A stretch of 64,000 nucleotides of DNA, taken from assembly GCA_016196225.1 (NCBI GenBank), contig JACPXZ010000031.1, positions 359 through 64,358 on the forward strand, written 5' to 3'. The notes under the pieces are model-generated. The model saw nothing but the letters and a program-made list of their open reading frames with translations, was not told the DNA's origin and did not search any database. This document shows positions 1 to 64,000 of the stretch, one piece after another (positions within the stretch are counted from its first letter, which is position 1; the number at the start of each line of letters is the position of its first letter). The position numbers and the translations under genes are program-made. The DNA comes from Candidatus Peregrinibacteria bacterium. GTDB lineage: Bacteria > Patescibacteriota > Gracilibacteria > Peribacterales > Peribacteraceae.

Positions 1-247
1 TTTGGTATTTGAGTTCTTCAAGTGATCCCTGAGCGATATTGTAAAAGTGAACCGAATCTTTTCCAGAGTTTCTTTGAAAACCCTCAACAATATTTGATGG
101 AATGGATACAGCGGCTCTCCTCATTTGAGAGGTTAGCGCAAATGTTTCTGACCTTGGGAAAGATTCTGTTGCTTTGTAGAGATGGCAAACGAGCTCGTGC
201 GCCTTTTGCCAAACCGTCATTTCTTTAAATGTTTTTATGACTGCCAT
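1..247 (-). CDS. four-helix-bundle protein (23S rRNA intervening-sequence protein family), 5' part only, runs off the window start
   Basis: Hand translation of the minus strand from ATG 247-245 gives MAVIKTFKEMTVWQKAHELVCHLYKATESFPRSETFALTSQMRRAAVSIPSNIVEGFQRNSGKDSVHFYNIAQGSLEELKYQ. This carries the typical VWQKA...FP..E...L.SQ.RRAA.SI.SNI.EG signature. It is absent from the ORF track because there is no stop in the window. Confidence 0.7.
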   Translation of the reverse strand, partial: MAVIKTFKEMTVWQKAHELVCHLYKATESFPRSETFALTSQMRRAAVSIPSNIVEGFQRNSGKDSVHFYNIAQGSLEELKYQ

Positions 248-261
248 ATCAATATGTAACC

Positions 262-298
262 CTACACCATACAACTTTACAACTCTACAACTTAACAA
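262..298. repeat. degenerate ACAACT tandem array
   Basis: Sequence is ccatACAACTttACAACTctACAACTtaACAAgg. It supplies the minus-strand TAG stop (285-287) of the PhyH-like gene. The same unit occurs in the array at 3439-3480. Confidence 0.6.
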
Positions 299-1091
299 GG
301 AGTGACTTCTGCTCCTTGCTCCCTTGGCTTGTTTTTCGGTCTTCGTAGTACCGATCACGATTGTTCCCTGCAGAAATTCCATTGAACGTGGCATACAGAA
401 TGCGGCGGCTGATCATGGAATGATTTTCTCCTGATCGATGTGCAACACACCAGTCAAAGAAAATCACATCACCCAGTTCCGTTTCCAGAGGAGTAAACGA
501 AAAATTTCCTTCATCTTCTTTTTTTATATGGCCGCCTTTATCCAGATTGGAACTGATCGTTTCCCAATCGCGACCTAAAACTCTCTCTGTTTCTTGCAAG
601 GGGGCAACCTCCAAGCACCCGTTTTCCACCTTCGATGGATCAAGGGGTAAAACAACATTCAGAAAGTTGTCGGCATATTCCGCCCAGCCCCGGCGGGGGT
701 TACCCTCGGCATCCTGCCAGTACCAGTGACCATCGATGTGGGCGCCATAGCCCGCTCCACCAGAAAGCTTTAAATTCAATTTGTCTTTGAGGAGCACGGG
801 CTCGTCCTCCAAAAGATCTTTGGCGGCAGAAAGAATTTCTTCACACTCGATTAAGCTCCGCGCAGCCTCAGAATGATCCGAAACACGCTCGATTCGACGT
901 AAAATTTGTATACTGGGATCATCCAAACTTGGTTCGTAGTGAAAAAAGGGGTGGGATTTGCCGGAATCCAGCATTTCCACCGCACGATAACTTTCGGCAA
1001 CCTTTTGAATTCGTTCCGGAGCAATCAATCCCTTGCAAATAAGGTATCCCTTTGTGCGGTACTCCCCGATCTGTTTTTCATTTAAGGCCAT
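285..1091 (-). CDS. phytanoyl-CoA dioxygenase (PhyH) family Fe(II)/2-oxoglutarate oxygenase
   Basis: 268-aa ORF with an HxD...H facial-triad pattern (GAHIDGHWYW ... CVAHRSGEN) and overall PhyH-like layout. Confidence 0.75.
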   Translation of the reverse strand: MALNEKQIGEYRTKGYLICKGLIAPERIQKVAESYRAVEMLDSGKSHPFFHYEPSLDDPSIQILRRIERVSDHSEAARSLIECEEILSAAKDLLEDEPVLLKDKLNLKLSGGAGYGAHIDGHWYWQDAEGNPRRGWAEYADNFLNVVLPLDPSKVENGCLEVAPLQETERVLGRDWETISSNLDKGGHIKKEDEGNFSFTPLETELGDVIFFDWCVAHRSGENHSMISRRILYATFNGISAGNNRDRYYEDRKTSQGSKEQKSLLVKL

Positions 1092-1150
1092 ATGAGGATG
1101 TGAATCGTACCCCTCTGCTGAAAGCGGCGCAACAGGTGTTCAGACCGAAT

Positions 1151-2212
1151 TTATTTTGTAAGGAAATAGCGCAGTTCCCCGTCACCCCACAGAGTCTGGC
1201 CTTCGGGATCACCGGGGAAACCTTGGACAGATTGATCCCCGCTGTTCTTCACTTGAATTATTTTTGAGTATCCCTGCTTTGATACATGGCTTTCAAACCA
1301 GGAACGTTTAATGTGATTTTCTATAGGCACATACCAACTGTCGATAAAAACATAGCGCTTACTTGGCATACCGAGCAGATCGAGAACGCGCATTGTGTAC
1401 TCCATCGGAATCAGTTTTAATACTTCTCTCATACGTTTGCGGGAATGCCAAAAAATACCACCACCGCCGTAGCAATAGATAAACGCGCAGCCGCCTTTCC
1501 GCAAAAGCCGGTACAATTCGGCAAATCCCTTCTCAGGGTCTTTTGTATGATGGAGAACACCTTTGCAGAAGATAAAATCAAAACTCTCATCTTCGAAAGG
1601 AGCCTGTAACACATCTCCGTACAAAAATTTCGTCTTGGTGAGTCCTTTTTTTGCAGCCATTTTTTCCCCGATATCCAGCCCATCTTTGCCCAGATCCATA
1701 CCGATAACTTCCGCCGCACCGAGTGGTTCAAAACCGAGAGCAAAACGTCCTGAACCGCAGCCAAAATCAAGCACTCTTTTATCTTTAAACAGGCCAATAC
1801 TTTGGCCGTTACTTTCAAATATGCTTTTCAGTACTTCGCTTGATTCTTTGTTAATATACTGTGCGCTCAGTGTCGCCCACACTTTAGCGTGAACCTGCTT
1901 TGCCTCCTCCGAGTTCGAAATATTCTTGAAAGAGGCAACGTTGGGAAAATAACTACCCATTTCGGCAGTCAGCCGGAGCATTTGCACCGCGTGTTTTAGG
2001 CTTCCCAGAATATTATCGGTGTGACTTTGGGAATACCTTTTGGCGATAAACGGATCGTTTGGGTAGAGACTACGAAAGTAGTCGTGCATGAGTATGACGA
2101 CCATATATGGATGATCCTGCGCATTTTTTTTGGAAAGAACCACAAATTCATCCAGCAATGCCGCAATGACATTGATTTTGCTCGTACCGGAGGTGGACAT
2201 CGTGTTTGTCAT
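1151..2212 (-). CDS. class I SAM-dependent methyltransferase
   Basis: 353-aa ORF. Motif I is VLDFGCGSGRFA, followed by the acidic GMDLG loop and FCKGVLHH. Confidence 0.85.
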   Translation of the reverse strand: MTNTMSTSGTSKINVIAALLDEFVVLSKKNAQDHPYMVVILMHDYFRSLYPNDPFIAKRYSQSHTDNILGSLKHAVQMLRLTAEMGSYFPNVASFKNISNSEEAKQVHAKVWATLSAQYINKESSEVLKSIFESNGQSIGLFKDKRVLDFGCGSGRFALGFEPLGAAEVIGMDLGKDGLDIGEKMAAKKGLTKTKFLYGDVLQAPFEDESFDFIFCKGVLHHTKDPEKGFAELYRLLRKGGCAFIYCYGGGGIFWHSRKRMREVLKLIPMEYTMRVLDLLGMPSKRYVFIDSWYVPIENHIKRSWFESHVSKQGYSKIIQVKNSGDQSVQGFPGDPEGQTLWGDGELRYFLTK

Positions 2213-2242
2213 ACATCTAGCTGGGAATGCCCGGCAACAATA

Positions 2243-2252
2243 CCCCCCCCCC
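2243..2252. repeat. C10 homopolymer in a divergent promoter region
   Basis: Sequence is tacccccccccc gc tttttt aaaa. It lies between the divergent starts at 2212 (-) and 2324 (+). Confidence 0.9.
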
Positions 2253-2323
2253 GCTTTTTTAAAAGATCATTTTGGACTTCTTTTGACTTATTTTCGATAT
2301 TTAAAAAATGTACAGGATCTGCC

Positions 2324-3388
2324 ATGCTTTCCTCTGTGAAACATCTTTCCCTTTCTACAACACCAACCGAGGCACAATGGAATAGTGTTATCCGTTCGGC
2401 CTCAAATCCTCATTTTAATCAAACATGGGAGTGGGGGGAATTCTATGGAATGATGCCCGGTATTCACCCTATCCGTCTCCTTGCGATGGAAGGTGAAAAA
2501 CCAATCGCAATGCTCCAGGCATTTGAGTGGAAAAAAGGTCCCTTGAGTTTGGGGATCACGAGCGGAGGAGCAGGCGAAGGCGGAGGACCGGTGTTTGTAA
2601 AAACGATCGATCGAGACACGGAAATCCGTTGTTATCAGTCATTGATTGCAACATTATTCCGGATCTTCAAAGAGAAAAAATCGCTCCGTTTTCTCCTCTA
2701 TACCTTTCCTGGAGATGAGCTCCCTGCGCCCGATATCTCTGCAAAAACAGGAATAAAATCCACCCCAATCCTGCGCTTGCAGGAAAGCGAAGAACTTTTT
2801 TTGCAGAGTCTCGGCCATGAAGGACGTTGGGAACAAACCATTGGGATAAAACGAGGACTAAAAATAATGGAAGGAGGAAGGCATGACCTGCAGGAATATT
2901 GCGAAATTCAGCATGCGGTCGCTCTCGCCAAAAAACTCAACACCAAACATATGAACACCCTGCGGGAATGGGAGAAATTGTGGGATATATGTTCCAAAAA
3001 ACCGGGGACCATCCGGTTTTACATCGGGAAGAAAGACGAAAAAATGGTTGGTGCACTGATTGTTCTTTATTATGGAGATACTTTTTTCCTCCGGGGGGCG
3101 GTGTCCAATCCGGAAGGGAAAAAACTGCTAGTGAATAATGCGCTCTACGGTCGGGCCATCATCGATGGGATCCGGGACGGATATGTGTTTTGCAACATGA
3201 CCGGCGGGACCCGCGACACACACGATCCCATTTACGGCATCACGGCCTTCAAATTGAGTTTCCGCTCCGAACTTGTCGACTTTCGACGGTATTCGGCCAT
3301 AGGGAACCGGTACATAAACTATGCCGTGGAAAAAATACGTCGCCTCTTTGGCTACAATCTGTGGTTTCCCCTGCCGATCTATCCGTAA
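2324..3388 (+). CDS. FemAB-like (lipid II:glycine glycyltransferase-like) aminoacyl/peptidyl transferase
   Basis: ATG at 2324 chosen within ORF 2021-3388, because the upstream part overlaps the divergent gene. N-terminal HFNQTWEWGEFYG and C-terminal NNALYGRAIIDGIRDGY...GITAFKLSF match the FemAB family pattern. Confidence 0.7.
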   Translation: MLSSVKHLSLSTTPTEAQWNSVIRSASNPHFNQTWEWGEFYGMMPGIHPIRLLAMEGEKPIAMLQAFEWKKGPLSLGITSGGAGEGGGPVFVKTIDRDTEIRCYQSLIATLFRIFKEKKSLRFLLYTFPGDELPAPDISAKTGIKSTPILRLQESEELFLQSLGHEGRWEQTIGIKRGLKIMEGGRHDLQEYCEIQHAVALAKKLNTKHMNTLREWEKLWDICSKKPGTIRFYIGKKDEKMVGALIVLYYGDTFFLRGAVSNPEGKKLLVNNALYGRAIIDGIRDGYVFCNMTGGTRDTHDPIYGITAFKLSFRSELVDFRRYSAIGNRYINYAVEKIRRLFGYNLWFPLPIYP

Positions 3389-3398
3389 GTTAGTAGTA

Positions 3399-3481
3399 TG
3401 TTGTAAAGTTGTATGCTGTACAGTTACGGTACATTAACCTACAACTCTACAACTTTTACAACTTACAACTTCTACAACTTC
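3399..3481. repeat. ACAACT array with an inverted copy between convergent genes (possible bidirectional terminator)
   Basis: TGTTGTAAAGTTGTA (3399-3413) faces five ACAACT units at 3439-3480. The complement of the left arm, tacaactttacaac, nearly equals tacaacttttacaac at 3448-3462. Confidence 0.55.
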
Positions 3482-4246
3482 TCACGGTATTCGGCATAAG
3501 TAATATATCCAGCTATCCGTATTCGAGAAGTACTCCCCTTCCTGTAATTCCCGACCGTTAAGACCAAACAAACGAATGTCCCAAAATCCGAGATCACGCA
3601 ATTGCCGCACTTGCGCAACAGGTTTGATGTAATGATTCGTCAATGCGAGCGCATGCGCCCCTTCATAAATCATCGCGGTGTCCTGACCGAGGACTTTTTT
3701 GTACGACGTGTTCCATATTCTCGTAAAAATATACCGATGGAGGTTGGTATAGAAGCGTCTAGGGTTGCGATGAGGCTGAAACGTGAGGAGTTTTTTGAGT
3801 CCCAAGAGATTGTGCGTCGAAAAGCAAAAAAACCCTTTCGGTTTCCCCACGCGACAAACTTCCTTGAGAACCCGGATCCTTTTTTCCGGCGAAACACAAT
3901 CAATGCCGTTGTAGCTGAACAGAAGAAAATCGAAGGAATGATCGGGAAACTCCTTCATATCCGTCGCATCCGCAACCTCAAATCGAATATGGGGGAATCT
4001 TTTCCTCGCCTCTTTCACCATGCCTTCCACATAGTCGAACCCGACATACTCCCGAACATGTTCGGCAAAGTGCACGGTCGTCCGCCCCGCACCAACTCCA
4101 ATATCAAGCATCCCCATTTCCGAAAGCTTTGGACGCAAAATCTCCAAAATCGTCCGTTCGGGCGCCTGCAACGTCTCATTTGCCCCAAAACCCTGGACCG
4201 AAAGATCACTTCCGTATGCCTGCTTGTTGGAGAGATTAAAATTCAT
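3482..4246 (-). CDS. class I SAM-dependent methyltransferase
   Basis: 254-aa ORF. Motif I is MLDIGVGAGRTT, followed by FDYVEGM and FLLFSYNGIDC. Confidence 0.85.
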   Translation of the reverse strand: MNFNLSNKQAYGSDLSVQGFGANETLQAPERTILEILRPKLSEMGMLDIGVGAGRTTVHFAEHVREYVGFDYVEGMVKEARKRFPHIRFEVADATDMKEFPDHSFDFLLFSYNGIDCVSPEKRIRVLKEVCRVGKPKGFFCFSTHNLLGLKKLLTFQPHRNPRRFYTNLHRYIFTRIWNTSYKKVLGQDTAMIYEGAHALALTNHYIKPVAQVRQLRDLGFWDIRLFGLNGRELQEGEYFSNTDSWIYYLCRIP

Positions 4247-4273
4247 GACACGAGATTAAGGTACCATATTCAT

Positions 4274-5014
4274 GTGTTATTCACGACTTCTTGGGACGAC
4301 GGCTATAAAAAAGACCTGAAGGTTGCCGATCTCCTCTCAGAGTACGGCATGACAGGGACATTTTATGTCTGCCCCAAAATACAATTCAAAGAAGCGATGT
4401 TGACCAAAGACGAGATTCGCGTCTTAAGCCGCACGAATGAAATCGGCGCTCATACCATCAACCATCCCAAACTGACAAAAATTCCACAAGCGGAAGCGCG
4501 GAAAGAAATAAACGAAAGCAAAGCATGGATTGAAGACATCACCGGGAAGCCCTGCACGATGTTCTGCTACCCCTACGGCGATCATAATGCGGATATCGCA
4601 CGGATGGTCCGCGATGCGGGGTTCCGCGGCGCACGGACAGTTGTTCCACTGGAATTTTCTGCAACCGATCCGTTTACCATGCCGACCACTCTTCAAATCT
4701 ACCCCTTCCCTTGGCGCCGACGATGGAAGCGCCTTTCTCACTATGCTAACCCCTTGGGGCATGATCGAGAGTATTGGAAAAAGCTTCTCCACCTCCATCT
4801 GCCTTTAAAAGCTCACTTTACCTGGCTCAACTGTGCAAAAGCACTGTTCGATCATGCGCTCTCTACCCGTCAACCATGGTTCCACCTTTGGGGACACAGC
4901 GAAGAATTACAGCGGTATGGGATGTGGGGTAATCTTGAAAAGTTCTTGGCATTCGTACAAAGGCACGATATTCGTCATGTCACGAATGCGCAGATTCTGG
5001 AAAGTATTTCCTGA
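4274..5014 (+). CDS. polysaccharide deacetylase (NodB homology domain)
   Basis: NodB motifs are TSWDDG, AHTINH and CYPYG. The start is set to GTG 4274 because the DD motif lies upstream of the first ATG, and the longer ORF from 3602 overlaps the opposite-strand methyltransferase. Confidence 0.8.
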   Translation: MLFTTSWDDGYKKDLKVADLLSEYGMTGTFYVCPKIQFKEAMLTKDEIRVLSRTNEIGAHTINHPKLTKIPQAEARKEINESKAWIEDITGKPCTMFCYPYGDHNADIARMVRDAGFRGARTVVPLEFSATDPFTMPTTLQIYPFPWRRRWKRLSHYANPLGHDREYWKKLLHLHLPLKAHFTWLNCAKALFDHALSTRQPWFHLWGHSEELQRYGMWGNLEKFLAFVQRHDIRHVTNAQILESIS

Positions 5015-6554
5015 TTCGCTCAATATACGCAGAGGACATCGATGCCACAGACTCATCGAAGGTCATATCTGAACTCTCTTTTTTATACTCACGGTCAAAA
5101 ACTCCGGGGACCGACACTTCTTGCAATGCCCGCAAAAACAACGCGCTCTCGCGTATGGTTGGTTTTGCACCGTTTTCAAAAATCGCACGCAGGGCTTTTC
5201 GACAACTCTCGACAGAATCGACTTGAAAAACGCCTGATGCATACTGGGTGAACGTGTGACCGAAGAGGAGCACCGGCTTCTCCTTAAATAAAGCCTCCAT
5301 CCCGACCGTTCCTGTCCCCGTTGCAACGGCCATGCAATGCGTTAATAAGTCAAAGGAGTTGTATCCACGTGATACAAACCGTACGCGATTCAGATCAAGG
5401 AGATCCTTGTAAAAAAATAGTTCTCTCCCGCGCCCATCCGGGTACTGTCGCGATTGATTGGGATGCTCTTTGATATAGAGGAGAACTTCGTCCGGGAGCA
5501 GGCCACTGAGCATTTTAGCAATGAGGATTTGGTCGGTGAAAGCTCCTGCCATTGGTGTTGTCGAGCACTCCGGCTGCATCTGAAGAGGAAAGTAGACAAA
5601 CGGTTTTGTGAGATCCGGTTCGACCGCATGTTGATCATAAAAACGAACCATTCGTCTCACGAGCAATACCCGCCTCATACGATCAAGGGATGCTATCCAG
5701 TGTTTTGGATGGCATAATCGCACATAAAATCGCCAGACATGGTTCATAAAATTCCCCACGCCTCGCTTGTACACCGACGCAATACGCTGGACTTTTTTTG
5801 TCAGAGGACCAGAAAACGAATTCTCCATATCCCACGGTACTGGCGCTGTTCTTGAGGATGCAACTTGTGCTTCAAGAAACCGCGTGTACTTGTCATTCAA
5901 TACAATCATCTTGTGCGGATCGGCATACTCCTCTCGAAGACGCTTAAGGACATCAGGAATTTGCGCAGCCGACTCCTCCCAGTCCTCCAATACACAGTGT
6001 TCTTCTTTGACCGCCCCTGCATGCACAAAGATTGTAGGGACACCTTTGAATTTACAAAGGGAGTAGATGATATAATCATGAGATTCATGGGGAATCCCAC
6101 TCGAGAGATAGAGATTGATCTTCCATGTATCCAAAATATGGTTCCAGTACTGAAGACTCTTTAGATACGCACGTTTGCGTACTTGGTAAGAAAGCGTTTG
6201 CCGTTCTTCCAAACGCGTCAACATATCCATGTACACCGACTCACAATGTCGCATGTTCTCGACCAGATCTGCACCAATGGGGGTAATCTCATCCCAGTCA
6301 GTGTCATATTCCCCCCACTTGACGAGCGTGGAAGGAATCCAGAGCTGTCGATCAGCTCCAACGAATGGCACATGACACTTGATCTGACAAACAGATATGC
6401 AACTCTCAACCGAGAAACGCTTGAGTATAGTCCGCAGGATCTGGTCACTCATCGGCGCTCCGAGATGGGTGACAATGACACGAATGCTCTCTTGTGAAGA
6501 AGGGCGGGGAGCCAACATTGACTTCGCCACCACGGCCTGATTGCTCATGGACAC
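4980..6554 (-). CDS. capsule polysaccharide biosynthesis protein family (KpsS/LipB-like)
   Basis: 524-aa ORF. FVYFPLQMQPECSTTP and the C-terminal VATGTGTVGMEALFKEKPVLLFG are typical of the capsule_synth-type family. Family assignment is tentative. Confidence 0.55.
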   Translation of the reverse strand: MSMSNQAVVAKSMLAPRPSSQESIRVIVTHLGAPMSDQILRTILKRFSVESCISVCQIKCHVPFVGADRQLWIPSTLVKWGEYDTDWDEITPIGADLVENMRHCESVYMDMLTRLEERQTLSYQVRKRAYLKSLQYWNHILDTWKINLYLSSGIPHESHDYIIYSLCKFKGVPTIFVHAGAVKEEHCVLEDWEESAAQIPDVLKRLREEYADPHKMIVLNDKYTRFLEAQVASSRTAPVPWDMENSFSGPLTKKVQRIASVYKRGVGNFMNHVWRFYVRLCHPKHWIASLDRMRRVLLVRRMVRFYDQHAVEPDLTKPFVYFPLQMQPECSTTPMAGAFTDQILIAKMLSGLLPDEVLLYIKEHPNQSRQYPDGRGRELFFYKDLLDLNRVRFVSRGYNSFDLLTHCMAVATGTGTVGMEALFKEKPVLLFGHTFTQYASGVFQVDSVESCRKALRAIFENGAKPTIRESALFLRALQEVSVPGVFDREYKKESSDMTFDESVASMSSAYIERIRKYFPESAHS

Positions 6555-6634
6555 GAGAATAGCTTATTTTTGGCTTCGGTGAAGGGAAAATTGATATTGC
6601 AAATCAAGAAAAATTCCTCTATAAACATCGGGTT

Positions 6635-7843
6635 ATGCCACAAAAACGGATCCACTACTGTTCGCGTTGCCTCATCCCCAGCACGCGCCCCGGGCAGAAG
6701 TTTGATACAAAGGGTGTTTGTAACGCCTGTCGGTATTTCGAACAACGTAAGAATATTGACTGGGATGCACGCTGGGAGCAGTTCAAGGGCATTATGGAAA
6801 AACACCGCTCAAAGGATGGTTCCAATTACGACTGTATTATTCCGGTGAGCGGAGGAAAGGACAGCCATTGTCAGGTGATCAAAATGCTTCAGTTAGGACT
6901 GCGCCCCCTGTGCGTGTACGCCGCAGTCGATAAGCCGTCCGAGATTGGAAAGCGCAATCTCGAGAACATGAAAAATTTGGGAGTGGACTGCATTGAAATC
7001 AGCACCAATCCTATTATTCGAAACAAAGTCGACAAAATCTCGCTCATGGAGATCGGCGATATATCGTGGGCGGAGAATGTAGCCATCTTCACCATTCCCG
7101 TTCGCATCGCCGTCCAGATGAAAATCCCCGTGCTTATCTGGGGAGAAAATTTCCAGAACGAATTCGGCGGACCCGAAGACGCAGCCAATAACACCATTCT
7201 CGATAAGCACTGGCTCGATACATTCGGAGGACTCCTCGGTTTTGAAGTCGATGATCTTGTGGAGAAATGGGGATTCAATAAAAGGGATTTCCAGCAGTTT
7301 GTATATCCGTCTGACGAAGAGCTCAGGGGTGTCGGGGTGACTGGCCTCTTCCTTGGGTCCTACATTCCCTGGGACGGATATGCCCATGCGCTCCTTGCAC
7401 AGGCACACGGTTTTGAAATGTGGCCCGTACATAACGAGGGTGCACTCAATAACTACGAGCACATGGATAATCTCCACGCAGGCATTCACGATTACTTTAA
7501 GTACCTCAAACTCGGCTTCTCGCGCACGACCGACCATGCGTCTCTCCATATCCGCCGCGGACGTCTTTCCCGTGCGGACGGACTCGAAGCGGTGAAGAAG
7601 TATGATGGCCACTACCCATGGACCTATCTTGAGACAACGCTCGAAGAAATTTTGGATGACATTGGGATGACGATGGATGAATTCAATGAGACGTGTGACA
7701 AGTTTACCAATAGAGATCTCTTTAAGTGTGACTCCCGGGGAAATCTGATTCGCCGCGAAGACGGCAGCCCGGAGAAACTCAATGACGACAACGTGGAAGA
7801 TATAGCCCTGACCAAGAAAGATCTGACTACAGCAACCGCTTAA
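6635..7843 (+). CDS. N-acetyl sugar amidotransferase (WbpG/WbuX/PseA family, PP-loop ATPase)
   Basis: N-terminal Cys pairs are CSRCLIPSTRPGQKFDTKGVCNAC. The PP-loop is IIPVSGGKDSH. Confidence 0.85.
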   Translation: MPQKRIHYCSRCLIPSTRPGQKFDTKGVCNACRYFEQRKNIDWDARWEQFKGIMEKHRSKDGSNYDCIIPVSGGKDSHCQVIKMLQLGLRPLCVYAAVDKPSEIGKRNLENMKNLGVDCIEISTNPIIRNKVDKISLMEIGDISWAENVAIFTIPVRIAVQMKIPVLIWGENFQNEFGGPEDAANNTILDKHWLDTFGGLLGFEVDDLVEKWGFNKRDFQQFVYPSDEELRGVGVTGLFLGSYIPWDGYAHALLAQAHGFEMWPVHNEGALNNYEHMDNLHAGIHDYFKYLKLGFSRTTDHASLHIRRGRLSRADGLEAVKKYDGHYPWTYLETTLEEILDDIGMTMDEFNETCDKFTNRDLFKCDSRGNLIRREDGSPEKLNDDNVEDIALTKKDLTTATA

Positions 7844-8592
7844 GGACGCACATTCACTCCGTTATTGACCAAGTACTTGCGCGTTTTTATGACGCTCTGA
7901 TCGGTGAAGTGAAAAATACTCGCTGCACTCACGGCAGAGGCTCCTGCATCGAACCCCTTTTTAAAATCCTCCAAATGTCCTACCCCTCCGGCCGCAATCA
8001 CCGGGATGCAGACAGCATGCGCTACTGATTCGATGAGGGGAATATCGAGTCCGTGCATGGTGCCGTCGCGATCAATCGACATGAGATAAATTTCTCCTGC
8101 GCCCTTCTCTTCCACTGACTTTGCCCACTCCACGGGATCTTTCCCTGTGGGAGTTCTTCCTCCGCGGATATACACCTCTTTGCGACCATCGCTCTCTTTC
8201 ACGTCGATCGCAATGACAATGGTGGAGGACCCGAAGCGTTCAGCAGCTTTTTCGATCAATCCTTCCTCTTCCACTGCCGCTGTGCACATGGACACTTTAT
8301 CAGCCCCGCCTTTAAGGATCTGACGGATATCTTCCAGCGTGCGAATACCTCCCCCCACACAGAGCGGCATGAAACATTCGTCTGCTATTTGTTCGATTAC
8401 CTCAAAGAGCGTGCTGCGCCCTTCCGTACTGGCAGAGATATCCAGGACCATCAGTTCATCTGCGCGTTGCGCGTTATAGATGCGCGCAGCCGTGAGGGGA
8501 TACCCCGTATCGCGATACTGCCCAAACTGCCGTGACTTGACCATGCGGCCATCCTTGAGGAGAAGCGAGGGGATGATGCGTTTTTTAAGCAT
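7840..8592 (-). CDS. hisF: HisF-like cyclase subunit (WbuZ/AglZ-type acetamidino-modification protein)
   Basis: 250-aa ORF. KRIIPSLLLKDGRMVKS, CVGGGIRT and IAAGGVGHLEDF are HisF (beta/alpha)8 signatures. Confidence 0.9.
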   Translation of the reverse strand: MLKKRIIPSLLLKDGRMVKSRQFGQYRDTGYPLTAARIYNAQRADELMVLDISASTEGRSTLFEVIEQIADECFMPLCVGGGIRTLEDIRQILKGGADKVSMCTAAVEEEGLIEKAAERFGSSTIVIAIDVKESDGRKEVYIRGGRTPTGKDPVEWAKSVEEKGAGEIYLMSIDRDGTMHGLDIPLIESVAHAVCIPVIAAGGVGHLEDFKKGFDAGASAVSAASIFHFTDQSVIKTRKYLVNNGVNVRP

Positions 8593-8597
8593 AGGGA

Positions 8598-9212
8598 TCA
8601 GGGATTCCAGGTAAGAAAATTCTTAAGGAGATTTAGCCCTTCTCTCTGACTTTTTTCCGGATGAAATTGTGTTGCAAACATATTGTCTTTCGCAATGCAG
8701 GCCAAAAAATCTCCGCCATAATTACACACTCCAATCACAAGATCAGAGTTCACGGAAACAAGATGATAACTATGCACAAAATAAAAATCTGCTTCTTTTG
8801 GTAGCCCCGATAACATGGGATGTTCTTTGATAAACCGAACCGCGTTCCACCCAACATGCGGAACCTTGAGATGGGGATCAATGGCAAAACGTCGGACCCC
8901 CGCATCAATCCACCCCAGTCCCTCGTACGTCCCAAACTCCTCACTCGTCTTTGCAATGAGTTGCATCCCGAGACAAATACCCAAAAATGGCTTCTTCTTC
9001 TGGATGACTTCTTGCGTGAGTATCTCGATCAAGTTCCGCTCCCGGAGATTCTTCATTCCATCGCCAAACGCCCCGACCCCTGGGAGAACAACCCGATCTG
9101 CCTGTTGAATCTGAGAAGCATCACTCGTAACAAGCACGTTGCCCCCCACTTCCTCCAATGCTTTCGCAATAGAGCGGAGATTCCCCAAACCATAATCAAT
9201 AACAGCAATCAC
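8598..9212 (-). CDS. hisH: HisH-like glutamine amidotransferase subunit (WbuY-type)
   Basis: MIAVIDYGLGNLRS, catalytic GICLGMQL and FHPEKS. Confidence 0.9.
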   Translation of the reverse strand: MIAVIDYGLGNLRSIAKALEEVGGNVLVTSDASQIQQADRVVLPGVGAFGDGMKNLRERNLIEILTQEVIQKKKPFLGICLGMQLIAKTSEEFGTYEGLGWIDAGVRRFAIDPHLKVPHVGWNAVRFIKEHPMLSGLPKEADFYFVHSYHLVSVNSDLVIGVCNYGGDFLACIAKDNMFATQFHPEKSQREGLNLLKNFLTWNP

Positions 9213-9221
9213 AGGGATAGT

Positions 9222-10445
9222 TTACCCCGTAATCCAGTCCTTTTGATCCGGTAACGGATCTTCCCGTTGAGTACGTGTTGGATCGTGCTTCCACGGAGCA
9301 ACGGCCAGAGGCGAGACGATGGCATAGAGCTCGTCTTCGGACATGTCCATCCATTTAAGGAAGACATCCAGACTTCCCGGGCGTTTGCCTTCCCATTTTC
9401 CGATCTTCTCCATGGCCTCCTCGCGCGTCATGCGGCCATTGCGGATATCGATCGAACAGAGGTGGGACATGCGCCCGTAGCCTCTCTTGATGAATTTCAG
9501 ATAGTCCTGCACGCCTTGCATCATGTCCTCGATCTTCTCATAGTTGAATTCCGGCGGGACCCCTTCGACACGATCTCCTTCCCATCCGAGCTCTTTCTCG
9601 ATGATCTTCACTTGTTTCTTCACATCCCATGGAATGTAGCTCCCCAAGCAGACCGATCGGCATTTGATTGCGCGCAAATCCGCACGTGCGGGATATATGA
9701 ACGGCTGCATGTCGCGCATCGTCACCGGCAGGTCCTCTTTAAATTTGGGATGTTCATTCAGCATACCGAGCATGTCTTGGGCGGTAATGCCCAAATTAAC
9801 GAACATGTTAAAGCGTCGCTCGTCCACTTCCTCCTGTTCATCGTATCCATAATATCCGGTGTACTCCGCTTGCGGTTCACCCCACACCACCAGTGGTACA
9901 TTGAACTTTACTGCAATCTGCATCGGGTAACTGAAAATTCCCGAGTGCTGATACCAGAGAATATCTCCCTTCCGTTCGAGTGACACACGCATCGTCTTTT
10001 TTACAAGATGCCAGTCTGGACGGAAAGAGAGGAAATCGATCCCGAGGCGCTTGAGCGTCCGTTCACGATTTTCGAGCGTCTGTGGACGAAGCAAATGATG
10101 ATCGAAACTCACGATAAGCGGCTTGAGGTTGTAGCGATCTTTGAGTGCCCATGCCGTGAAGGTGCTGTCCTTGCCCCCGCTAAAAGGAATAATACAGTCA
10201 TAGTCGTATTTTCCTCGGTAATCTTCCAGAAAATTTAACCATTGCTGTTCCTTCTGGCTCCAATCAATTTTTTCCTGTTTGAATTCGTTGTTCCGGCACG
10301 CGTTACAAACACCCTCTGCGTCAAATGCAATGACTTCCTGCGTCTCGGGCATCACGCACTTGCTGCAACGCTTGAGCAGCAGCGAATCGGAGACAACCCG
10401 GCGGTTTTCTGTTTGGTCACCCGGCGCGAGAGTGGTTGTATTCAT
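9222..10445 (-). CDS. N-acetyl sugar amidotransferase (second WbpG/WbuX/PseA-family paralogue)
   Basis: CSKCVMPETQEVIAFDAEGVCNAC and PP-loop IIPFSGGKDST. There is an ATGA overlap with the upstream GNAT gene. Confidence 0.85.
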   Translation of the reverse strand: MNTTTLAPGDQTENRRVVSDSLLLKRCSKCVMPETQEVIAFDAEGVCNACRNNEFKQEKIDWSQKEQQWLNFLEDYRGKYDYDCIIPFSGGKDSTFTAWALKDRYNLKPLIVSFDHHLLRPQTLENRERTLKRLGIDFLSFRPDWHLVKKTMRVSLERKGDILWYQHSGIFSYPMQIAVKFNVPLVVWGEPQAEYTGYYGYDEQEEVDERRFNMFVNLGITAQDMLGMLNEHPKFKEDLPVTMRDMQPFIYPARADLRAIKCRSVCLGSYIPWDVKKQVKIIEKELGWEGDRVEGVPPEFNYEKIEDMMQGVQDYLKFIKRGYGRMSHLCSIDIRNGRMTREEAMEKIGKWEGKRPGSLDVFLKWMDMSEDELYAIVSPLAVAPWKHDPTRTQREDPLPDQKDWITG

Positions 10446-10978
10446 TGCCTTACGGACGCGTATCTTCTCATAATGACCTGGTCGTGCAAGGTATTTCCAT
10501 GCCTTATGGCGCCTTTGTTTGTGCGATCAATGGTAAATCCGCATTTCTCGTACACTCGAATGGCGGGCTTGTTTTCCGCAATGACCCCCAAATTCACCTC
10601 CTCAAGACCGAGAACATCGAAAGCAAACTGGGTAACGACATTCGTTACCTCTGTTCCAATACCCTTGCCCCAATACTTCTTATCTCCGATGAGGAGCCCG
10701 ATAGTTGCCTTCTTTTTCTTCCGCTCAATCGGTTCTAATTTAACATTTCCGATGTGCTTTTTTGTCCGCTTGCAGAAAATGCCCAAGAGGAGGGCTCCTT
10801 CGTCTGCATTCTTGTCATGGATAAAATCCTTCAAATCCTGGATAGTCACTGACCTCGTTTCCAAATACTGATTCACCACCGGATCATTCAGCCAACCGGC
10901 ATAATCGTCGCTCGCATCATCTTCACACAGTTCATGAAGTTCTACCTGTGCCCCCTCAAGATGGACATCGTGCAGCAC
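10442..10978 (-). CDS. GNAT family N-acetyltransferase (RimJ/RimL-like)
   Basis: GNAT motif A is IGDKKYWGKGIGTEV, followed by RVYEKCGF. The start is set to GTG 10978-10976, which shares one base with the TAG stop of the upstream aminotransferase (TAGTG). Confidence 0.75.
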   Translation of the reverse strand: MLHDVHLEGAQVELHELCEDDASDDYAGWLNDPVVNQYLETRSVTIQDLKDFIHDKNADEGALLLGIFCKRTKKHIGNVKLEPIERKKKKATIGLLIGDKKYWGKGIGTEVTNVVTQFAFDVLGLEEVNLGVIAENKPAIRVYEKCGFTIDRTNKGAIRHGNTLHDQVIMRRYASVRQ

Positions 10979-12291
10979 TAGGTGAGGCGGGAGAAATCCG
11001 AACGAGACGTGGGACCTTTGAGCATAGCTTCCACCGATCCTTCCTTTACGGCTTTGGCAATGATGCAAAATACCTCTTCGCACACACGCAGGTATTTCTC
11101 GACATGCGATGCCGTGTGCGCATAGGTGGCATAGAAGTCCAAACTCGCGAGGTATCCCCGCGCCAGCATCTCCTGGCTAAAGAGCGTTGCCATCGCGCGG
11201 TTTTTGTCCCCTGCAAAGACAAAATGACTCATTGGTTTCATGCCGGAGACCGCAATCTCCACTCCCGCGGCTTTGGCTGCCTTCTGCCATCCTCGCTGCA
11301 CGAGGTCACCCATACGAATGAGATGTTCATGCACTGCCTTTTCCCGACATTTGCGAATGGTCGCAAGAGCAGCCACCGGACCAATGCGTTCTGTCCAATA
11401 GGTACTGCTGATGAATGATTTTTCTGCCGCGGACATGACTTCCTGCGTGCCGATAATCGCCGCCATAGGATAGCCGTTACTCATACCCTTCGCAAAGACC
11501 GCCATATCGGGCGTCACACCAAAGAGCAGATGTGCCCCGCCGCAGGTCAGGCGGAAACCGGCGGAAACTTCGTCGAACACAAAAACGGCGCCGGTTCGAT
11601 TGGCGATGGCGCGGACTCCTTCAAGGAAGCCTGGCTGCGGATCGTGTCCGCGAATGGGCTCCATGATAATGGCCGCAAGATTTTCTCCGTGCTTCTTCAC
11701 AATGGCCTCCAATTCTTCCAGATGGTTATAGCGAAAAGGAAGCGCGGTTCCACCGAGCGCACGCGGCACGCCGCTCGGCTCAAGCCCGGGAAGGAGATGC
11801 TCTTTCAATGCTTCACCGCTTCCGATATTCGCCGCCAGATACCAGTCATGCCATCCGTGGTACCCGCAAAATGCAACGATATCCCGTCCCGTCTTTGCCC
11901 GCGCTATTCGCACAGCAACCGCCATGGCCTCACCTCCACATCTGGAATAGCGCACTTGCTCTGCCCATGGATGGAGTTCGATCAAAAGTTCGGCAAGTTC
12001 CACCTCTTCCGGACAGTTGAGCGTTGCCATTGTTCCTTTTTCGATCGCGCCCCGTACCGCGGTATCGACGTCGGGGTCTGCCGCACCCAACATACATGCG
12101 CCAATGCCGCTGATACACATGTCGATATAGTGGTTTCCATCGAGATCCCAAATATCGACTCCTTTTGCACGATCATAGTAGGCAGGCCACAGATCGGGGA
12201 GGAAGCGCTCCGGCCGTTTGGAGAGAAGCTGTGTTCCGCCTGGAATCAGTGTTTTTGCCTTTTTATAGAGGTTTTGTCCCTGATTTGACAT
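10978..12291 (-). CDS. class III PLP aminotransferase (glutamate-1-semialdehyde 2,1-aminomutase-like)
   Basis: 437-aa ORF with GTQLLSKRPE, DEVSAGFR and FAKGMSNGYP (PLP-lysine region). Confidence 0.85.
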   Translation of the reverse strand: MSNQGQNLYKKAKTLIPGGTQLLSKRPERFLPDLWPAYYDRAKGVDIWDLDGNHYIDMCISGIGACMLGAADPDVDTAVRGAIEKGTMATLNCPEEVELAELLIELHPWAEQVRYSRCGGEAMAVAVRIARAKTGRDIVAFCGYHGWHDWYLAANIGSGEALKEHLLPGLEPSGVPRALGGTALPFRYNHLEELEAIVKKHGENLAAIIMEPIRGHDPQPGFLEGVRAIANRTGAVFVFDEVSAGFRLTCGGAHLLFGVTPDMAVFAKGMSNGYPMAAIIGTQEVMSAAEKSFISSTYWTERIGPVAALATIRKCREKAVHEHLIRMGDLVQRGWQKAAKAAGVEIAVSGMKPMSHFVFAGDKNRAMATLFSQEMLARGYLASLDFYATYAHTASHVEKYLRVCEEVFCIIAKAVKEGSVEAMLKGPTSRSDFSRLT

Positions 12292-12353
12292 AAAAACAGT
12301 ATAGCAAACAACGTATTCTCTTGCTTGCTTATTTTGGCTATTCTGGGAACTGT

Positions 12354-13574
12354 ATGGATCCTCAACGGTTATCTTCCCTAAAGTGCATGTCTCCTCAAAA
12401 GAAAAATCGACCCTCTCATCAAGAGAGCCCCGAGAGTTTTATTGTATTCGGAGCACCCCAAATTGAACAAGACGAGATTGACGAAATGATTGCAACACTC
12501 AAAAGTGGATGGATAGGAACCGGGCCAAAGGTACAACAGTTTGAACAAGCGATGCGTGTCTACAAAAATGCAGAGTATACCGCTGCTGTCAGTTCTTGTA
12601 CGTCTGCCATGCATCTGAGCATGATTGCCGCAGGCATTGGACCGGGAGACGAAGTGATTGCCCCCGCGATGACCTTCTGTTCGACCATCAATGCGATTTT
12701 ACATGCGGGCGCCACGCCCGTTCTTGCAGACATCGATCCGCGCACAATGAACATTGACCCGAAGGACATGGCGCGGAAAATTACCAAACGCACGCGCGGG
12801 TTCTTGCCCGTTCATTTCGCCGGCCGTCCTTGCGAGATGAATGAACTCATGGCCCTTGCGAAGAAGCACGATTGCAAAGTCATTGAAGATTGCGCACACG
12901 CTATTGAAACGGAATACGAAGGAAAGAAGGCAGGAACATTCGGCGATTTTGGAGCACTCAGTTTTTACGTCACCAAAAACATGACGACGGGAGAAGGGGG
13001 GATGGTCCTGGCCAAACGAAAAGAAGATATCGACCACATCAAAGTGCTCGCTCTCCACGGCATGAGCAAGGACGCGTGGGCGCGATTTTCAGACAAGGGA
13101 TACAAACATTACCTCGTTACCCACCTTGGCTTCAAATACAACATGACCGATATGCAGGCTTCTCTCGGTCTTCATCAACTGAGGCGCCTGGAACACAACT
13201 GGCAACGCCGGCAGCACATTTGGAACCGCTACCAGAGAGAACTTGCCGATTTGCCTATCACTCTTCCCGCAGAACCGGCTCCCGACACCCGTCATGCCTA
13301 TCATCTCTTTCCCGTCCTCATTGAGGAGAATGCAGGCATGACACGTGATGCGTTCATGGAAGAAATGACCAAGCAAAAGATCGGCGTGGGGGTTCACTAT
13401 CTCAGCATTCCCGAACACCCGTACTATCACGATCATTTGGGATGGAACGCGGAGGATTTTCCTCATGCGAGACACATCGGACAAACAACCGTAAGCATTC
13501 CCCTCTCCGCAAAATTAACAGACGCCGAAGTTGATCGCATCATCGAAACGGTTCATCAAATTTTGCAACGATGA
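12354..13574 (+). CDS. DegT/DnrJ/EryC1/StrS family sugar aminotransferase (PseC/PglE-like)
   Basis: FGAPQIEQDEIDEM, SCTSAMHL and FYVTKNMTTGEGG (PLP lysine). ATG 12354 is chosen, with ATG 12387 and TTG 12321 as alternatives. Confidence 0.9.
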   Translation: MDPQRLSSLKCMSPQKKNRPSHQESPESFIVFGAPQIEQDEIDEMIATLKSGWIGTGPKVQQFEQAMRVYKNAEYTAAVSSCTSAMHLSMIAAGIGPGDEVIAPAMTFCSTINAILHAGATPVLADIDPRTMNIDPKDMARKITKRTRGFLPVHFAGRPCEMNELMALAKKHDCKVIEDCAHAIETEYEGKKAGTFGDFGALSFYVTKNMTTGEGGMVLAKRKEDIDHIKVLALHGMSKDAWARFSDKGYKHYLVTHLGFKYNMTDMQASLGLHQLRRLEHNWQRRQHIWNRYQRELADLPITLPAEPAPDTRHAYHLFPVLIEENAGMTRDAFMEEMTKQKIGVGVHYLSIPEHPYYHDHLGWNAEDFPHARHIGQTTVSIPLSAKLTDAEVDRIIETVHQILQR

Positions 13575-14353
13575 CCCGCCGTATTGCCTCCCCGATTTCG
13601 ACGTTCTTTGCAGACTTTCACGCGGCAGAGGGAATCATGCGGGCGAGTGACTGCCTCGAATGCCGCGACCATTTCGCTCAGCAGCAATACCCGCACGAAG
13701 AGCTGTTCCATTTTGAAGCGGAGCTCATTAAGTCCTGGTCCGATTCCGAGCGCTCTTTTATTCAAAAGAACATCGCAGCAAAACCAGACCTGCGCATTCT
13801 CTCGTTTCATGCCGGATCATCCTTTACCAAACCAAAAATCGTCAATCAGCACTTTGAACCGGGCGGCGAACGCGTCGCCGCCAGCGATCTGCAAAAGAAT
13901 GCCCGGGAAAACGTGATGTGGCTGCGTTCCGTATTGGACAAAGAGCAAACGATTGCCCTCGAGAATAACAACTACTATGCGACACCTGCGTACGATGACG
14001 TGACCGACGGATCGTTTTTAACGGCCGTCCTGGAAGAAAACAACATCGCACTCCTGTTCGACATCGCCCATGCGCACATTACCGCTTGTAACAGAGGACT
14101 CTCGTTTGAGGAATACACCGCAAACCTTCCACTGCAAAGAGCGGTGCAAATTCACATTTCGCGATGCATCATCAACCCAGACGGTTCTGCTTCGGATGCG
14201 CATCTTCCCCCGGACGGGGAAGTATTCGCCGAGGTGAAAACATTTACTCTCCGTTTCCCGCAGATTCGCTACTTTACGATTGAGTATTATCAGGACGCAG
14301 GTATCCTTCTCCAATCCCTGGTTCGTCTCCGCGCTCTTCTTTCCACCTTGTAG
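13571..14353 (+). CDS. xylose-isomerase-like TIM-barrel protein (DUF692-like pattern)
   Basis: ATGA overlap with the DegT gene. The pattern IALENNNYY...LLFDIAHAHITACNRGLSFEEY...VQIHIS resembles the DUF692/AP-endonuclease-2 clan. Confidence 0.5.
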   Translation: MTRRIASPISTFFADFHAAEGIMRASDCLECRDHFAQQQYPHEELFHFEAELIKSWSDSERSFIQKNIAAKPDLRILSFHAGSSFTKPKIVNQHFEPGGERVAASDLQKNARENVMWLRSVLDKEQTIALENNNYYATPAYDDVTDGSFLTAVLEENNIALLFDIAHAHITACNRGLSFEEYTANLPLQRAVQIHISRCIINPDGSASDAHLPPDGEVFAEVKTFTLRFPQIRYFTIEYYQDAGILLQSLVRLRALLSTL

Positions 14354-14356
14354 TCC

Positions 14357-15103
14357 TTGGACAAAAAAGTCGTTCTCATTACAGGCGCATGCGGCCAACT
14401 CGGTCGTGCACTATGCACGGCATACAACAATGCCGGCGCAACCGTGATTGCCACGGACACACACGCAACCGCACAGAATCTGCCTGCAGGAGTGCATTAC
14501 TCCGCGATGGACGTCACCAACAAAGAGGATGTGCTGCACTGCTTCAGTACAGTCGCTGATGCACATGGAGCGCTGGATGTTCTCATCAACAATGCCGGTG
14601 TCAGTTGCTTCGAGTCGTTTGAGGAGCGACCGGAGTCCTCCATCGATTGGGTGATGAACGTTAATCTCAAAGGGACTCTCCTCTGCATACAGACCTATGT
14701 AAACCTGTTTGATGAAAAGAAGTACGCGCAGGGCAGCATTGTGAATATTGCCTCCATGTACGGCATCATCAGTCCTGATCCGTGTATTTATACCGACTGC
14801 CCCCGGAAAAATTCTGAAATTTATGGCGCAACAAAAGCAGGGGTCATACAGATGACGCGGTATTTTGCCGTTCATCTCGCATCCCGACATATCCGCGTGA
14901 ATGCCGTTTCGCCCGGAGGTATCCTGAACCCCGAAAATCCGCAGGGCACAGACTTTCAAAAAAACTACGCTGCCCGCTGTCCAATGGGGAGAATGGCATT
15001 ACAGGAAGAGATCACCGGTGGCGTCCTCTTTCTGTCGAGTCCTGCTGCTTCGTACATCACTGGACACAACCTTGTTATTGACGGTGGAATGAGCTGTTGG
15101 TAA
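14357..15103 (+). CDS. SDR family oxidoreductase
   Basis: Apparent TTG start. Contains VLITGACGQLG, NNAG and the catalytic YGATKAG. Confidence 0.85.
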   Translation: MDKKVVLITGACGQLGRALCTAYNNAGATVIATDTHATAQNLPAGVHYSAMDVTNKEDVLHCFSTVADAHGALDVLINNAGVSCFESFEERPESSIDWVMNVNLKGTLLCIQTYVNLFDEKKYAQGSIVNIASMYGIISPDPCIYTDCPRKNSEIYGATKAGVIQMTRYFAVHLASRHIRVNAVSPGGILNPENPQGTDFQKNYAARCPMGRMALQEEITGGVLFLSSPAASYITGHNLVIDGGMSCW

Positions 15104-15116
15104 GATTTTTGCACTT

Positions 15117-15956
15117 ATGACGGTGCTCAATTTTCAGCATCTGGAAGAACAAAACAACGTTTTTGTTATTGCAGAAATCGGCATCAACCATTCCGGTAAT
15201 ATGGAAAAGGCACGGGCATTGATTCGAGAGGCGGCTAACGTCAAAGCTGATGGAGTAAAACTCCAGACATATATCACCGAAAAACGCGTCCCCAAGGATT
15301 CTCCAATTTTTGATATTCTGAAGAAGTGTGAGCTTTCTTTTGAGCAACAGGCGATACTTTTTAAAGAAGCAAAAGAGCAATCGGTTGTCCTTTTTTCAAC
15401 ACCGTTCGATGAGGAGTCTGTCGATTTTTTAGAGGAAATGGATGTGCCATGCTTCAAAATAGCATCATTTGACATCGTCAATCAAAAACTTCTCCAGTAC
15501 ATTGCCGCAAAGGGCCGCCCCGTTCTTTGTTCTCGCGGCATGGCAAATAGAGAGGAAATTGATCGGGCACTCGCTACTTTCCGCACACAAAAAACTCCTC
15601 ACGCATTGTTGCACTGTATTTCTGCATATCCTGTTGCCAGTCTATCCGATCTTCATCTTCGTACTATTCCGGTACTGAAGGAACGCTACCATTGCCCCAT
15701 TGGATACTCGGATCACTCAAAGGGAATAGAAGCTGCCCCCATAGCAGTAGCAGCCGGCGCTGTCATTATAGAGAAGCATTTTATGCTCGAAAGCGATGCG
15801 GATGCCCCCGATGCGCCTGTAAGTCTCATCCCGCAAAAGTTTCAAGAAATGGTGCTTTCGATTCGACATATCTCTGAGATGCTCGGAAACTCTGTATGGG
15901 GGGCAACAGAGGCAGAAAAAGGTACACTCCAGTTTCGCCGTGTCCAAAGCCTATGA
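15117..15956 (+). CDS. NeuB-family nonulosonic acid synthase-like protein, TIM-barrel domain only
   Basis: FVIAEIGINHSGNMEKA, KLQTY, KIASFD and GYSDHS. The protein ends at ...LQFRRVQSL, where the C-terminal SAF domain normally begins. Confidence 0.85.
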   Translation: MTVLNFQHLEEQNNVFVIAEIGINHSGNMEKARALIREAANVKADGVKLQTYITEKRVPKDSPIFDILKKCELSFEQQAILFKEAKEQSVVLFSTPFDEESVDFLEEMDVPCFKIASFDIVNQKLLQYIAAKGRPVLCSRGMANREEIDRALATFRTQKTPHALLHCISAYPVASLSDLHLRTIPVLKERYHCPIGYSDHSKGIEAAPIAVAAGAVIIEKHFMLESDADAPDAPVSLIPQKFQEMVLSIRHISEMLGNSVWGATEAEKGTLQFRRVQSL

Positions 15957-17137
15957 AGACACTCTTGCTTTGCGGAGAGCGGGAAGGGGGCGATATGCTT
16001 GTGGCAGAGGTGGCAGGAGCGACGCTCGCCTTTTTACAGAAGACCGTTGCGGATGCGCATACTCATACTTACCGCAATGGTGACGATCTTATTGCCGAAG
16101 TGAAGAAGCAAAATAGTGCCGTGCTGGTGACCAGCGTCGCACTGCCGGAACAGACGGTATTGGCATTACATGCGCTGGATGTCGTTCTGATGACCGTGTG
16201 TCTCGATCCCCCTTCCAGTGATCTTGCAGACATCTGCATTCATCCGCTCGTCCATGATAGGGAACGAGGGTTTTGCGGTCCAAAGTATCTTCTCCCTTGC
16301 GCTCTTGCCACAGAGAACAGTGAAGAGATAGCAGCGCGGCTTCATCTGTCCAAAGAAAATCTGTACGAAATAGTGCATCGCAGCTCTGCGGAAGAAGAAC
16401 TTCCAAAGATTGTGTCACTCTTTCAGAAACTGGAGTGGGACAGCCAATTTTTCGGATTCAATGTGGGATACGTGACCTGTCTCCGTTTAACACCAACCAT
16501 CCAAAAGCACGTGCGGTCGTTCGTGGAAAAGGAAGACATCGCCTTCCTGGAGTATCAGTGTGACTGCCATGATCGGACCTCTATCCTCGTTGCGGAACAA
16601 GCAGGATATTCGTTTGTGGACATGCGCATGACCTTTGGAAAGACGCTTCATGTCGTCGTGCCTTCTGAAAAACGAGAAGGCGTGGAATTTCGTAAAGCGA
16701 TCGAAGGAGATATTCCCACTCTGCGTCGCATTGCCCATGGCACCTATCGCGATACCCGCTACTACTTTGACGGTCATTTTAATGAAGTAAAACTCGCCCT
16801 CTTCTATGAAAACTGGATTGAGAAAGCCGTTCGGGGAACGTTCGACGACGAAGCGTATGTCCTCACCAAAAATGGAACGCCGATCGGCTATTGCAGCGTA
16901 CAATATCAAGGTCCCCAAAACGCGCAAATCGGGCTCATTGGCCTCGATGCAGAGCAGCGGGGACAGGATCTGGGAACCTATTTGCTTTCCCGCGTGCTCC
17001 ACGAAGTGTCGACGGTGGGAGTGCAGTACATTTACGTGGTGACTCAGGGTCGCAATTATGCCGCTCAACGTCTCTATCAAAAGTGCGGTTTTCGTACGGA
17101 AAAAACAGAACTGTGGTACCACAAGTGGTTCCGTTAA
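15953..17137 (+). CDS. two-domain protein: PseG-like N-terminal region plus WecD/PseH-like GNAT acetyltransferase
   Basis: ATGA overlap with the NeuB-like gene. It has a central LEWDSQFFGFNVGY (WecD-like) segment and GNAT motif A QRGQDLGTYLL...RLYQKCGF. The N-terminal ...GFCGPKYLL is PseG-like. Confidence 0.65.
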   Translation: MKTLLLCGEREGGDMLVAEVAGATLAFLQKTVADAHTHTYRNGDDLIAEVKKQNSAVLVTSVALPEQTVLALHALDVVLMTVCLDPPSSDLADICIHPLVHDRERGFCGPKYLLPCALATENSEEIAARLHLSKENLYEIVHRSSAEEELPKIVSLFQKLEWDSQFFGFNVGYVTCLRLTPTIQKHVRSFVEKEDIAFLEYQCDCHDRTSILVAEQAGYSFVDMRMTFGKTLHVVVPSEKREGVEFRKAIEGDIPTLRRIAHGTYRDTRYYFDGHFNEVKLALFYENWIEKAVRGTFDDEAYVLTKNGTPIGYCSVQYQGPQNAQIGLIGLDAEQRGQDLGTYLLSRVLHEVSTVGVQYIYVVTQGRNYAAQRLYQKCGFRTEKTELWYHKWFR

Positions 17138-17901
17138 TTGCTGTGTGAACGATATTCATGATCAGCCTGCAGAGCAGCTGCATGTCCTTCGTTGCGTTGA
17201 ATTCCCTCATTGAGTTTGCATAGTTCCGGTTGCTCCCGCAAAAGAGCAAGAATGTCTTCCATGCCAAAAGACTTCTCACCAAAATGGGAATATACCGCTT
17301 GTGCAAAAACAAGATCCTGTGGACGGTCTACAACCCATCGATAGGTATGCAAATCTTCTGTATATGGAACGTTATGGATACGAAAGCACTCTGGATGATT
17401 GGTAATATAAAATGTAACGTGTTCCCGCTCCGAGGGGAGCACCGCTTCCGTATGCATGCGTTCAAGCGTTGCAAAGGAGAATACCTCCGTATCCAGTCCA
17501 TCCGGATAGGTGGGAGGAAGAACATTACTGACATAATCGTGTTTCTGTGGATCGAATGCCCGGACCACCTTCTGGATGACTGCGGGATCATGCAGAGGAC
17601 AATCTGCAGTGATGCGTACAATAACATCTGCCCGGTAAGCACGTGCAGCATGGTAATATCGCGCAAGCACATCCGAGAGATCGCCGCGGAAACAGGAAAA
17701 TCCCTGTTTTTTGCAGTAGAGGGCGATGGGCTCATCGCTCGCATCGGTGGATGTGGCGACAATCACTTCGGCGATAGCCGGGGTTAACCGTACGCGCTCA
17801 ACAACGCGATAAAGCATGGGGCGTCCTCCTATATCTGCAAGAACTTTCTCAGGAAGCCTCGTAGAGGACATGCGTGCCTGAATAATGGCAACAATCTTCA
17901 T
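17134..17901 (-). CDS. cytidylyltransferase (SpsF/PseF/acylneuraminate cytidylyltransferase family)
   Basis: MKIVAIIQARMSSTRLPEKVL...GRPML is the N-terminal signature. Confidence 0.85.
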   Translation of the reverse strand: MKIVAIIQARMSSTRLPEKVLADIGGRPMLYRVVERVRLTPAIAEVIVATSTDASDEPIALYCKKQGFSCFRGDLSDVLARYYHAARAYRADVIVRITADCPLHDPAVIQKVVRAFDPQKHDYVSNVLPPTYPDGLDTEVFSFATLERMHTEAVLPSEREHVTFYITNHPECFRIHNVPYTEDLHTYRWVVDRPQDLVFAQAVYSHFGEKSFGMEDILALLREQPELCKLNEGIQRNEGHAAALQADHEYRSHSN

Positions 17902-17960
17902 AGGTCTGGATAGGCTAAAATAGCCTATTTTTTCTCATTGAAACAAGAAAAAACCCGTAA

Positions 17961-17988
17961 TTTGACAATTCTTGTAAAAATAGTACCA
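17961..17988 (+). promoter_or_regulatory. sigma70-like promoter candidate
   Basis: TTGACA (17961-17966), a 16-nt spacer, then TACCAT (17983-17988). It lies in the AT-rich gap upstream of the orphan gene. Confidence 0.35.
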
Positions 17989-18027
17989 TAGACAAGCTCT
18001 TTCGATCATTCACATCAGAGATCAGGA

Positions 18028-18071
18028 GGCAGGTCTTTTGCACGTTTTTTAATGCGTGCAAAGGTCCTGCC
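18028..18071 (+). promoter_or_regulatory. 17-bp stem-loop in the 5' leader of the orphan gene
   Basis: GGCAGGTCTTTTGCACG / CGTGCAAAGGTCCTGCC pair with one mismatch and one G-U. The 10-nt loop is ttttttaatg. The left arm overlaps AGGAGG (18024-18029), and the loop contains ATG 18052. Confidence 0.6.
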
Positions 18072-18120
18072 TCAATCTCGAGACAGGATCAAATCCAAAC
18101 CCCTTTATGAGGAAAATCGT

Positions 18121-18900
18121 ATGCACAGACCATGGCAAGAGATGCTCCTTCAAGCGGTGCAGGAGTTCGCAAGTGATTACCTCGAACTCCTGGACAGGGA
18201 TCCAATCGTCACGAGGGAACAGCTCGAGGAGGCCGCCCAATGTTTTGTGGGAGACCACCCGAGTCTGGAGATCAAGGATCTCCAGGACTTCCAGTACGAT
18301 CCGAACCCGGTGTTCTACCGGGCACTGCTCGACGTCCTCCAACGCTGTCCGACGCTGGACATTCGACATCAAGCCAGCGTGGCGTACTGTGGTTGGAGAC
18401 GTCGACATACGGACCCGCGCAGTGTCCTCCCGACCCTCTCTCTCCTGGTACGAAACACGGCTGTTTCTCCGGGGACCCGGTCGACCGCAGCGTACGAACT
18501 TGCCCAGGCGGAGAGGACCCTCGGCCACAATGGCAAGGCCATCGAATGGCTGCTGACCAGTACGGCGGCTGCGGAGGAAGCGGGTAACCGTCTCCAAAGA
18601 CTCATGAACCAGGCCGTCGCTGCCTCATGGGAAGCGGAAACGAGTCCCAAGTCCGCAGAACCCACGATCCGGGATCTCCGTGCACAGTTCGTTCTGCTCG
18701 CCGAGGACAAAACCTCGCCGGACCGCGAGACTGCTCGGCGGTGGGTGATGAACACCACCTACCATCTCGCAAAGATCGCGGCAGGAACCGGGGACGAGGA
18801 CGAACTCGAGGAACATCTGGGACTCCTGGAACAACCGGAGTACCGCGAGCTCAACTGGATCACGGAAGATCAACTGACGGAACTCCGTGCCGCTCTCTAA
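18121..18900 (+). CDS. hypothetical protein (orphan, GC-rich, predicted all-alpha)
   Basis: This is the longest ORF in a stop-poor GC-rich patch. ATG 18121 is preceded by GAGGA at a 7-nt spacing, and ATG 18052 is the alternative start. I recognise no family. Confidence 0.5.
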   Translation: MHRPWQEMLLQAVQEFASDYLELLDRDPIVTREQLEEAAQCFVGDHPSLEIKDLQDFQYDPNPVFYRALLDVLQRCPTLDIRHQASVAYCGWRRRHTDPRSVLPTLSLLVRNTAVSPGTRSTAAYELAQAERTLGHNGKAIEWLLTSTAAAEEAGNRLQRLMNQAVAASWEAETSPKSAEPTIRDLRAQFVLLAEDKTSPDRETARRWVMNTTYHLAKIAAGTGDEDELEEHLGLLEQPEYRELNWITEDQLTELRAAL

Positions 18901-18920
18901 CAAACCCGAAAGAGCAACCC

Positions 18921-18952
18921 GCCCCGATGTAGCAATGCATCGGGGCATTTTT
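18921..18952 (+). terminator. intrinsic terminator
   Basis: GCCCCGATG (18921-18929) pairs with CATCGGGGC (18938-18946), followed by ATTTTT. Confidence 0.65.
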
Positions 18953-18957
18953 AATAT

Positions 18958-20766
18958 CTAAAACTTCTGCTCCTGCCACAGTCCAAAAAACACCCCCTTC
19001 TTTGCAAGGAGTGCATCCAGTGTCCCCTCTTCTGCTTTGTGCCCTTTATCTAAAACGACAATCTTATCCGCATGTTTGATCGTGGACAGACGATGAGCAA
19101 TGACAACCGCCGTTCTATCTCGCGTCGCTTCGTCGATCGCTTCCTGGATCAGCTTTTCCGTCCGGGAATCGAGCGAACTCGTCGCCTCATCCAAAATCAG
19201 AATTTCTGCTTTTTTCAGCAAGGCGCGAGCAATCGAGACCCGTTGTTTTTCACCTCCCGAGAGTTGTACTCCGCGATCGCCGATCAGCGTATCCAATCCC
19301 AGAGGGAGCTTCCCGATGAATTCCTGCAGGCGCGCGCGGCGAACGGCGCTCCAAAGTTCTTCTTCGGCAATGCCATCCAATCCATACGTCATATTATGCC
19401 GGAGCGTCTCGTTGAGGAGCATGGTGTCCTGACTCACGAGCGCCATCTTCTCCATAAGAGAGCCGATGGAGAACGACCGGATATCCGTCCCATCGATCAG
19501 GAGTTCACCGGGTTTGCAGTCGTAATACCGCATAATGAGGTTAATCAGCGTGGTTTTCCCCGCGCCGGTCGGGCCCACGATGGCTGTCATGTTCCCCTTT
19601 GAGATCGCAAATGAGACTCCGGTGAGCACATGACGTTCTCCCGGATACGAAAAGCTCAAATCCCGAAATTCGATTGTATCCTTAAGGCCGGTAAACGCGC
19701 GTTTGCCGCTCTCCACAAAATTTTTGTCACTATCGTCAAAGACCGCCCATACTTCGCGTGCCGGGCCTTCCGAAACCGCCAATGTGACGCGGAACCCGGT
19801 GAGCGCCCCGAACTTGGCCGACGCGTTCAGAACAAGATAAAAGTAGACGATGAACGATGGCGCGGCGGCGGCATCCTGTCGGACCATCAGGTACAACATT
19901 CCTGCAAAAAGGATGGCGGCGGAGAGGAGTGTGACGATCTCCTGGAACGGGAGAATAAACTGTTCCACGGCATTGACGCGGAAATCCAACATCGCTTTTT
20001 TGTTGCTCAAAGCGGTATAACGGGCTTGCTCGATGAACTGTGTATTGGATGCTTTGACCAAAGGAATGAGAGAGAGGGTCTCAATGGTCCTTTTGCTTAA
20101 TTCTTTACTCCGCTCCGCGATCGATCGGGACAATCCCTGCAAACGAGCGATCAGTGTGCGAACACAAACATGCAGAACCGCAAACAACGGCAATGCGAAT
20201 GCCGTCAGCTGCCACGAAATAGCGGACATAACCACCAGATATACAATGAGCGCAAAAAACGCATTGATGTACTTGGTACACTGCATGACAGGATGCAAGG
20301 CTCTATAACTAAAATCCGAAAGGACCGTCGCGTGGTGTCCGATACTCGTCCGGTCAAAAAATAATTTTCCAAACGTGAGATAACGATTAAAGAGAGTTTT
20401 GCGAAGATGATGAAACGATCTGTCCGCAAAAAAATACATGCTCACGACCGACAGATACTTCAAAACATTCTTGAACAGTGTCGCGACAATAAAAATAACA
20501 AGCAGGACGGCAAAAAGCGACCGGTCTGTCGTTGTCCACTGGATTGGAAAATAGGTGAGGACTGTGCCAAGAACGGGAACTTCTTTGATAAAACTGAAAT
20601 CTTTCGATAAAAAACCATTTATGAGAGGGATAAGCAATCCCACACTCACTCCTTCAAACACGGCACTGACAATGGAAAGAGAAATCGGGATACCAAGATA
20701 TGCCGGGTGAACATTCACCAACTTTAAAAGCCGAAAAATCCGTTTGATGATGGTAAAATCCTGCAC
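18958..20766 (-). CDS. ABC transporter, fused permease/ATPase (MsbA-like exporter)
   Basis: Six-TM N-terminal half, Walker A GPTGAGKTT, signature LSGGEKQR and Walker B ILILDEATS. The start is set to GTG 20766 (VQDFTIIKRIFRLLK) to avoid overlap with the divergent GT4 gene. Confidence 0.9.
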   Translation of the reverse strand: MQDFTIIKRIFRLLKLVNVHPAYLGIPISLSIVSAVFEGVSVGLLIPLINGFLSKDFSFIKEVPVLGTVLTYFPIQWTTTDRSLFAVLLVIFIVATLFKNVLKYLSVVSMYFFADRSFHHLRKTLFNRYLTFGKLFFDRTSIGHHATVLSDFSYRALHPVMQCTKYINAFFALIVYLVVMSAISWQLTAFALPLFAVLHVCVRTLIARLQGLSRSIAERSKELSKRTIETLSLIPLVKASNTQFIEQARYTALSNKKAMLDFRVNAVEQFILPFQEIVTLLSAAILFAGMLYLMVRQDAAAAPSFIVYFYLVLNASAKFGALTGFRVTLAVSEGPAREVWAVFDDSDKNFVESGKRAFTGLKDTIEFRDLSFSYPGERHVLTGVSFAISKGNMTAIVGPTGAGKTTLINLIMRYYDCKPGELLIDGTDIRSFSIGSLMEKMALVSQDTMLLNETLRHNMTYGLDGIAEEELWSAVRRARLQEFIGKLPLGLDTLIGDRGVQLSGGEKQRVSIARALLKKAEILILDEATSSLDSRTEKLIQEAIDEATRDRTAVVIAHRLSTIKHADKIVVLDKGHKAEEGTLDALLAKKGVFFGLWQEQKF

Positions 20767-20784
20767 GGAGTTACTATACCAGCA

Positions 20785-22002
20785 ATGCGTATCCTCGTCC
20801 TCAATGACGACCTGACCGGAAGTCCCGCAAATTGCGCCCAAATGCTGAATTGTGGCTTTGAACGCATGGGACACGAAGTCACCATGCTGACCTCCCATCG
20901 GAGAGAGAAGTCTCCGGAAATCCTCCGAAAAAAAGGGTTGGTGAGCCTCCCGATCTCTTACCGAGAGTCCTTGCGTCATTACCATTGTCTGTTTTCACCC
21001 TCCGTTTCGTCCATGATCAAAAAAGAGATGGAACGGATAAAACCGAACATTGTCCACGCCCATAATCTCCACCGTTATCTTACATACGACGCTCTGCGCG
21101 TTGCCTGTGAGTACACACCAAACGTCTTCATCACTCTGCATGATGTCTTTAGTTTCGCGTTCCACCGCCTCAACACGCGGAAGTATCTGGATTCAAACGG
21201 GAAGGATGTGAGTTTACGCTTTACCGATCATTGGAAAATGACCGGACTAACATTCAATCCACTACGAAACCTACTGATCCGATCGGCTCTTCGCAAGAAC
21301 GTCCGGGGTATCGTTGCCGTCAGTCACGCCCTCAAGCGCGCGCTCGACGCGCACAACATTCAGGGAATCCGCGTCATTCACAACGGGATTGATGTCCAAG
21401 ACCGGCATTGTGACGAAAGACTGGTTGATGACTTTAAAAACCGCTTCGACCTCCATAGACGCAAAATCATTCTCTTTGGCGGGCGCATCAGCCCTGACAA
21501 AGGAACAGGACCCCTTCTCGATGTCCTTACAAAGATCCGACACAACATCCCGGACGTACTTCTCCTTGTAACTGGCGACGAGAAAAGATGGCAGGAATGC
21601 GTGAAGAGAGCGGGGTATAAAGAGGATTTCTCGGACATTGTCCGATGTACCGGATGGCTGAACCAAGATCAAATGAAGTATGCATATGTTGCAGCCGATA
21701 TCGTCACCGTCCCCTCTCTCTGTCTCGATTGCTTCCCGCAAACAAATCTGGAAGCCATGGCAGCGCGCAAGCCCGTGATTGGAACAATCTTCGGCGGCAC
21801 ACCGGAGTCTGTTCTTGATCAGGTGACCGGGTTTGTTCTCGACCCTCGGGATACGGATCTCTTCGCACAAAAATTGTCTCTGCTCCTGCACGATGAAACC
21901 CTCGCGAAGAAAATGGGCGAAGCAGGGAGGAGAAGGGTGGAGGAAGAGTTTTCACTCTCAAAACAAGTGGACACGTATTTGGAACTCTTTGAAAAATCAT
22001 AA
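20785..22002 (+). CDS. GT4 family glycosyltransferase
   Basis: MRILVLNDD start, GGRISPDKG, and the E-x7-E region FPQTNLEAMAARKPVIG. Confidence 0.9.
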   Translation: MRILVLNDDLTGSPANCAQMLNCGFERMGHEVTMLTSHRREKSPEILRKKGLVSLPISYRESLRHYHCLFSPSVSSMIKKEMERIKPNIVHAHNLHRYLTYDALRVACEYTPNVFITLHDVFSFAFHRLNTRKYLDSNGKDVSLRFTDHWKMTGLTFNPLRNLLIRSALRKNVRGIVAVSHALKRALDAHNIQGIRVIHNGIDVQDRHCDERLVDDFKNRFDLHRRKIILFGGRISPDKGTGPLLDVLTKIRHNIPDVLLLVTGDEKRWQECVKRAGYKEDFSDIVRCTGWLNQDQMKYAYVAADIVTVPSLCLDCFPQTNLEAMAARKPVIGTIFGGTPESVLDQVTGFVLDPRDTDLFAQKLSLLLHDETLAKKMGEAGRRRVEEEFSLSKQVDTYLELFEKS

Positions 22003-22034
22003 TTGTCATGCTGAAAGGAAGATTCATTCTATGC

Positions 22035-22094
22035 CCCTTCGAGGCTCCTCACTACGTTCGTCGCACCTCAGGGTGACATGTATGTGTATGCTGT
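22035..22094. repeat. 60-nt direct repeat, copy A
   Basis: cccttcgaggctcctcactacgttcgtcgcacctcagggtgacatgtatgtgtatgctgt is identical to 22198-22257. Confidence 0.9.
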
Positions 22095-22120
22095 TTTTAA
22101 AACATAAAACAAACAAAAAC

Positions 22121-22172
22121 ATGTCATGCTGAGGTGCGAGTGGAGCGATAGCGAAACGAGCCTCGAAGCATC
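22121..22172. repeat. inverted, diverged arm of the same repeat
   Basis: atgtcatgctgaggtgcgag...gagcctcgaagcatcat. The ends ATGTCA..CTGAGGTGCGA and GCCTCGAAG are complementary to TCGCACCTCAG..TGACAT and CTTCGAGGC of copy B. Confidence 0.75.
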
Positions 22173-22197
22173 ATAAAAGGAATATTCATTATCATGA

Positions 22198-22257
22198 CCC
22201 TTCGAGGCTCCTCACTACGTTCGTCGCACCTCAGGGTGACATGTATGTGTATGCTGT
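22198..22257. repeat. 60-nt direct repeat, copy B
   Basis: Identical to 22035-22094. Together with 22121-22172 it forms a long imperfect hairpin. Confidence 0.9.
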
Positions 22258-22278
22258 GCATATTTTTTGAACCCCTCC

Positions 22279-23895
22279 TTATCGGAACAAATGCAATAAA
22301 TAATTCATCACCGGTGTGACTTCTGGCTTCTTTCCTGGTGGTATCTCCAAGGATGATACCGATGGATCAGCACGCAGTATCTGCCGCGTCAGTTCTTCCG
22401 GATACCGCAGTACATGCGTCACTCCATAATGATGAAACGCGTCCGAAAGTTTCCCATTGCTCAGCAGCCGTTCGATCGTCTCCTCTCTGAAAATCGTCAT
22501 ATCCCGACCGGTCATCCCTGCTACATTTTTATAATTCGTCGGTACCGCAATGAGAGATTCTTCCGGAAGTTCCTTGATAACTCCTGCGACGGCAATGCGA
22601 TCGGGGACCGTTGATCGATTATAGAGACGCGCGAGTTCCAGGCGATTCATCTGTAATAAATGCAAACTGAGAATAGCCATCAGCAAATACATAACCGGCA
22701 CGCGGGGCCAGTAACGCTCCAGATGCTGTCCCAATTGAACCACCCCGAGTGCCCCCATCAACGCCAGTACCCATCCGTATTCCATCAGGTGAATCCGTTG
22801 ATAATGGAGAACAAAACGAAGAATGAATTCTGACGTGAGGATGAGACCGATGAAAAACCAGAATACTCGCCGGTTCGATCGAAAAAGATATACGGCACCC
22901 GGCAAAATGAATAACCACATCATCACCCCCCCCACTGTTTCCACAAAGAAGAGGGCGGGAATCTGATGAACAAAAAGCCAGATTGCGTTGAACACCGAAA
23001 ACAAGAAACTTTGCTCTCCGATATCAAAAAGAATGAGCCGATTATATCCACGAATGCGATCCAAAAATGAACGGTTCTCTTGCGCCCTTCTTGCCAAAAC
23101 CGTTTCCTCATACCAGTCCTTATCAAAATCGTACGTATACTGATCCGGATAAAATTCTCCGATGGGTTTTGTTTGTTCCATCGAAAAGATCGTTGCCAAT
23201 CTCTCAAAAACGGATTTATTTGGACCAAGGGCATCCGGCAACACCGGCAACGAAACAACAACGCCGGCACACGCCAAAAAAATGAAGAGTTCGGTCATTG
23301 CCGTCTTCCATTTTTTGCGAAATGTCCAAACATACGATACTGCCATCCAGGGAATAAAGAGGACAAAAGCTTCCTTTAATCCAAGACAAATCCCAAAGAA
23401 CACGCCGGACAACATAAGAAGCCAAACCTGCCGTTGTTTGAAGAAAAACATGAGGAACGCGCCGCCGCTTAAAAATAAAAACAGGTATGACAGCGTGTAA
23501 TTGGTGAGCGTCAACGCTTGCTGAAAATAGATCGGCATCAAACCGAATATCACGATGGAACACCAAGCAACGCAGGCGCCAGACAATGTTCGCAGATTCC
23601 ACCAGAGTGCAACGACAGCGGCAGCCAGACTGATCGCACTAAAGAACGTCCATCCCAGCAGATTATCCCAGGCAATGAAGCGAGTGAGATACGCAAAAAC
23701 CATCGCGGAAAAATGACCATCGCCATAGGCAAGCACACCCGTATCAAGGTACAATCTCGCTTCATCCAGATTTGGTGAATATATCGGAAAACCCATGAAC
23801 AAAGCCGGCAACATCCAAATCCCCACCATGACCAGTGCTGCCAAAATGATGAGGATGACGGCTCGCATGCGTGCGCATAATATACCACTCTCCAT
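22279..23895 (-). CDS. polytopic GT-C-like (ArnT/PMT-like) membrane glycosyltransferase
   Basis: Many hydrophobic spans and a first-loop motif NLDEARLY (DExxY-like). The C-terminal tail is soluble. The start is ATG 23895 or 23868, because the longest ORF (23997) overlaps the divergent methyltransferase. Confidence 0.65.
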   Translation of the reverse strand: MESGILCARMRAVILIILAALVMVGIWMLPALFMGFPIYSPNLDEARLYLDTGVLAYGDGHFSAMVFAYLTRFIAWDNLLGWTFFSAISLAAAVVALWWNLRTLSGACVAWCSIVIFGLMPIYFQQALTLTNYTLSYLFLFLSGGAFLMFFFKQRQVWLLMLSGVFFGICLGLKEAFVLFIPWMAVSYVWTFRKKWKTAMTELFIFLACAGVVVSLPVLPDALGPNKSVFERLATIFSMEQTKPIGEFYPDQYTYDFDKDWYEETVLARRAQENRSFLDRIRGYNRLILFDIGEQSFLFSVFNAIWLFVHQIPALFFVETVGGVMMWLFILPGAVYLFRSNRRVFWFFIGLILTSEFILRFVLHYQRIHLMEYGWVLALMGALGVVQLGQHLERYWPRVPVMYLLMAILSLHLLQMNRLELARLYNRSTVPDRIAVAGVIKELPEESLIAVPTNYKNVAGMTGRDMTIFREETIERLLSNGKLSDAFHHYGVTHVLRYPEELTRQILRADPSVSSLEIPPGKKPEVTPVMNYLLHLFR

Positions 23896-23929
23896 TGATA
23901 AAAATAACGCATTCACTAGAGTAGTGTCG

Positions 23930-24712
23930 ATGCAAAGTTTCCTCCCTGATATCCGGCCCACACAACACCCGATACACTGCAATATCAGTGTCCGCATGAG
24001 AGAGGAACCGTGCCTTACGTTCCTGAATGCGAAACCGGGTGAAAAAGTGCTGGATGTTGGCTGCGGTCTTGGTTATTTTTTACTTCTCCTCGCAGAAAAA
24101 GGCATCGAATGCCACGGCATTGATATCAGCGAAGATTCCGTCCAGTACGTTCATGATCATATTACCCCAAACGTGAAAACCGGGAGTTGTTTTGCTATTC
24201 CCTATCCGGACAACACATTTGATAAAGTGCTCTTTTGTGAAGTGATCGAGCATGTGGAAGATGACACCAAAGCGCTCAAAGAAATTCGCAGAGTCCTCAA
24301 ACCCGGCGGTCGGATCGTCGTCTCTACCCCGGCGTATGAGGGCTGGTTCACCCGGACCTACCTCAAGCGTCTCGGACACCAGGACGGCGGCGAGCGACAT
24401 GTTCGCGACGGATATTACAAAAAAGAGCTGGCAGAAACACTGAAGCGGAGCGGATTTTGTGTCATCGGCAATCGTTTTAGTATGTTCTTACTCTCCGAGT
24501 GGATCATGGAACTGACAAAAGTCGTGTATATGCTCAGACAACGGTCATTTTCCGCACAAAGTGATCTGTTGAACGTACAAAAAACCATCCCTTTCAGAGT
24601 GCTCAATAATCTCCTGCGGATTCTGGTCCCTCTATCACGATTGGAAGACCGTCTTATGACCCCTGTGTTTCGTAGAGGACATTCTCACATTATGGCTGCA
24701 GATAAATGTTAA
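23930..24712 (+). CDS. class I SAM-dependent methyltransferase
   Basis: Motif I is VLDVGCGLGYF, followed by HGIDIS, FCEVIEHV and LKPGGRIVV. The start is uncertain (ATG 23930 or 23996). Confidence 0.8.
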   Translation: MQSFLPDIRPTQHPIHCNISVRMREEPCLTFLNAKPGEKVLDVGCGLGYFLLLLAEKGIECHGIDISEDSVQYVHDHITPNVKTGSCFAIPYPDNTFDKVLFCEVIEHVEDDTKALKEIRRVLKPGGRIVVSTPAYEGWFTRTYLKRLGHQDGGERHVRDGYYKKELAETLKRSGFCVIGNRFSMFLLSEWIMELTKVVYMLRQRSFSAQSDLLNVQKTIPFRVLNNLLRILVPLSRLEDRLMTPVFRRGHSHIMAADKC

Positions 24713-25548
24713 ACATCTACAAACTTGCCATCTTTCAACCGAAATACCTTCGCGTAATCGGTATTCTCATTTTTGTCGGCATCGTCATGAACATCGATCG
24801 ACAAAAACTTTTTGCGTCTATTCAACAGACAGACATTGTTTTTTTCGTCATTGCTCTTTGTGTTCAATACATGGTCTACGTATTGAAAATTATTCGCTGG
24901 CACGGGATGGTACGTGCCACCGCCGCAACGCCAACATTCAACGAATCATGGCATCTGTATCACATCGGTATATTTTTAGCGACGATCACGCCCGCTAAGT
25001 TGGGAGAATTTGGGAAAGCAGCATACTTAAGACAAAAAGGACTATCCATGGCAGCGAGCGTTATGCTCGTCATCATCGATCGCCTCATTGATATCTTCGC
25101 CATTGCCATCATTGCAATACCAAGCATTGGGATCCTTTTTGGCGTGCATTGGTCCATGATCATATTGACATGTTTGGTCCTCGGACTCATCCCCGTGCGT
25201 TTTATATGGAGACGTATACCATTCTCCATAGAAGGAAAAATGATTGCCCTCTCATTCCTCGCCACAACCGTAAGCTGGGCACTATATTTTCTTTGGGCGA
25301 TACTCATTGCCTACAGTGTGGATATCCATCTCCCGATCCACATTCTTATTGCCGTGTTCACCATCACGGGGATTCTCTCTCTCGTACCCATCGCTCCAGC
25401 CGGCTTGGGGACTCGCGATGCCGCTCTTATCGCCTTTTTACTCCCCTATGGCATCGCTCCGGAACAAGCGATTTCACTGGCCTTCTTCATGTTTATAAGT
25501 ATGATCTTCAACAGTATCACCGGTGGTTACTACTGGATCAAACAATGA
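24706..25548 (+). CDS. flippase-like / LPG-synthase-TM family membrane protein
   Basis: 280-aa protein with about 8 hydrophobic spans and a KIIRWHGMV motif after TM2. It overlaps the preceding gene by 7 nt. Confidence 0.65.
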   Translation: MLNIYKLAIFQPKYLRVIGILIFVGIVMNIDRQKLFASIQQTDIVFFVIALCVQYMVYVLKIIRWHGMVRATAATPTFNESWHLYHIGIFLATITPAKLGEFGKAAYLRQKGLSMAASVMLVIIDRLIDIFAIAIIAIPSIGILFGVHWSMIILTCLVLGLIPVRFIWRRIPFSIEGKMIALSFLATTVSWALYFLWAILIAYSVDIHLPIHILIAVFTITGILSLVPIAPAGLGTRDAALIAFLLPYGIAPEQAISLAFFMFISMIFNSITGGYYWIKQ

Positions 25549-26225
25549 AAACGTTCGATGAGCAGCAGGAAAAATATTGGCACGCAGGATATCAGCTTGA
25601 CCGTCGGGACCCCTCCCACCCTGTCATCCGCGCATACGCGGAACCAAAAATAGCATTCATCTGCGAAAAAATATCTTTACCGTCCGGCGCCCGCATTCTC
25701 GACGTCGGCGCCGGGAACGGCTACTTCAGCGTTCATTGGAGTAAATGGGGAGATGTTCTTGCAACGGATTATTCCGATGTCATGCTCCAAAACAATCCCG
25801 TGTATAAAAAACAGGTCATGGATGCAAGAGATCTTAAATTTCCCGATAATTCTTTTGATATGGTCTTTTGTCACGCCGTTCTGCACCACATCGACAAGGT
25901 CGACCGTCCAAGAGTCATGCGCGAGATGGCAAGAGTATCCAAAAAATATGTCGCCATGATTGAGCCCAATATTTTGAATCCCATCATCGCCGCCTTCAGT
26001 ACGCTCAAGAGAGAGGAGCATGGGGCATTGGTCTTTACTCCGCGCTATGTGCGTTCCCTCCTGACCAATGCAGATCTTCGCATCGTCGATGCCCGGACGT
26101 GGGGTCTCCTCACACCAAACCGCATGCCGTTCTCCAAACAACTACTTCCTCTCTTTCAACAATTCGAACGCCCGCTCCCCTTTGGGGTAACCAATATTGT
26201 TATCGGAGAGAAAACGAACGCGTAA
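25545..26225 (+). CDS. class I SAM-dependent methyltransferase
   Basis: ATGA overlap with the preceding gene. Contains ILDVGAGNGYFS, ATDYSDVM, FCHAVLHH. Confidence 0.85.
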   Translation: MKTFDEQQEKYWHAGYQLDRRDPSHPVIRAYAEPKIAFICEKISLPSGARILDVGAGNGYFSVHWSKWGDVLATDYSDVMLQNNPVYKKQVMDARDLKFPDNSFDMVFCHAVLHHIDKVDRPRVMREMARVSKKYVAMIEPNILNPIIAAFSTLKREEHGALVFTPRYVRSLLTNADLRIVDARTWGLLTPNRMPFSKQLLPLFQQFERPLPFGVTNIVIGEKTNA

Positions 26226-26261
26226 TGTCGATTTTTTTCTTGCAAGATTCTGCTGTCGCTT

Positions 26262-27089
26262 ATGCCCCCCATCGGTATCTCCACCGGGTGGCTCCACGCA
26301 AAAGGAATGGGTTTTGATCTTGTGGAAATGGCGAGACTATTCAAGGAGATCGGCGCCGATGGGATCGAAGTTGTTATGACACAGGATCCAACAATGCTTT
26401 CATGGCCTCAATCGCCACTATCGGAACAATTTGAATATGTCTCCGTCCATTTCCCCGATTTTGATTACATTGCCAGAGAGCGTGATCACTTATCTCCCGA
26501 GCACAAGAAGCAACTGCAGGATATGGCAAAAATCATGCAGTACCATCACGCGCAGGTTGGCGTTCTGCATCCGTCCTTTGTCCCCTTTTACCTCTACGAA
26601 ATCCTCCAGTTCCAGCATATTCCATTTGCCATCGAAAATATGGATCCGCACAAGGATATCGGCTGCAGTGTTGCGGACATTGAACATCTTATGAATATAT
26701 TCTCTGCACCTGGCATTCTCGACCTGGAGCATGCTTACCAATGTCAGAAGGGCTATCAATGCAATGGTAAAAATCTGGGAATCCAGTTTGCCGATATGAT
26801 GGCGACACCACCCCGTCGTCTCGCCCATCTTCACGTTAGTGGAGAGTCAGGACCCCACGACCATACGCTTCTTATCCACGCAGAAAATCAAAAGGAGATC
26901 CTTTCGGATTTGAACGAGATTCTCTCGAGAGCCCCTGTCCCAATCGTACTCGAAGGAGATCCTCTCCCGGATGTACCCGAAGGGAGTACTTTTTCCGAGA
27001 AAGAACGAATGCATCTCCTGCAAAAAGCTGCCGAATGTCTCACAAAGGAAATTCAATTGCTCCGTACTCAACTACACACACTAAAATGA
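26262..27089 (+). CDS. xylose-isomerase-like TIM-barrel protein (sugar phosphate isomerase/epimerase family)
   Basis: The pattern VSVHFP ... GVLHP ... FAIENMD ... ILDLEHAY ... HLHVSG ... VLEGD resembles the metal-binding strand ends of this fold. Confidence 0.5.
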   Translation: MPPIGISTGWLHAKGMGFDLVEMARLFKEIGADGIEVVMTQDPTMLSWPQSPLSEQFEYVSVHFPDFDYIARERDHLSPEHKKQLQDMAKIMQYHHAQVGVLHPSFVPFYLYEILQFQHIPFAIENMDPHKDIGCSVADIEHLMNIFSAPGILDLEHAYQCQKGYQCNGKNLGIQFADMMATPPRRLAHLHVSGESGPHDHTLLIHAENQKEILSDLNEILSRAPVPIVLEGDPLPDVPEGSTFSEKERMHLLQKAAECLTKEIQLLRTQLHTLK

Positions 27090-28802
27090 CCGATTGATCA
27101 CCACGTTTTTCTCCTCATTCAACCTCTTCAAGTCCTGCATACTGAGCACATATCCCTTGCAATCGAGTTCTTGAGATTGGAAATAACGAGATTGCGGTAC
27201 ATAGCGCACAAAAAACTCATCACCCAACTGTAACTTGTGAAAACAAAGATCTCCTTCGATCTCCAAAACATCACACAAATGCACGGAATCACCTTTTAGG
27301 TCTACAGTCCGTTCAAATATGACCGGCGCTCTGTCGCTCTTCAACATGAGAAGTTTGCGGATCAATCCCTTGATCCTATACGCCATTCCGGTATGCCACC
27401 CAAAGAGCAACAAAAACAAGCGAAAGATGATAAATGTGAGAGGGGTGAAGATTTTATTACTCGGAACCCTATGAAGAGATCCGGAAACTGAAAAACCATT
27501 CCCATGCGGCTTAAATGTAAAATCCGGATCAATCCACTGCGAAGTAAGCACTTCTCCCTGCACTGTTTGTCCGATAATACCACAATCACTCAACAGCAAC
27601 TTTTCTCCGTTAAATACTTTCAGAACTCCCCCCTTCGCCGCGTTCGCGATAACATACGCGTCCCCCTTCTTCTGAACATAAAAACGCCCCTTAGGGAAAA
27701 CTTTTTGGAAGTCATCCCCCTCATAAGGAAGTTTTGCTTCTTTAACCCGCTCTCCGTAATCAATAAATGATTCGAGATGTTCCGGAATCCGATAGAGGAA
27801 GTACCGATCGGCCATGATTTCTGCCGGAACAATCTGCCCATCCCGCAGACTCTCGAGCATGCGATCTGCCACCCGCCCCGCGAGGGGCATCTCCGGCGCA
27901 AGGATCTCACATCCGTGCGGATAAAAGTGAAGCGTATTGCGACTCCCCATGCTCCCCGCATAGAACCCGTTAGGATACACAAAGTAACTTAAGAACTCGA
28001 TCGATTGTTGCATCACGATTTTTAATCGTTCATCATGATTCAATTTGTACACTTTCCCTAAAAAACTCACCGTCGCGGAGAGGTAACCAGGATCAGCGCC
28101 GTCATACTCGAGTGACCAACCTACGCGCTGCGCGCTTCGGTCGGCAGGCCAACCTGGACTCTGCGAAGCTTGCGCAGCAGAGCTAATCCCTTCTTCTATA
28201 TAGTGATATTTTAAAAATTCTGCCAGCTTCTTTTCATATCCCTCCAAAAGTTTCTCGTCTTTGAGAACATGATATGCGTAGTACACCGGTAGTACGGCCA
28301 TCGCATGATGGTTGGCAAGGACCCCATGCTCATCCCACTTGATGATGTAGTCTGCCGCTTTGCGGCAGGACAAGAAAAATTCATCTTTGAATCCATGAGG
28401 AAATTCTCTCCGATCCTCCAGCAACATATAACTCTTGAGCATCGCGTAGAGCAAAAATCCCGTCGGTCCCGTCCAGCCGTGCTCATTGGGATAGAACTCA
28501 TCAAAGGAACCGTCACGATGCTGGATCTTCGTCCAATATCGCATCCCCGCCAGAATCCACTCAAGAACCTTGGGCTGATCCTTGTATTGGTTATCCGGGA
28601 AGTCCTGCGTGTAAACAAGAGAGAGGGAAAGCACCCCAAACTGGGGCAGCGCATCGGGGAAGTCCACTGTCTTATCTAACCAGTATGTCCGCTTAAAGCA
28701 CCCGTATGTCGGCGAATAGGGATTGCGATCCAAAAGACTCAAAAGCCGCGGGATTTGGCTTAAAGCCTTATTGGCGTAGATATGACGGAGATCTACAGAC
28801 AT
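27081..28802 (-). CDS. hypothetical protein (possible alpha/alpha-toroid polysaccharide-modifying enzyme)
   Basis: 573-aa ORF with coherent protein-like composition. The DGSFDEFYPNEHGW segment is only suggestive, and I recognise no family with confidence. Confidence 0.55.
   Translation of the reverse strand: MSVDLRHIYANKALSQIPRLLSLLDRNPYSPTYGCFKRTYWLDKTVDFPDALPQFGVLSLSLVYTQDFPDNQYKDQPKVLEWILAGMRYWTKIQHRDGSFDEFYPNEHGWTGPTGFLLYAMLKSYMLLEDRREFPHGFKDEFFLSCRKAADYIIKWDEHGVLANHHAMAVLPVYYAYHVLKDEKLLEGYEKKLAEFLKYHYIEEGISSAAQASQSPGWPADRSAQRVGWSLEYDGADPGYLSATVSFLGKVYKLNHDERLKIVMQQSIEFLSYFVYPNGFYAGSMGSRNTLHFYPHGCEILAPEMPLAGRVADRMLESLRDGQIVPAEIMADRYFLYRIPEHLESFIDYGERVKEAKLPYEGDDFQKVFPKGRFYVQKKGDAYVIANAAKGGVLKVFNGEKLLLSDCGIIGQTVQGEVLTSQWIDPDFTFKPHGNGFSVSGSLHRVPSNKIFTPLTFIIFRLFLLLFGWHTGMAYRIKGLIRKLLMLKSDRAPVIFERTVDLKGDSVHLCDVLEIEGDLCFHKLQLGDEFFVRYVPQSRYFQSQELDCKGYVLSMQDLKRLNEEKNVVINRSF
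28128..28177. repeat. hairpin repeat inside a coding sequence
   Basis: CTGCGCGCTTCG ... CGAAGCTTGCGCAG arms. Read in frame as SSAAQASQSPGWPADRSAQRVG within the 573-aa protein. Confidence 0.45.
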
Positions 28803-28816
28803 ACGGAACTATTTTA

Positions 28817-28851
28817 CCCCCTCTCCCTAGCCCTCCCCCCATGGGGGAGGG
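28817..28851. repeat. GC-rich hairpin repeat in a divergent intergenic region
   Basis: CCCTCCCCC cat GGGGGAGGG (28831-28851), preceded by cccctctccctag. Confidence 0.7.
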
Positions 28852-28868
28852 AATGCTAGAATTCAGGC

Positions 28869-29744
28869 ATGTTTTCGCTCATTATCCCTGTTTTTAACGA
28901 AGCAGAGATTATCGAACGCACCGTCCGGGAAGCACACGATGTGTTGCAAAATACGGGTCCGTTCGAAGTTATCGTGATCAACGACGGGAGTACCGACCAA
29001 ACCGGCGAAATTCTGGCCCGCCTTCATCTTCCGTATCTCCGCATCATCAACCACCCATATAACAAAGGATATGGCGCCTCCATGAAGACCGGCATTCGGC
29101 ATTCGCAGGGGCAGTTGATCGGCACCGTTGACGCCGATGGAACGTATCCCATTAGAGAATTCCCCACACTGATCCAAAAACTGAACGCTACGCATGCCGA
29201 TATGATTGTCGGAGCGCGTGTTAAAAAAGGCGTCCAGATTCCTCTTGCTCGGCGTCCGGCCAAATGGTTGGTGAATCTCCTGGCCAACATCCTCACCGGT
29301 ATAAAAATACCCGATCTTAATTCGGGCATGCGTGTGTTTACGAGAGAACTCGGCGAGCGTTTTATGCATCTCTATCCGCAAAAATTTTCCTTCACCATCA
29401 CCATCACCCTCGCCGCGCTGACCAGTGATTATATCGTCATCTACCATCCGATCGATTACTTTAAACGAATCGGGAAAAGCACCCTCTCCTCCGGCATAAA
29501 CGGCATCAGGAATTTTGCAAACTTTCTCGGTCTTATTATCCGCATCGTCACGTACTTCCGCCCCCTCAAATTCTTCGCGTGGCCCAGTGCCGTTCTCATG
29601 ATTTTTGGTCTCACTACCATTGGATACACCCTCGCGACGATATCCAATATCTCGGACGCAGGCCTATTACTGCTCCTCACGGGAATACAAGTCGGGTTCT
29701 TTGGGCTGCTGGCAGACGTGGTCGTGAGAAATAAAAATAAATAG
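28869..29744 (+). CDS. GT2 polyprenol-phosphate glycosyltransferase (GtrB/DPM1-like, with C-terminal TM helices)
   Basis: LIIPVFNEAE, VINDGSTDQT, DADGTY, and two C-terminal hydrophobic helices. Confidence 0.9.
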   Translation: MFSLIIPVFNEAEIIERTVREAHDVLQNTGPFEVIVINDGSTDQTGEILARLHLPYLRIINHPYNKGYGASMKTGIRHSQGQLIGTVDADGTYPIREFPTLIQKLNATHADMIVGARVKKGVQIPLARRPAKWLVNLLANILTGIKIPDLNSGMRVFTRELGERFMHLYPQKFSFTITITLAALTSDYIVIYHPIDYFKRIGKSTLSSGINGIRNFANFLGLIIRIVTYFRPLKFFAWPSAVLMIFGLTTIGYTLATISNISDAGLLLLLTGIQVGFFGLLADVVVRNKNK

Positions 29745-29758
29745 GCTATCATTTCTCT

Positions 29759-30757
29759 ATGAGTAAGTTGAAAAACTTCGTTACCAACATTCTCCTTCTC
29801 CTCATAACGCTCGCCCTTACTCTTGGGATGACGGAATACGTATTTCGCCTCGTGAAGACGCCGGTTTCCGGTTGGGAGAAAAAACAGATCTTTCATCCTG
29901 ATCTCTTCACCATTGAAACACCCATGATCACATGGACCAAAAAAACGGATGAATTTGAAACAGTCATTCAAACAAATAGATCGGGATTTCGCGGGGCGCC
30001 CTTTCCAACCAAAACAGAACTCCTCTTTATCGGCGATTCGATGACCGCTGCACATCAGGTTGATGAAGAAAAAAGATTCCCTCGCTTACTTAATGGTGTT
30101 GCACTGGGAATGAACGGGGCAGATCCGATCCAAGAACTGCAGTTTTATCGCAAGATCGGAAGAGCACTGCATCCTAACGTTGTTATTCATCAGATCTTTC
30201 CGTTTAATGATATTATTGAACCAGGACCATCCTTCACGGTGCGGAATAATCGAATAAATACCATCATGCCTCAAAAACCCGACGAACCGATCTGCATGAA
30301 ATTTTGGCACATGAAAAGCTATTTCCTCATGCGACTCTGTGAATTTGTCCGGTATCACTACATAAAGGCCACTCTCTCCAAAGAACATAAAGAAAAGAAA
30401 TACGGCATTTTTGAAGGAAAAATCGATCTCGATCTCACATTCGTGACTCTCCAGACATTCAAAGAAGAAGTCGAAAAAGATGGAGGAATCTACATTGTTC
30501 TCATCATCCCATACCAAAAAGAGGTCGAGGGATCCGTCTCTCATGCTTTGTATAACAACATTCTGGAAAAGCTCAACGACTTTGCTGTTATTGACCCCCT
30601 GCCGACATTTCAGGAATCAAATGAAGGTATTTACTTTCCAAATGACGGACACCTCACGCAAGCCGGCCACAAGATTCTTGCGGATCTGATACGGCTTCGA
30701 CTGGGTAATATCTTGTATAATCCCGAGCAATTAAGTACTCTCAGCATCCATGAGTAA
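29759..30757 (+). CDS. SGNH/GDSL-like hydrolase with N-terminal membrane anchor
   Basis: N-terminal TM helix, block I LLFIGDSMT and block V NDGHLTQAGHKILA. Confidence 0.7.
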   Translation: MSKLKNFVTNILLLLITLALTLGMTEYVFRLVKTPVSGWEKKQIFHPDLFTIETPMITWTKKTDEFETVIQTNRSGFRGAPFPTKTELLFIGDSMTAAHQVDEEKRFPRLLNGVALGMNGADPIQELQFYRKIGRALHPNVVIHQIFPFNDIIEPGPSFTVRNNRINTIMPQKPDEPICMKFWHMKSYFLMRLCEFVRYHYIKATLSKEHKEKKYGIFEGKIDLDLTFVTLQTFKEEVEKDGGIYIVLIIPYQKEVEGSVSHALYNNILEKLNDFAVIDPLPTFQESNEGIYFPNDGHLTQAGHKILADLIRLRLGNILYNPEQLSTLSIHE

Positions 30758-30908
30758 ATTATCCATCTTCACTGAGCTCTGGGCGTTTATGCGCATCCGT
30801 AAGAAGTGGTGGCTCCTTCCGCTCATCATCATGATCGCACTTCTCGGATTAGTCTTGATATTCGCTCAAGGATCACCCCTTGCACCGTTTATATACACAG
30901 TTTTTTGA
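30750..30908 (+). CDS. DUF5989 family small membrane protein
   Basis: 52 aa, found by hand because it is below the ORF-track cutoff: MSKLSIFTELWAFMRIRKKWWLLPLIIMIALLGLVLIFAQGSPLAPFIYTVF. This closely follows the DUF5989 pattern found next to carbamoyltransferases. Confidence 0.7.
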   Translation: MSKLSIFTELWAFMRIRKKWWLLPLIIMIALLGLVLIFAQGSPLAPFIYTVF

Positions 30909-30909
30909 C

Positions 30910-31140
30910 ATGAACATCCCCCCACCAATCAGTTGGCTCTGGGCAATGTGGAAACGCTTTGCGGAAGCCCTCGGGCGCGTGATGAGTTGGATTATTTTGA
31001 GTATCCTTTGGATCGTGGGATTTGGCATATATGCAATCGTTCTTAAAACGATGAACACCTTTAAATCGCAACAGAAACCGATTTCCTATTGGGTTGATCC
31101 TCCACAAGATTTTCCCAACTCCATGAAGTACCAGTTTTAA
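30910..31140 (+). CDS. SxtJ-like small membrane protein (short form)
   Basis: 76 aa from ATG 30910. W..W.RFAEALGRV.S.IILSI...G.YA...K...SYW...MKYQF resembles the C-terminal half of SxtJ proteins. Confidence 0.55.
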   Translation: MNIPPPISWLWAMWKRFAEALGRVMSWIILSILWIVGFGIYAIVLKTMNTFKSQQKPISYWVDPPQDFPNSMKYQF

Positions 31141-32913
31141 ATGAACGACAAGCCTATCTATATCCTCGGCATCTCCTGCTACTACCACGACTCCGCGGCT
31201 GTCTTGCTGAAAGATGGGGAAATCCTTTTTGCCTCGCATGAAGAACGGTACACCCGCAAAAAGCATGACGATGCGTTCCCGATCAATGCCATTCAACACG
31301 CGCTCGCATTTGCCAACATTACGATCGATGATGTCTCGGCAATTGGCTTCTACGAAAAACCATTCCTCAAATTTTTTGATCGGATCCTCATGACATTTAT
31401 CAAGGTCTGGCCAAAGGGACTGCGCCAATACCACCTCGCCATGCAGGAGTGGATGATGAAAAAACTCTGGATCCCGCACCACATCCAAAAGAAGCTCAAC
31501 TATAAAGGACCTGTTTACTTCGCGCAGCATCACGAATCCCATGCGGCATCCGCCTATCACTGTTCTGGTTTTCCTAATGCCACCATTGTTACCGTTGATG
31601 GGGTAGGAGAATGGGCAACAACAACAATCGGCCATGGCAATGGGAACGATTTTAAATTAGTCAAGGAATTGCATTATCCCCATTCTCTCGGACTCCTCTA
31701 CTCCGCTCTTACCTACTACCTCGGATTTAAGGTGAATAGCGCGGAATACAAAGTCATGGGTCTCGCCCCGTATGGACAACCGCGCTATATGAAGGAGATG
31801 CATACACTCATTGATATCAAAGAGGATGGGAGCTTTCGCCTGAACATGGAGTATTTCACCTTTGAACACGGACTCACGATGACCGGCCATAGGTTCGAGG
31901 AGCTCTTCGGTCGCCCGCGCCGGTCATCAGAAGGACCACTCGAACTCTTCCATAAAGATATCGCGAGATCCATCCAAGAACTCACCAATGAGCTCATGCT
32001 CAAGATCTGCGTGCATGCCAAAAAAATCTGTCCATCCGATTATCTCTGTCTTGCAGGAGGGGTTGCGCTCAACTGCGTTGCCAACGGTAAAATCCTAAAA
32101 TCGGGCCTTTTTAAAGAAATCTTTATTCAACCGGCAGCCGGAGATGCGGGAGGAGCACTCGGAGTCGCACTGGCCATTTGGCACAAACAATACAACGGAC
32201 AGCAGGCAGCAGAACGAATGAATCACGTCTTCCTCGGATCCGAGTATCCTCATACCGAAATCAAAAAGCTCCTCCGTGAAGAAGGAATGCCCTTTGATGA
32301 AATGGGTGAAACGGAGCTCACCAATGAGGTAGCGAAACTGCTCGAGGGCGATAACGTAATCGGCTGGTACCAAGGGCGATCCGAATTCGGCCCCCGCTCC
32401 CTCGGCAATCGCAGCATCATCGCCGATGCAAGGAATCGCGAAAACTGGAAGAAGGTCAATCTCAAGATCAAATTCCGCGAGTCCTTCCGGCCCTTCGCTC
32501 CCACTGTATTGGAAGAAAAAGCATCGCAGTGGTTTGATCTGGATCGTGAAAGCCCTTACATGCTCCTTGTTGCCGATGTTCATCCCGATAAACGTGAAAA
32601 GATTCCAGCCGTGACGCACGTCGACGGTTCTGCCCGCATCCAGACCATTCGTCGGGATCAAAATCCAAAATACTATGACCTTATCAAAGCTTTTGAACAA
32701 AAGACGGGATGTCCGGTTATCATCAATACATCGTTTAATGTCCGTGGAGAACCCATTGTCGAGACCCCCCGTGACGCTCTCAACTGCTTCCTCCACACCC
32801 AAATGGATTATCTCGTGATGGGGAACACTCTCCTCTCCAAGAAAAAAATCCTTGGGATTTTGAATGTAGAAAAGTCACACAAAGATTATTTGGCAAAGTT
32901 TGAACTCGACTAA
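31141..32913 (+). CDS. carbamoyltransferase (NodU/CmcH/TobZ family)
   Basis: ILGISCYYHDSAAVLLKDGEILFASHEERYTRKKHD, and the C-terminal INTSFNVRGEPIV. Confidence 0.9.
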   Translation: MNDKPIYILGISCYYHDSAAVLLKDGEILFASHEERYTRKKHDDAFPINAIQHALAFANITIDDVSAIGFYEKPFLKFFDRILMTFIKVWPKGLRQYHLAMQEWMMKKLWIPHHIQKKLNYKGPVYFAQHHESHAASAYHCSGFPNATIVTVDGVGEWATTTIGHGNGNDFKLVKELHYPHSLGLLYSALTYYLGFKVNSAEYKVMGLAPYGQPRYMKEMHTLIDIKEDGSFRLNMEYFTFEHGLTMTGHRFEELFGRPRRSSEGPLELFHKDIARSIQELTNELMLKICVHAKKICPSDYLCLAGGVALNCVANGKILKSGLFKEIFIQPAAGDAGGALGVALAIWHKQYNGQQAAERMNHVFLGSEYPHTEIKKLLREEGMPFDEMGETELTNEVAKLLEGDNVIGWYQGRSEFGPRSLGNRSIIADARNRENWKKVNLKIKFRESFRPFAPTVLEEKASQWFDLDRESPYMLLVADVHPDKREKIPAVTHVDGSARIQTIRRDQNPKYYDLIKAFEQKTGCPVIINTSFNVRGEPIVETPRDALNCFLHTQMDYLVMGNTLLSKKKILGILNVEKSHKDYLAKFELD

Positions 32914-33836
32914 TGAATATTTCTTCTCTCCTGGAGCGCCCCCTCAATCAATCCGACGGTATTCTCCGTCTCCTTGAGCAAACAAAAATCACGGAGGAAG
33001 AACATATCCGCCAGAGAATGCAGGCCTTTTACGAAGAACATACCTTCCCCGGTTATGACGGGATCGATAGTCCCTCTGTCCTCATGGACAAGGCAGGAAA
33101 GAGCGGATTTGGAAAATGGGTGGATGAGGCAATTTCTCCATTTGCAACCGTGCTGGAAGTCGGCTGCGGGACAGGTCAAATGACCAACTTCCTTGGTCTC
33201 GTCTCCACACGGACCGTGATTGGGACGGATCAAAGTATTGCCTCCCTCACCCTTGGACAGAGCTTTAAAGAACAATTTGGATTGCAGAATGTTCACTTTG
33301 TACAAGCCAATATTTTCGCGATGCCCTTCAAACCAAATTCCATGGACATTCTTATTTGTTCGGGCGTCTTGCACCATACTCCCAATCCAAAAAAAGGTTT
33401 TGAGGAACTCCTTAAGCTTGTAAAACCCGGCGGAAAGATACTCATTGGCCTCTATAACACCTATGCCCGGATCCCAACGGGAATCCGAAAATCCATATTT
33501 TCTTGTACGGGGAAGACTTTTCGATTCCTTGACTCTCACATGCGTCGACGGGACGTGGATCAATCCAAAAAAGAAATATGGTTCGCCGACCAATACAAAA
33601 ATCCTCATGAGTCCTGGCATAGCGTGGATGAGGTACTCCAATGGTTTGATGAGAAAAATGTAAAATTCTTGAGCGGTGTTCCTTCTCCTTCGGGCAGTAC
33701 CCATGGCCAATTGTTCAACGAACATCCCCGTGGATCGACCTTCGAACATATCCTCAAACAACTTGGCTGGATGTTCACTATTGGGCGGGAGGGAGGCCTC
33801 TTTGTGATGGTTGGGGAGAAAAAAATGCCTGCCTGA
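32913..33836 (+). CDS. class I SAM-dependent methyltransferase
   Basis: TAATG overlap with the carbamoyltransferase gene. Contains VLEVGCGTGQMT, ICSGVLHH, VKPGGKILI. Confidence 0.85.
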   Translation: MNISSLLERPLNQSDGILRLLEQTKITEEEHIRQRMQAFYEEHTFPGYDGIDSPSVLMDKAGKSGFGKWVDEAISPFATVLEVGCGTGQMTNFLGLVSTRTVIGTDQSIASLTLGQSFKEQFGLQNVHFVQANIFAMPFKPNSMDILICSGVLHHTPNPKKGFEELLKLVKPGGKILIGLYNTYARIPTGIRKSIFSCTGKTFRFLDSHMRRRDVDQSKKEIWFADQYKNPHESWHSVDEVLQWFDEKNVKFLSGVPSPSGSTHGQLFNEHPRGSTFEHILKQLGWMFTIGREGGLFVMVGEKKMPA

Positions 33837-33880
33837 ATACATATTGTTCTTTTTGGAAACAATTTTTCCTCCTTTCTTTT

Positions 33881-34153
33881 GCCACTTTTGTCCGGCAACA
33901 AAAGTGGCGCAAAAATGCCGGCGCGCCAGAGCTGACTCCGCCCGCCCTGCGGTCTCCTCACCAGACCCTCCAAGGATTCGGGTCTGGTTCGTCGACACGA
34001 AAAGCAGGGCTTCCCCTTCACCCCCTGTGGCGCGCCAACCCCCCCTCCATCTTTCCTCGCTCCCCTGATTGTGAGCTGTTTCAGCCTCTCCCAATAACCC
34101 CTCTCCCGGCGGGAGAGGGTTGGGTGAGGGGGTCAGATTGATATAAAATCTGA
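33881..34153. repeat. cluster of hairpins and nested inverted repeats in a 323-nt intergenic gap
   Basis: Hairpins: GCCACTTTTG/CAAAAGTGGC (33881-33908), CCCTCTCCC ggc GGGAGAGGG (34098-34118) and GTCAGATT/AATCTGAC (34131-34153). Nested pairs: GGCGCGCC (33920, 34029), GCCCTGC/GCAGGGC (33944, 34004) and ACCAGACCC/GGGTCTGGT (33960, 33980). Confidence 0.75.
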
Positions 34154-34159
34154 CAGAAC

Positions 34160-35188
34160 ATGCGAAATCTCTCTATCAATCTTTTACTGCTTATAACGAC
34201 AGTTATCCTCTTTTTTGGAGGGATCGAAGTCGCTTTGCGCGTGACTGGTCTCCAAACCACAAAACCAAACCCCCCGAAGATTTTTCAAAAAAGTCCGCAC
34301 CCAGACATCAGTTACGAACTGATCCCCAATATCAAAGAAAAGGCGTATCGCTCCATTATTTCCACGAATAGCTTAGGATTTCGCGGACCGGAGATCGATC
34401 CCCAAAAACCACTGATCGCGGTATTGGGGGATTCGATCACCTTTGGATATGGACTTGAAGACCACGAAACCATTCCTGCGCGCCTTCAAAACCTTCTCCC
34501 TGAATGGAGTATTCTGAATACCGCTGCGCCCGGATACGACCTCACGGTACAAACAGCAATCTATAGGGAAAAACTCAAATCCCTTGAGCCACACATACTC
34601 ATCCTTATTTTTCATCCAAACGACGTAGAAGGCATCGGTGTCGGGTTCCTCGATAATGATGGAATCATTCGTTCGCAAGGCTGGACTCCATCAGCCCCCC
34701 AATGTGACCCCATCGATCATGGATTACTCGGATACCTCCCCGGTCGATGTTTTCTGGATATTCACAGCACCTTCTACAAGGTAGTCAAAAAAGTCGTGAA
34801 TTCACGCTTTCGGCAGAAACAACTTATCCAGATGCAGGAAGAGTCTAAACAACATCCCGAAGAAGATGACATTACCGATGTCCAAATCAAGAGCTATGCC
34901 GACGACCTTGCACGGTTGCATCAAATCCTCCCGCAATCCCTCCCCCGCCTCTTTATCATCTGGCCCGATCGACGTCTCCATGCGATTGCCCGTCCCAAAA
35001 TCATCCAGATCGTAAAAAAATATGGATTTGAAGTCCTCGATCTCTATGACGTGTTCGGCAATGCCGCCCCTACCCTCTCGTGGGATACTGTCCACCCCAA
35101 CGCAGAGACTGCTAAAAGAGGGGCGGAGGAGATATGGAGATTTATTCAAGAACATAAACTACTACCCCTCCCGACGGGAGGGGACTAA
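34160..35188 (+). CDS. SGNH/GDSL-like hydrolase with N-terminal membrane anchor
   Basis: N-terminal TM helix, block I IAVLGDSITFGYG and block V WDTVHPNAETAKRGA. The last codons and the stop lie in repeat DNA. Confidence 0.75.
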   Translation: MRNLSINLLLLITTVILFFGGIEVALRVTGLQTTKPNPPKIFQKSPHPDISYELIPNIKEKAYRSIISTNSLGFRGPEIDPQKPLIAVLGDSITFGYGLEDHETIPARLQNLLPEWSILNTAAPGYDLTVQTAIYREKLKSLEPHILILIFHPNDVEGIGVGFLDNDGIIRSQGWTPSAPQCDPIDHGLLGYLPGRCFLDIHSTFYKVVKKVVNSRFRQKQLIQMQEESKQHPEEDDITDVQIKSYADDLARLHQILPQSLPRLFIIWPDRRLHAIARPKIIQIVKKYGFEVLDLYDVFGNAAPTLSWDTVHPNAETAKRGAEEIWRFIQEHKLLPLPTGGD

Positions 35189-35345
35189 GGGGAGAGGCAC
35201 CCCTCCCTGGAGGGAGGGGAAGGGCACATCGGTCGCGACCGATGTGCCAGGGGAGGGGGTAAGATGCATTCGTTTGTATTGCAGGCCAAACGGACCCCCC
35301 CCCTCCTTCATCCTCCCCCTCAAGGGGGAGGTGCCCCCGCCGGGA
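35165..35345. repeat. array of GC-rich hairpins plus a 26-nt perfect palindrome between convergent genes
   Basis: Hairpins: CCCCTCCC gac GGGAGGGG (35165-35183), CCCCTCCC tgga GGGAGGGG (35200-35219) and CCTCCCCC tcaa GGGGGAGG (35312-35331). GGCACATCGGTCGCGACCGATGTGCC (35223-35248) is a perfect palindrome. A C9 run lies at 35295-35303. Confidence 0.85.
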
Positions 35346-36513
35346 GAGGGAAATGAGACAAAATTCTTTTCATCCTCTCCTTCCAATCAAATCGCTTCAC
35401 GTGCTCTTTTCCTCTTTGCGCTTTCCTCTGTGCTTCTTCAGGGTGATTGAGAACCCATTCGATGGCATCCGCCATCGATCGTGGATCTCCTGCTTTACAA
35501 AAGGTCACCATGCTTTCATCGACGGTATCACGAATGGGAGGAATGTCCGAACAGACAACCGGTTTCCCTGCCGCTAAATATTCAAACAACTTCAAAGGTG
35601 ATGTATCCCGCATAAAATATGCATGTTTTTCCGCATCTCTAGGCGCCGGATAGACACAAACATCGCATGCGGCAATGGTATGAGAAACACGACTACTGAG
35701 GATCTGCCCCTCAAAACGAACATCATCTTGTGTTAATCCCAATTTTTGTGCTTGTCGTTTGTATTCACCAATATACGCATCGGGGCCTCCAACAATCCAC
35801 CCAAAAAATTTTGCTTCTCCGCGCTTAATAATCGCTAATGCTTGTACCAATTCCCGCATACCTTTTTCAATAATACTACGTGTCACAAGCGACCCCACAT
35901 ACCCAATAACCCATCGATTCGATGGAACATCGAACTCTGATTTGGAGACCTCTGTTTCGGGCAAACTTGCAAATCGATCCAGATCCACCCCATCGGGTTC
36001 TACCATTGTTTTTTTTGCATCAACTCCCCACCGAACTATTGCATCCCGCATCATGCTCGTTAAACAAATAATCTTTGTACATTGATTGCAATACTTTACA
36101 AACGTCTTGCGATTCATCCGTGGCAACGTATGCAGTTCCATATGTACTGATGTACCGGTACGTAGTAACTCTCCTACGACTTCCCATGAGCGACAATAGA
36201 AGAGATCTGCTTCATGCGTTTTTAAGAATGTTCGAAGAACCCTCCGGTACGACCACATCGAAATTGCAAATGCAAAATACCCGGGGATCCACCATTTTTG
36301 GAGCGCATCAAGACTGTTCAATCGTTTCACAGTGAAAGGAGCGGATACACCGTAATATCTACAGGGATCACCTTGTACTTGTGTCCAGACATTTGGATGA
36401 ACCAGAGTCACTTCGTGTCCCAACTGCCGCATTGCCGCACATACTTGTGCAATTTGATGCCCATGGGCTTTTTCGGTCGGGAACCGGGTATGCGTAACGT
36501 AGGTAATGCGCAT
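35320..36513 (-). CDS. GT4 family glycosyltransferase
   Basis: MRITYVTHTRFPTEKAHG start, and the C-terminal SPLKLFEYLAAGKPVV region. The stop codon lies in a hairpin loop. Confidence 0.9.
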   Translation of the reverse strand: MRITYVTHTRFPTEKAHGHQIAQVCAAMRQLGHEVTLVHPNVWTQVQGDPCRYYGVSAPFTVKRLNSLDALQKWWIPGYFAFAISMWSYRRVLRTFLKTHEADLFYCRSWEVVGELLRTGTSVHMELHTLPRMNRKTFVKYCNQCTKIICLTSMMRDAIVRWGVDAKKTMVEPDGVDLDRFASLPETEVSKSEFDVPSNRWVIGYVGSLVTRSIIEKGMRELVQALAIIKRGEAKFFGWIVGGPDAYIGEYKRQAQKLGLTQDDVRFEGQILSSRVSHTIAACDVCVYPAPRDAEKHAYFMRDTSPLKLFEYLAAGKPVVCSDIPPIRDTVDESMVTFCKAGDPRSMADAIEWVLNHPEEAQRKAQRGKEHVKRFDWKERMKRILSHFPLPAGAPPP

Positions 36514-36544
36514 GGATATAGCCTACAGTATGATGCTCTTACAT

Positions 36545-37531
36545 ATGACAAAAAACGTCATTCTGACGTTCGGCTACCACGATCGGGAATCCCCCCGTCA
36601 TCGCAATATTTGCAAAGCATATGCGCAGGAAGGGTTCTCTATCACAGAGTGCCATACCCAAAAAAACGGACTTGTCCCCAAACTGAAAGAACTTGGAGAG
36701 CAGGTAAAAAAACATCACACCAATGCCTGTGCCCTGCTCGTCCCCTTCCCCGGTCATCATCTCACGCCGTTCGCATGGTTCATCGCCAAGCGATACCGAC
36801 TGAAATTAATCGTGGACATGTTCTTTTCGCTTCACGAGATCACCATCGAGGACCGCCGTCGCCACTCCCGATGGCATCCGCAAGCATTCTTCCTTTGGAT
36901 ACTGGATTTTCTCTGCTCTCATCTCCCCGACGAAGTCATTATCGATACCGAGGCTCATAAGAAATTCCTCGTCGATCGTTTTAAAGCGAATCCCAAAAAA
37001 GTCCGGGTCATCTATGTGGGGACCCGCGAAGATCTCTTTAGACCAAAACCACTAAAAGATCACCCTCAATCTATTTTCGAAGTTTTATTTTATGGAACAT
37101 ACATCCCACATCAGGGTATCGAATACATTGTCCAAGCCGCAAAAACTCTTGAGAGCAGTCATTCCAATATCCACTTCACATTCATCGGCAAAGGACAAAC
37201 ATATCCCGCCATCCAGAGAATCGTGCAAGAACTCAATCTTACCAACATCACATTCAAACCATTCCTTCCCCTCGAACAACTTGCACAACATGTTCGGGGT
37301 GCAGATATGTGTCTTGGCGTCTTTGGCACCGCGCCAAAGGTTCAAAACGTCATATCCCACAAAATATTTGATGCCGTTGCATGTAACGTCCCCATTCTTA
37401 CTGCACAGTCCCACGCTATCCGCGAAAAGTTTTCGGAAAAAGACGGTGTGTACTTCTGCAGGGCAGGAAATCCGGAAGCCATAGCGGACGGCATTATCAA
37501 AATCTATACTGCACATCATGCTCAATCCTAA
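36545..37531 (+). CDS. glycosyltransferase (GT4/GT1-like)
   Basis: GT-B C-terminal domain features: FYGTYIPHQGI, GADMCLGVFG...SHKIFDAVACNVPILT. ATG 36545 is chosen to avoid overlap with the divergent gene. Confidence 0.7.
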   Translation: MTKNVILTFGYHDRESPRHRNICKAYAQEGFSITECHTQKNGLVPKLKELGEQVKKHHTNACALLVPFPGHHLTPFAWFIAKRYRLKLIVDMFFSLHEITIEDRRRHSRWHPQAFFLWILDFLCSHLPDEVIIDTEAHKKFLVDRFKANPKKVRVIYVGTREDLFRPKPLKDHPQSIFEVLFYGTYIPHQGIEYIVQAAKTLESSHSNIHFTFIGKGQTYPAIQRIVQELNLTNITFKPFLPLEQLAQHVRGADMCLGVFGTAPKVQNVISHKIFDAVACNVPILTAQSHAIREKFSEKDGVYFCRAGNPEAIADGIIKIYTAHHAQS

Positions 37532-38426
37532 CACCCGGATCCTCATTACCGGCTGCGGCGGTATGCTTGGGGATGCGGTCTATAAGACGTTCAACCCCAT
37601 CTGTACGGTACGAGCAACGGATATCGACCTGAATGAGAAATGGCTTTCTTCTCTTGATGTCCGTGACACAGAAGCGCTCGAAAAATCTATTCAAGAATTT
37701 AAACCACAATATCTCTTTCATCTGGCCGCTCTCACCGATGTCGAATACTGCGAGACGCATCCGGATGAAGCATTTACAACCAACACTATTGCGGTCGACA
37801 ACGCGGCAGAACTCTGCAGAAAATATGATGCCACGATGGTTTATATTTCCACAGCAGGGATCTTTGATGGTCGTCAAGATTCCTACACCGATTACGACCT
37901 TCCTCGACCATTAAGCGTGTATGCGCAGGCAAAATACGCGGGAGAAGTCTTCCTCCAGCAATTCCTTCAACCCCGATACTTCATTTTCCGGGCGGGATGG
38001 ATGATGGGCGGAGGACCAAAAAAGGATAAAAAATTCGTGAACAAAGTCATTAAACAACTCAAAGCCGGAAAAAAGGAACTCTTCGTTGTCGATGACAAGC
38101 TCGGTACCCCCACATACACCAACAATTTTGCGGAGAACATGCGCGCAGTCATTGATGCGGATGCCTACGGTCTCTACAACATGGTCTGCGACGGGAGTTG
38201 CAGTCGTTTGGATGTCTCAAGAGAAATGATCAAAATACTCGGTCTCGAACAAAAAATAAAAATAACCAAAGTGGATTCGAGTCATTGGCAAAAAGAATAT
38301 TTTGCCCCCCGCCCACCTTCCGAGAAGCTCATCGACTGGCGCCTCCATGCCAAAGGTCTCCACCGTATGCGGGATTGGAAAGAGTGTCTGCGGGAATACC
38401 TCACCGAATATGATTGGGGCATCTAA
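37518..38426 (+). CDS. RmlD-like NAD(P)-dependent sugar reductase/epimerase (SDR superfamily)
   Basis: RILITGCGGMLG, FHLAALTDVEYCE, YAQAKYAGE. Confidence 0.8.
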   Translation: MLNPNTRILITGCGGMLGDAVYKTFNPICTVRATDIDLNEKWLSSLDVRDTEALEKSIQEFKPQYLFHLAALTDVEYCETHPDEAFTTNTIAVDNAAELCRKYDATMVYISTAGIFDGRQDSYTDYDLPRPLSVYAQAKYAGEVFLQQFLQPRYFIFRAGWMMGGGPKKDKKFVNKVIKQLKAGKKELFVVDDKLGTPTYTNNFAENMRAVIDADAYGLYNMVCDGSCSRLDVSREMIKILGLEQKIKITKVDSSHWQKEYFAPRPPSEKLIDWRLHAKGLHRMRDWKECLREYLTEYDWGI

Positions 38427-38494
38427 GTGTTCCTTCCTTTGGCCGTCACATCCTTATTGACAAAAGTAAAAATTTTTGTAGCCTCGGGGAACCG

Positions 38495-39355
38495 ATGAAT
38501 GAAACGCACAGGAATACATGGGAACACCAAACGAGCCTTTCAGGGGCATCTCTTCAACATATCAACGCCAAAAACTTTTATATGACTTCCGCATTTGCGG
38601 GACTCTATGACCACCCAAGCCCATTCCCCTTCCTCGAAAAAAGAATAGTAGGTACACTGCCTCTTCGTGATATCTTCCCTATGCTCATGGCGAAGAGAAG
38701 ATACAGGAAGAGATTGAGTTGGATGATGGAGTTTGATAGATTTGATTCCCTTATTCCCTATCTTCCAGATTACGAAAAAACAAAGAAATTTTGTCCTCTT
38801 TACGGGGAGTGGAAGGGAAAGAAAATGAACGGGAATTTTCTTAAAGCGGCAGATGAACTAGAGGTGATAGAGCGGTATGTTCCTCGTCTAAATTACGTTG
38901 TTGAAATAGGCGGGGGATTCGGTGCAATGGCAGAAGTGGTTATTAAGAAACGCCATCCCGTAGTGTACTGCATTATTGATCTACCAGAGACATTGAAAGT
39001 TGCAGAGATTTACCTAAAATCCGTATTTCCAGAAAGGCATGAGACAAGCATTATTCTCATAGAAGCGGGCAATTATGATAAGGCTAAAGAGCTTGTGCAA
39101 CATCCTGATCTCTTCATAAACTCCAATTCATTCGCAGAAATGAATATAGAAACGGTAAAGAATTACTTTAAGTTTATAGAATCCTTTGATGATGTTTATT
39201 TAAGTAATACGAACAGGGACAGAATGGAACAAGGACATCACTATGCGGGTGTTGAAACATATCCCTATGGTGATCGTTGGGAACATTTATGTAATAGCAA
39301 AAAAGTATTTTCCTATTGGAGAAAGCACTCTCAAATGATTTCCCATTTGCCATGA
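38495..39355 (+). CDS. putative sugar O-methyltransferase-like protein
   Basis: VVEIGGGFGAMAEV and CIIDLPE resemble the SAM-binding motif of the putative sugar O-methyltransferase family. ATG 38495 follows GGGGA. The gene is markedly AT-rich. Confidence 0.55.
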   Translation: MNETHRNTWEHQTSLSGASLQHINAKNFYMTSAFAGLYDHPSPFPFLEKRIVGTLPLRDIFPMLMAKRRYRKRLSWMMEFDRFDSLIPYLPDYEKTKKFCPLYGEWKGKKMNGNFLKAADELEVIERYVPRLNYVVEIGGGFGAMAEVVIKKRHPVVYCIIDLPETLKVAEIYLKSVFPERHETSIILIEAGNYDKAKELVQHPDLFINSNSFAEMNIETVKNYFKFIESFDDVYLSNTNRDRMEQGHHYAGVETYPYGDRWEHLCNSKKVFSYWRKHSQMISHLP

Positions 39356-39364
39356 AACTTGAAT

Positions 39365-39475
39365 TCAGAATACGTTATAAATAAATATCTCTGCTCCGTC
39401 TGTTGTAAACAACAAAGTTACCACCACAAGTATCGCCAGAAGAAAGCCCAAGACAATATTTTTTATCCTAAACAT
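39365..39475 (-). CDS. possible 36-aa hydrophobic micro-protein
   Basis: MFRIKNIVLGFLLAILVVVTLLFTTDGAEIFIYNVF. Its ATG overlaps the MBOAT stop (ATGTTTAG). There is no other support. Confidence 0.25.
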   Translation of the reverse strand: MFRIKNIVLGFLLAILVVVTLLFTTDGAEIFIYNVF

Positions 39476-40610
39476 AGGGAAGTATTTTATAAAAAATAAT
39501 CAACGAATCTCCCAAAGAATCTGTGACGAACAACGCCCATCCGATGGTCACAAAATGGAAGGTGATGATCACTCCCAAGACATACATAAACCAATTTGAT
39601 GGCATAGAGCGACCAATCGTCAGCCTCCACCACCGATTGACCATTAACCCCACCCCATGCCACAAACCCCACACTGCAAAATTGAGGGAGGAGCCATGCC
39701 AAATCCCTATCACAAACATTGCAATAAGAAGATGCAAAGCGGTTCGCCATTCCCCGTGCCTATTCCCCCCCAGAGGGATATACAGATAATCCCGCACCCA
39801 ATTACTCAAACTCATATGCCAACTCCGCCAAAAGAGCGAAATATTCGGCCGGAGGTAGGGGTAATTAAAATTACGCGGGACAAGGACGCCAAAAAGCAAC
39901 GCAGATCCCATGGCAATATTGGTCAGTCCCCCAAAATCCGCATAGATCCGGATCGAGTACGCATAGAGACGTGCAAGAACTTCCAAAGCGCTTAGCACCG
40001 TCGGATCCTGCAATCCTTGTGTGAATGGAACCAAAGGGTCCGCAATAATAATTTTCTGGGCGTATCCAAGCACCAGAAGAGTAACCCCATACAACAGGTA
40101 TTCCGGCTTAAAACGTATATCTTTTAACTGCGATGTAAACGCCGGGAACCGCCGGATGGGTCCGGAGACTCTCGTCGGGAAGAATAACAGGAATGCCAAA
40201 AAATCATCCGGCTTTGGATTCCTAATATTCCCCCGATATATCTCAACCAGATAATGAATCAACTCAAACGTGTAGAACGAAATCCCTAACGGCAACATGA
40301 GATCCCAACCCCCCGCGTGCAGAAGTTCCGTAACAGCTCCCGCGTACTTAAAGAATGTCAGTACCAGCGCAAGCAGACACACACCGAAGAGAAGCTTCCA
40401 GCGCTCCCGATCGCGTTCTATGAGAAGACCAACCGAGTATGACGCTCCTCCGAGCCCCCCAAGTAATAACAAGTACGGTAACCCCGCATACGCATAGAAG
40501 AGTCCCCCAAACGCAATCAGGGCAAATACGCGATGACGCTCTGGTATGACCCAATATAGACAAACCGTTCCCGCCAAAAAAACAAGATAGAGGGTCGAAT
40601 TAAATGGCAT
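39468..40610 (-). CDS. MBOAT family O-acyltransferase (AlgI/PatA/DltB-like)
   Basis: MPFNSTLYLVF start, SFYTFE, and WRSWHMSLSNWVRDYLYIPLGGNRHG with the conserved His. ATG 40610 is preferred to TTG 40631. Confidence 0.85.
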   Translation of the reverse strand: MPFNSTLYLVFLAGTVCLYWVIPERHRVFALIAFGGLFYAYAGLPYLLLLGGLGGASYSVGLLIERDRERWKLLFGVCLLALVLTFFKYAGAVTELLHAGGWDLMLPLGISFYTFELIHYLVEIYRGNIRNPKPDDFLAFLLFFPTRVSGPIRRFPAFTSQLKDIRFKPEYLLYGVTLLVLGYAQKIIIADPLVPFTQGLQDPTVLSALEVLARLYAYSIRIYADFGGLTNIAMGSALLFGVLVPRNFNYPYLRPNISLFWRSWHMSLSNWVRDYLYIPLGGNRHGEWRTALHLLIAMFVIGIWHGSSLNFAVWGLWHGVGLMVNRWWRLTIGRSMPSNWFMYVLGVIITFHFVTIGWALFVTDSLGDSLIIFYKILPYV

Positions 40611-41682
40611 CGGATGTACGTAAAAATTCAAAGACCTTCTCCGCCACTTTGCCGTGACCCTCCGGTGTCATGTGCACAGAATCGAGATAAAGATCCGAAC
40701 CGATGGTCTTATAAAGAGATAACACACGTTCGGAATGGATCGATGCTTTTAGCGAAACGATATTACGATCCTGAAACGCATTCTTTTCAAAGCGGTTGTC
40801 ATTGAGAATGACATAAAGAACATTGGGGTACTCTTTGAGAATACTCGTAACGTCCGCGAGTAATCGCATCATCCGGGATTGTCTAAAATCCTGCGTCTGA
40901 CGAAGGGTGGTGATACCCTCACCAACACTCATCGGTCGCCGTTCGAGCAACTGCGTCAGACGAACATTGAATAATCGATGGAGGATCGCATCCACCGCAA
41001 TAGAAGGCGGTAATCCGATACTCCATTTTGTTATGTTGTCACGATGGCGGTAAACAGGAACAACCGGAGTGAACAGGCGAGAAACCACTGAACGGAAATT
41101 GAATAGCGGAATATCCAGATCGCAACACTCCCCAAACCGACCTCGTTCTTTCGCCAGAGCAAAGGAAACAGTCTCTTTAAAACGTACCGATTCGTCAAAC
41201 GTACGATTGGCGTACTCCTCGTCAAAAAGCATCGGATTGATAAAAAATACATAGATATCATTCGGACGATATCCTTCGCGAACTTGCGCGGCCATATCAA
41301 GAAATGAATTACCGGGAACGGCCAGATTCACGATGCGAATATCTTCTTGATCCTTGAGTAATGTACCCAGTTGTCCCGCCAGTGTTTCCTTCGGATCATT
41401 CACCCCCACTCCCCATACGATGCTATCCCCCAAAAGCACAAGATGCCGTTTACTGTTTTCGTTCTTTATTTTACCAATAACACTCTGAAGTTCATTGACG
41501 CTCGGTTGCATCAGGAGCCGATCAAACCCAACCCAATCAAAAAAATGCCGATCGAACACAAACCATACCGCAATATTGAACACCACGAACCAGAGGAAAC
41601 CCCACATCACAACCCAAAGTACACTACAGGGTTTCCGTGTAATACGAATATAGGCCTCGTCATGAATCATGACCCTCATCAT
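40600..41682 (-). CDS. SGNH-like hydrolase/acyltransferase partner of MBOAT (AlgJ/PatB-like role inferred)
   Basis: N-terminal TM helix, VLLGDSIVWGVG and DSVHMTPEGHGKVA. It overlaps the MBOAT start by 11 nt. Confidence 0.65.
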   Translation of the reverse strand: MMRVMIHDEAYIRITRKPCSVLWVVMWGFLWFVVFNIAVWFVFDRHFFDWVGFDRLLMQPSVNELQSVIGKIKNENSKRHLVLLGDSIVWGVGVNDPKETLAGQLGTLLKDQEDIRIVNLAVPGNSFLDMAAQVREGYRPNDIYVFFINPMLFDEEYANRTFDESVRFKETVSFALAKERGRFGECCDLDIPLFNFRSVVSRLFTPVVPVYRHRDNITKWSIGLPPSIAVDAILHRLFNVRLTQLLERRPMSVGEGITTLRQTQDFRQSRMMRLLADVTSILKEYPNVLYVILNDNRFEKNAFQDRNIVSLKASIHSERVLSLYKTIGSDLYLDSVHMTPEGHGKVAEKVFEFLRTSDAI

Positions 41683-41683
41683 A

Positions 41684-43147
41684 TCAATAACTTACTCCAC
41701 TGAACTCATATGACCGCATACTCTTCCCACGAACCGGCTCATCGGCAAGTCTCTTGCCAAGCTCAAGCCCCATCTCAATAGAATTATCCGAATTGTTGTA
41801 GCGGAAAACCCCCGTACGGCCGATGCAATACACCCCCTCAAAACTCTCAATAAACTGTAAAATGGAATCGAGCTTTGGACGGTATTCCAGATCATAGACG
41901 GGATACGCATGGGGAATCCGTACTGCCTTAAAATCGAATACTTCTTTGCTGGTGCAAAGCCCCAACATCTCACAATCCTGCTTACATTTTTCTATTAAAT
42001 CCTTCTCACTCATGCCCCAAAAATGCCTGTTCTCCGGCGTGACCGTAATATCGAGACAAAGGCTTGTTTTGTTGGGCGGGGCCATATCGGACGACCAATT
42101 TTTAAATTCGACGGCGCGATTAAACGCAATATCCTTATCGGGGAAGTACAACCACGTGTCGTTACTGATACGTTCTTTATCGACAAAAAGAAACACAAAA
42201 ATGATGTCCATATAGCGTAGCTGCCGGAGATTCTCTGTTACTTGAGCAGGTACCGGTTCTTCCAAGAGTGCTGTATACGCGTGCAGAGGAATCGTAGAAA
42301 TCAAGCCATGGTTCGCCGTTGCTCGCTGCGTCATACCGTCCTGTTCAAAGATAACTGTTCTGGTTTTTGCACTGATGGAAGACACGTTTACTCCCGTATG
42401 GATAATGCCACCGTGTTTCTGTACTTCCTCCGCAAAGCGATCGGGCATTGCCTGTATTCCACCGTGGATCGGATAATAAAAAAGGCCGCTATCCGGTAAA
42501 AACTCCTCGTCCTCGAGAGAAAAGGAACTGAAATTCAGCGTACATATTTTTTTAAGAACCGTCCGTATCAACTTAGGGATATCCGGCCCTTTAAACCTTT
42601 GGTTCGCCCAATCTGCGGAGAGGTATTGAGGATCCATCCCCCAGATCTTGCGCGTGTAGGGATAACACATGAATTTGTAGAATCGTTTCCCAAAAAAATA
42701 CTCAAACCAATCCGCATAGCTCTTAATCTCGCGTTTATTAAAACCACGGATGAGCGTATTCCATGCAAAATCAAATGCGCACCGTACGGCTTCGATTTTT
42801 GGCATGGCACGAAGAAGATTTTGCATCTCGAATGGATACTTGAGATACTTGTTAAAAAGATAAATGCGACTCTTCTGTCGATGCTCTACGAAATTCGGAC
42901 CCATCAGGTCTCGCATCTCCTGCATCACTCCCGGATTCGCACTGTGAAAGCGATGCGCACAATAATCGAACAGAAACCCGTTGATGTTCAATGTCTTGGC
43001 AAGACCACCGATCCGTTTATCCTTTTCCAGCATCAAAACACTCTTTCCGGCTTTGCAAAGCCGATACCCAGCGGCAAGTCCTGCCACCCCACCGCCAAGC
43101 ACAATAAAGTCATATTCTCGCTGCGCCATGACCCTATCATACCCCAT
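41684..43147 (-). CDS. FAD-dependent oxidoreductase (amine oxidase / UDP-galactopyranose mutase-like fold)
   Basis: The dinucleotide-binding motif is YDFIVLGGGVAGLAAG...MLEKDKRIGG. The start is ATG 43147 or 43129. Confidence 0.8.
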   Translation of the reverse strand: MGYDRVMAQREYDFIVLGGGVAGLAAGYRLCKAGKSVLMLEKDKRIGGLAKTLNINGFLFDYCAHRFHSANPGVMQEMRDLMGPNFVEHRQKSRIYLFNKYLKYPFEMQNLLRAMPKIEAVRCAFDFAWNTLIRGFNKREIKSYADWFEYFFGKRFYKFMCYPYTRKIWGMDPQYLSADWANQRFKGPDIPKLIRTVLKKICTLNFSSFSLEDEEFLPDSGLFYYPIHGGIQAMPDRFAEEVQKHGGIIHTGVNVSSISAKTRTVIFEQDGMTQRATANHGLISTIPLHAYTALLEEPVPAQVTENLRQLRYMDIIFVFLFVDKERISNDTWLYFPDKDIAFNRAVEFKNWSSDMAPPNKTSLCLDITVTPENRHFWGMSEKDLIEKCKQDCEMLGLCTSKEVFDFKAVRIPHAYPVYDLEYRPKLDSILQFIESFEGVYCIGRTGVFRYNNSDNSIEMGLELGKRLADEPVRGKSMRSYEFSGVSY

Positions 43148-43159
43148 AAAGAGCAGGGA

Positions 43160-44830
43160 TTAGAGCAAAACCTTCCACAAACTCCAACCTGCGTTCTCTG
43201 AGCGGAGCTTGTCCTGAGCGCTGTCGAAGGAGCCGGCAGGCCATCCCTCCTCCGTTTTAACCTTTTCGATGCGAACCTTCTTAAGTTTGGTTAGATTCCA
43301 CGCAGGATTGATCTTCTCATTCCAAAACAAATAATCCACTCCGTACTTCTTCAAAAAACCGTTCGGATCCTTATCCATGCGATTACATGCGTCTTTTACC
43401 ATCTGTACTTCCCTATCCCGTACATCTTGCGATCTTTGTCGCTGCTCAAAATAGAGTAAATGCGTGCTATCCTCAATGTACCGTTCGTTGGGAAGGATCG
43501 GCAAGAGCGTAAGACAATACCGCTCGGCAAATTCTTCGTCATTGATGAGAACATTTTTAAGATAAATGGAATACACCGTGTCATGATGCGTGTGCCCCGC
43601 AATGAAAAGTGACGTTGGTTGATCAGAAAGGATCCGCACTCGTGGCATTGCATCTAGAACCGGAAGGGCAGATGCAAGATGTTGCTCATAAAAATGATCG
43701 TCCTCCAGAATAAATTGTTTGATGATATGCCGACCGTCGTACGCGATCCCGGCCAAAAATACCAATGCGCATGCCCCGCTGAGGAGCGTCCACCGGTTGC
43801 GCACGGTAAGAGCAAGAACCAAACAGACGACCCCGCCAAAAATCAGTGAAATAAGGTAGTGTGAACTAAAAAACAAGATCACCCCGTGGATCACTTGTTG
43901 GTTAAGAACGATAAACGCCGCAAGGACGGTGATGATCGCAAGCCGATAGCGGTATAAGCGTTTCGGATACAGTACCCACGCCCCGAGGACTCCGCCCGCC
44001 ATTCCCAAAAAGAGCGTGCTCCGTATCCACGATTGAGGAGCGCGCGAAAAGAGAATGCCGCTCCGATACTGCGCCTCCGCGTAAAGCGGATGTCCGCTCA
44101 TAGCAACGAGCTCTGTAACAAACGGGAGCGCGATCAATCCGCCAATGAGTCCCATCAAAAGAATACTCCCGACCTCTTTGCGGTACCCATGGCGTATGGA
44201 TGTCATGAGTTCATAGAGCAGGAGCAAGCCCCACCATGCCCACACAAACGTCCAGCTCCAAAAATATACCCCGACGAGCAACCCCATGAGTACACCGCCG
44301 ATCAATCCCCACGTCACATGCCCCTGAACCCCTCGTATCACTCCCAAGAGTGCCGCAAGCTCAAGAAGAAAACTCGTTCGTTGATGAACCGGACGATTCA
44401 GATTGTATAGATTGAGTACCGTAAAAAGGATGGCCCCACCAAAAGCCTGCGACTGTGTAAAGCCACAGAGGAGTAAAAACCACCATATACCAACAAAGAT
44501 AATCGGCGGGATAACGGCGTCCATGAGTTGAAAAACGGTGGATGCGCGCCATCCGGTCCAACTAAAAAATATCCCCTCGATTTTTTCAATCAGCGCAGAT
44601 TGCATCGGGACCAGAGACGGATCTCCCACGACCGCCTCGGGAGCCATTTCCGGTCGACCGGAGAGCGCCTCCTGAACACGCGGAAGATAATTATATTCAT
44701 CAGAGCTTAAGTGCACGGGGATCCCCCGATAGCGGGTATCTGCCATGTGCATCCACTCCGGGAGTTGTATGAGAAGAATTAAACTCACACAACTAACGCC
44801 GATGATGGAGGACCAGCGAGTGGTAGCCAT
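43160..44830 (-). CDS. polytopic membrane protein, GT-C-like
   Basis: N-terminal anchor, loop motif SSDEYNY (DExxY-like), more than 10 hydrophobic spans and a soluble C-terminal domain. The last ~25 residues are encoded by repeat DNA. Confidence 0.6.
   Translation of the reverse strand: MATTRWSSIIGVSCVSLILLIQLPEWMHMADTRYRGIPVHLSSDEYNYLPRVQEALSGRPEMAPEAVVGDPSLVPMQSALIEKIEGIFFSWTGWRASTVFQLMDAVIPPIIFVGIWWFLLLCGFTQSQAFGGAILFTVLNLYNLNRPVHQRTSFLLELAALLGVIRGVQGHVTWGLIGGVLMGLLVGVYFWSWTFVWAWWGLLLLYELMTSIRHGYRKEVGSILLMGLIGGLIALPFVTELVAMSGHPLYAEAQYRSGILFSRAPQSWIRSTLFLGMAGGVLGAWVLYPKRLYRYRLAIITVLAAFIVLNQQVIHGVILFFSSHYLISLIFGGVVCLVLALTVRNRWTLLSGACALVFLAGIAYDGRHIIKQFILEDDHFYEQHLASALPVLDAMPRVRILSDQPTSLFIAGHTHHDTVYSIYLKNVLINDEEFAERYCLTLLPILPNERYIEDSTHLLYFEQRQRSQDVRDREVQMVKDACNRMDKDPNGFLKKYGVDYLFWNEKINPAWNLTKLKKVRIEKVKTEEGWPAGSFDSAQDKLRSENAGWSLWKVLL
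43191..43240. repeat. repeat DNA forming the C-terminal tail of the membrane protein
   Basis: gcgttctctgagcggagcttgtcctgagcgctgtcgaaggagccggc is read on the minus strand as GSFDSAQDKLRSENA. It is the same gtcctgagcg...cgaagga type as 49247-49280. Confidence 0.6.
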
Positions 44831-44831
44831 C

Positions 44832-45878
44832 TTGGGGTACTATAGAGGAGTGGCACGCAACTACTACCAGCTTTTGCCGTATACATTCAAACGTTTCAGT
44901 ATTTTGGCAAGTATTCGTACCGGCTTCCCCACCCTGAAATACTACCTCACCCGTACTCCGCTCCCCTCAAGTCCAAAACCAGCGCTGTTCACCATGAACA
45001 TCCTCCCACCCATGATGACCGTGTGGTATCACTTTGTCCGCAAATATCTCGGGGACAAGGTTGATACCGTCATCTTCGATTGTTCTGGCCGACTTAATCC
45101 AGCTGACTTTCCCCATGCACGAGTACAAAAATTCCTTAATTTTTACGCCGCGACAAAGTCGGATGAATTTTTATATCATATCGCCAAATACAGAAAAACA
45201 GGATGGATCTGCGACGATGATATGTTCCCTTTAAGTCCCCGTATTCTTGACATCCTGGAACGTGAATTTTCTATTCCCGATACCGCTTCCGTCAGTTTTC
45301 GTCCGCGCGATTGGTGGCATTTTGAAATCAACGGCAAGCAGTACGAACCAAGTAGTAGTTACTGCACAGCTATTAATAGAGAAATCTATATTGATAAAGA
45401 ACATCTATCTCTCTCTCCTTGCGATGGGAATACTCACCCCTCTCGCATCGGGCAAGAGAATCGTCGGTATGATACGTTTGATAAAGCGAACGAAATTCTC
45501 CTCCAAAAAGGATATCGCTGTGCAATCGTACCAAAACAGGAACGCGATGGGTGCGTCACCGGTTTTACCGGCATGGCAGGCGCAGTGATGCTTCTCTCGT
45601 ACTTTAAAAATCCCGACCAAACGCTCGCCTACTTCCTCGATCCTCCTAAATCACAATGGCAGGGAAACATGCTCTTTGGCGTGCTTGCTTCCATGCTCTC
45701 GGTCTGCACGATCCAGGAGCTCTACCAAAAACTGACAGGAAAGCGGTATCTTATGCCTTCTCTTCCAAAAAGATCCGATCTCGAAAAGCTCCGATCCGAT
45801 CATAAAAAATACATTCGTTCGGATTTATCCTTTGATAGAGTGAATGAAACGAGTCAACGACTATGGTCGGCGCTCTGA
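44832..45878 (+). CDS. hypothetical protein (possible nucleotide-sugar transferase fold)
   Basis: ORF 44745-45878. The start must lie after the divergent gene start at 44830, so TTG 44832 or ATG 44994. VIFDCSG and WICDDDMFP hint at a GT-A-like DxD motif. Confidence 0.5.
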   Translation: MGYYRGVARNYYQLLPYTFKRFSILASIRTGFPTLKYYLTRTPLPSSPKPALFTMNILPPMMTVWYHFVRKYLGDKVDTVIFDCSGRLNPADFPHARVQKFLNFYAATKSDEFLYHIAKYRKTGWICDDDMFPLSPRILDILEREFSIPDTASVSFRPRDWWHFEINGKQYEPSSSYCTAINREIYIDKEHLSLSPCDGNTHPSRIGQENRRYDTFDKANEILLQKGYRCAIVPKQERDGCVTGFTGMAGAVMLLSYFKNPDQTLAYFLDPPKSQWQGNMLFGVLASMLSVCTIQELYQKLTGKRYLMPSLPKRSDLEKLRSDHKKYIRSDLSFDRVNETSQRLWSAL

Positions 45879-45883
45879 TCTCT

Positions 45884-46690
45884 TCAAGACTTTTTTTTGA
45901 ACACTAATGGACATGTGTACCACAGGATCGCCCACGCGTACCAAAAATACAAAAATTCATACCGGAGTGGCAGGCAGTCCCTCCACCGATGCAGCAGCCG
46001 ATCCCGAATGATCCGAAAAAAACGGACCGCCAGTCTTAAATTCTTATCGAAAACAAGCCAAAACCAATTCATCCACCCTTCCCCTCCCACAAGCTTGGCC
46101 TCGAGCGGAAGGTACCGTCTGAACTTCTGTTTGAGATCAGGAAGTGGAGTTAACGGAACATATTGAATGCCCGGAAGAATTTTAACGCTGATTCCCGGCC
46201 GCAGCTCCGGACGTTCATGAACAATCTTAATGAATTTGGTAATCGCATCTTTATGGAAAAACCGGATCTGACGGTTGGGATATGTCGACGCATACTTGAT
46301 GACATGTCCACGATACGTATAGAGCCGATTCACATCGTATGCACCGGGAGACTCCTCCTCTACAATGCGTTCCATTACCTTGATACTCTCTTTATCAAGA
46401 TACTCATCGCTGTCCGTGATCATGACCCATGGATACGTCGCCTCTTTGATCCCCTGATTTCTGATATTGCCGTAATCCATGATCCGTCCTTCCGTATTCA
46501 AAAAATTCCTGTCCTGCGGTACGACACGGCAACCGTACTTTTCGGCTAAGGAGACAGTTCCGTCTACCGAACCTCCGTCCAGAATGACATGCTCCGCGCA
46601 AAAAAGTCCCGACCGAAGACACGCTTCCAGTGTTCCCGCATTATCGCGGGTAAGGGTCAGAGCCGTACAGGGACAAATACCGCGATTCAT
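45884..46690 (-). CDS. GT2 family glycosyltransferase
   Basis: LTLTRDNAGTLEACL, ILDGGSVDGT, ITDSDEY. Confidence 0.85.
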   Translation of the reverse strand: MNRGICPCTALTLTRDNAGTLEACLRSGLFCAEHVILDGGSVDGTVSLAEKYGCRVVPQDRNFLNTEGRIMDYGNIRNQGIKEATYPWVMITDSDEYLDKESIKVMERIVEEESPGAYDVNRLYTYRGHVIKYASTYPNRQIRFFHKDAITKFIKIVHERPELRPGISVKILPGIQYVPLTPLPDLKQKFRRYLPLEAKLVGGEGWMNWFWLVFDKNLRLAVRFFRIIRDRLLHRWRDCLPLRYEFLYFWYAWAILWYTCPLVFKKKS

Positions 46691-47700
46691 TGCATCATTT
46701 CAGTAATCAATGTTTTAATTAATTTCTGTACATCGTGTTCTTGTACGACCCTTTGGCGCAATGCCTCTCCTAATTTCCTCTGCTCACTATCCGACAGATC
46801 CAACACCCGCTGTACCTTCTCCAAAAAATTTTCATCCGTGGCACAACATTCTTTCGGCAGAACACCGTGAACAGCAGGATTGGTCGAAACAACAGGACAC
46901 CCGCATGCCATCGCCTCCAGCACCGCCTTATCCAGGGCTGTCGTACTTGCGTGGAGAAATACTCGTGCCACTTGGAGCAGAGAGCGCACTCCAACCTGCG
47001 TGCACGGACGGATCACGACTCGCGGGCGAAGATTCTCCCGTATAAGGAGATCCTCTAGCTCCTTCTCATATGCGACATCATCCCGAGTAATCGGCTCTCC
47101 ACATACCATCAATGCATACTCATCCGATATGCCGCGGAGAAGACGAAAAATACATTCCAATCTCTTACTGCGACTCACCCTCCCCGCCGTCAAAAGAATT
47201 TTTTGGATCCGCGGATTTGCAGTCGGCACAAAAACCGTCGTATCAATGCCGTGACCCGTAATCACGCTCTTGGAGGTTTCGATCGGCATTCCTGATACAG
47301 AAGCACTGAATACTTTCCGTACAAATAGCACCGCCACTCGTAGCGGCCATCGCGTTCCCCGCGCCTCGTACCAAAGGTACATTCTTTTACGTAACAGAAT
47401 CCATACCGGGGCCCCCAGCACAATCCATATCGGCGTCATGTGAACGAAAACTGCATCATATTCTCGACGTAATTTGAAAACTGAAAACTGAAAACTGAAC
47501 ACTTGTCCTATAAGACTTTTCCCCCGTTCTTTGCCAAGAGAGTACACATGAACGTTCGCAGGAAGTTCGTACTCGCCAACAAACTGTCCGATAACCGTTA
47601 CTTTTTCGAAGTTTTTTGAAAACTCTTCGACCCAGTGGTGAAAGAATCCCAGTATCGGATCTGCACGGTCCACTTTTTGCGTGATAATAAGAAGCTTCAT
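46687..47700 (-). CDS. GT4-like glycosyltransferase
   Basis: LLTAGRVSRSKR and LDKAVLEAMACGCPVVST. ATGA-type overlaps at both ends. Confidence 0.85.
   Translation of the reverse strand: MKLLIITQKVDRADPILGFFHHWVEEFSKNFEKVTVIGQFVGEYELPANVHVYSLGKERGKSLIGQVFSFQFSVFKLRREYDAVFVHMTPIWIVLGAPVWILLRKRMYLWYEARGTRWPLRVAVLFVRKVFSASVSGMPIETSKSVITGHGIDTTVFVPTANPRIQKILLTAGRVSRSKRLECIFRLLRGISDEYALMVCGEPITRDDVAYEKELEDLLIRENLRPRVVIRPCTQVGVRSLLQVARVFLHASTTALDKAVLEAMACGCPVVSTNPAVHGVLPKECCATDENFLEKVQRVLDLSDSEQRKLGEALRQRVVQEHDVQKLIKTLITEMMQ
47475..47502. repeat. heptanucleotide tandem repeat inside a GT4 gene
   Basis: TGAAAAC x3 followed by TGAACAC. Read on the minus strand as VFSFQFSVFK. Confidence 0.85.
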
Positions 47701-48719
47701 AGTTTTTTTAAAAAATCAGCGTACCTCTTCACTAACACTTCCCGATCAAATCTATCCAAAACTTTACATGCTTCTTGACCCAGACACCTCCGTAAACCCT
47801 CATCATCAAGGAGCATCTTTATCTTGCCTTTCAAATCAGACGCTTCTCCTGTAGTAAATATTCCATTCACTCCATCCTTGATCACATCGGGTGCAATACC
47901 AACCCGCGTGCTAATAACCGGCATCCCCAATGCCATTGCTTCCAAGAGAGCCCTTGGGCCACCTTCGCTCTTTGAGTTCATTACAAATATTTTCCCGGAC
48001 TGCATTGCTTTATACACCTCTTCTTTGGTCCCGATCCATACATCGGTCCCGATTGCGAGCAAGCTTGCATTGATATTGTTTGTTGCATTTCGCAATTCCT
48101 GTAAACCTTTATTTGGGACATCTCTCCCGCAGAACACAACGTCGTATTGTTTCTCTATTGATGGATCAGGTCCCAAGACCCCTCGATCAAGATAAAAAGA
48201 AGGGACCACTCCTATATTTTTTAATCCCCAATCATCCAACACCCTTTGTGTTTCTCTATTCACACACCGCACTGCTGTTGCGCTTTTCGTATCCCACTTT
48301 AGGAACACCCATGACATCCATCTCCCTATAAACTCCTGCCATGAAGCAGCGACGGGATATCCAACAATATGATGAATCTCCAAGACATACGGAATCTTTG
48401 TTTTTTTATGAAGCCACTTCGCCCCCAAGCCGTTATAAAACGGCGGATACTCATGGACCGTCATGACATCATGATGATATTCCGCAATAAGTTCCTTCCC
48501 CTTTTTAAGGATCCACCATGACTGATACCAGAGACCACGCGGAGAGGGATGAAAAAAAACTTTTCCAAATAAGTTTGTAGTTCCTAGTGAGTGATCAGTA
48601 ATCGGGGTAATGATGTCTATCCTCTCCCAATGTTTACAGAATTCCTCCAACGTGTAGTAGAACGCACTCTTCTTCCCCTGAAGAACCGACCTATCCCCGG
48701 AGATCATTAAGAGTTTCAT
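47697..48719 (-). CDS. GT4 family glycosyltransferase
   Basis: VVFCGRDVPNKG and SKSEGGPRALLEAMALGMPVIST. Confidence 0.85.
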   Translation of the reverse strand: MKLLMISGDRSVLQGKKSAFYYTLEEFCKHWERIDIITPITDHSLGTTNLFGKVFFHPSPRGLWYQSWWILKKGKELIAEYHHDVMTVHEYPPFYNGLGAKWLHKKTKIPYVLEIHHIVGYPVAASWQEFIGRWMSWVFLKWDTKSATAVRCVNRETQRVLDDWGLKNIGVVPSFYLDRGVLGPDPSIEKQYDVVFCGRDVPNKGLQELRNATNNINASLLAIGTDVWIGTKEEVYKAMQSGKIFVMNSKSEGGPRALLEAMALGMPVISTRVGIAPDVIKDGVNGIFTTGEASDLKGKIKMLLDDEGLRRCLGQEACKVLDRFDREVLVKRYADFLKKL

Positions 48720-49849
48720 AGAAGGTTTTTAAATAATGCCAAATGCTCCTCACACACTTCCCTCCATGTTCGCGTAGAAATATTTTTTATCGCGTCCTCT
48801 GCAAACTCCTCATACCCCTGTTCTACTTCGAAGAGTGCCTTCTGAATATCTTCTTTCGTTCGCAGTTTCCGCACAATCATCCCCTTTTTTAGATCCATAC
48901 TTAACCCCGTCTCTTCCGTCAGGAGTACCGGCAATCCGGCAGCTTGAGCCTCAAGCGCAGTATTGGGACTGATCTCCGTTGTCGATGGAATAATCAATAC
49001 ATCATGTTCTTTGAGTAATTTGTCCTTTTCTGCTCCATACACGGATCCCAATACTCTCACCCGGTCACTCGTCCCATCACGAATAACTTTTGACAGAACA
49101 TTCTTTTTTAATGGACCCTCTCCAACCAATGTCAGCATCATATGTGGCATTTGCAGGATCGCATCAAGAAGAGTGAACAGATTTTTAAAACCTACAAATC
49201 GTCCCATGAAGAGTAAACGGAATAGGCCCGGCTTCCTCGAAAATCGGAGCCTGTCCTGAGCGAAGCCGAAGGACCGTGGCAATCCCGTTGGGATTGCATT
49301 CTCAATAACACCGTGCTGTGGTAATGATTGATAAAACTCTTCATATATCTCTTCCTGAAATCTTGTCGAGAAGACAATCAAATCAAACCGATTGAGGAGC
49401 CAGTGTATAAAGCGGTGACTGATCCAGAGCGTCCAATGCAACGATTCATACCACTCATTCAAACTCATCATCCCTCCTCCTGCCGTATACCGCTCCCAAA
49501 AAAAGTCTCCGCCAAGACGCAGTACCTTTTTTGGTTTTTTTACGTGAGCAAGAACCATCGGCACCCCTGTACTTACCGACGAAAATGCATACACCACATC
49601 CGCATCCTTCGCGTGCTTCCGTAATGCCAATGCATACAAAAACCATCGGAGAATGGGAATACTCTTACTCACCCTCACAACATGCCATGCACATTCTTCA
49701 TTCTTCATTCGCTGTTCTACGTTCCGTCCGTACGTCACCACTATCACCTCTATGTTTTTCTTTACAAATTCCCATGCAAGATTCTGCACATACGTCGCCG
49801 GTCCCCCGATATCCGGCGGATAGATGCCTGTTGCAAGGACAATTTTCAT
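48716..49849 (-). CDS. GT4 family glycosyltransferase
   Basis: MKIVLATGIYPPDIGGPATY, LLFMGRFVGFKN, EISPNTALEAQAAGLPVL. Confidence 0.85.
   Translation of the reverse strand: MKIVLATGIYPPDIGGPATYVQNLAWEFVKKNIEVIVVTYGRNVEQRMKNEECAWHVVRVSKSIPILRWFLYALALRKHAKDADVVYAFSSVSTGVPMVLAHVKKPKKVLRLGGDFFWERYTAGGGMMSLNEWYESLHWTLWISHRFIHWLLNRFDLIVFSTRFQEEIYEEFYQSLPQHGVIENAIPTGLPRSFGFAQDRLRFSRKPGLFRLLFMGRFVGFKNLFTLLDAILQMPHMMLTLVGEGPLKKNVLSKVIRDGTSDRVRVLGSVYGAEKDKLLKEHDVLIIPSTTEISPNTALEAQAAGLPVLLTEETGLSMDLKKGMIVRKLRTKEDIQKALFEVEQGYEEFAEDAIKNISTRTWREVCEEHLALFKNLL
49247..49280. repeat. hairpin repeat in frame within the GT4 gene
   Basis: ggagcctGTCCTgagcgaagccgaAGGACcgtgg is read on the minus strand as SFGFAQDRLRFS. 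Confidence 0.65.
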
Positions 49850-49893
49850 TGTGAAAGACAGTATACCGTATGTATTGACTAATATAAGATTTT

Positions 49894-50406
49894 ATGATTT
49901 TATATCACAGTATGGAATACCCCACGAAAATTCAATCCCCTGCCTCCATTGCCCGCACAACTCCCATCGATTTGAATAAACGCCTGGAAGCTGCCCTTCT
50001 TCTTGCTCTTTCTCCTACCCCTCAAAACACAACAAGTATCCGTGATTTCCACGAGACCATACGACTTCGATACCGTGCAGATATTTTCGCGACTCTCATA
50101 CGCCAATTGATGCAAAGCTATGGTATTCCCAATGGGATCGCGACGATTGACCAAATGGAACTCCTTCTCAGTCAACTGGCTATATCACATCGTAATATTG
50201 CAATCATGCTCGATGATTCTGATTGGAGAAAAGTTGTCAAAGAAACAAAGCATGACCTCGTTGCCACCGCGATCGAAACTATGCAAGAGTCTGTCCATTC
50301 ACGGGACGGAAAACTATTCTCTGAAACGACGGTCGGCATGATTTTTTCAAGCATCCTTCAGGATTTGAGTCACCCCGAGGACACCGAAGAAGAGGATTTC
50401 CTCTAA
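49894..50406 (+). CDS. hypothetical protein
   Basis: 170-aa ORF (alternative ATG 49912). It is helical-looking with an acidic C-terminus. I recognise no family. Confidence 0.45.
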   Translation: MILYHSMEYPTKIQSPASIARTTPIDLNKRLEAALLLALSPTPQNTTSIRDFHETIRLRYRADIFATLIRQLMQSYGIPNGIATIDQMELLLSQLAISHRNIAIMLDDSDWRKVVKETKHDLVATAIETMQESVHSRDGKLFSETTVGMIFSSILQDLSHPEDTEEEDFL

Positions 50407-50415
50407 ACTGATCAT

Positions 50416-51258
50416 ATGCTCTTAGGTCAACGCATCATCGTCGTCATGCCTGCCTACAACGCGGCGCAGACACTCGCACAAACGTACCGCGACATTCCTC
50501 ATGACATTGTTGATGAAGTGATCCTCGTCGATGACTGTAGTCGTGATACCACGGTACAAAAAGCACACGAACTTGGCATCCAGACATACATTCACACCAA
50601 AAATCGTGGCTATGGTGCTAATCAGAAAACCTGTTATACCCACGCCCTTGCTCATGGCGCGGATGTTATCGTGATGTTGCATCCCGATTATCAATACGAC
50701 CCTCGTCTCATCCGTGCCATGTGTTCCATGATCATTGAAGGTCCCTACGACACCGTCCTCGGCTCACGCATTCTTGGTGGTCAAGCGATGAAAGGGGGGA
50801 TGCCATTCTATAAATACATCAGCAATCGGTTCCTCACTGCATTCCAAAATCTCTGCACGGGGGCCAAACTCTCCGAATACCATACCGGATACCGCGCATT
50901 TCGTTCCAACGTTCTAAAAAAGATCCCGTTTGAGACCTATCCCGATGATTTTATTTTCGATAACTTTGTACTCTGCGATATTCTTGCATGGGGATTTTTG
51001 ATTGGCGAAGTATCCTGTCCAACCAAATATTTTCCAGAGGCATCGTCAATTAATTTTCAACGAAGTCTCAACTACGGTCTTCATGTATTCAAAAATTCCA
51101 TCAAATATTTGTTCTGCAGTAGATTCGGATCGTCGGCCCGAGATTCCGCAGTTCCCAAAGTCGCAAAAGTAACCAATCCCAATCCGAATCCGACCAAAGC
51201 AGTCCATCCTGACTCGAAGGAGTCTCGCCAAATTTCCCACACTGTTCAAATCCGGTGA
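50416..51258 (+). CDS. GT2 glycosyltransferase (dolichyl/polyprenyl-phosphate glycosyltransferase-like)
   Basis: IIVVMPAYNAAQTL, ILVDDCSRDTT, HPDYQYDP. The low-complexity C-terminal tail overlaps the convergent gene. Confidence 0.85.
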   Translation: MLLGQRIIVVMPAYNAAQTLAQTYRDIPHDIVDEVILVDDCSRDTTVQKAHELGIQTYIHTKNRGYGANQKTCYTHALAHGADVIVMLHPDYQYDPRLIRAMCSMIIEGPYDTVLGSRILGGQAMKGGMPFYKYISNRFLTAFQNLCTGAKLSEYHTGYRAFRSNVLKKIPFETYPDDFIFDNFVLCDILAWGFLIGEVSCPTKYFPEASSINFQRSLNYGLHVFKNSIKYLFCSRFGSSARDSAVPKVAKVTNPNPNPTKAVHPDSKESRQISHTVQIR

Positions 51259-52555
51259 AGTTTTTTGGCTCAAACCCCGCCCGCGTCACCACAATATCCG
51301 CTTCGTCATACAACTTGAGTGGGAGCGCAGGATCAATATCCAAAAAATAATACGGGAGATGAGTCGCGACACGCGCACCGGGATGCTGTATCAAAAAATC
51401 ATGCGTACGTTCGTACGTATCCGGCCGGATCCCCAAAAAAGCGAATTTGATGTGCATCAAGACAACAACACCAATGAACATATATCGAACAACGCGCGGA
51501 GCCGCCACCAGAGCCGGCGCACCGATCACGGCAATGAGGGGTACGATTGGAAAAAAGAACCGCATCACGGATCCCGTCTGCATCCCAAAAAATAAAATAT
51601 AAACGGCAAGATATGTAAGGATAGGGAAAATAAAATACGGGTATTTTTTCCTTGTCCACAAGAGATATAAACCACCAATGGCAAAAATTGTGAGAAAAAG
51701 TTCACTCCCGATAAGCAGCATCGCGATAGCCTTCATACTTTCTCCCGTGAATCCGGTCCCATCAAAATAGGTGTTGCCGAGGGCGCCAAGTTTGAGACCG
51801 TCGAAAGCCGTTTGTATCAAAAAGGGATATCCGATCACTATCGAACATATCCCTGCCGCGCCGCCAAAAAAGAGTATCCGTTTTGGTCGATAACCGCTTG
51901 CCAAGACAGGGAATACAAAGGCAAGTAATCCATTTTGTAACGTCGCAAACGCGAACATCGCAGAACCAAATGCCCAAAGTTCATGTTTCAACGACTTTTC
52001 TCGGACCAGCTTCATGGACCAGTACAAAGTAAGGAGTGTGACAAACGTCACCGGCATGTGCGGCCGGATTGCCGTTGAGAACACCGGGAATATCACACTT
52101 GACCCGAGGAGAATCAGGGTGGCATATCCAAACCGTTTTTCTTCATGGAGCATGGTCGCAATGCGATAGACCAATACGATCGATCCAACCATTGCTGTAA
52201 AAATAAATAATCGGCTTACGAGGTACAACGCTTCACGTTCCGCAAAAAAATACGATCCCAATTCGCCCACTGATCCGACTGCCCCCGCGATCAGCAAAAA
52301 TCCGCTCAATCCGAGATAGAGAACCCCCAAAATCAGTGATAACAGCAGTGGATACTTTCGCGGTGTCATCAAATATTCCCAAAAATCCCCCTCATTGACC
52401 GACTGAAGCATCTGCATGGTATAGGTCACCAGCTGCATATCCGTATGGGGATTTGTCGCAAGGTTATGGAATAACCACGTGAGACATCCTAAAATCCAAA
52501 CAAACCCGACTATAACCACACTCCAGCGCCAAAAATCCCGGTCAATTCCATTCAT
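51101..52555 (-). CDS. polytopic membrane protein (GT-C-like, inferred)
   Basis: 484-aa ORF with about 12 hydrophobic spans and a soluble C-terminal ~90 aa. It is convergent with a polyprenol-phosphate-type GT2. Confidence 0.6.
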   Translation of the reverse strand: MNGIDRDFWRWSVVIVGFVWILGCLTWLFHNLATNPHTDMQLVTYTMQMLQSVNEGDFWEYLMTPRKYPLLLSLILGVLYLGLSGFLLIAGAVGSVGELGSYFFAEREALYLVSRLFIFTAMVGSIVLVYRIATMLHEEKRFGYATLILLGSSVIFPVFSTAIRPHMPVTFVTLLTLYWSMKLVREKSLKHELWAFGSAMFAFATLQNGLLAFVFPVLASGYRPKRILFFGGAAGICSIVIGYPFLIQTAFDGLKLGALGNTYFDGTGFTGESMKAIAMLLIGSELFLTIFAIGGLYLLWTRKKYPYFIFPILTYLAVYILFFGMQTGSVMRFFFPIVPLIAVIGAPALVAAPRVVRYMFIGVVVLMHIKFAFLGIRPDTYERTHDFLIQHPGARVATHLPYYFLDIDPALPLKLYDEADIVVTRAGFEPKNFTGFEQCGKFGETPSSQDGLLWSDSDWDWLLLRLWELRNLGPTIRIYCRTNI

Positions 52556-52591
52556 AAATCCTCATCATTCTACGCTATAATTCCTGCATCC

Positions 52592-53608
52592 ATGGCAACG
52601 CTTCTCATTACCGGCGGCGCGGGATTTATCGGGAGCAACTTCATCCGGTACTGGTTCAAGGAACATCCCCGTGACCGTATTATCAACTTTGATCTCCTGA
52701 CCTATGCCGGGAACCGCGACAATCTCCGGGACGTCGAATATGATCACGATAACCAATATCATTTTATTCAGGGGGATATCACCGATCTAAAGACCGTGAG
52801 TGCAACATTTCAAAAAGAAAAACCTGATATTATCGTGAATTTCGCGGCCGAGTCCCATAACTCCCGCGGAGTCGTGGATCCGGGACTCTTTTTCCGCACG
52901 AATGTCCTCGGGACCCAAATCCTCCTGGAAGCGGCGTATAAATGCGGTGTTCCTCGGTTTCATCACATCTCCACTTGCGAAGTCTATGGAGATCTGTCTC
53001 TCGATTCGACAGAATCCTTTACCGAAAAAAGTCCCTACCTTCCCCGCACTCCCTATAACGCATCGAAGGCCGGCGCCGATATGGCCGTCCGTGCGTACTA
53101 TCACACCTTCGGCCTCCCCGTAACCATCAGCAACTGCTCTAATAACTACGGACCGTACCAGTTCCCGGAAAAAATAATTCCTCACTTCACGATCTGTGCC
53201 CTCCAGGAAAAATCTCTCCCCCTCTACAAGAGCAGCGGCCACAAACGAGAGTGGCTGCATACATCCGATCACTGCCGCGCCATTGATCTGATTCTCCAAA
53301 AAGGAAAAATCGGTGAAACTTATAATATCGGGAGCGGCATCGAAGCCGACATCGAAACAATCGCAAATACCGTCATCGAGACGATCGGATGCAATCCCGC
53401 TCTCAAAACATATGTCTCCGATCGTCCCGGTCATGACCGTCGATATCTCCTTGATTGCACAAAAATACGGGAAAAGCTTGGTTGGGAGCCCCAAATACCA
53501 TTCCAAAAGGGCCTTAAGGAAACCATTCTATGGTACAAGGAGCACGAATCCTGGTGGAAACCGCTGTTAATGAAACTTGACATTAATGAGAGAACATGGA
53601 CAAAATAG
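52592..53608 (+). CDS. rfbB: dTDP-glucose 4,6-dehydratase
   Basis: LLITGGAGFIGSNF, the catalytic YNASKAG, and a length of 338 aa. Confidence 0.93.
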   Translation: MATLLITGGAGFIGSNFIRYWFKEHPRDRIINFDLLTYAGNRDNLRDVEYDHDNQYHFIQGDITDLKTVSATFQKEKPDIIVNFAAESHNSRGVVDPGLFFRTNVLGTQILLEAAYKCGVPRFHHISTCEVYGDLSLDSTESFTEKSPYLPRTPYNASKAGADMAVRAYYHTFGLPVTISNCSNNYGPYQFPEKIIPHFTICALQEKSLPLYKSSGHKREWLHTSDHCRAIDLILQKGKIGETYNIGSGIEADIETIANTVIETIGCNPALKTYVSDRPGHDRRYLLDCTKIREKLGWEPQIPFQKGLKETILWYKEHESWWKPLLMKLDINERTWTK

Positions 53609-53616
53609 CCCATTCT

Positions 53617-54414
53617 ATGAAAGGCGTCCTCATCTGCGGCGGGTCCGGAACCCGGCTAAAGCCCCTGACCGATATCACGAACAAAAGCCTCCTCCCGGTC
53701 TACGATAAGCCCCTCCTCCTTTATCCTCTCCAAACCCTTCTCGATGCGGGCATCCGCAAGATCATGGTGGTGTCAGGTCCCGAGCACGTTGATCAGATGG
53801 CAGGATTCCTCGGGAGCGGTACGCGGTTTGGGTGTGCATTTTCTTACCGCGTACAAGATGATCCTAAAGGTATCGCCCAAGCGCTCGGTATGGCCGAAGA
53901 GTTTGCGGATGGTGACAATGTCTGTGCACTCCTCGGAGATAATATTTACCTTGATCCGATGAGGCAGGCCATCGCTTCTTTTGAGAGCGGCGGTCATGTC
54001 TTCCTAAAAGAAGTATCGGATCCCGAACGCTTCGGCGTGGCGCAAGTACAGGGAACACGCATTACTTCTATCGCAGAAAAGCCTGCTCATCCCACAAGCA
54101 ATCTTGCGATCACCGGTTGCTACATATACGACCATCGTTGTTTTGAGGTTATTCGCCATATGCAACCTTCACCCCGTGGAGAACTCGAGATTACCGATGT
54201 CAGTCGCTGGTATATGGAACAGAAAGAACTCTCCTACACCATCCTCAAGGATGAGTGGATCGATGCGGGGACATTCGAGAGTCTCCACCAAGCTGCTGTC
54301 ATTATTCGTTCTCGTAAACTTGCGCATACCGTTCAGCAATTTCTCCCCAATCAAACCGTTCCGCAAAAAGCCTCCCCGCCTGTGCAAGTTGCTCCCGCTC
54401 TTCATGGTCGGTAA
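53617..54414 (+). CDS. rfbA: glucose-1-phosphate thymidylyltransferase-like sugar nucleotidyltransferase (short form)
   Basis: MKGVLICGGSGTRLKPLT, LGDNIY, and EITDV near the C-terminus. ATG 53617 is preferred to 53596. The C-terminal tail overlaps the convergent GT4. Confidence 0.85.
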   Translation: MKGVLICGGSGTRLKPLTDITNKSLLPVYDKPLLLYPLQTLLDAGIRKIMVVSGPEHVDQMAGFLGSGTRFGCAFSYRVQDDPKGIAQALGMAEEFADGDNVCALLGDNIYLDPMRQAIASFESGGHVFLKEVSDPERFGVAQVQGTRITSIAEKPAHPTSNLAITGCYIYDHRCFEVIRHMQPSPRGELEITDVSRWYMEQKELSYTILKDEWIDAGTFESLHQAAVIIRSRKLAHTVQQFLPNQTVPQKASPPVQVAPALHGR

Positions 54415-55357
54415 GAAGTATCTCTATCGCTGCTGAAGCCACATCGGGGTCGTCCGGCGGGACGAGAATTCCCGTCTTTTCATCCTGCACAATATCGGGG
54501 ATCCCCCCGACCCGCGTCGCAACAACCCCGCACTCCGCAGCCATCGCTTCCAAAAATACATTCCCCAACGCCTCACTTCGGGAGAGTCCGCAGAAGATTT
54601 GAGCCGCAGCAAATTCCTTATAGACATCGGGTACTGAGACCCACCCGACAAATCGCACGCGGCCCTCTTTAATAAATCGCTCTGCGCGTGCTTCGAGCGG
54701 TGCACGAAGCGAGCCATCCCCTACAATCCGTAAATGCGCCCGTGGATGCCGCTGTATGACGATCTCAAATGCATTCAGCAAAGTATCGACCCCCTTCATC
54801 TCTTCGAGTCGGCCGACAAAAAGAATACGACCTTCCACCTTTTGCGTCTGCAAGACGGTTGACCGAATGGTTTTGAGAGAGATTCCATTCGGGATCAGAT
54901 GCACATCCTCTCGTCCATATTCTTTTGCAATATTAACCAATGCAGAACTGATCGCGGTCACGGTATCGGGCGACCGAACGATCATCTGTTTCAAAAAACT
55001 TCGATTGGTTGTCTGCAACGTCAGGATTCTCTGAGAGCCCGAACTGGTCCATTTACAAAAATAAAGTGCAAGTCCAGCAAATGTTTCGAGAACGGCGTGC
55101 ACGATATCCGGCTTGAGTTTCCACACCACGAATGGTGCAAGGAACGGATAGAGCCATTTATCGAATGAAAACCCTAAACCAATACGAATAACGCAAACTT
55201 TCCCCCCTCCCTGCCCTCCCCCCCCTCTCCTCATCCTTGCCGTCACAATCGTAATGTCATAGCGACCCTCCAGCCGTATCGCCACTTCCTCCGCACATGC
55301 CTCCGCCCCACTCCGAAATGGGGAAAGGAATGCCGAGAGAATCACTACTTTTTTCAT
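54302..55357 (-). CDS. GT4 family glycosyltransferase
   Basis: FVGRLEEMKG and SRSEALGNVFLEAMAAECGVVAT. Confidence 0.85.
   Translation of the reverse strand: MKKVVILSAFLSPFRSGAEACAEEVAIRLEGRYDITIVTARMRRGGGGQGGGKVCVIRIGLGFSFDKWLYPFLAPFVVWKLKPDIVHAVLETFAGLALYFCKWTSSGSQRILTLQTTNRSFLKQMIVRSPDTVTAISSALVNIAKEYGREDVHLIPNGISLKTIRSTVLQTQKVEGRILFVGRLEEMKGVDTLLNAFEIVIQRHPRAHLRIVGDGSLRAPLEARAERFIKEGRVRFVGWVSVPDVYKEFAAAQIFCGLSRSEALGNVFLEAMAAECGVVATRVGGIPDIVQDEKTGILVPPDDPDVASAAIEILLTDHEEREQLAQAGRLFAERFDWGEIAERYAQVYENE
55200..55233. repeat. C/G-rich repeat in frame within the GT4 gene (contains a G8 run on the coding strand)
   Basis: ttcccccctccctgccctcccccccctctcc is read on the minus strand as RRGGGGQGGGK. 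The C8 run is at 55218-55225. Confidence 0.7.
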
Positions 55358-56496
55358 ATGTTATTGAATAATTCTGCATACTTCTCCCCAACCACCTTCC
55401 AATCAAATTCCTCCTCAATGCGCTTGCGCGCAGCCTCCCCCAATGTCCGCCGCTTGGCGGCATCTTCAATAAGTCGATGGATGTGAGCACGCAGAGCCTC
55501 GCGATCGCCCGGCGGGAACAGAAACCCCGATACTCCATTCTGAAGGAGGAAACGATTGCCCCCAACATCGGATGCAATACAGGAACATCCGGATGCCATG
55601 GCTTCCATAAGAGCATTGCTTAAACCTTCGCTGTAACTCGGAAGAATAAAAATATCGGTCTCGGAAAGAATCGCCGGGATATCACTGCGAAGCCCCGTGA
55701 AAAGAACGTCCTCCCTATACTTCTCCACAAGAGGATGATGTGTTTTATACCAGCCAACAACCTGAATAGTAAGATGAGGATACTGCTTTTTGAGCGGAAC
55801 TGCTGCCGCCAAAAAATCATCGGCACCTTTTACGGATTCTAACCGCCCGATGTATGTCACCACAAAATTACCGGATACATTCTCCCGTTCAGGGCCTGAG
55901 GGCCCTTCAGGGCCTCGAACGGCAGTTCTTAGTTTATACTTTTCACAATCAATTCCCGTTGGGATCACCTGCGACTTCTTCCACACTCCAAGTTTCTTCA
56001 AGAGACTCTCCGGCTGAGGGTGAAAAAAAACAACCTGCTTCGCACAGAGCAAAACGAGCCATCCGACTGTCCACCCCCCGATACCCATAATTACTTTCGC
56101 AAATCGAGGCCTTGGCCACCATGTCATCCCAACCAGTGCGTCCGTGAGAAGAATAAATCGATATCCCAGAATCCGCAGTGGAATCAAAGAGAATGAAGAC
56201 CAAAACAGAACTTTATTGCAAACAAGGATATCCGGTTTTTCCTTTTTAATGAGCCGCCATACAGAGCACCAGAATCCAAACGCAATTCCAAAGTTCAACG
56301 GATCAGGGAGAAAAATATCCTTTCGATAATGAACAGACAAAGTGTCACTTATATGATCAACTTTTGTTTCCCTCCCCATACATACCGCGACAACCCGATA
56401 CCCCAACCGCTGCCACAACTCAGCCAACTTAAAACTACTTACCATCCACCGATGTTCTTCTTTCCAATAAGGTGAAATGAGGAGAATTGTTTTCAT
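55354..56496 (-). CDS. GT4 family glycosyltransferase
   Basis: YIGRLESVKG and PSYSEGLSNALMEAMASGCSCIAS. Confidence 0.85.
   Translation of the reverse strand: MKTILLISPYWKEEHRWMVSSFKLAELWQRLGYRVVAVCMGRETKVDHISDTLSVHYRKDIFLPDPLNFGIAFGFWCSVWRLIKKEKPDILVCNKVLFWSSFSLIPLRILGYRFILLTDALVGMTWWPRPRFAKVIMGIGGWTVGWLVLLCAKQVVFFHPQPESLLKKLGVWKKSQVIPTGIDCEKYKLRTAVRGPEGPSGPERENVSGNFVVTYIGRLESVKGADDFLAAAVPLKKQYPHLTIQVVGWYKTHHPLVEKYREDVLFTGLRSDIPAILSETDIFILPSYSEGLSNALMEAMASGCSCIASDVGGNRFLLQNGVSGFLFPPGDREALRAHIHRLIEDAAKRRTLGEAARKRIEEEFDWKVVGEKYAELFNNI
55887..55920. repeat. near-palindromic repeat in frame within the GT4 gene
   Basis: gTTCAGGGCCtgagggcccTTCAGGGCCtcgaac is read on the minus strand as VRGPEGPSGPE. 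Confidence 0.6.
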
Positions 56497-56867
56497 GATG
56501 CCTGATTCTTATTTTTTGTTCCTTGTCCGCCGTTTAGGCCGGCATCCCGAAGTGCTATTTTTCGTACAATTCTCGTTTGTCGCTGTTCAAGGGTCTCGAT
56601 CCGCATCACGATGTATAACATCATAAAAAAGAGTAATCCGATCGACGTCACGAGAATGGCATTAACCTGACTCTTAATACCGGTCGCAAACTGCAGATAA
56701 ATCAGCACATCGGGGAAGAGCGCGATAGAGGCCACCGCCACCCAAAATACTGTCCATAGGATCGCTTCCCATGTCGACTTCTTTTGCCGGATCATCAAAT
56801 TCCACGCATACACGATTGCAATAAGTGCAATAACAGGAGCCACAATCTGATACGGTGTGAGACTCAT
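56493..56867 (-). CDS. DUF2304 family small membrane protein
   Basis: 124 aa with 4 hydrophobic helices followed by RIETLEQRQTRIVRKIA. This is the typical partner of polyprenol-phosphate GT2 genes. Confidence 0.7.
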   Translation of the reverse strand: MSLTPYQIVAPVIALIAIVYAWNLMIRQKKSTWEAILWTVFWVAVASIALFPDVLIYLQFATGIKSQVNAILVTSIGLLFFMMLYIVMRIETLEQRQTRIVRKIALRDAGLNGGQGTKNKNQAS

Positions 56868-57532
56868 CGCAAGAACGATCGGAGAAGGATCTTGAGAGCG
56901 GTCTGGATCCCGTGGGCAAAAGACTGCCCTTTGGCAAGAGTGTACTCAGAATAGAGTACCTTGGTCGGTACTTCTTTGATCCTCCATCGATGTTTGGCGG
57001 TTTCCCGGACGATTTCCGAACAAAATTCAAACCCACTCATCTTAAGATCAATATCTTTTACCGCTTTGGGTCCAAACACCTTAAAACCGCACTGACTGTC
57101 CGAGACCCACTTCCCCGTGGCCAGCAACGTCAGGACATTCCCGATGACATTCGCCACCCGGCGAACAAAGGGGATGCGATTGCGCTGTCCAAAACGATTC
57201 GCAAAAACAACATCGACTTTCTCCTCCATAATGGGCTTGAGCAATAACGGGATGTCATGCGGATCGTGCTGCTCGTCCGCATCAAGCGTCACAATGATAT
57301 CCGCTCCGCACATCCGAGCGGCGTCGATTCCCGTCATCGTCGCGGCCCCCGCTCCGCTGTTCTCGATGTGATGGACAACGCGCGCTCCGTTACGTTCGGC
57401 GATCCGGCATGTATCGTCGCTGGACCCGTCATCAACAACGATCACCGTATCGACATATCCCCGCGCCCCCGTAATCACCGCCGCGATGCGCGTCTCCTCG
57501 TTGTAAGCCGGAATGACCGCGATCGTCTTCAT
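56864..57532 (-). CDS. GT2 polyprenol-phosphate glycosyltransferase (DPM1/GtrB-like)
   Basis: MKTIAVIPAYNEETRI, VVDDGSSDDT, LDADEQHDP. ATG 57532 is preferred to TTG 57562. Confidence 0.85.
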   Translation of the reverse strand: MKTIAVIPAYNEETRIAAVITGARGYVDTVIVVDDGSSDDTCRIAERNGARVVHHIENSGAGAATMTGIDAARMCGADIIVTLDADEQHDPHDIPLLLKPIMEEKVDVVFANRFGQRNRIPFVRRVANVIGNVLTLLATGKWVSDSQCGFKVFGPKAVKDIDLKMSGFEFCSEIVRETAKHRWRIKEVPTKVLYSEYTLAKGQSFAHGIQTALKILLRSFLR

Positions 57533-57539
57533 AGAAGTT

Positions 57540-60407
57540 CTAAGGAATAAGAACAAAAGCAACGCCCCGTCCCGGATCGTTGATAACCGGCTGCAACCCC
57601 GCTTCGGGTGAGTTAAGAAAGTCTACGAACATTTGCACCTTTTTATGGAGCGTACCGTCGGTGCGTTCAATCGTTGCCGTGTTGGTGTCAAAAATAATAC
57701 TGTTAAACCCGAGCGCCTTGAGGCGGGCAATCGTGATTTTTGGATCCCGTTCCTGATGCAGACAATTGAACTGATCCAATTGATGATCGGAAATACCGAT
57801 CACTTCGAAGTTCTTCGGGATAAAATACGGTATAAATGTCCCCACACGATAAAGGTACGGGCGATCCGGTATTTGATCGTGCCGCTGGGTCACGTATCGC
57901 GCGATGGTCGCATAATGCGGTATGGTGCGTTCTTCCATTGCATGAGCGGACACTTTTCCAAATGGAAACTCGAGCAAATTGCGCTGTTGTTCGTACTGCC
58001 AAAAACGATTCGCAAAGCTGACAAACAGAGAACAGGTGATCAGCATCCCGACGATGACGCGGCTCCAAATGTCCGGCGCCCGCCGCGTCAAAAACTCCAG
58101 ACCGATACAGAGTCCCAAAAACATTCCGATCCCGTACCATAGGATACCATTGGCAAGGAACATCCATTGCAACACCATAAACAGCGTCCCCAAACCCAAC
58201 CACCGGATCCACGCATCATTTTTCCACCAGAAAAAGGGCAACAGAAACAAGAGCGGGAACAGAAGCAACGCCGGCATCGTCGTGACGTAGTACCCCGCCG
58301 AATCCAGATTCATCACGGTACGCCATGGGAGTGTCAGGTAATGTCCCCATCCTTTCTCGAATCCCCAGTACCGATCGAGTTCTTCTTTGTGACCCGTCTC
58401 CTGACACGCAGGATCATTGGGATCAACCGCCAGATCCGGAGGCAGCGTCATCTCACGAGGTGCCGGATTGTCAACGGTCACCCGGAAGAAAAGAAGTGGA
58501 GAGAGTTTGTTGGGCGCATTAAGGATAGGTGCAGGAATAATCGGGAATTTCTTACCGGTTTGAACATTGTTATGGAAAAGCCACGGATATACGGCGAGTA
58601 CAAAACCTCCGACAAATAAACCTATCAACTGGACTATAGGCATGATGTTCTTGCGCCGCTTCCAATATGCGAAAAACAAAAAAACTATCCCGGCAATGGC
58701 ACATACTGCTGCAAATCCTTTTTTGGACACGTCCAAATTCTCTCCAAAAATCCGTTCGGTAATGCCCTTAAGATATAATTGACCCATATATGCAAACACG
58801 GCAAAAGAAAAGAAAACCGATCCGACAAATGCCAACCAATGGAGTTCCACTGCAAGAAGAATCGCTCCCAGCGCCATCAGAACCATAATTGCTGTCGGCT
58901 TCATCCCAAAACTCAAACCCCCAAAGATCCCCGCCAATAACACCAACTGCCATGAACGTCGAGAGCCTTCCTTAGCGCTGTCAAAAAGAAACGCAAAGAG
59001 CATCAACGCGCTCAATGCGCCCATCAAAAATACGGCATTGTCGATCTTCATATCCGCGAACGAAAAGTGACCGACGAGAGGCAAACTGTAATAAAGAAGT
59101 GCGGATAATAAACCCGCTCCTGACCTGTCCACCGTAGCTCCGTTAAGCGGAGCGTAGGAGGATCCCATGAAAAAGTGTCCAAAAACTAAAACCGTGAGTG
59201 TCGCAAAAAGACCGGCCATCCAGTTAATGACCATTGCTGCCGTCGAACCAAACACGCTCTCGTATCCAAACAAAATATAACTCAGTGAGGTCAAATACTC
59301 CCACTGGAACGGCGACATTGAATGAATAAAGTGACCGTAGCTCACCATCAATCGCGGTCGATTGAGGTAACTCCCAAGATCGTCCCATCCGATCGGGAAG
59401 GGACGAATAACATTAAGAAAATTCAACGCAAGGTAACTGAAGAGCAGCCATCCGATCAGCATATTCATGCTGGACCACTGCAGTGTCGAATCCCATCGCC
59501 ATTTTTTTAACGCCCCCAACCAATACAAACTATGACGGTACGCCGCAATCGGAAGAGCAAACAGGAACGTCCACGCAATCGGCGCCGACAGTAGTGATAC
59601 CGGCGTACCTTGCGATACCACCGCCAAAAACCATATCACCGCGATCCACCCCCCGACGCCAAGTCCAAGACTCGCCATCCCTTCAAGAGGGGGGGGTAAT
59701 AATGGCATGCGCAGGGAAGAGAGTAACCATCTCCCCATCACCAGAAGATCAAATATCAGAAAAATCGCAAAAAGAATCTGCGGCACGACGATCATCCAAA
59801 AACTTTTTTGTATGCACAACTGCTTATATTGAAAAACGCGCGCACCATGATTGGTTTTTCCAAGAAGTTTAAGACAACCGCGGTTCTCCAACGAAACCAT
59901 ATTATCCTGAAGCGCCTTGAGTCCGCTTTCCGTCACATTTGTGTACACTTGAGGCAGCGGTTCGAACAACCAATTAAACGGGTGATTGCCACTGTCCGTA
60001 AAACTCAATGTGGTGAACAGCAGCCATAGACTCAAAACAAATGCCGCGAGCGCTTTCCACGGAGCAATGGTTAAAACAAACTGCGTCCGGCCGGTCTCAA
60101 ACCACCGCCATGCCAAAAATATCACATATAAACCAATGCAAATAATCCCGTACCACAAAAACGGCGCCGCGCGGCTGATGGTATACGTAAGGAAAGGGAG
60201 TAAGCCATACAACCCACGACAGAGGTACCGATCTCCCTCCCCGCACGCGTTCATAACCGTATCCTTCGCTCCTCCATCCAGCAGCACACCGATATGCACC
60301 GGTACGCCGATGTAATAAAGCAGCGTATACCCCCCCCAAAAAAGGAGTCCGAGGAAAAACCCTGCGCTCATAAGTTGAATCAGTCGATGACGTTGAACTG
60401 TTTCCAT
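57540..60407 (-). CDS. very large polytopic membrane protein (GT-C-like, inferred)
   Basis: About 956 aa with more than 20 hydrophobic spans and a soluble C-terminal ~130 aa. The start is ATG 60407 or 60431, because the longest ORF (60479) overlaps divergent sufS. Confidence 0.7.
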   Translation of the reverse strand: METVQRHRLIQLMSAGFFLGLLFWGGYTLLYYIGVPVHIGVLLDGGAKDTVMNACGEGDRYLCRGLYGLLPFLTYTISRAAPFLWYGIICIGLYVIFLAWRWFETGRTQFVLTIAPWKALAAFVLSLWLLFTTLSFTDSGNHPFNWLFEPLPQVYTNVTESGLKALQDNMVSLENRGCLKLLGKTNHGARVFQYKQLCIQKSFWMIVVPQILFAIFLIFDLLVMGRWLLSSLRMPLLPPPLEGMASLGLGVGGWIAVIWFLAVVSQGTPVSLLSAPIAWTFLFALPIAAYRHSLYWLGALKKWRWDSTLQWSSMNMLIGWLLFSYLALNFLNVIRPFPIGWDDLGSYLNRPRLMVSYGHFIHSMSPFQWEYLTSLSYILFGYESVFGSTAAMVINWMAGLFATLTVLVFGHFFMGSSYAPLNGATVDRSGAGLLSALLYYSLPLVGHFSFADMKIDNAVFLMGALSALMLFAFLFDSAKEGSRRSWQLVLLAGIFGGLSFGMKPTAIMVLMALGAILLAVELHWLAFVGSVFFSFAVFAYMGQLYLKGITERIFGENLDVSKKGFAAVCAIAGIVFLFFAYWKRRKNIMPIVQLIGLFVGGFVLAVYPWLFHNNVQTGKKFPIIPAPILNAPNKLSPLLFFRVTVDNPAPREMTLPPDLAVDPNDPACQETGHKEELDRYWGFEKGWGHYLTLPWRTVMNLDSAGYYVTTMPALLLFPLLFLLPFFWWKNDAWIRWLGLGTLFMVLQWMFLANGILWYGIGMFLGLCIGLEFLTRRAPDIWSRVIVGMLITCSLFVSFANRFWQYEQQRNLLEFPFGKVSAHAMEERTIPHYATIARYVTQRHDQIPDRPYLYRVGTFIPYFIPKNFEVIGISDHQLDQFNCLHQERDPKITIARLKALGFNSIIFDTNTATIERTDGTLHKKVQMFVDFLNSPEAGLQPVINDPGRGVAFVLIP

Positions 60408-60438
60408 TGCGGCGCAAGCATAGCGTACCATACCGCCG

Positions 60439-61704
60439 ATGACACTCGATATTTCGGCAATTCGCAGGCAATTCCCCATCCTTGATCAGGAACTCATATA
60501 CCTGGACAGCGCCGCCACCGCGCAGAAGCCGCAGATCGTCATAGACGCCCTCAAAGAATTTTACGCAAAAAAAAACGCGAACGTCCACCGGGGGATGCAT
60601 GGTCTTGCCGAGCAGGCGACCACTGCATACGAAAACGCACGAACATCGGTGCAAAAATTTATCAACGCGGCCTCCCCGGAGGAAATCATCTTCACCAAAA
60701 GCTGCACCGAAAGTATCAACCTCGTTGCCAACTCTTACTCCTCCCGACGGGAGGGGGTTAGGGGGAGGGGGTCTGTGGTTCTTTCGCTTCTTGAACATCA
60801 TTCCAATATCGTTCCATGGATGATGTGCGGGGCACATCTCCATTGGATTAATATCGATGAGTATGGAAATACACGATTGGAACAACTCGATACATATTTA
60901 AAACAAGAAAACATAGAGCTCGTCGCCATCACCGGCCAAAGTAATGTTCTCGGGACCCGCCCACCACTTAAAGAGATCATCCAAAAAGCTCATGCCGCCG
61001 GAGCATATGTCCTCGTCGACGCAGCCCAACTTGTCGCGCATCACCAAGTAAACGTGCAAGAACTTGATTGCGACTTCCTCGCATTCTCCGCTCACAAACT
61101 CTACGGACCGACCGGAATCGGCGTCCTCTACGGCAAACGAGAGCTTCTCGAAAAAATGCCGCCGTTCATCGGCGGCGGCATGATGATCAAAGAAGCCACA
61201 CAAACCGGATTCACTCCCGCCGATATTCCCCAAAAGTTTGAAGGCGGCACTCCCCCCATTGCACAGGCCATCGGTCTCGCCGCCGCTCTCGAGTGGTTGG
61301 AGCAATTCGCATGGAAAGATATCGAAGAGCATGAACACGCTCTCCTTAAACACGCTGAACATATTCTCAAAAATATCGATGGCCTGAAAATTCTCCCAGC
61401 ATGTCATCCTGAGCCCGACGAAGGACGACATGCTCAAGATGTCATGGTTCGTCGAGCTCACCATGACATGGAGCGTTCCGGCTGCCTCTCTTTCGTTCTC
61501 GATAAAGTCCACCCCCATGACCTCACGGATATCCTCGGAGAGCAAGGCATTTGCCTCCGAGCCGGCCACCATTGTGCCATGCCCCTCCATAAACGTCTTA
61601 ACATCCCCGCAAGCACCCGTGTATCTTTTGGAATTTATAACACCATCCAAGAGATTGATATTCTCGCCGACGCGATTCAACATGCTCAAAAAATACTGCA
61701 ATAA
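60439..61704 (+). CDS. sufS: cysteine desulfurase, SufS type
   Basis: IRRQFPIL, YLDSAATAQKP, NVHRG, SAHKLYGPTG (PLP Lys), RAGHHCAMPL (catalytic Cys). Confidence 0.9.
   Translation: MTLDISAIRRQFPILDQELIYLDSAATAQKPQIVIDALKEFYAKKNANVHRGMHGLAEQATTAYENARTSVQKFINAASPEEIIFTKSCTESINLVANSYSSRREGVRGRGSVVLSLLEHHSNIVPWMMCGAHLHWINIDEYGNTRLEQLDTYLKQENIELVAITGQSNVLGTRPPLKEIIQKAHAAGAYVLVDAAQLVAHHQVNVQELDCDFLAFSAHKLYGPTGIGVLYGKRELLEKMPPFIGGGMMIKEATQTGFTPADIPQKFEGGTPPIAQAIGLAAALEWLEQFAWKDIEEHEHALLKHAEHILKNIDGLKILPACHPEPDEGRHAQDVMVRRAHHDMERSGCLSFVLDKVHPHDLTDILGEQGICLRAGHHCAMPLHKRLNIPASTRVSFGIYNTIQEIDILADAIQHAQKILQ
60739..60772. repeat. GC-rich hairpin repeat in frame within sufS
   Basis: tCCTCCCgacGGGAGGgggttagggggagggggt shares about 17 nt with the intergenic hairpin at 35165-35183. 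Read as SSRREGVRGRGS. Confidence 0.75.
61400..61469. repeat. two tandem hairpin repeats in frame within sufS
   Basis: CATGTCATCCT/AGGACGACATG (61400-61432) and ATGTCATGGT/ACCATGACAT (61439-61469). Read as CHPEPDEGRHAQDVMVRRAHHDM. Confidence 0.8.
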
Positions 61705-61707
61705 CAT

Positions 61708-62184
61708 ATGGATCTGTACGCCGAAAACATCCTCGATCACTATCGCCATCCACGACATAAACTCCCTCTCCCCAAAGAGGCACCTCCCCCGACGGGGGAG
61801 CCCGCCTGCCGGACGGGCAGGGACCAAGGAGGGGGAGTAGTCATTCATCATGAATCCAATCCCGCCTGCGGAGACGAACTTACCATCCGCTTCGGTATCA
61901 AAGATGATCATATTCACAATCCCTCATGGGATGGCACCGGCTGCGCCATCAGTCAGGCTGCGATGTCCATGCTCGCAGAAGAATTTGAGAATATCTCAAT
62001 CGACTCTGCCGCTGCTCTCACACCTAAGCAAATCTTTGATCTCCTCGGCGTTCCCATCAGCCCCCGCCGCCTCAAATGCGCCCTCCTTGGGCTCCATGCT
62101 CTTAAAAATGCCCTGCATATTCATTACGGAGAACCGTTGCAAGTATGGACTCAAACAGTATCTGGAGCCGTCGACGAGATTTGA
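61708..62184 (+). CDS. sufU: SufU/IscU-like Fe-S cluster scaffold/sulfur acceptor
   Basis: ILDHYRHPRHK, NPACGDEL, GTGCAIS, RLKCALLG (three conserved Cys). Confidence 0.8.
   Translation: MDLYAENILDHYRHPRHKLPLPKEAPPPTGEPACRTGRDQGGGVVIHHESNPACGDELTIRFGIKDDHIHNPSWDGTGCAISQAAMSMLAEEFENISIDSAAALTPKQIFDLLGVPISPRRLKCALLGLHALKNALHIHYGEPLQVWTQTVSGAVDEI
61762..61838. repeat. GC-rich hairpin repeats in frame within sufU
   Basis: CTCCCCC gac GGGGGAG (61784-61800) and CCTGCC ggacg GGCAGG (61805-61821). Read as LPLPKEAPPPTGEPACRTGRDQGGG. Confidence 0.75.
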
Positions 62185-62237
62185 ACTCGTGACCCCCTCC
62201 TTACCATGGAGGTGCTCTACCACTGAGCTACGACGGC
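62163..62237 (-). tRNA. tRNA-Thr (anticodon GGU), CCA encoded
   Basis: Hand-folded cloverleaf. Acceptor GCCGTCG/CGACGGC, D arm GCTC-AGTGGTA-GAGC, anticodon arm CCTCC-ATGGTAA-GGAGG and T arm ACGAG-TTCAAAT-CTCGT, then T-CCA. Length 75 nt. Confidence 0.9.
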
Positions 62238-62283
62238 ACTTAAACAAACAATAGTTTATAAACTGAACACTGAAAACTATAAA

Positions 62284-62958
62284 CTAAAAACGTATAACCA
62301 TCTCCATCCCTTTAAGCACCGTGTCCGCAATCCCAAACACCCATGCCGAGAGAATGGACACCGGTAAAAATGATTCGAACACAATAAGGAGCAGCAGGAT
62401 AAACGGCCCCTTCTCCATGATTTGCTCGTACTGCATCTCATACCGCGCAGGGATAAAGTTATGGAGTACGCGCGACCCGTCGAGTGGCGCAATGGGAAGG
62501 AGGTTAAACGCCATGAGCGCAAGATTAATAAAGACCGAACTGGCGCAGAGTTGTACGAGAAATACCCGAACCACCGATATGCCATCACCGGTGTGGAGAA
62601 GGGCAAAAATGGACCCATCGCCTCCGCCGGGGATCAGAAGCGAAAGCACGCTGAAAGCCGCGAATGCAATAACAAGATTACTCACCGGCCCCGCTGCCGC
62701 GACAATCGCAGAATCTCTCTTGGGATGCTTAAAATACCGAGGATCGACCGGGACCGGCTTTGCCCACCCAAATCCGACAAAAAGAAAGAGGATCGTCCCG
62801 ATCAGATCAAGATGGGCGATCGGATTAAGCGTCACCCGACCGGCATATTTAGCCGTCGGGTCCCCGAGCCGAAGTGCGATATACCCATGCGCCGCCTCAT
62901 GGATACTCACCGCAATGAGAATACTGATAATGGAAATGGGATTTAAGAAGGGGCTCAT
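62284..62958 (-). CDS. site-2 protease family (peptidase M50) membrane metalloprotease
   Basis: HEAAHG zinc motif in TM1, NPIAHLD, and NLLPIAPLDGS. Confidence 0.85.
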   Translation of the reverse strand: MSPFLNPISIISILIAVSIHEAAHGYIALRLGDPTAKYAGRVTLNPIAHLDLIGTILFLFVGFGWAKPVPVDPRYFKHPKRDSAIVAAAGPVSNLVIAFAAFSVLSLLIPGGGDGSIFALLHTGDGISVVRVFLVQLCASSVFINLALMAFNLLPIAPLDGSRVLHNFIPARYEMQYEQIMEKGPFILLLLIVFESFLPVSILSAWVFGIADTVLKGMEMVIRF

Positions 62959-63023
62959 GATGTAGGTAGTATATAAACTTTCTCATTGACTCCAACAAAT
63001 AAGCACTTACTCTGGTACCACTA

Positions 63024-63233
63024 ATGGGTCGGCAATGTTGCAAAACCGGCAAGAAGACAGGATTCGGGAACACCCGAAGTCACTCGCTACGTCATACGAG
63101 ACGAACATTTAAGCCCAATATCCAAAAGAAACGTGTGTTGAATGCGCGAACAGGGCAATACCGCACAATCAAGGTCGCTACTTCGTACTTACGGACGTTG
63201 GCAAAGAGACTGCAAGAGGGCAAGATGGCTTAG
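63024..63233 (+). CDS. rpmB: 50S ribosomal protein L28
   Basis: [38 protein letters not shown]... is the typical L28 N-terminus. Length 69 aa. Confidence 0.9.
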
Positions 63234-63236
63234 GTT

Positions 63237-63326
63237 GGAGAGGTCGCATAGTGGCCTAGTGCGCGCGCTTGGAAAGCGCGTGTCCCTGAAAGGGGGCCGG
63301 GGGTTCGAATCCCCCCCTCTCCGCCA
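63237..63326 (+). tRNA. tRNA-Ser (anticodon GGA), class II with long variable arm, CCA encoded
   Basis: Acceptor GGAGAGG/CCTCTCC, anticodon arm CGCGC-TTGGAAA-GCGCG, long variable arm and T arm GGGGG-TTCGAAT-CCCCC, then G-CCA. Length 90 nt. Confidence 0.9.
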
Positions 63327-63386
63327 CAGTTGAATTCGAGCTGAGTCCGAGTCCTTTAGGACGATGGACGAAGCCGAAGATACTGT

Positions 63387-63414
63387 GTCCTCCGAAGCTT
63401 TAGCGAAGGAGGAC
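63387..63414. repeat. hairpin repeat downstream of tRNA-Ser
   Basis: GTCCTCC gaagctttagcgaa GGAGGAC. A smaller GTCCT tt AGGAC lies at 63351-63362. Confidence 0.6.
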
Positions 63415-63434
63415 TGCACACGCTGAAATCTGGA

Positions 63435-63680
63435 CTACTTCGTAGAACAACTTCCGCTGCAACAGCCGCACATCTTCTTGCTCCAAAGAGTGAGACTCAC
63501 CACAAAGGAGAGAAGAGCAAGCGATCCGCTTGTGGTACCGAATGTCGCACCACTGCTCAAAAAGTGCGCCTTGTACACACCAAATGCCGCCATCAGGGTG
63601 GCGACGAAGAGCAGCGCAACGATCACCCAATGGGCAACGGTACAACAACTGTTTCCTTCTTTGGACTTCTTCAAAAACAT
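63435..63680 (-). CDS. small two-TM membrane protein with vicinal cysteine pairs
   Basis: 81 aa from ATG 63680: MFLKKSKEGNSCCTVAHWVIVALLFVATLMAAFGVYK...SLALLSFVVSLTLWSKKMCGCCSGSCSTK. TTG 63704 is the alternative start. Confidence 0.5.
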   Translation of the reverse strand: MFLKKSKEGNSCCTVAHWVIVALLFVATLMAAFGVYKAHFLSSGATFGTTSGSLALLSFVVSLTLWSKKMCGCCSGSCSTK

Positions 63681-63764
63681 ACAGGAGGGGGGTAAATGGA
63701 GCAAACGTCGCTCATCCTATGCCGGGCATTGAGAAAAAGCAACTTGAGCGGTACCCTAAAAACC

Positions 63765-64000
63765 ATGAAAATCTCATTGCGGTGGTTATCGGACAGGATC
63801 CTTTGGAATAAAGGATGCGATCCATGGAAAAACCCTGATGCCGCCAGCCGCATTGCCGACCGTCTCACACAGTCCACCGCGGAAGTGGAACATATTGAGG
63901 AATCAGGCGCGCTCCTCAAGAACGTTTGCGTCGGTCAGATCCTCACAATCAAAAAACATCCGAATGCCGACAAACTTTCCTTATGCCAAGTAAAAACAGA
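63765..64000 (+). CDS. pheT: phenylalanine--tRNA ligase beta subunit, 5' part only (runs off the window end)
   Basis: Hand translation gives MKISLRWLSDRILWNKGCDPWKNPDAASRIADRLTQSTAEVEHIEESGALLKNVCVGQILTIKKHPNADKLSLCQVKT. This shows the PheT N-terminus and the tRNA-binding-domain motif KHPNADKL. Confidence 0.85.
   Translation, partial: MKISLRWLSDRILWNKGCDPWKNPDAASRIADRLTQSTAEVEHIEESGALLKNVCVGQILTIKKHPNADKLSLCQVKT

Follow-up and report, generated by a model that had tools for sequence, protein, structure and literature searches.

Palindromic repeat copies probably read in frame within the cysteine desulfurase gene sufS of a Peregrinibacteria bacterium

The sufS gene of a Candidatus Peregrinibacteria bacterium, located at positions 60439–61704 (+) of an analysed stretch of 64,000 nucleotides (referred to as the window), was found to contain two segments, blocks (i) and (ii), that most probably are copies of small dispersed palindromic repeats (REP, REPIN or RPE-like) populating the genomes of Peregrinibacteria and other CPR bacteria. 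We put the probability of this reading, which agrees with the original prediction and is supported by SufS orthologues, copies in other genomes, stem covariation and a structure model, at roughly 85%. Repeat copies would arise genome-wide and mostly end up between genes, while a few would hit surface loops and interdomain linkers that tolerate them, their length being a multiple of three and their frame free of stops. Selection would leave such tolerated in-frame copies in place, and they would be translated simply as additional loop residues, the insert segments being presumably neutral or tolerated. Spread probably occurs via transposition-like copying, although an alternative route might be gene conversion or templated repair, with other copies as donors.

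The host gene is an intact ORF of 421 aa, whose product is a type II (SufS-family) cysteine desulfurase that scored 495.1 bits against TIGR01979 (curated cutoff 475.1) and matched SufS structures in the PDB with a best E of 1e-107. Directly downstream lies sufU, encoding a NifU_N / SufU-like sulfur acceptor (61708–62184, +; Pfam NifU_N E 2.4e-20). The motifs around PLP lysine K220 and catalytic cysteine C379 proved to be invariant columns in the SufS alignment, and are thus intact as predicted. An AlphaFold model (pLDDT 82.7) showed the SufS fold, with TM scores of 0.86–0.90 against E. coli and B. subtilis SufS (Foldseek), and was confident outside five stretches with a pLDDT below 50. The blocks fell within two of these five (residues 105–108 for block (i), and 323–327 and 336–343 for block (ii)), and appeared as low-confidence loops in an otherwise confident model. 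Judging from the conserved motifs and the modelled fold, sufS looks functional with both inserts.

Block (i) (60730–60772, +, start approximate) is read as N98–S112, NSYSSRREGVRGRGS, and belongs to a repeat type (referred to as family A) in which a C-run/G-run hairpin is followed by a G-rich tail; here, these correspond to CCTCCC-gac-GGGAGG (60740–60754) and GGGAGGGGGTTAGGGGGAGGGGG (60749–60771), respectively. The sequence CCTCCCGACGGGAGG has two exact copies on the + strand of the window, at 35167 and 60740, and four copies were found on both strands when up to 2 mismatches were allowed, versus 0.13 expected by chance. The anticipated match of about 17 nt with a hairpin at 35165–35183 was recovered at 17/17 identity (blastn-short, E 1.6e-4) and extended within the 41-nt repeat D1 to 34/41 nt (83% identity) between block (i) and 35157–35197, with a third copy at 34092. 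This matching hairpin had been called intergenic, but it overlaps the final codons of ORF 34160–35188 and is therefore not strictly so. Because a composition of C-runs and G-runs pairs in any order, the repeat status of block (i) derives from sequence identity and not from folding energy; the stability of its hairpin was similar to that of shuffled sequence (z 0.26), and energy-based support was dropped. Compared with B. subtilis SufS, block (i) contributes only +2 residues, so that it constitutes a replacement of a similar-length loop, as had been proposed, rather than a pure insertion. The substitution deletes a conserved GD turn motif while leaving the length almost unchanged, and this near length-neutral swap is harder to fit to a simple insertion.

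Block (ii) (61400–61470, +) is read as the 23 codons C322–M344, CHPEPDEGRHAQDVMVRRAHHDM, and represents a REPIN-like inverted dimer of a second repeat type (family B). The family B unit is a 32-nt hairpin, TGTCAT-SS-TGAGCNCGACGAA-S'S'-ATGACA, of which the 13-nt apical segment TGAGCNCGACGAA is the conserved part. Hairpin 1 (61400–61431) and hairpin 2 (61439–61470) lie in opposite orientations as inverted repeat I1, with 32-nt arms that are 81% complementary, and the minimum-energy RNA fold of the block was one 71-nt hairpin (–35.6 kcal/mol, z –4.76). While the originally described arms are indeed present, an inverted dimer folding as a single long hairpin replaces the reading of two tandem hairpins, which was rejected. 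The estimate of roughly 20 added residues was borne out, with 22 residues added relative to B. subtilis SufS (query 318 to 344 versus chain 325 to 329). Moreover, an nhmmer profile of 133 copies taken from other genomes had block (ii) as its top match and recognised both halves (E 3.6e-11 and 1.5e-9). Within the window, the arm CATGTCAYNCTGAG yielded 6 matches versus 0.43 expected, recurring at 22067(–), 22120(+) and 22230(–), and no whole block (ii) hairpin was detected elsewhere in these 64 kb. The claim that block (ii) consists of intergenic repeat DNA from the same window therefore held for the 14-nt arm only; full-length members of the subfamily in the window are just the two sufS units, the other full-length relatives coming from related genomes.

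Further repeats were found elsewhere in the window, both between and within genes. A cluster of family A hairpins (at 35165, 35200, 35223 and 35312; repeat D1) occupies 35157–35350 (unstranded) between convergent genes and includes the closest relative of block (i), 35157–35197; the C-termini of the flanking ORFs extend into the repeats, ending in LLPLPTGGD and PLPAGAPPP before their stop codons. Two intergenic family A copies are located at 34092–34132 (+; repeat D1, with a hairpin at 34099–34119 and a G-quadruplex (G4)-pattern tail at 34111–34132) and at 28817–28851 (unstranded; hairpin CCCTCCCCC-cat-GGGGGAGGG, G4 regex match at 28817–28840 (–)), while intergenic family B-related repeats (22031–22257, unstranded) combine the arm CATGTCAYNCTGAG with the core CCCTGAGG..CCTCGAAGGG (core regex) and comprise two 64-nt direct repeats of 98% identity. 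In sufU, in-frame family A-type hairpins at 61764–61838 (+; inverted repeat I8, family A regex) are read as PLPKEAPPPTGEPACRTGRDQGGG and consist of CTCCCCCG-a-CGGGGGAG (61784–61800), CCTGCC..GGCAGG (approximately 61805–61820) and purine runs. SufU aligned to NifU_N with 134 residues over 117 profile positions and matched TIGR01994 only from residue 45 onward; its repeat segment is 13 aa shorter in the related locus L004 and different in another relative, L001. On the – strand, the family B core (D15, core regex) occurs in a GT4 glycosyltransferase gene (48716–49849) as TCCTGAGCGAAGCCGAAGGA at 49245–49273, read as SFGFAQDRLRFS in the interdomain linker where Pfam domains stop at residue 187 and resume at 208, and in a 556-aa membrane protein ORF (43160–44830) at 43203–43231, read as FDSAQDKLRSE some 15 codons ahead of the stop.

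In other genomes, the family B sequence TGTCATSSTGAGCNCGACGAA was present in 109 genome stretches, 60 of them from approximately 20 Peribacteria or Peregrinibacteria MAGs, with 17 family B loci in one Peribacteria MAG; the window's own genome was absent from the returned loci, so that these copy counts concern other genomes. The stem dinucleotides were complementary in 123/136 copies (GG/CC 84, CC/GG 31, GC/GC 8, and around 13 non-complementary), and inverted +/– pairs at 41–45 nt spacing were seen in L010, L057, L065, L102 and L103. The apical motif, again with covarying stems, also occurs in Bacteroidota, Chloroflexota and Acidobacteriota. Furthermore, the same hairpin is found in frame in LepA, CarB, RecG, an HhH-GPD glycosylase, PolX, dihydroorotase, class I aminoacyl-tRNA synthetases and others, and in an ADP-forming acetyl-CoA synthetase it is read as CHPELDEGRHATNVMVRRAHHDT, in the frame used in sufS. 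Several reading frames are used among these unrelated enzymes, and direct reading of the hairpin found 4/6 frames to be stop-free. Several other in-ORF matches (L005, L026 and L028) were set aside on visual inspection, being Arg/Gly-rich frames in DNA that is GC-rich or laden with repeats.

In every insert examined, whether the sufS ones of 36, 69 and 90 nt or those in other genes, the length is a multiple of three and the host frame has no stop, as sampled by an ORF-based approach that is blind to frame-breaking copies. Given that the inserts are compact stable hairpins within coding regions, they might also be left untranslated through ribosome bypass or removal from the transcript, for which the hairpin "byp" elements of some yeast mitochondria, being of the bypassed or removed type, provide an analogue. 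The preserved frame of every examined insert makes this highly improbable, however, and neither take-off/landing codon pairs nor splice-like signals were seen in the inserts, nor did they match any Rfam family, with gathering and permissive thresholds returning only tRNAs and chance-level hairpin matches. If the repeats are translated as we propose, junction-spanning insert peptides such as ILPACHPEPDEGR, AHHDMER and EGVRGR are predicted.

Alignment of SufS orthologues further indicated that the inserts are lineage-specific. The SufS of L001, which is the closest orthologue and approximately 73–75% identical to that of the window, is devoid of block (i), and at the site of block (ii) it carries no more than a 36-nt hairpin, whereas L004 carries block (i) with two compensatory pair changes and a 90-nt nested version of block (ii); compensatory changes thus distinguish orthologous block copies. 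Across the three related sufS genes, the outer arms of block (ii) are common while the interiors differ (36, 69 and 90 nt). Among the 120 nearest SufS homologues, the block (ii) loop was hypervariable (commonest class 8 aa, maximum 34 aa), with more than half bearing inserts of at least four unrelated repeat types, including unrelated perfect hairpins in L115 (z –7.1) and L117 (z –5.2). An element is also present at the block (i) site in the P0003 orthologue and, as a family A element, in the unrelated SufS P0017, whose closest relatives are without it, suggesting that P0017 gained it independently. Outside sufS, L001 contains at 14082–14150 a double hairpin of about 70 nt with the same architecture as block (ii) and a 23/23 identical core.

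These relatives also bear on whether the blocks could be assembly or binning artefacts in the form of repeat-induced chimeric joins in sufS. Misassembly is often brought about by repeats, and the SufS of the window is known from one contig only, but the frame is preserved on both sides of the blocks, homologous elements are present at both sites in independently assembled relatives (L004, and L001–L003 from three samples), and the gene order around sufS is conserved, which makes an artefact the least probable of all explanations considered.

With regard to how the repeats spread, inspection revealed no target-site duplication flanking the window element, the L001 sufS element or the L001 copy outside sufS, and no excision footprint was found. 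As no transposase, RAYT included, was identified in these 64 kb either, we infer mobility from the distribution of the copies. Templated repair, gene conversion or quasi-palindrome template switching, whereby partial palindromes in loops would be converted to the consensus without a transposase, might instead account for spread or homogenisation. Such a route would fit the near equal-length replacement at block (i), the common outer arms and differing interiors of block (ii), the lack of a visible target-site duplication, and the occurrence of CGTC-type REPs without a dedicated transposase (Di Nocera et al., PMC3733652). We nevertheless regard it as rather unlikely, since gene conversion requires prior homology at many unrelated sites (LepA, CarB, RecG), and the separate gain of a family A element by P0017 resembles de novo insertion.

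The copying of dispersed repeats into genes recalls the Rickettsia palindromic elements (RPEs; Ogata et al. 2000, 2002), which PMC10969869 describes as dispersed palindromes lying partly in frame in unrelated housekeeping genes. In-frame repeats were likewise observed in sufS (at two sites), sufU and the GT4 linker, as well as in LepA, CarB and RecG, and the resemblance, which had been proposed originally, extends to a reduced genome, permissive sites and apparently functional hosts. By analogy, the sufS elements may be viewed as the CPR counterpart of the palindromic elements inside Rickettsia genes. The resemblance is functional, and membership in the RPE-1 to RPE-10 sequence families is unlikely because both length (32–71 nt versus approximately 100–150 bp) and host phylum differ; in addition, several frames are used here rather than one conserved peptide, and block (i) replaces a loop instead of adding to one.

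A structural parallel is offered by the intragenic GTAG/CGTC REPs, whose dimers encode 20–30 aa in several phyla according to Di Nocera et al. 2013 (PMC3733652). These REPs and REPINs are 20–40-nt imperfect palindromes, often in inverted pairs able to form a larger hairpin, that are mostly intergenic with a genic minority and keep their structure while their stems vary. Correspondingly, family B is a short dispersed palindrome (32-nt unit, 109 stretches, 17 loci in one MAG), and block (ii) is an inverted dimer encoding 23 aa. GTAG/CGTC REPs are defined by an unpaired tag (or a TGTC/CCTC variant), an 8–9 bp stem starting with AT, a 4–5 nt loop and a CCA-like tail. By inspection, family B differs in having no GTAG or other unpaired tag, its 5′ TGTC-AT being base-paired within the stem, and in its conserved apical segment of 13 nt instead of a 4–5 nt loop. 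In-frame copies inside genes are also known from bacterial MITEs (ERIC, BOX, Coxiella QMITE and Anabaena MITEs; PMC10969869), small non-autonomous repeats that have terminal inverted symmetry and can give translational fusions or insertions, but the present elements are much smaller than typical MITEs, and no related IS element is known. A MITE identity was rejected, since no target-site duplication accompanies the outer arms, although these do serve as terminal inverted repeats. According to PMC6649704, mitochondrial genes of Nematomorpha contain long perfect inverted repeats that likewise form hairpins and are read as part of genes, unlike the short dispersed family described here, which is common to intergenic and genic sites.

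No report on palindromic, hairpin, REP or MITE repeats in CPR, Patescibacteria or Peregrinibacteria was found in the open-access literature, and CPR does not figure among the phyla surveyed in PMC3733652, in line with the view that such elements are undescribed for this type of genome. In-frame REPs beyond Rickettsia are known from several phyla, however (same source), so that the novelty is smaller than originally assumed. Translated repeat DNA in essential genes would then not be specific to Rickettsia, with CPR as a second, independent reduced-genome group. It is conceivable, though we lean against it, that CPR genomes have been colonised on a large scale by routinely translated hairpin repeats, and that the cross-phylum apical motif reflects a common trans-acting recognition or mobilisation factor or an exchange of elements. 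If so, CPR housekeeping proteins would owe much of their variation in loops and length to such repeats. The covarying stem with its conserved apical segment could serve as a handle for tracing the recognising or mobilising factor. Repeat-derived loops may also inflate protein lengths in CPR MAGs, mislead alignments and structure prediction, and give rise to spurious "motifs" of low complexity, among them AQDRLR, VRRAHHD and PLPxGEGxGVRG. For protein engineering, the insertions would show where SufS and SufU are naturally permissive.

The predicted four-run G3+ pattern was recovered in the tail of block (i) at 60749–60771 (regex, loops of 1–7 nt), and a G-quadruplex there is to be read as a putative one, as a pattern of letters. 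The window contains 4 such matches, whereas shuffling leads to an expectation of 1.05, with 4 as the maximum in any shuffle. Of the 4 matches, 3 are family A copies (60749, 28817 and 34111), and the orthologous L004 copy retains the pattern. The latter, together with the preserved pairing among orthologous copies and the presence of such segments in both sufS and sufU of all three related genomes, could suggest that the inserts are selected features, acting either in the protein (e.g. as new SufS–SufU contact loops) or in the mRNA/DNA, where a hairpin or G-quadruplex would tune the expression of suf. This is improbable, however, as the same DNA occurs between genes and in unrelated enzymes in several reading frames, the insert peptides vary among orthologues while many homologues have short loops, the covariation belongs to the whole family rather than to sufS, the model yields no confident insert structure, and the family A copy of P0017 is without four G3+ runs. 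In block (i), the first G-run of the tail also forms part of the hairpin.

The sufS gene (60439-61704, + strand) of this Candidatus Peregrinibacteria (CPR) MAG encodes a protein of 421 aa that passed the cutoff of family model TIGR01979 (495.1 versus 475.1 bits) and with which solved SufS structures could be aligned over the full length (E about 1e-107). Both repeat blocks of the original prediction were indeed present, at about 60730-60772 (block (i)) and 61400-61470 (block (ii)), and the PLP-lysine and catalytic-cysteine motifs that it had considered intact were located in invariant columns of the homologue alignment (K220 and RAGHHC379). Compared with B. subtilis SufS, block (ii) added 22 residues, in line with the anticipated 20 or so, and block (i) replaced a native loop of similar length, being merely 2 residues longer. 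An AlphaFold model with 27 homologues as input was confident overall (pLDDT 82.7, pTM 0.84) and superposed on E. coli and B. subtilis SufS with a TM of 0.86-0.90. Because the residues with a pLDDT below 50 included 105-108 (block (i)) as well as 323-327 and 336-343 (block (ii)), the repeat-encoded residues are predicted to form unstructured loops on an intact SufS fold.

For block (i), the 15-mer CCTCCCGACGGGAGG was found to match exactly at 60740 and 35167; when allowing up to two mismatches, 0.13 chance matches are expected in the window. BLAST recovered the predicted 17-nt match at 35165-35183 with 17/17 identity (E 1.6e-4), and the likeness of the repeat was 83% over 41 nt, with a third copy at 34092. 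The copy at 35165, supposed to be intergenic, is not strictly so, as it overlaps the final codons of an ORF. In this family A repeat, a G-rich tail comes after a C-run/G-run hairpin (CCCTCCC-nnn-GGGAGGG); copies lie at 28831, 34099, 35165, 35200 and 35312 outside the suf genes, at 60740 in sufS and at 61784 in sufU. In the latter gene, family A-type hairpins (61764-61838, + strand) encode PLPKEAPPPTGEPACRTGRDQGGG in frame, shortly before the first conserved cysteine motif (NPACGD), in a segment that is 13 aa shorter in syntenic locus L004 and different in syntenic locus L001. The expected G-quadruplex pattern was found, as a pattern only, at 60749-60771, and three of the four such matches in the window were family A copies. 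Between two convergent genes (35157-35350), the window also holds four hairpins within about 170 nt; because both ORFs end inside these repeats (LLPLPTGGD* and PLPAGAPPP*), the latter may be the source of their stop codons or C-terminal tails.

The two hairpins of block (ii) have the predicted arms and are, moreover, inverted copies of each other (32-nt arms, 81% complementary), differing by a CC-to-GG change in the 5′ arm that is matched by a GG-to-CC change in the 3′ arm. Its proposed recurrence in the window held for the 14-nt arm (6 matches in the window versus 0.43 expected; 3 recurrences near 22.1 kb), but not for the whole unit. Apart from the two units in sufS, this family B repeat (core YCCTGAG..CGAAGGR) has intergenic copies at 22035 and 22198, and two cores on the – strand inside genes. 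The core at 43212 (43203-43231) encodes FDSAQDKLRSE near the C-terminus of a membrane protein of 556 aa that has no match in Pfam (ORF 43160-44830, – strand), about 15 codons from the stop, and may constitute a repeat-derived C-terminal extension. The core at 49254 (49245-49273) is read in frame as SFGFAQDRLRFS in a GT4 glycosyltransferase gene (48716-49849, – strand), where it lies in the linker between two Rossmann-like domains; its peptide type, FGxAQDRLR, also occurs in the SufS insert of P0003, the homologue encoded by L004. The region 22031-22257 is a composite intergenic repeat block with a CATGTCAYNCTGAG arm, in which two 64-nt direct repeats (98% identical, 163 nt apart) surround an inverted partial copy. 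No Rfam family matching family A or B was found.

Scanning one genome per species with the pattern TGTCATSSTGAGCNCGACGAA revealed 109 stretches, 60 of which were located in about 20 Peribacteria or Peregrinibacteria MAGs (17 loci in one MAG alone) and the others in Roizmanbacteria, Saccharibacteria, Chitinophagaceae, Kapaibacterium, Chloroflexota, Acidobacteriota and others. The two sufS units were matched by a profile derived from 133 of these foreign copies (E 3.6e-11 and 1.5e-9). In 123 of 136 copies, the SS dinucleotide is complemented by the one that follows the fixed 13-nt apical segment, which is clear covariation of the stem. L001 carries, outside sufS, a double hairpin of about 70 nt with the architecture of block (ii) and an identical core (23/23); it is flanked by a small unannotated ORF and a peptidase gene. 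The majority of copies occupy short open stretches at intergenic sites or gene ends, with clear in-frame copies in LepA, CarB, an HhH-GPD glycosylase, PolX, dihydroorotase, RecG, two class I aminoacyl-tRNA synthetases and an ADP-forming acetyl-CoA synthetase, the last encoding a peptide (CHPELDEGRHATNVMVRRAHHDT) nearly as in sufS. At least four reading frames or orientations are used (CHPEPDE, VMVSSTNHD, VMVRRAHHD, LRRAQDDT), and four of the six frames lack a stop on direct reading; bypassing of the inserts during translation is unlikely. In the Chitinophagaceae MAG CAWIHW01 (5.1 Mb, Bacteroidota; loci L047, L112, L014, L088 and L050 5942-7732), the 21-nt hairpin motif forms dense same-strand clusters (7 copies in 1.8 kb), so family B is not confined to CPR.

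The closest SufS proteins were P0002 (from L001; identical in three independent assemblies) and P0003, both from loci syntenic with the sufS region of the window. In place of block (i), L001 shows an ordinary loop (IHPDDHIILS), and L004 has a homologous family A element whose hairpin is preserved by two compensatory double pair changes; an assembly artefact is an unlikely origin for the blocks. A third homologue, P0017, carries a family A element at this site as well (TCCCTCCCCCTTGGGGAGAGGATGGGGGTGAGAGG); none is present in its closest kin (up to 86% identical), so this insertion is independent and lineage-specific. At the block (ii) site, window, L001 and L004 have the same outer arms (C[A/G]TGTCAY..TGAG / CTCA..ATGACA[T/C]G) around interiors of 69, 36 and 90 nt, respectively, with a single hairpin in L001 (z –5.8) and a nested FGGAQDRLRRS-type unit in L004. 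Among the 120 nearest homologues, the commonest class of this loop was 8 aa (37 proteins), with more than half being longer (maximum 34 aa). Other Peregrinibacteria SufS genes have unrelated elements there: L115 (2001-3290) and L117 (2001-3299) have nearly perfect long hairpins (–47.1 kcal/mol, z –7.1, and –44.8 kcal/mol, z –5.2), with ACGGGTT/AACCCGT units (read as YGLRVAGSRNSKPVTRN) and GGGGCG..CGCCCC arms, and L116 (1853-3070) has a tandem heptamer ACGAATT read as TNYELRITNYE. These variable lengths and unrelated inserts indicate that the loop is a hot spot repeatedly colonised by different repeat types. A selected protein or RNA function of the inserts is unlikely.

The sufS blocks most likely belong to the REP, REPIN or RPE kind of small, dispersed palindromic repeat. 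Copies in frame within tolerant loops or linkers would survive and be translated, presumably neutrally, with the remaining copies staying between genes. No transposase was found in the 64-kb window, and no target duplication at the element flanks in the window, in L001 sufS or in the L001 copy outside sufS. Since block (i) is a length-neutral replacement, and since the block (ii) sites have common arms around a varying interior, copying by templated repair or conversion is conceivable. Such dispersed repeats behave like the in-frame elements of Rickettsia (Ogata 2000, 2002, as summarised in PMC10969869) and the intragenic GTAG- and CGTC-tagged REPs outlined for several phyla, including dimers encoding 20-30 aa (PMC3733652). 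However, they carry neither a GTAG nor a CGTC tag in unpaired form, their 13-nt apical segment is conserved, and they reside in CPR genomes, for which we found no published report of such repeats in the open-access literature. Their main interest lies in their extent in these streamlined genomes and in the fact that the same SufS loops have been colonised time and again.

Another GT4 gene (54302-55357) encodes a purine-run loop, RRGGGGQGGGK (55202-55225, – strand), whose coding strand matches the G4 regex; the 81% identical L001 orthologue has another loop, SLPKRSFLPPHPNPPPKWEG, at exactly that place, 11 residues longer. sufU (61708-62184, + strand) directly follows sufS, has a C-terminus that differs in relatives, and overlaps a tRNA-Thr(GGT) on the opposite strand (62163-62237) with its last 22 nt. 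sufBCD are not adjacent. A divergent gene for a membrane protein of about 930-980 aa (57540-60479 in the window; PMT_2-like in L115 and L117) is kept beside sufS-sufU in L001, L004, L115 and L117, and its predicted start region overlaps that of sufS by 41 nt (60439-60479).

Follow-up and report, generated by a model that had tools for sequence, protein, structure and literature searches.

A probable in-frame copy of the BoxC/PIT/TM repeat within the sufU gene of a Peribacteria genome

The sufSU locus and the extended loop of SufU

The DNA analysed here (the window) is a stretch of 64,000 nucleotides from a member of the Peribacteria/Peregrinibacteria (CPR), with a GC content of about 48%, and all positions given below are counted within it. 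The genes of interest lie towards its end, on the forward strand, with sufS directly upstream of sufU. The relevant features are as follows.

60439-61704 (+): sufS, group II cysteine desulfurase (TIGR01979, 495 bits with a cut-off of 475; Pfam Aminotran_5)
61708-62184 (+): gene for a SufU-like Fe-S scaffold or sulfur-transfer protein of the NifU_N family, 158 aa (Pfam NifU_N, E = 2.4e-20)
61774-61836 (+): 63 nt, or 21 codons, encoding KEAPPPTGEPACRTGRDQGGG, between the retained LPLP and VVIH codons (defined by the loop census, the alignment of filled and empty sites, and AlphaFold2 pLDDT)

The upstream gene encodes a true SufS, as judged by TIGR01979. The best NCBIfam family for the downstream gene is SufU (TIGR01994), ahead of IscU and NifU, at a score of 72.1 bits, which is under the 92.5-bit cut-off of this equivalog family. 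The fold was confirmed by Foldseek, whose top matches were ISCU, IscU, and SufU. The final 22 nt of sufU overlap a tRNA-Thr gene on the opposite strand. A search of the window with Rfam models at their gathering thresholds gave two tRNAs and nothing else.

The window SufU reads ...HYRHPRHK LPLPKEAPPPTGEPACRTGRDQGGGVVIH HESNPACGD in the region that a previous reading of this DNA, made from the sequence only, had described as containing an insertion of about 20 residues. We measured the span from HYR.PR to N..CGD in 74 sequences (73 GTDB Peribacteria species and the window), the orthologues being drawn from 80 GTDB Peribacteria loci that encode SufU. This span is 46 aa in the window and 26-27 aa in 58 of the 74 sequences, so that the window gene exceeds the modal loop by 19 aa, close to the original estimate. 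A minority of the Peribacteria have spans of 29-47 aa, which gives an overall range of 26-47 aa among the species, and the solved structures of SufU and IscU lack the extra segment. The orthologue alignment thus describes a lineage-variable insertion and not an ancestral conserved loop. The cluster-binding cysteines are retained, as had been proposed; in a 38-sequence alignment Cys54, Cys79, and Asp56 are invariant and Cys124 is conserved in at least 90% of the sequences. An independent Logan assembly (SRR12113417, L204) is 100% identical to the window across positions 60746-62210, which excludes an artefact of assembly as the source of the insert.

The repeat element and its family

The extra segment is part of a larger palindromic structure, which has the following components.

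61762-61837 (+): composite four-arm repeat element, encoding LPLPKEAPPPTGEPACRTGRDQGGG (defined by its fold and by alignment to 35286-35356 on the reverse strand)
61764-61773 (+): upstream C-arm CCCTCTCCCC, inside the LPLP codons, forming the 5' half of the outer stem
sufU element (+): flank AAAGAGGCA, between the upstream C-arm and the C-arm' CCTCCCCC
61783-61800 (+): inner hairpin 1, with a perfect stem of 7-8 bp, composed of C-arm' CCTCCCCC (61783-61790), the loop GAC, and G-arm1 GGGGGAG (61794-61800)
61801-61827 (+): second loop, extended to 27 nt (the position of the one 21-nt gap when the element is aligned with the copy at 35.3 kb)
61805-61821 (+): nested hairpin CCTGCC GGACG GGCAGG inside the second loop (an inverted repeat)
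61828-61837 (+): G-arm2 GGAGGGGGAG, the third arm, forming the 3' half of the outer stem

The element thus has three homopyrimidine/homopurine arms in C-G-G order, which reads C-C-G from the other strand, in addition to the upstream C-arm. Its two small hairpins, CTCCCCC gac GGGGGAG (61784-61800) and CCTGCC ggacg GGCAGG, lie exactly where the sequence-only reading had placed them. That reading did not include the 11-nt outer inverted repeat that encloses both of them, in which ACTCCCTCTCC (61761-61771) is complementary to GGAGGGGGAGT (61828-61838). Folding of positions 61755-61845 as RNA with ViennaRNA, which represents Watson-Crick pairs only, gave an 11-bp outer stem around the two hairpins with an energy of -46.6 kcal/mol, compared with -35.3 +/- 3.2 kcal/mol for shuffled sequences (z = -3.5, with none of 200 shuffles as low). 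We rejected the idea that hairpins 1 and 2 are a 21-nt tandem duplication, their identity being 11/21 when aligned by hand.

A search of the window with the insert by blastn-short returned nothing beyond 9-12-mers. The repeat family came to light through a search for hairpins with C-rich arms combined with alignment of their flanks. Perfect hairpins with C-rich 5' arms start at 14204, 28831, 34099, 35165, 35200, 35312, 60740, and 61784, and their flanks reveal a larger unit of about 35-40 nt, with the order C-arm, short loop, G-arm, TT/TTA/CTA, and second G-arm, in which the units can be aligned with one another. In the family unit a pyrimidine C-arm, CCCTCTCCC, is separated by a short loop from its purine complement, the G-arm GGGAGAGGG, and a further short loop leads to a second purine arm, GGGTGAGGG. 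A covariance model built from eight such units (R1) gave scores of 37-51 bits to five of those in the window, with E = 1e-7 to 1e-11, and about six family loci are present in the 64-kb window, with R1 E-values of 1e-5 to 1e-11. Apart from the sufU element, the copies that concern us are these.

60732-60775 (+): canonical three-arm unit inside sufS, CTCCTCCC GAC GGGAGGGGG TTA GGGGGAGGGGG, encoding SYSSRREGVRGRGS (R1 48.6 bits, E = 7.5e-11)
35293-35350 (-): closest sister of the sufU element, CCCTCTCCC GGCGGGGGCA CCTCCCCC TTGA GGGGGAGG ATGAA GGAGGGGGGGGG (R1 37 bits, E = 8e-8)
35159-35262 (+): two units in a convergent intergenic cluster (R1 46.1 bits)
35200-35259 (+): second unit of this cluster (copy 35189-35262), with a hairpin in loop 2, GGCACATCGGTC GC GACCGATGTGCC
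34080-34137 (+): intergenic four-arm unit (R1 43.4 and 28.1 bits)
28813-28856 (-): intergenic unit between divergent genes (R1 51.3 bits, E = 1.5e-11)

The proposal that the SufU segment is derived from a repeat was borne out by the alignment of the sufU element (61758-61845) with the reverse strand of 35286-35356, in which 51 of 65 columns are identical (78%) with one 21-nt gap, a score that was reached by none of 1000 shuffles. Hairpin 1 of sufU has the same arms as the copy at 35312-35331, and the sufU arms likewise equal those at 35293-35336 (37 bits). The two copies also have in common the flank GGCA-CCTCCCCC, which is outside the palindrome. The sufU copy is a four-arm composite and the sister of the copy at 35293-35350 (-). 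This sister copy supplies the C-terminal residues ...FPLPAGAPPP* of the gene at 35320-36513 (-), in the same frame as in sufU, and these residues are comparable to LPLPKEAPPPTGE in SufU. The short match noticed before, between agaggcacctccccc (61776-61790) and agaggcacccctccc (35193-35207), is real; this 15-mer belongs to the cluster copy 35189-35262, which is identical to the sufU element in 53 of 69 columns. When R1 was applied to the sufU element, the inner hairpin alone scored (14.5 bits, E = 0.06), a weak match taken singly.

The same family is present in sufS, as had been suspected. The sufS unit adds a net 2 aa in comparison with 72 orthologues, replaces the ancestral sequence almost one-for-one, and incorporates the ancestral R-E-G codons (CGG GAG GGG) as a G-arm. 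Both the sufS and the sufU copies are inside open reading frames with conserved sequence on both sides, and two further window copies provide the C-terminal codons of flanking genes. A role of the family as a DNA uptake sequence was considered and rejected, there being about one family locus per 10 kb in the window; known DNA uptake sequences occur about once per kb.

The family is not private to this Peribacteria genome. The core of the intergenic four-arm unit (34099-34133) is identical to the Escherichia coli element TMECO-17 at 31 of 35 positions, and the sufS unit at 29 of 35. In sufU, the upstream C-arm CCCTCTCCCC exactly matches the canonical C-arm of the E. coli TMECO elements, and the other three arms (CCTCCCCC, GGGGGAG, and GGAGGGGGAG) are variants. 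A 43-nt unit from the 34080-34137 locus, used as a blastn query, found matches with identities of 80-95% in 3,964 of the 5,426 genomes of E. coli, at sites with no annotated feature. A scan of metagenomes with the pattern CCCTCTCCC-N(1-9)-GGGAGAGGG found the unit on at least 120 contigs, which span 40-75% GC among the matches listed. Also among the matches listed, the third arm, which is GGGGTGAGGG or, on the upstream side, its complement, is at most 6 nt away in 90 of 148 copies and 12-54 nt away in 28 of 148, and most of these longer loops fold as hairpins. A hairpin within loop 2 is accordingly a recurrent layout, seen also in the sufU elements of L015 and L025 and at 35200-35259 in the window. 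The family to which the window units belong is the cross-phylum element known as BoxC, PIT, or the triplex motif.

This element, also called the "intrastrand triplex motif" (TM), has been reported from more than 260 prokaryotes in addition to E. coli (Holder et al. 2015, PMC4666352). E. coli K-12 has 23 TM copies, all of them intergenic, and no transposase or integrase was found near any E. coli copy; a stable triplex is formed by the motif in vitro, local small indels are associated with it, and the family has no known enzyme (PMC4666352). The same E. coli sequence has been described as a G-quadruplex-hairpin-duplex switch, HPG1/HPG2 (Kaplan et al. 2016, PMC5100583). Coding copies are not described, and CPR hosts not mentioned, in either PMC4666352 or PMC5100583.

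The Peribacteria copies resemble the BoxC/PIT/TM elements in the order of their parts (C-arm, loop, G-arm, TTA or similar, and G-arm), in their arm sequences (34099-34133 compared with TMECO-17), in having type-A loops (TT/TTA), and in their paired "palindromic" four-arm arrangements. Neither has an associated mobility gene, as judged for the window by inspection of its ORFs by eye, and both are associated with small local indels. They differ in that the E. coli copies are intergenic, whereas those of the Peribacteria are translated inside sufS and sufU, and in that the present host belongs to the CPR. The sufU copy differs further in its variant arms and its second loop, which is 27 nt long and carries a hairpin; its first loop is 3 nt, and the search by Holder et al. 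(ITxF) used loops of 1-6 nt (PMC4666352). On balance we consider it likely that the extra segment of SufU comes from a BoxC/PIT/TM element copied in frame into the gene and translated with it.

Of the metagenomic copies listed, 50% are inside open frames, compared with 78% of random positions, a comparison confounded by the many spurious frames of high-GC contigs. Pfam scans of seven long ORFs containing metagenomic copies placed the element inside a valyl-tRNA synthetase (ValRS; L144, two copies), in an NRPS-PKS linker (L160), and inside the GCV_T domain of an oxidase of the DAO family (L157). Coding copies are therefore not peculiar to the CPR. Few small bacterial repeats are as widely conserved as the BoxC/PIT/TM elements, which are described as strictly intergenic in E. 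coli. Their range is here extended to the CPR/Patescibacteria, and a known cross-phylum repeat is found in a coding context that is undescribed in PMC4666352 and PMC5100583.

Filled and empty sites and the arrival of copies

Application of R1 to 836 kb of related loci found sufU-site units in L040, L002, L082, L083, L081, L015, L025, and L003, an orthologous sufS-site unit in L082 (51.4 bits), and units in three other places. The closest relatives of the window are P0002/L081, with 73% SufU identity, and P0004/L082 and P0003/L083, both with 64%. All of them have a unit at the same codons, and in two of the three it is a plain three-arm unit that adds 6 aa. The SufU of P0002 (142 aa) has such a plain unit, the L081 sequence being CCCTCTCCCA GA GGAGTGCGG TT GGGGTGAGGGG. 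A scan of other genome contigs gave no close relative, the best SufU match being 56% identical.

The basic sufS and sufU insertions must be old, because they are common to relatives at 64-73% SufU identity. The "active spread" of elements that had been proposed is not supported, since the sufS copy and the shorter (+6 aa) sufU copy are shared with these relatives and only about 39 nt are lineage-specific. By comparison with the relatives, the part specific to the window would be made up of the extra hairpin and of the inner arm pair together with its GGCA flank. The sufU site of the genus-level ancestor was probably already occupied by a plain unit (+6 aa), and the inner arm pair with the GGCA flank, and the 21-nt hairpin, would have been gained later in the window lineage.

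Filled and empty sufU sites are interleaved across the Peribacteria. Within one clade, the filled L015, L025, L003, and L016 were never monophyletic in 300 neighbor-joining (NJ) bootstraps of SufS, and the empty L046 was the sister of the filled L015 in 64% of them. As this is a single-gene NJ tree with modest support, the number of gain and loss events is uncertain. In the alignment of filled with empty sites, about 21 codons lie between two retained blocks, the LPSP/LPLP codons, which form the C-arm, and the V.H codons. There is no target-site duplication in this alignment, nor at the window copy. The copies are thus not clean insertions; the sufS copy replaces sequence and the sufU copies retain the codons on either side. 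Orthologous filled and empty sites give base-level views of a locus before and after the arrival of a copy, which intergenic copies rarely allow.

We tentatively suggest that the copies arrive by short-patch templated copying, which we favor over transposition while regarding it as a possibility and not as an established mechanism. Copy-choice, gene conversion, or homology-facilitated repair could be seeded where the target resembles one arm of the element. The seed in sufU would be the C-arm-like LPSP/LPLP codons (CTC CCC TCT CCC), and in sufS the G-arm-like R-E-G codons. Templated copying is preferred to a cut-and-paste process because there are no target-site duplications, the target is replaced, and the arms coincide with arm-like codons. 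Among empty sufU sites, 15.5% are within two mismatches of the C-arm, compared with 7.8% of control windows, a weak, approximately twofold difference. No donor and recipient are similar enough to prove copying. It is a further, tentative proposition that BoxC/TM elements propagate generally by short-patch copying at arm-like microhomologies and so colonise tolerant loops of essential genes. If templated copying does occur, the loop between helix 1 and strand 1 of the Peribacteria SufU, with its alternating filled, empty, plain, and nested forms at a single codon-level site, would be a natural series for study of the insertion mechanism.

The hairpins could instead have arisen in place, with no donor, by template switching or fold-back of Pro/Leu codons (CTCCCTCTCCCC) followed by duplication of the G-arm through slippage. 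Hairpin formation by template switching during replication is said to have been described by Ripley in 1982 and by Monttinen and Loytynoja in PNAS in 2022. The C-arm at filled sites does consist of LPSP/LPLP codons that are present in empty relatives too (L014 and L045), and the two G-arms of L002 are a near-perfect 13-nt tandem repeat. The 20-bp stem of L005 takes in the conserved R-N-K codons, and its right arm is therefore a local inverted copy. Hairpin 2 of the window (61805-61821) has no second copy within the window. Local inverted duplication covers both hairpin 2 and the L005 stem, and these two are probably local template-switching events. It leaves the shared non-palindromic flanks and the cross-phylum third arm unexplained, however. 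Spacers and flanks outside the palindrome (GGCA and AAGGAGGGGG) are common to the sufU element and to 35293-35350, at 78% identity, and L040 and L081 have the canonical third arm GGGGTGAGGGG, with T in place of A. This arm, which E. coli and metagenomes from many phyla also have, would not be expected from local duplication of GGGAGAGGG. We consider a wholly local origin unlikely.

Movement as a classical non-autonomous transposon, either a MITE or a REP/REPIN element mobilized by a RAYT or an IS200/IS605-type transposase, seems to us less likely still. There are many dispersed copies of the family, with inverted repeats at their ends, CTAC/GTAG adjoin some of the copies (35158-35164 and 61837-61841), and one Logan contig is interrupted within the sufS copy, as is usual where an assembly meets a repeat. 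Like REP/REPIN-RAYT systems and MITEs, these are short, GC-rich, hairpin-forming dispersed repeats that are sometimes found over ORF ends; the bacterial MITEs compared include the Coxiella QMITEs (PMC5896051). The target-site duplication of a MITE is nevertheless absent when filled and empty sites are compared, despite the 11-nt inverted repeat, and the copies replace their target rather than adding to it (sufS, +2 aa). Inspection by eye of 57 window ORFs found no transposase-like ORF and no RAYT or IS gene, and E. coli copies likewise have no transposase or integrase nearby (PMC4666352). The arms are conserved across phyla, whereas REPs are species-specific, which argues against a species-specific REP.

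Consequences for SufU

The AlphaFold2 model of the window SufU has pLDDT values below 50 at residues 18-41, between a helix (residues 3-13) and a strand (residues 44-51), and a well-predicted core in which the means of 10-residue blocks are 83-93 for residues 41-150 (about 90). In this model Cys54 follows the C-terminal end of strand 1 and the loop precedes its N-terminal end, so that the insert would lie at the other pole of the strand from the cluster-binding cysteines. A loop that is disordered and opposite the cluster site would therefore be tolerated. The element is predicted to have no function in SufU, where the residues that it encodes, rich in Pro and Gly, would form a disordered loop joining helix 1 to strand 1. 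The insert is thus probably a derived BoxC/TM copy that is carried as a neutral, disordered loop. Purifying selection may remove only those copies that bring in a stop codon or a frameshift. The "selection for frame-preserving insertions" that had been invoked for sufU and sufS amounts to no more than this trivial filter, through which every copy that survives in an essential gene has to pass. These repeats can be accommodated in proteins as Pro/Gly-rich loops, and such variation in loop length should not be taken for functional innovation.

Retention of the structure as a nucleic-acid switch (hairpin, G-quadruplex, or triplex) that tunes translation, mRNA stability, or replication through sufSU appears improbable. 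Such a role might explain why one codon-level site is occupied in species of several clades. The sufS unit matches the canonical G4 pattern, with a complementary C-arm in front of it, and a G4-hairpin-duplex switch has been proposed for the same sequence (Kaplan et al., PMC5100583). The window has 4 potential quadruplex sequences in comparison with about 1 expected, a weak enrichment, and the sufS unit is one that matches. The sufU copy does not match and is not a canonical G4, because one of its loops is 27 nt. In addition, the arms are decayed in L081 (G-arm1), L049, and L018, the loops are unconstrained, sister species are without the element, and earlier work cited in PMC4666352 found no promoter or terminator activity of these elements in E. 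coli.

An ancestral protein-level loop of this SufU lineage, used for SufS docking or partner binding with the hairpins incidental, is the least credible explanation and is already largely refuted by the orthologue alignment: the same-clade relatives (L002, L049, and L081-L083) are all extended here and the peptide resembles many linkers in its high content of Pro, Gly, and charged residues, but most Peribacteria sequences have the 26-27-aa form, the loop sequence is not conserved even among SufUs with 64-78% overall identity, its pLDDT is below 50, and the same DNA is found in intergenic positions and in E. coli.

The neutral translated copy that we prefer has an analogy in the Rickettsia palindromic elements (RPE), which are said to have been described by Ogata and coworkers in Science in 2000 and by Claverie and Ogata in TIBS in 2003, and which are reported to be listed in the reviews PMC3184786 and PMC10969869. 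RPEs are about 100-150 bp, AT-richer, and known only from Rickettsia, where they occur in frame in housekeeping genes and also between genes. Both kinds of element are palindromic, in-frame, and translated, in surface loops away from catalytic residues (in SufU as predicted), and both have intergenic copies as well. The present unit differs in being about 35 nt (76 nt in the composite), G/C-rich, and cross-phylum, with homopurine/homopyrimidine arms, and no sequence similarity between the two is expected. The predicted tryptic peptide from the window SufU is EAPPPTGEPACR.

A second insertion in SufS and other fillings of the SufU loop

The cysteine desulfurase gene sufS holds a second insertion, which is unrelated to the first one in the same protein, a BoxC/TM unit (a C-arm followed by two G-arms, separated by loops).

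61403-61471, plus strand, in sufS: insertion of 19 amino acids (residues 326-344), peptide PDEGRHAQDVMVRRAHHDM

The DNA coding for this insertion is palindromic (stem of roughly 23 bp, arms CATGTCATCCTGAGCCCGACGAA and TTCGTCGAGCTCACCATGACATG), and 28 nt of it are 93% identical to positions 7656-7683 of locus L043. Orthologues also carry insertions in this loop, and their lengths differ. In another Peribacteria clade (L004, L005, L006, L007 and L008), the loop of the scaffold protein SufU that carries the BoxC/TM insert in the window is filled by three to four tandem heptamers at about locus positions 6046-6100, most of them with a short palindrome: GAATTCC in L007, TGCAATN in L008, GCTGATA/GCTGTCA in L005 and GGCCAAG in L004. 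In L005 the heptamers make up a 20-bp stem, and the conserved R-N-K codons are part of it.

Repeats and a G-run tract in other coding sequences

Repeat sequence was also found inside or at the ends of other genes, both in the window and on metagenomic contigs, and one window gene contains a G-run tract.

35150-35188, plus strand, and 35320-35350, minus strand: repeat-encoded C-terminal tails of two convergent genes bordering the cluster of BoxC/TM units at 35.2 kb
43169-43255 and 49211-49297, both minus strand: third repeat family, pattern TCCTTCG..GCTCAGGACA(A/G)GCTCCG
55202-55230, minus strand, in gene 54302-55357: G-run tract whose coding strand reads as a G4 motif
Contig L144, gene 3819-6854, minus strand: two BoxC/TM units within the catalytic domain of a valyl-tRNA synthetase
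Contig L157, gene 439-2685, minus strand: BoxC/TM unit within a DAO-family oxidase, in its GCV_T domain
Contig L160, gene 8046-14570, plus strand: BoxC/TM unit in an NRPS-PKS interdomain linker

The three contig genes with internal BoxC/TM units belong to other phyla. At 35.2 kb the repeat arms encode both tails (EHKLLPLPTGGD and HFPLPAGAPPP, each followed by a stop), and the repeats therefore provide the stop codons and the final ~10 residues. The third family lies inside two window genes, where it is translated as F.SAQDKLR and FGFAQDRLR; further copies occur in the sufS insert of L082 and in L071, L078 and L059, and the SufU loop of a relative (P0006) also contains the motif, as FDFAQDRVR. 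The G-run tract, which has no complementary arm, encodes RRGGGGQGGGK close to the N-terminus of a protein that by eye looks like a glycosyltransferase.

The sufU gene and its surroundings

The scaffold protein (61708-62184) scores under the SufU equivalog cut-off. Its second and third cysteines are only 45 residues apart, a spacing that is IscU-like, the longer segment of Bacillus SufU being absent; the residue preceding the third cysteine is Lys, not His, which is SufU-like. The 3' end of the reading frame overlaps an opposite-strand tRNA-Thr(GGT) gene (62163-62237) by 22 nt (62163-62184), and SufU orthologues stop a few residues earlier.

The independent Logan contig L204, which corresponds to 60746-62210, starts within the sufS BoxC/TM unit (60732-60775) and ends within the tRNA gene, the usual behaviour of assemblers at repeated sequences.

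Inspected by eye, positions 1-60000 (for which family calls came only from the syntenic contig L082) contained no recognisable transposase or integrase. Most of this region resembles one large cluster for the biosynthesis of glycans or the cell envelope, with glycosyltransferases, aminotransferases, HisH/HisF-like and amidotransferase proteins, an ABC exporter, an MBOAT protein and large membrane proteins.
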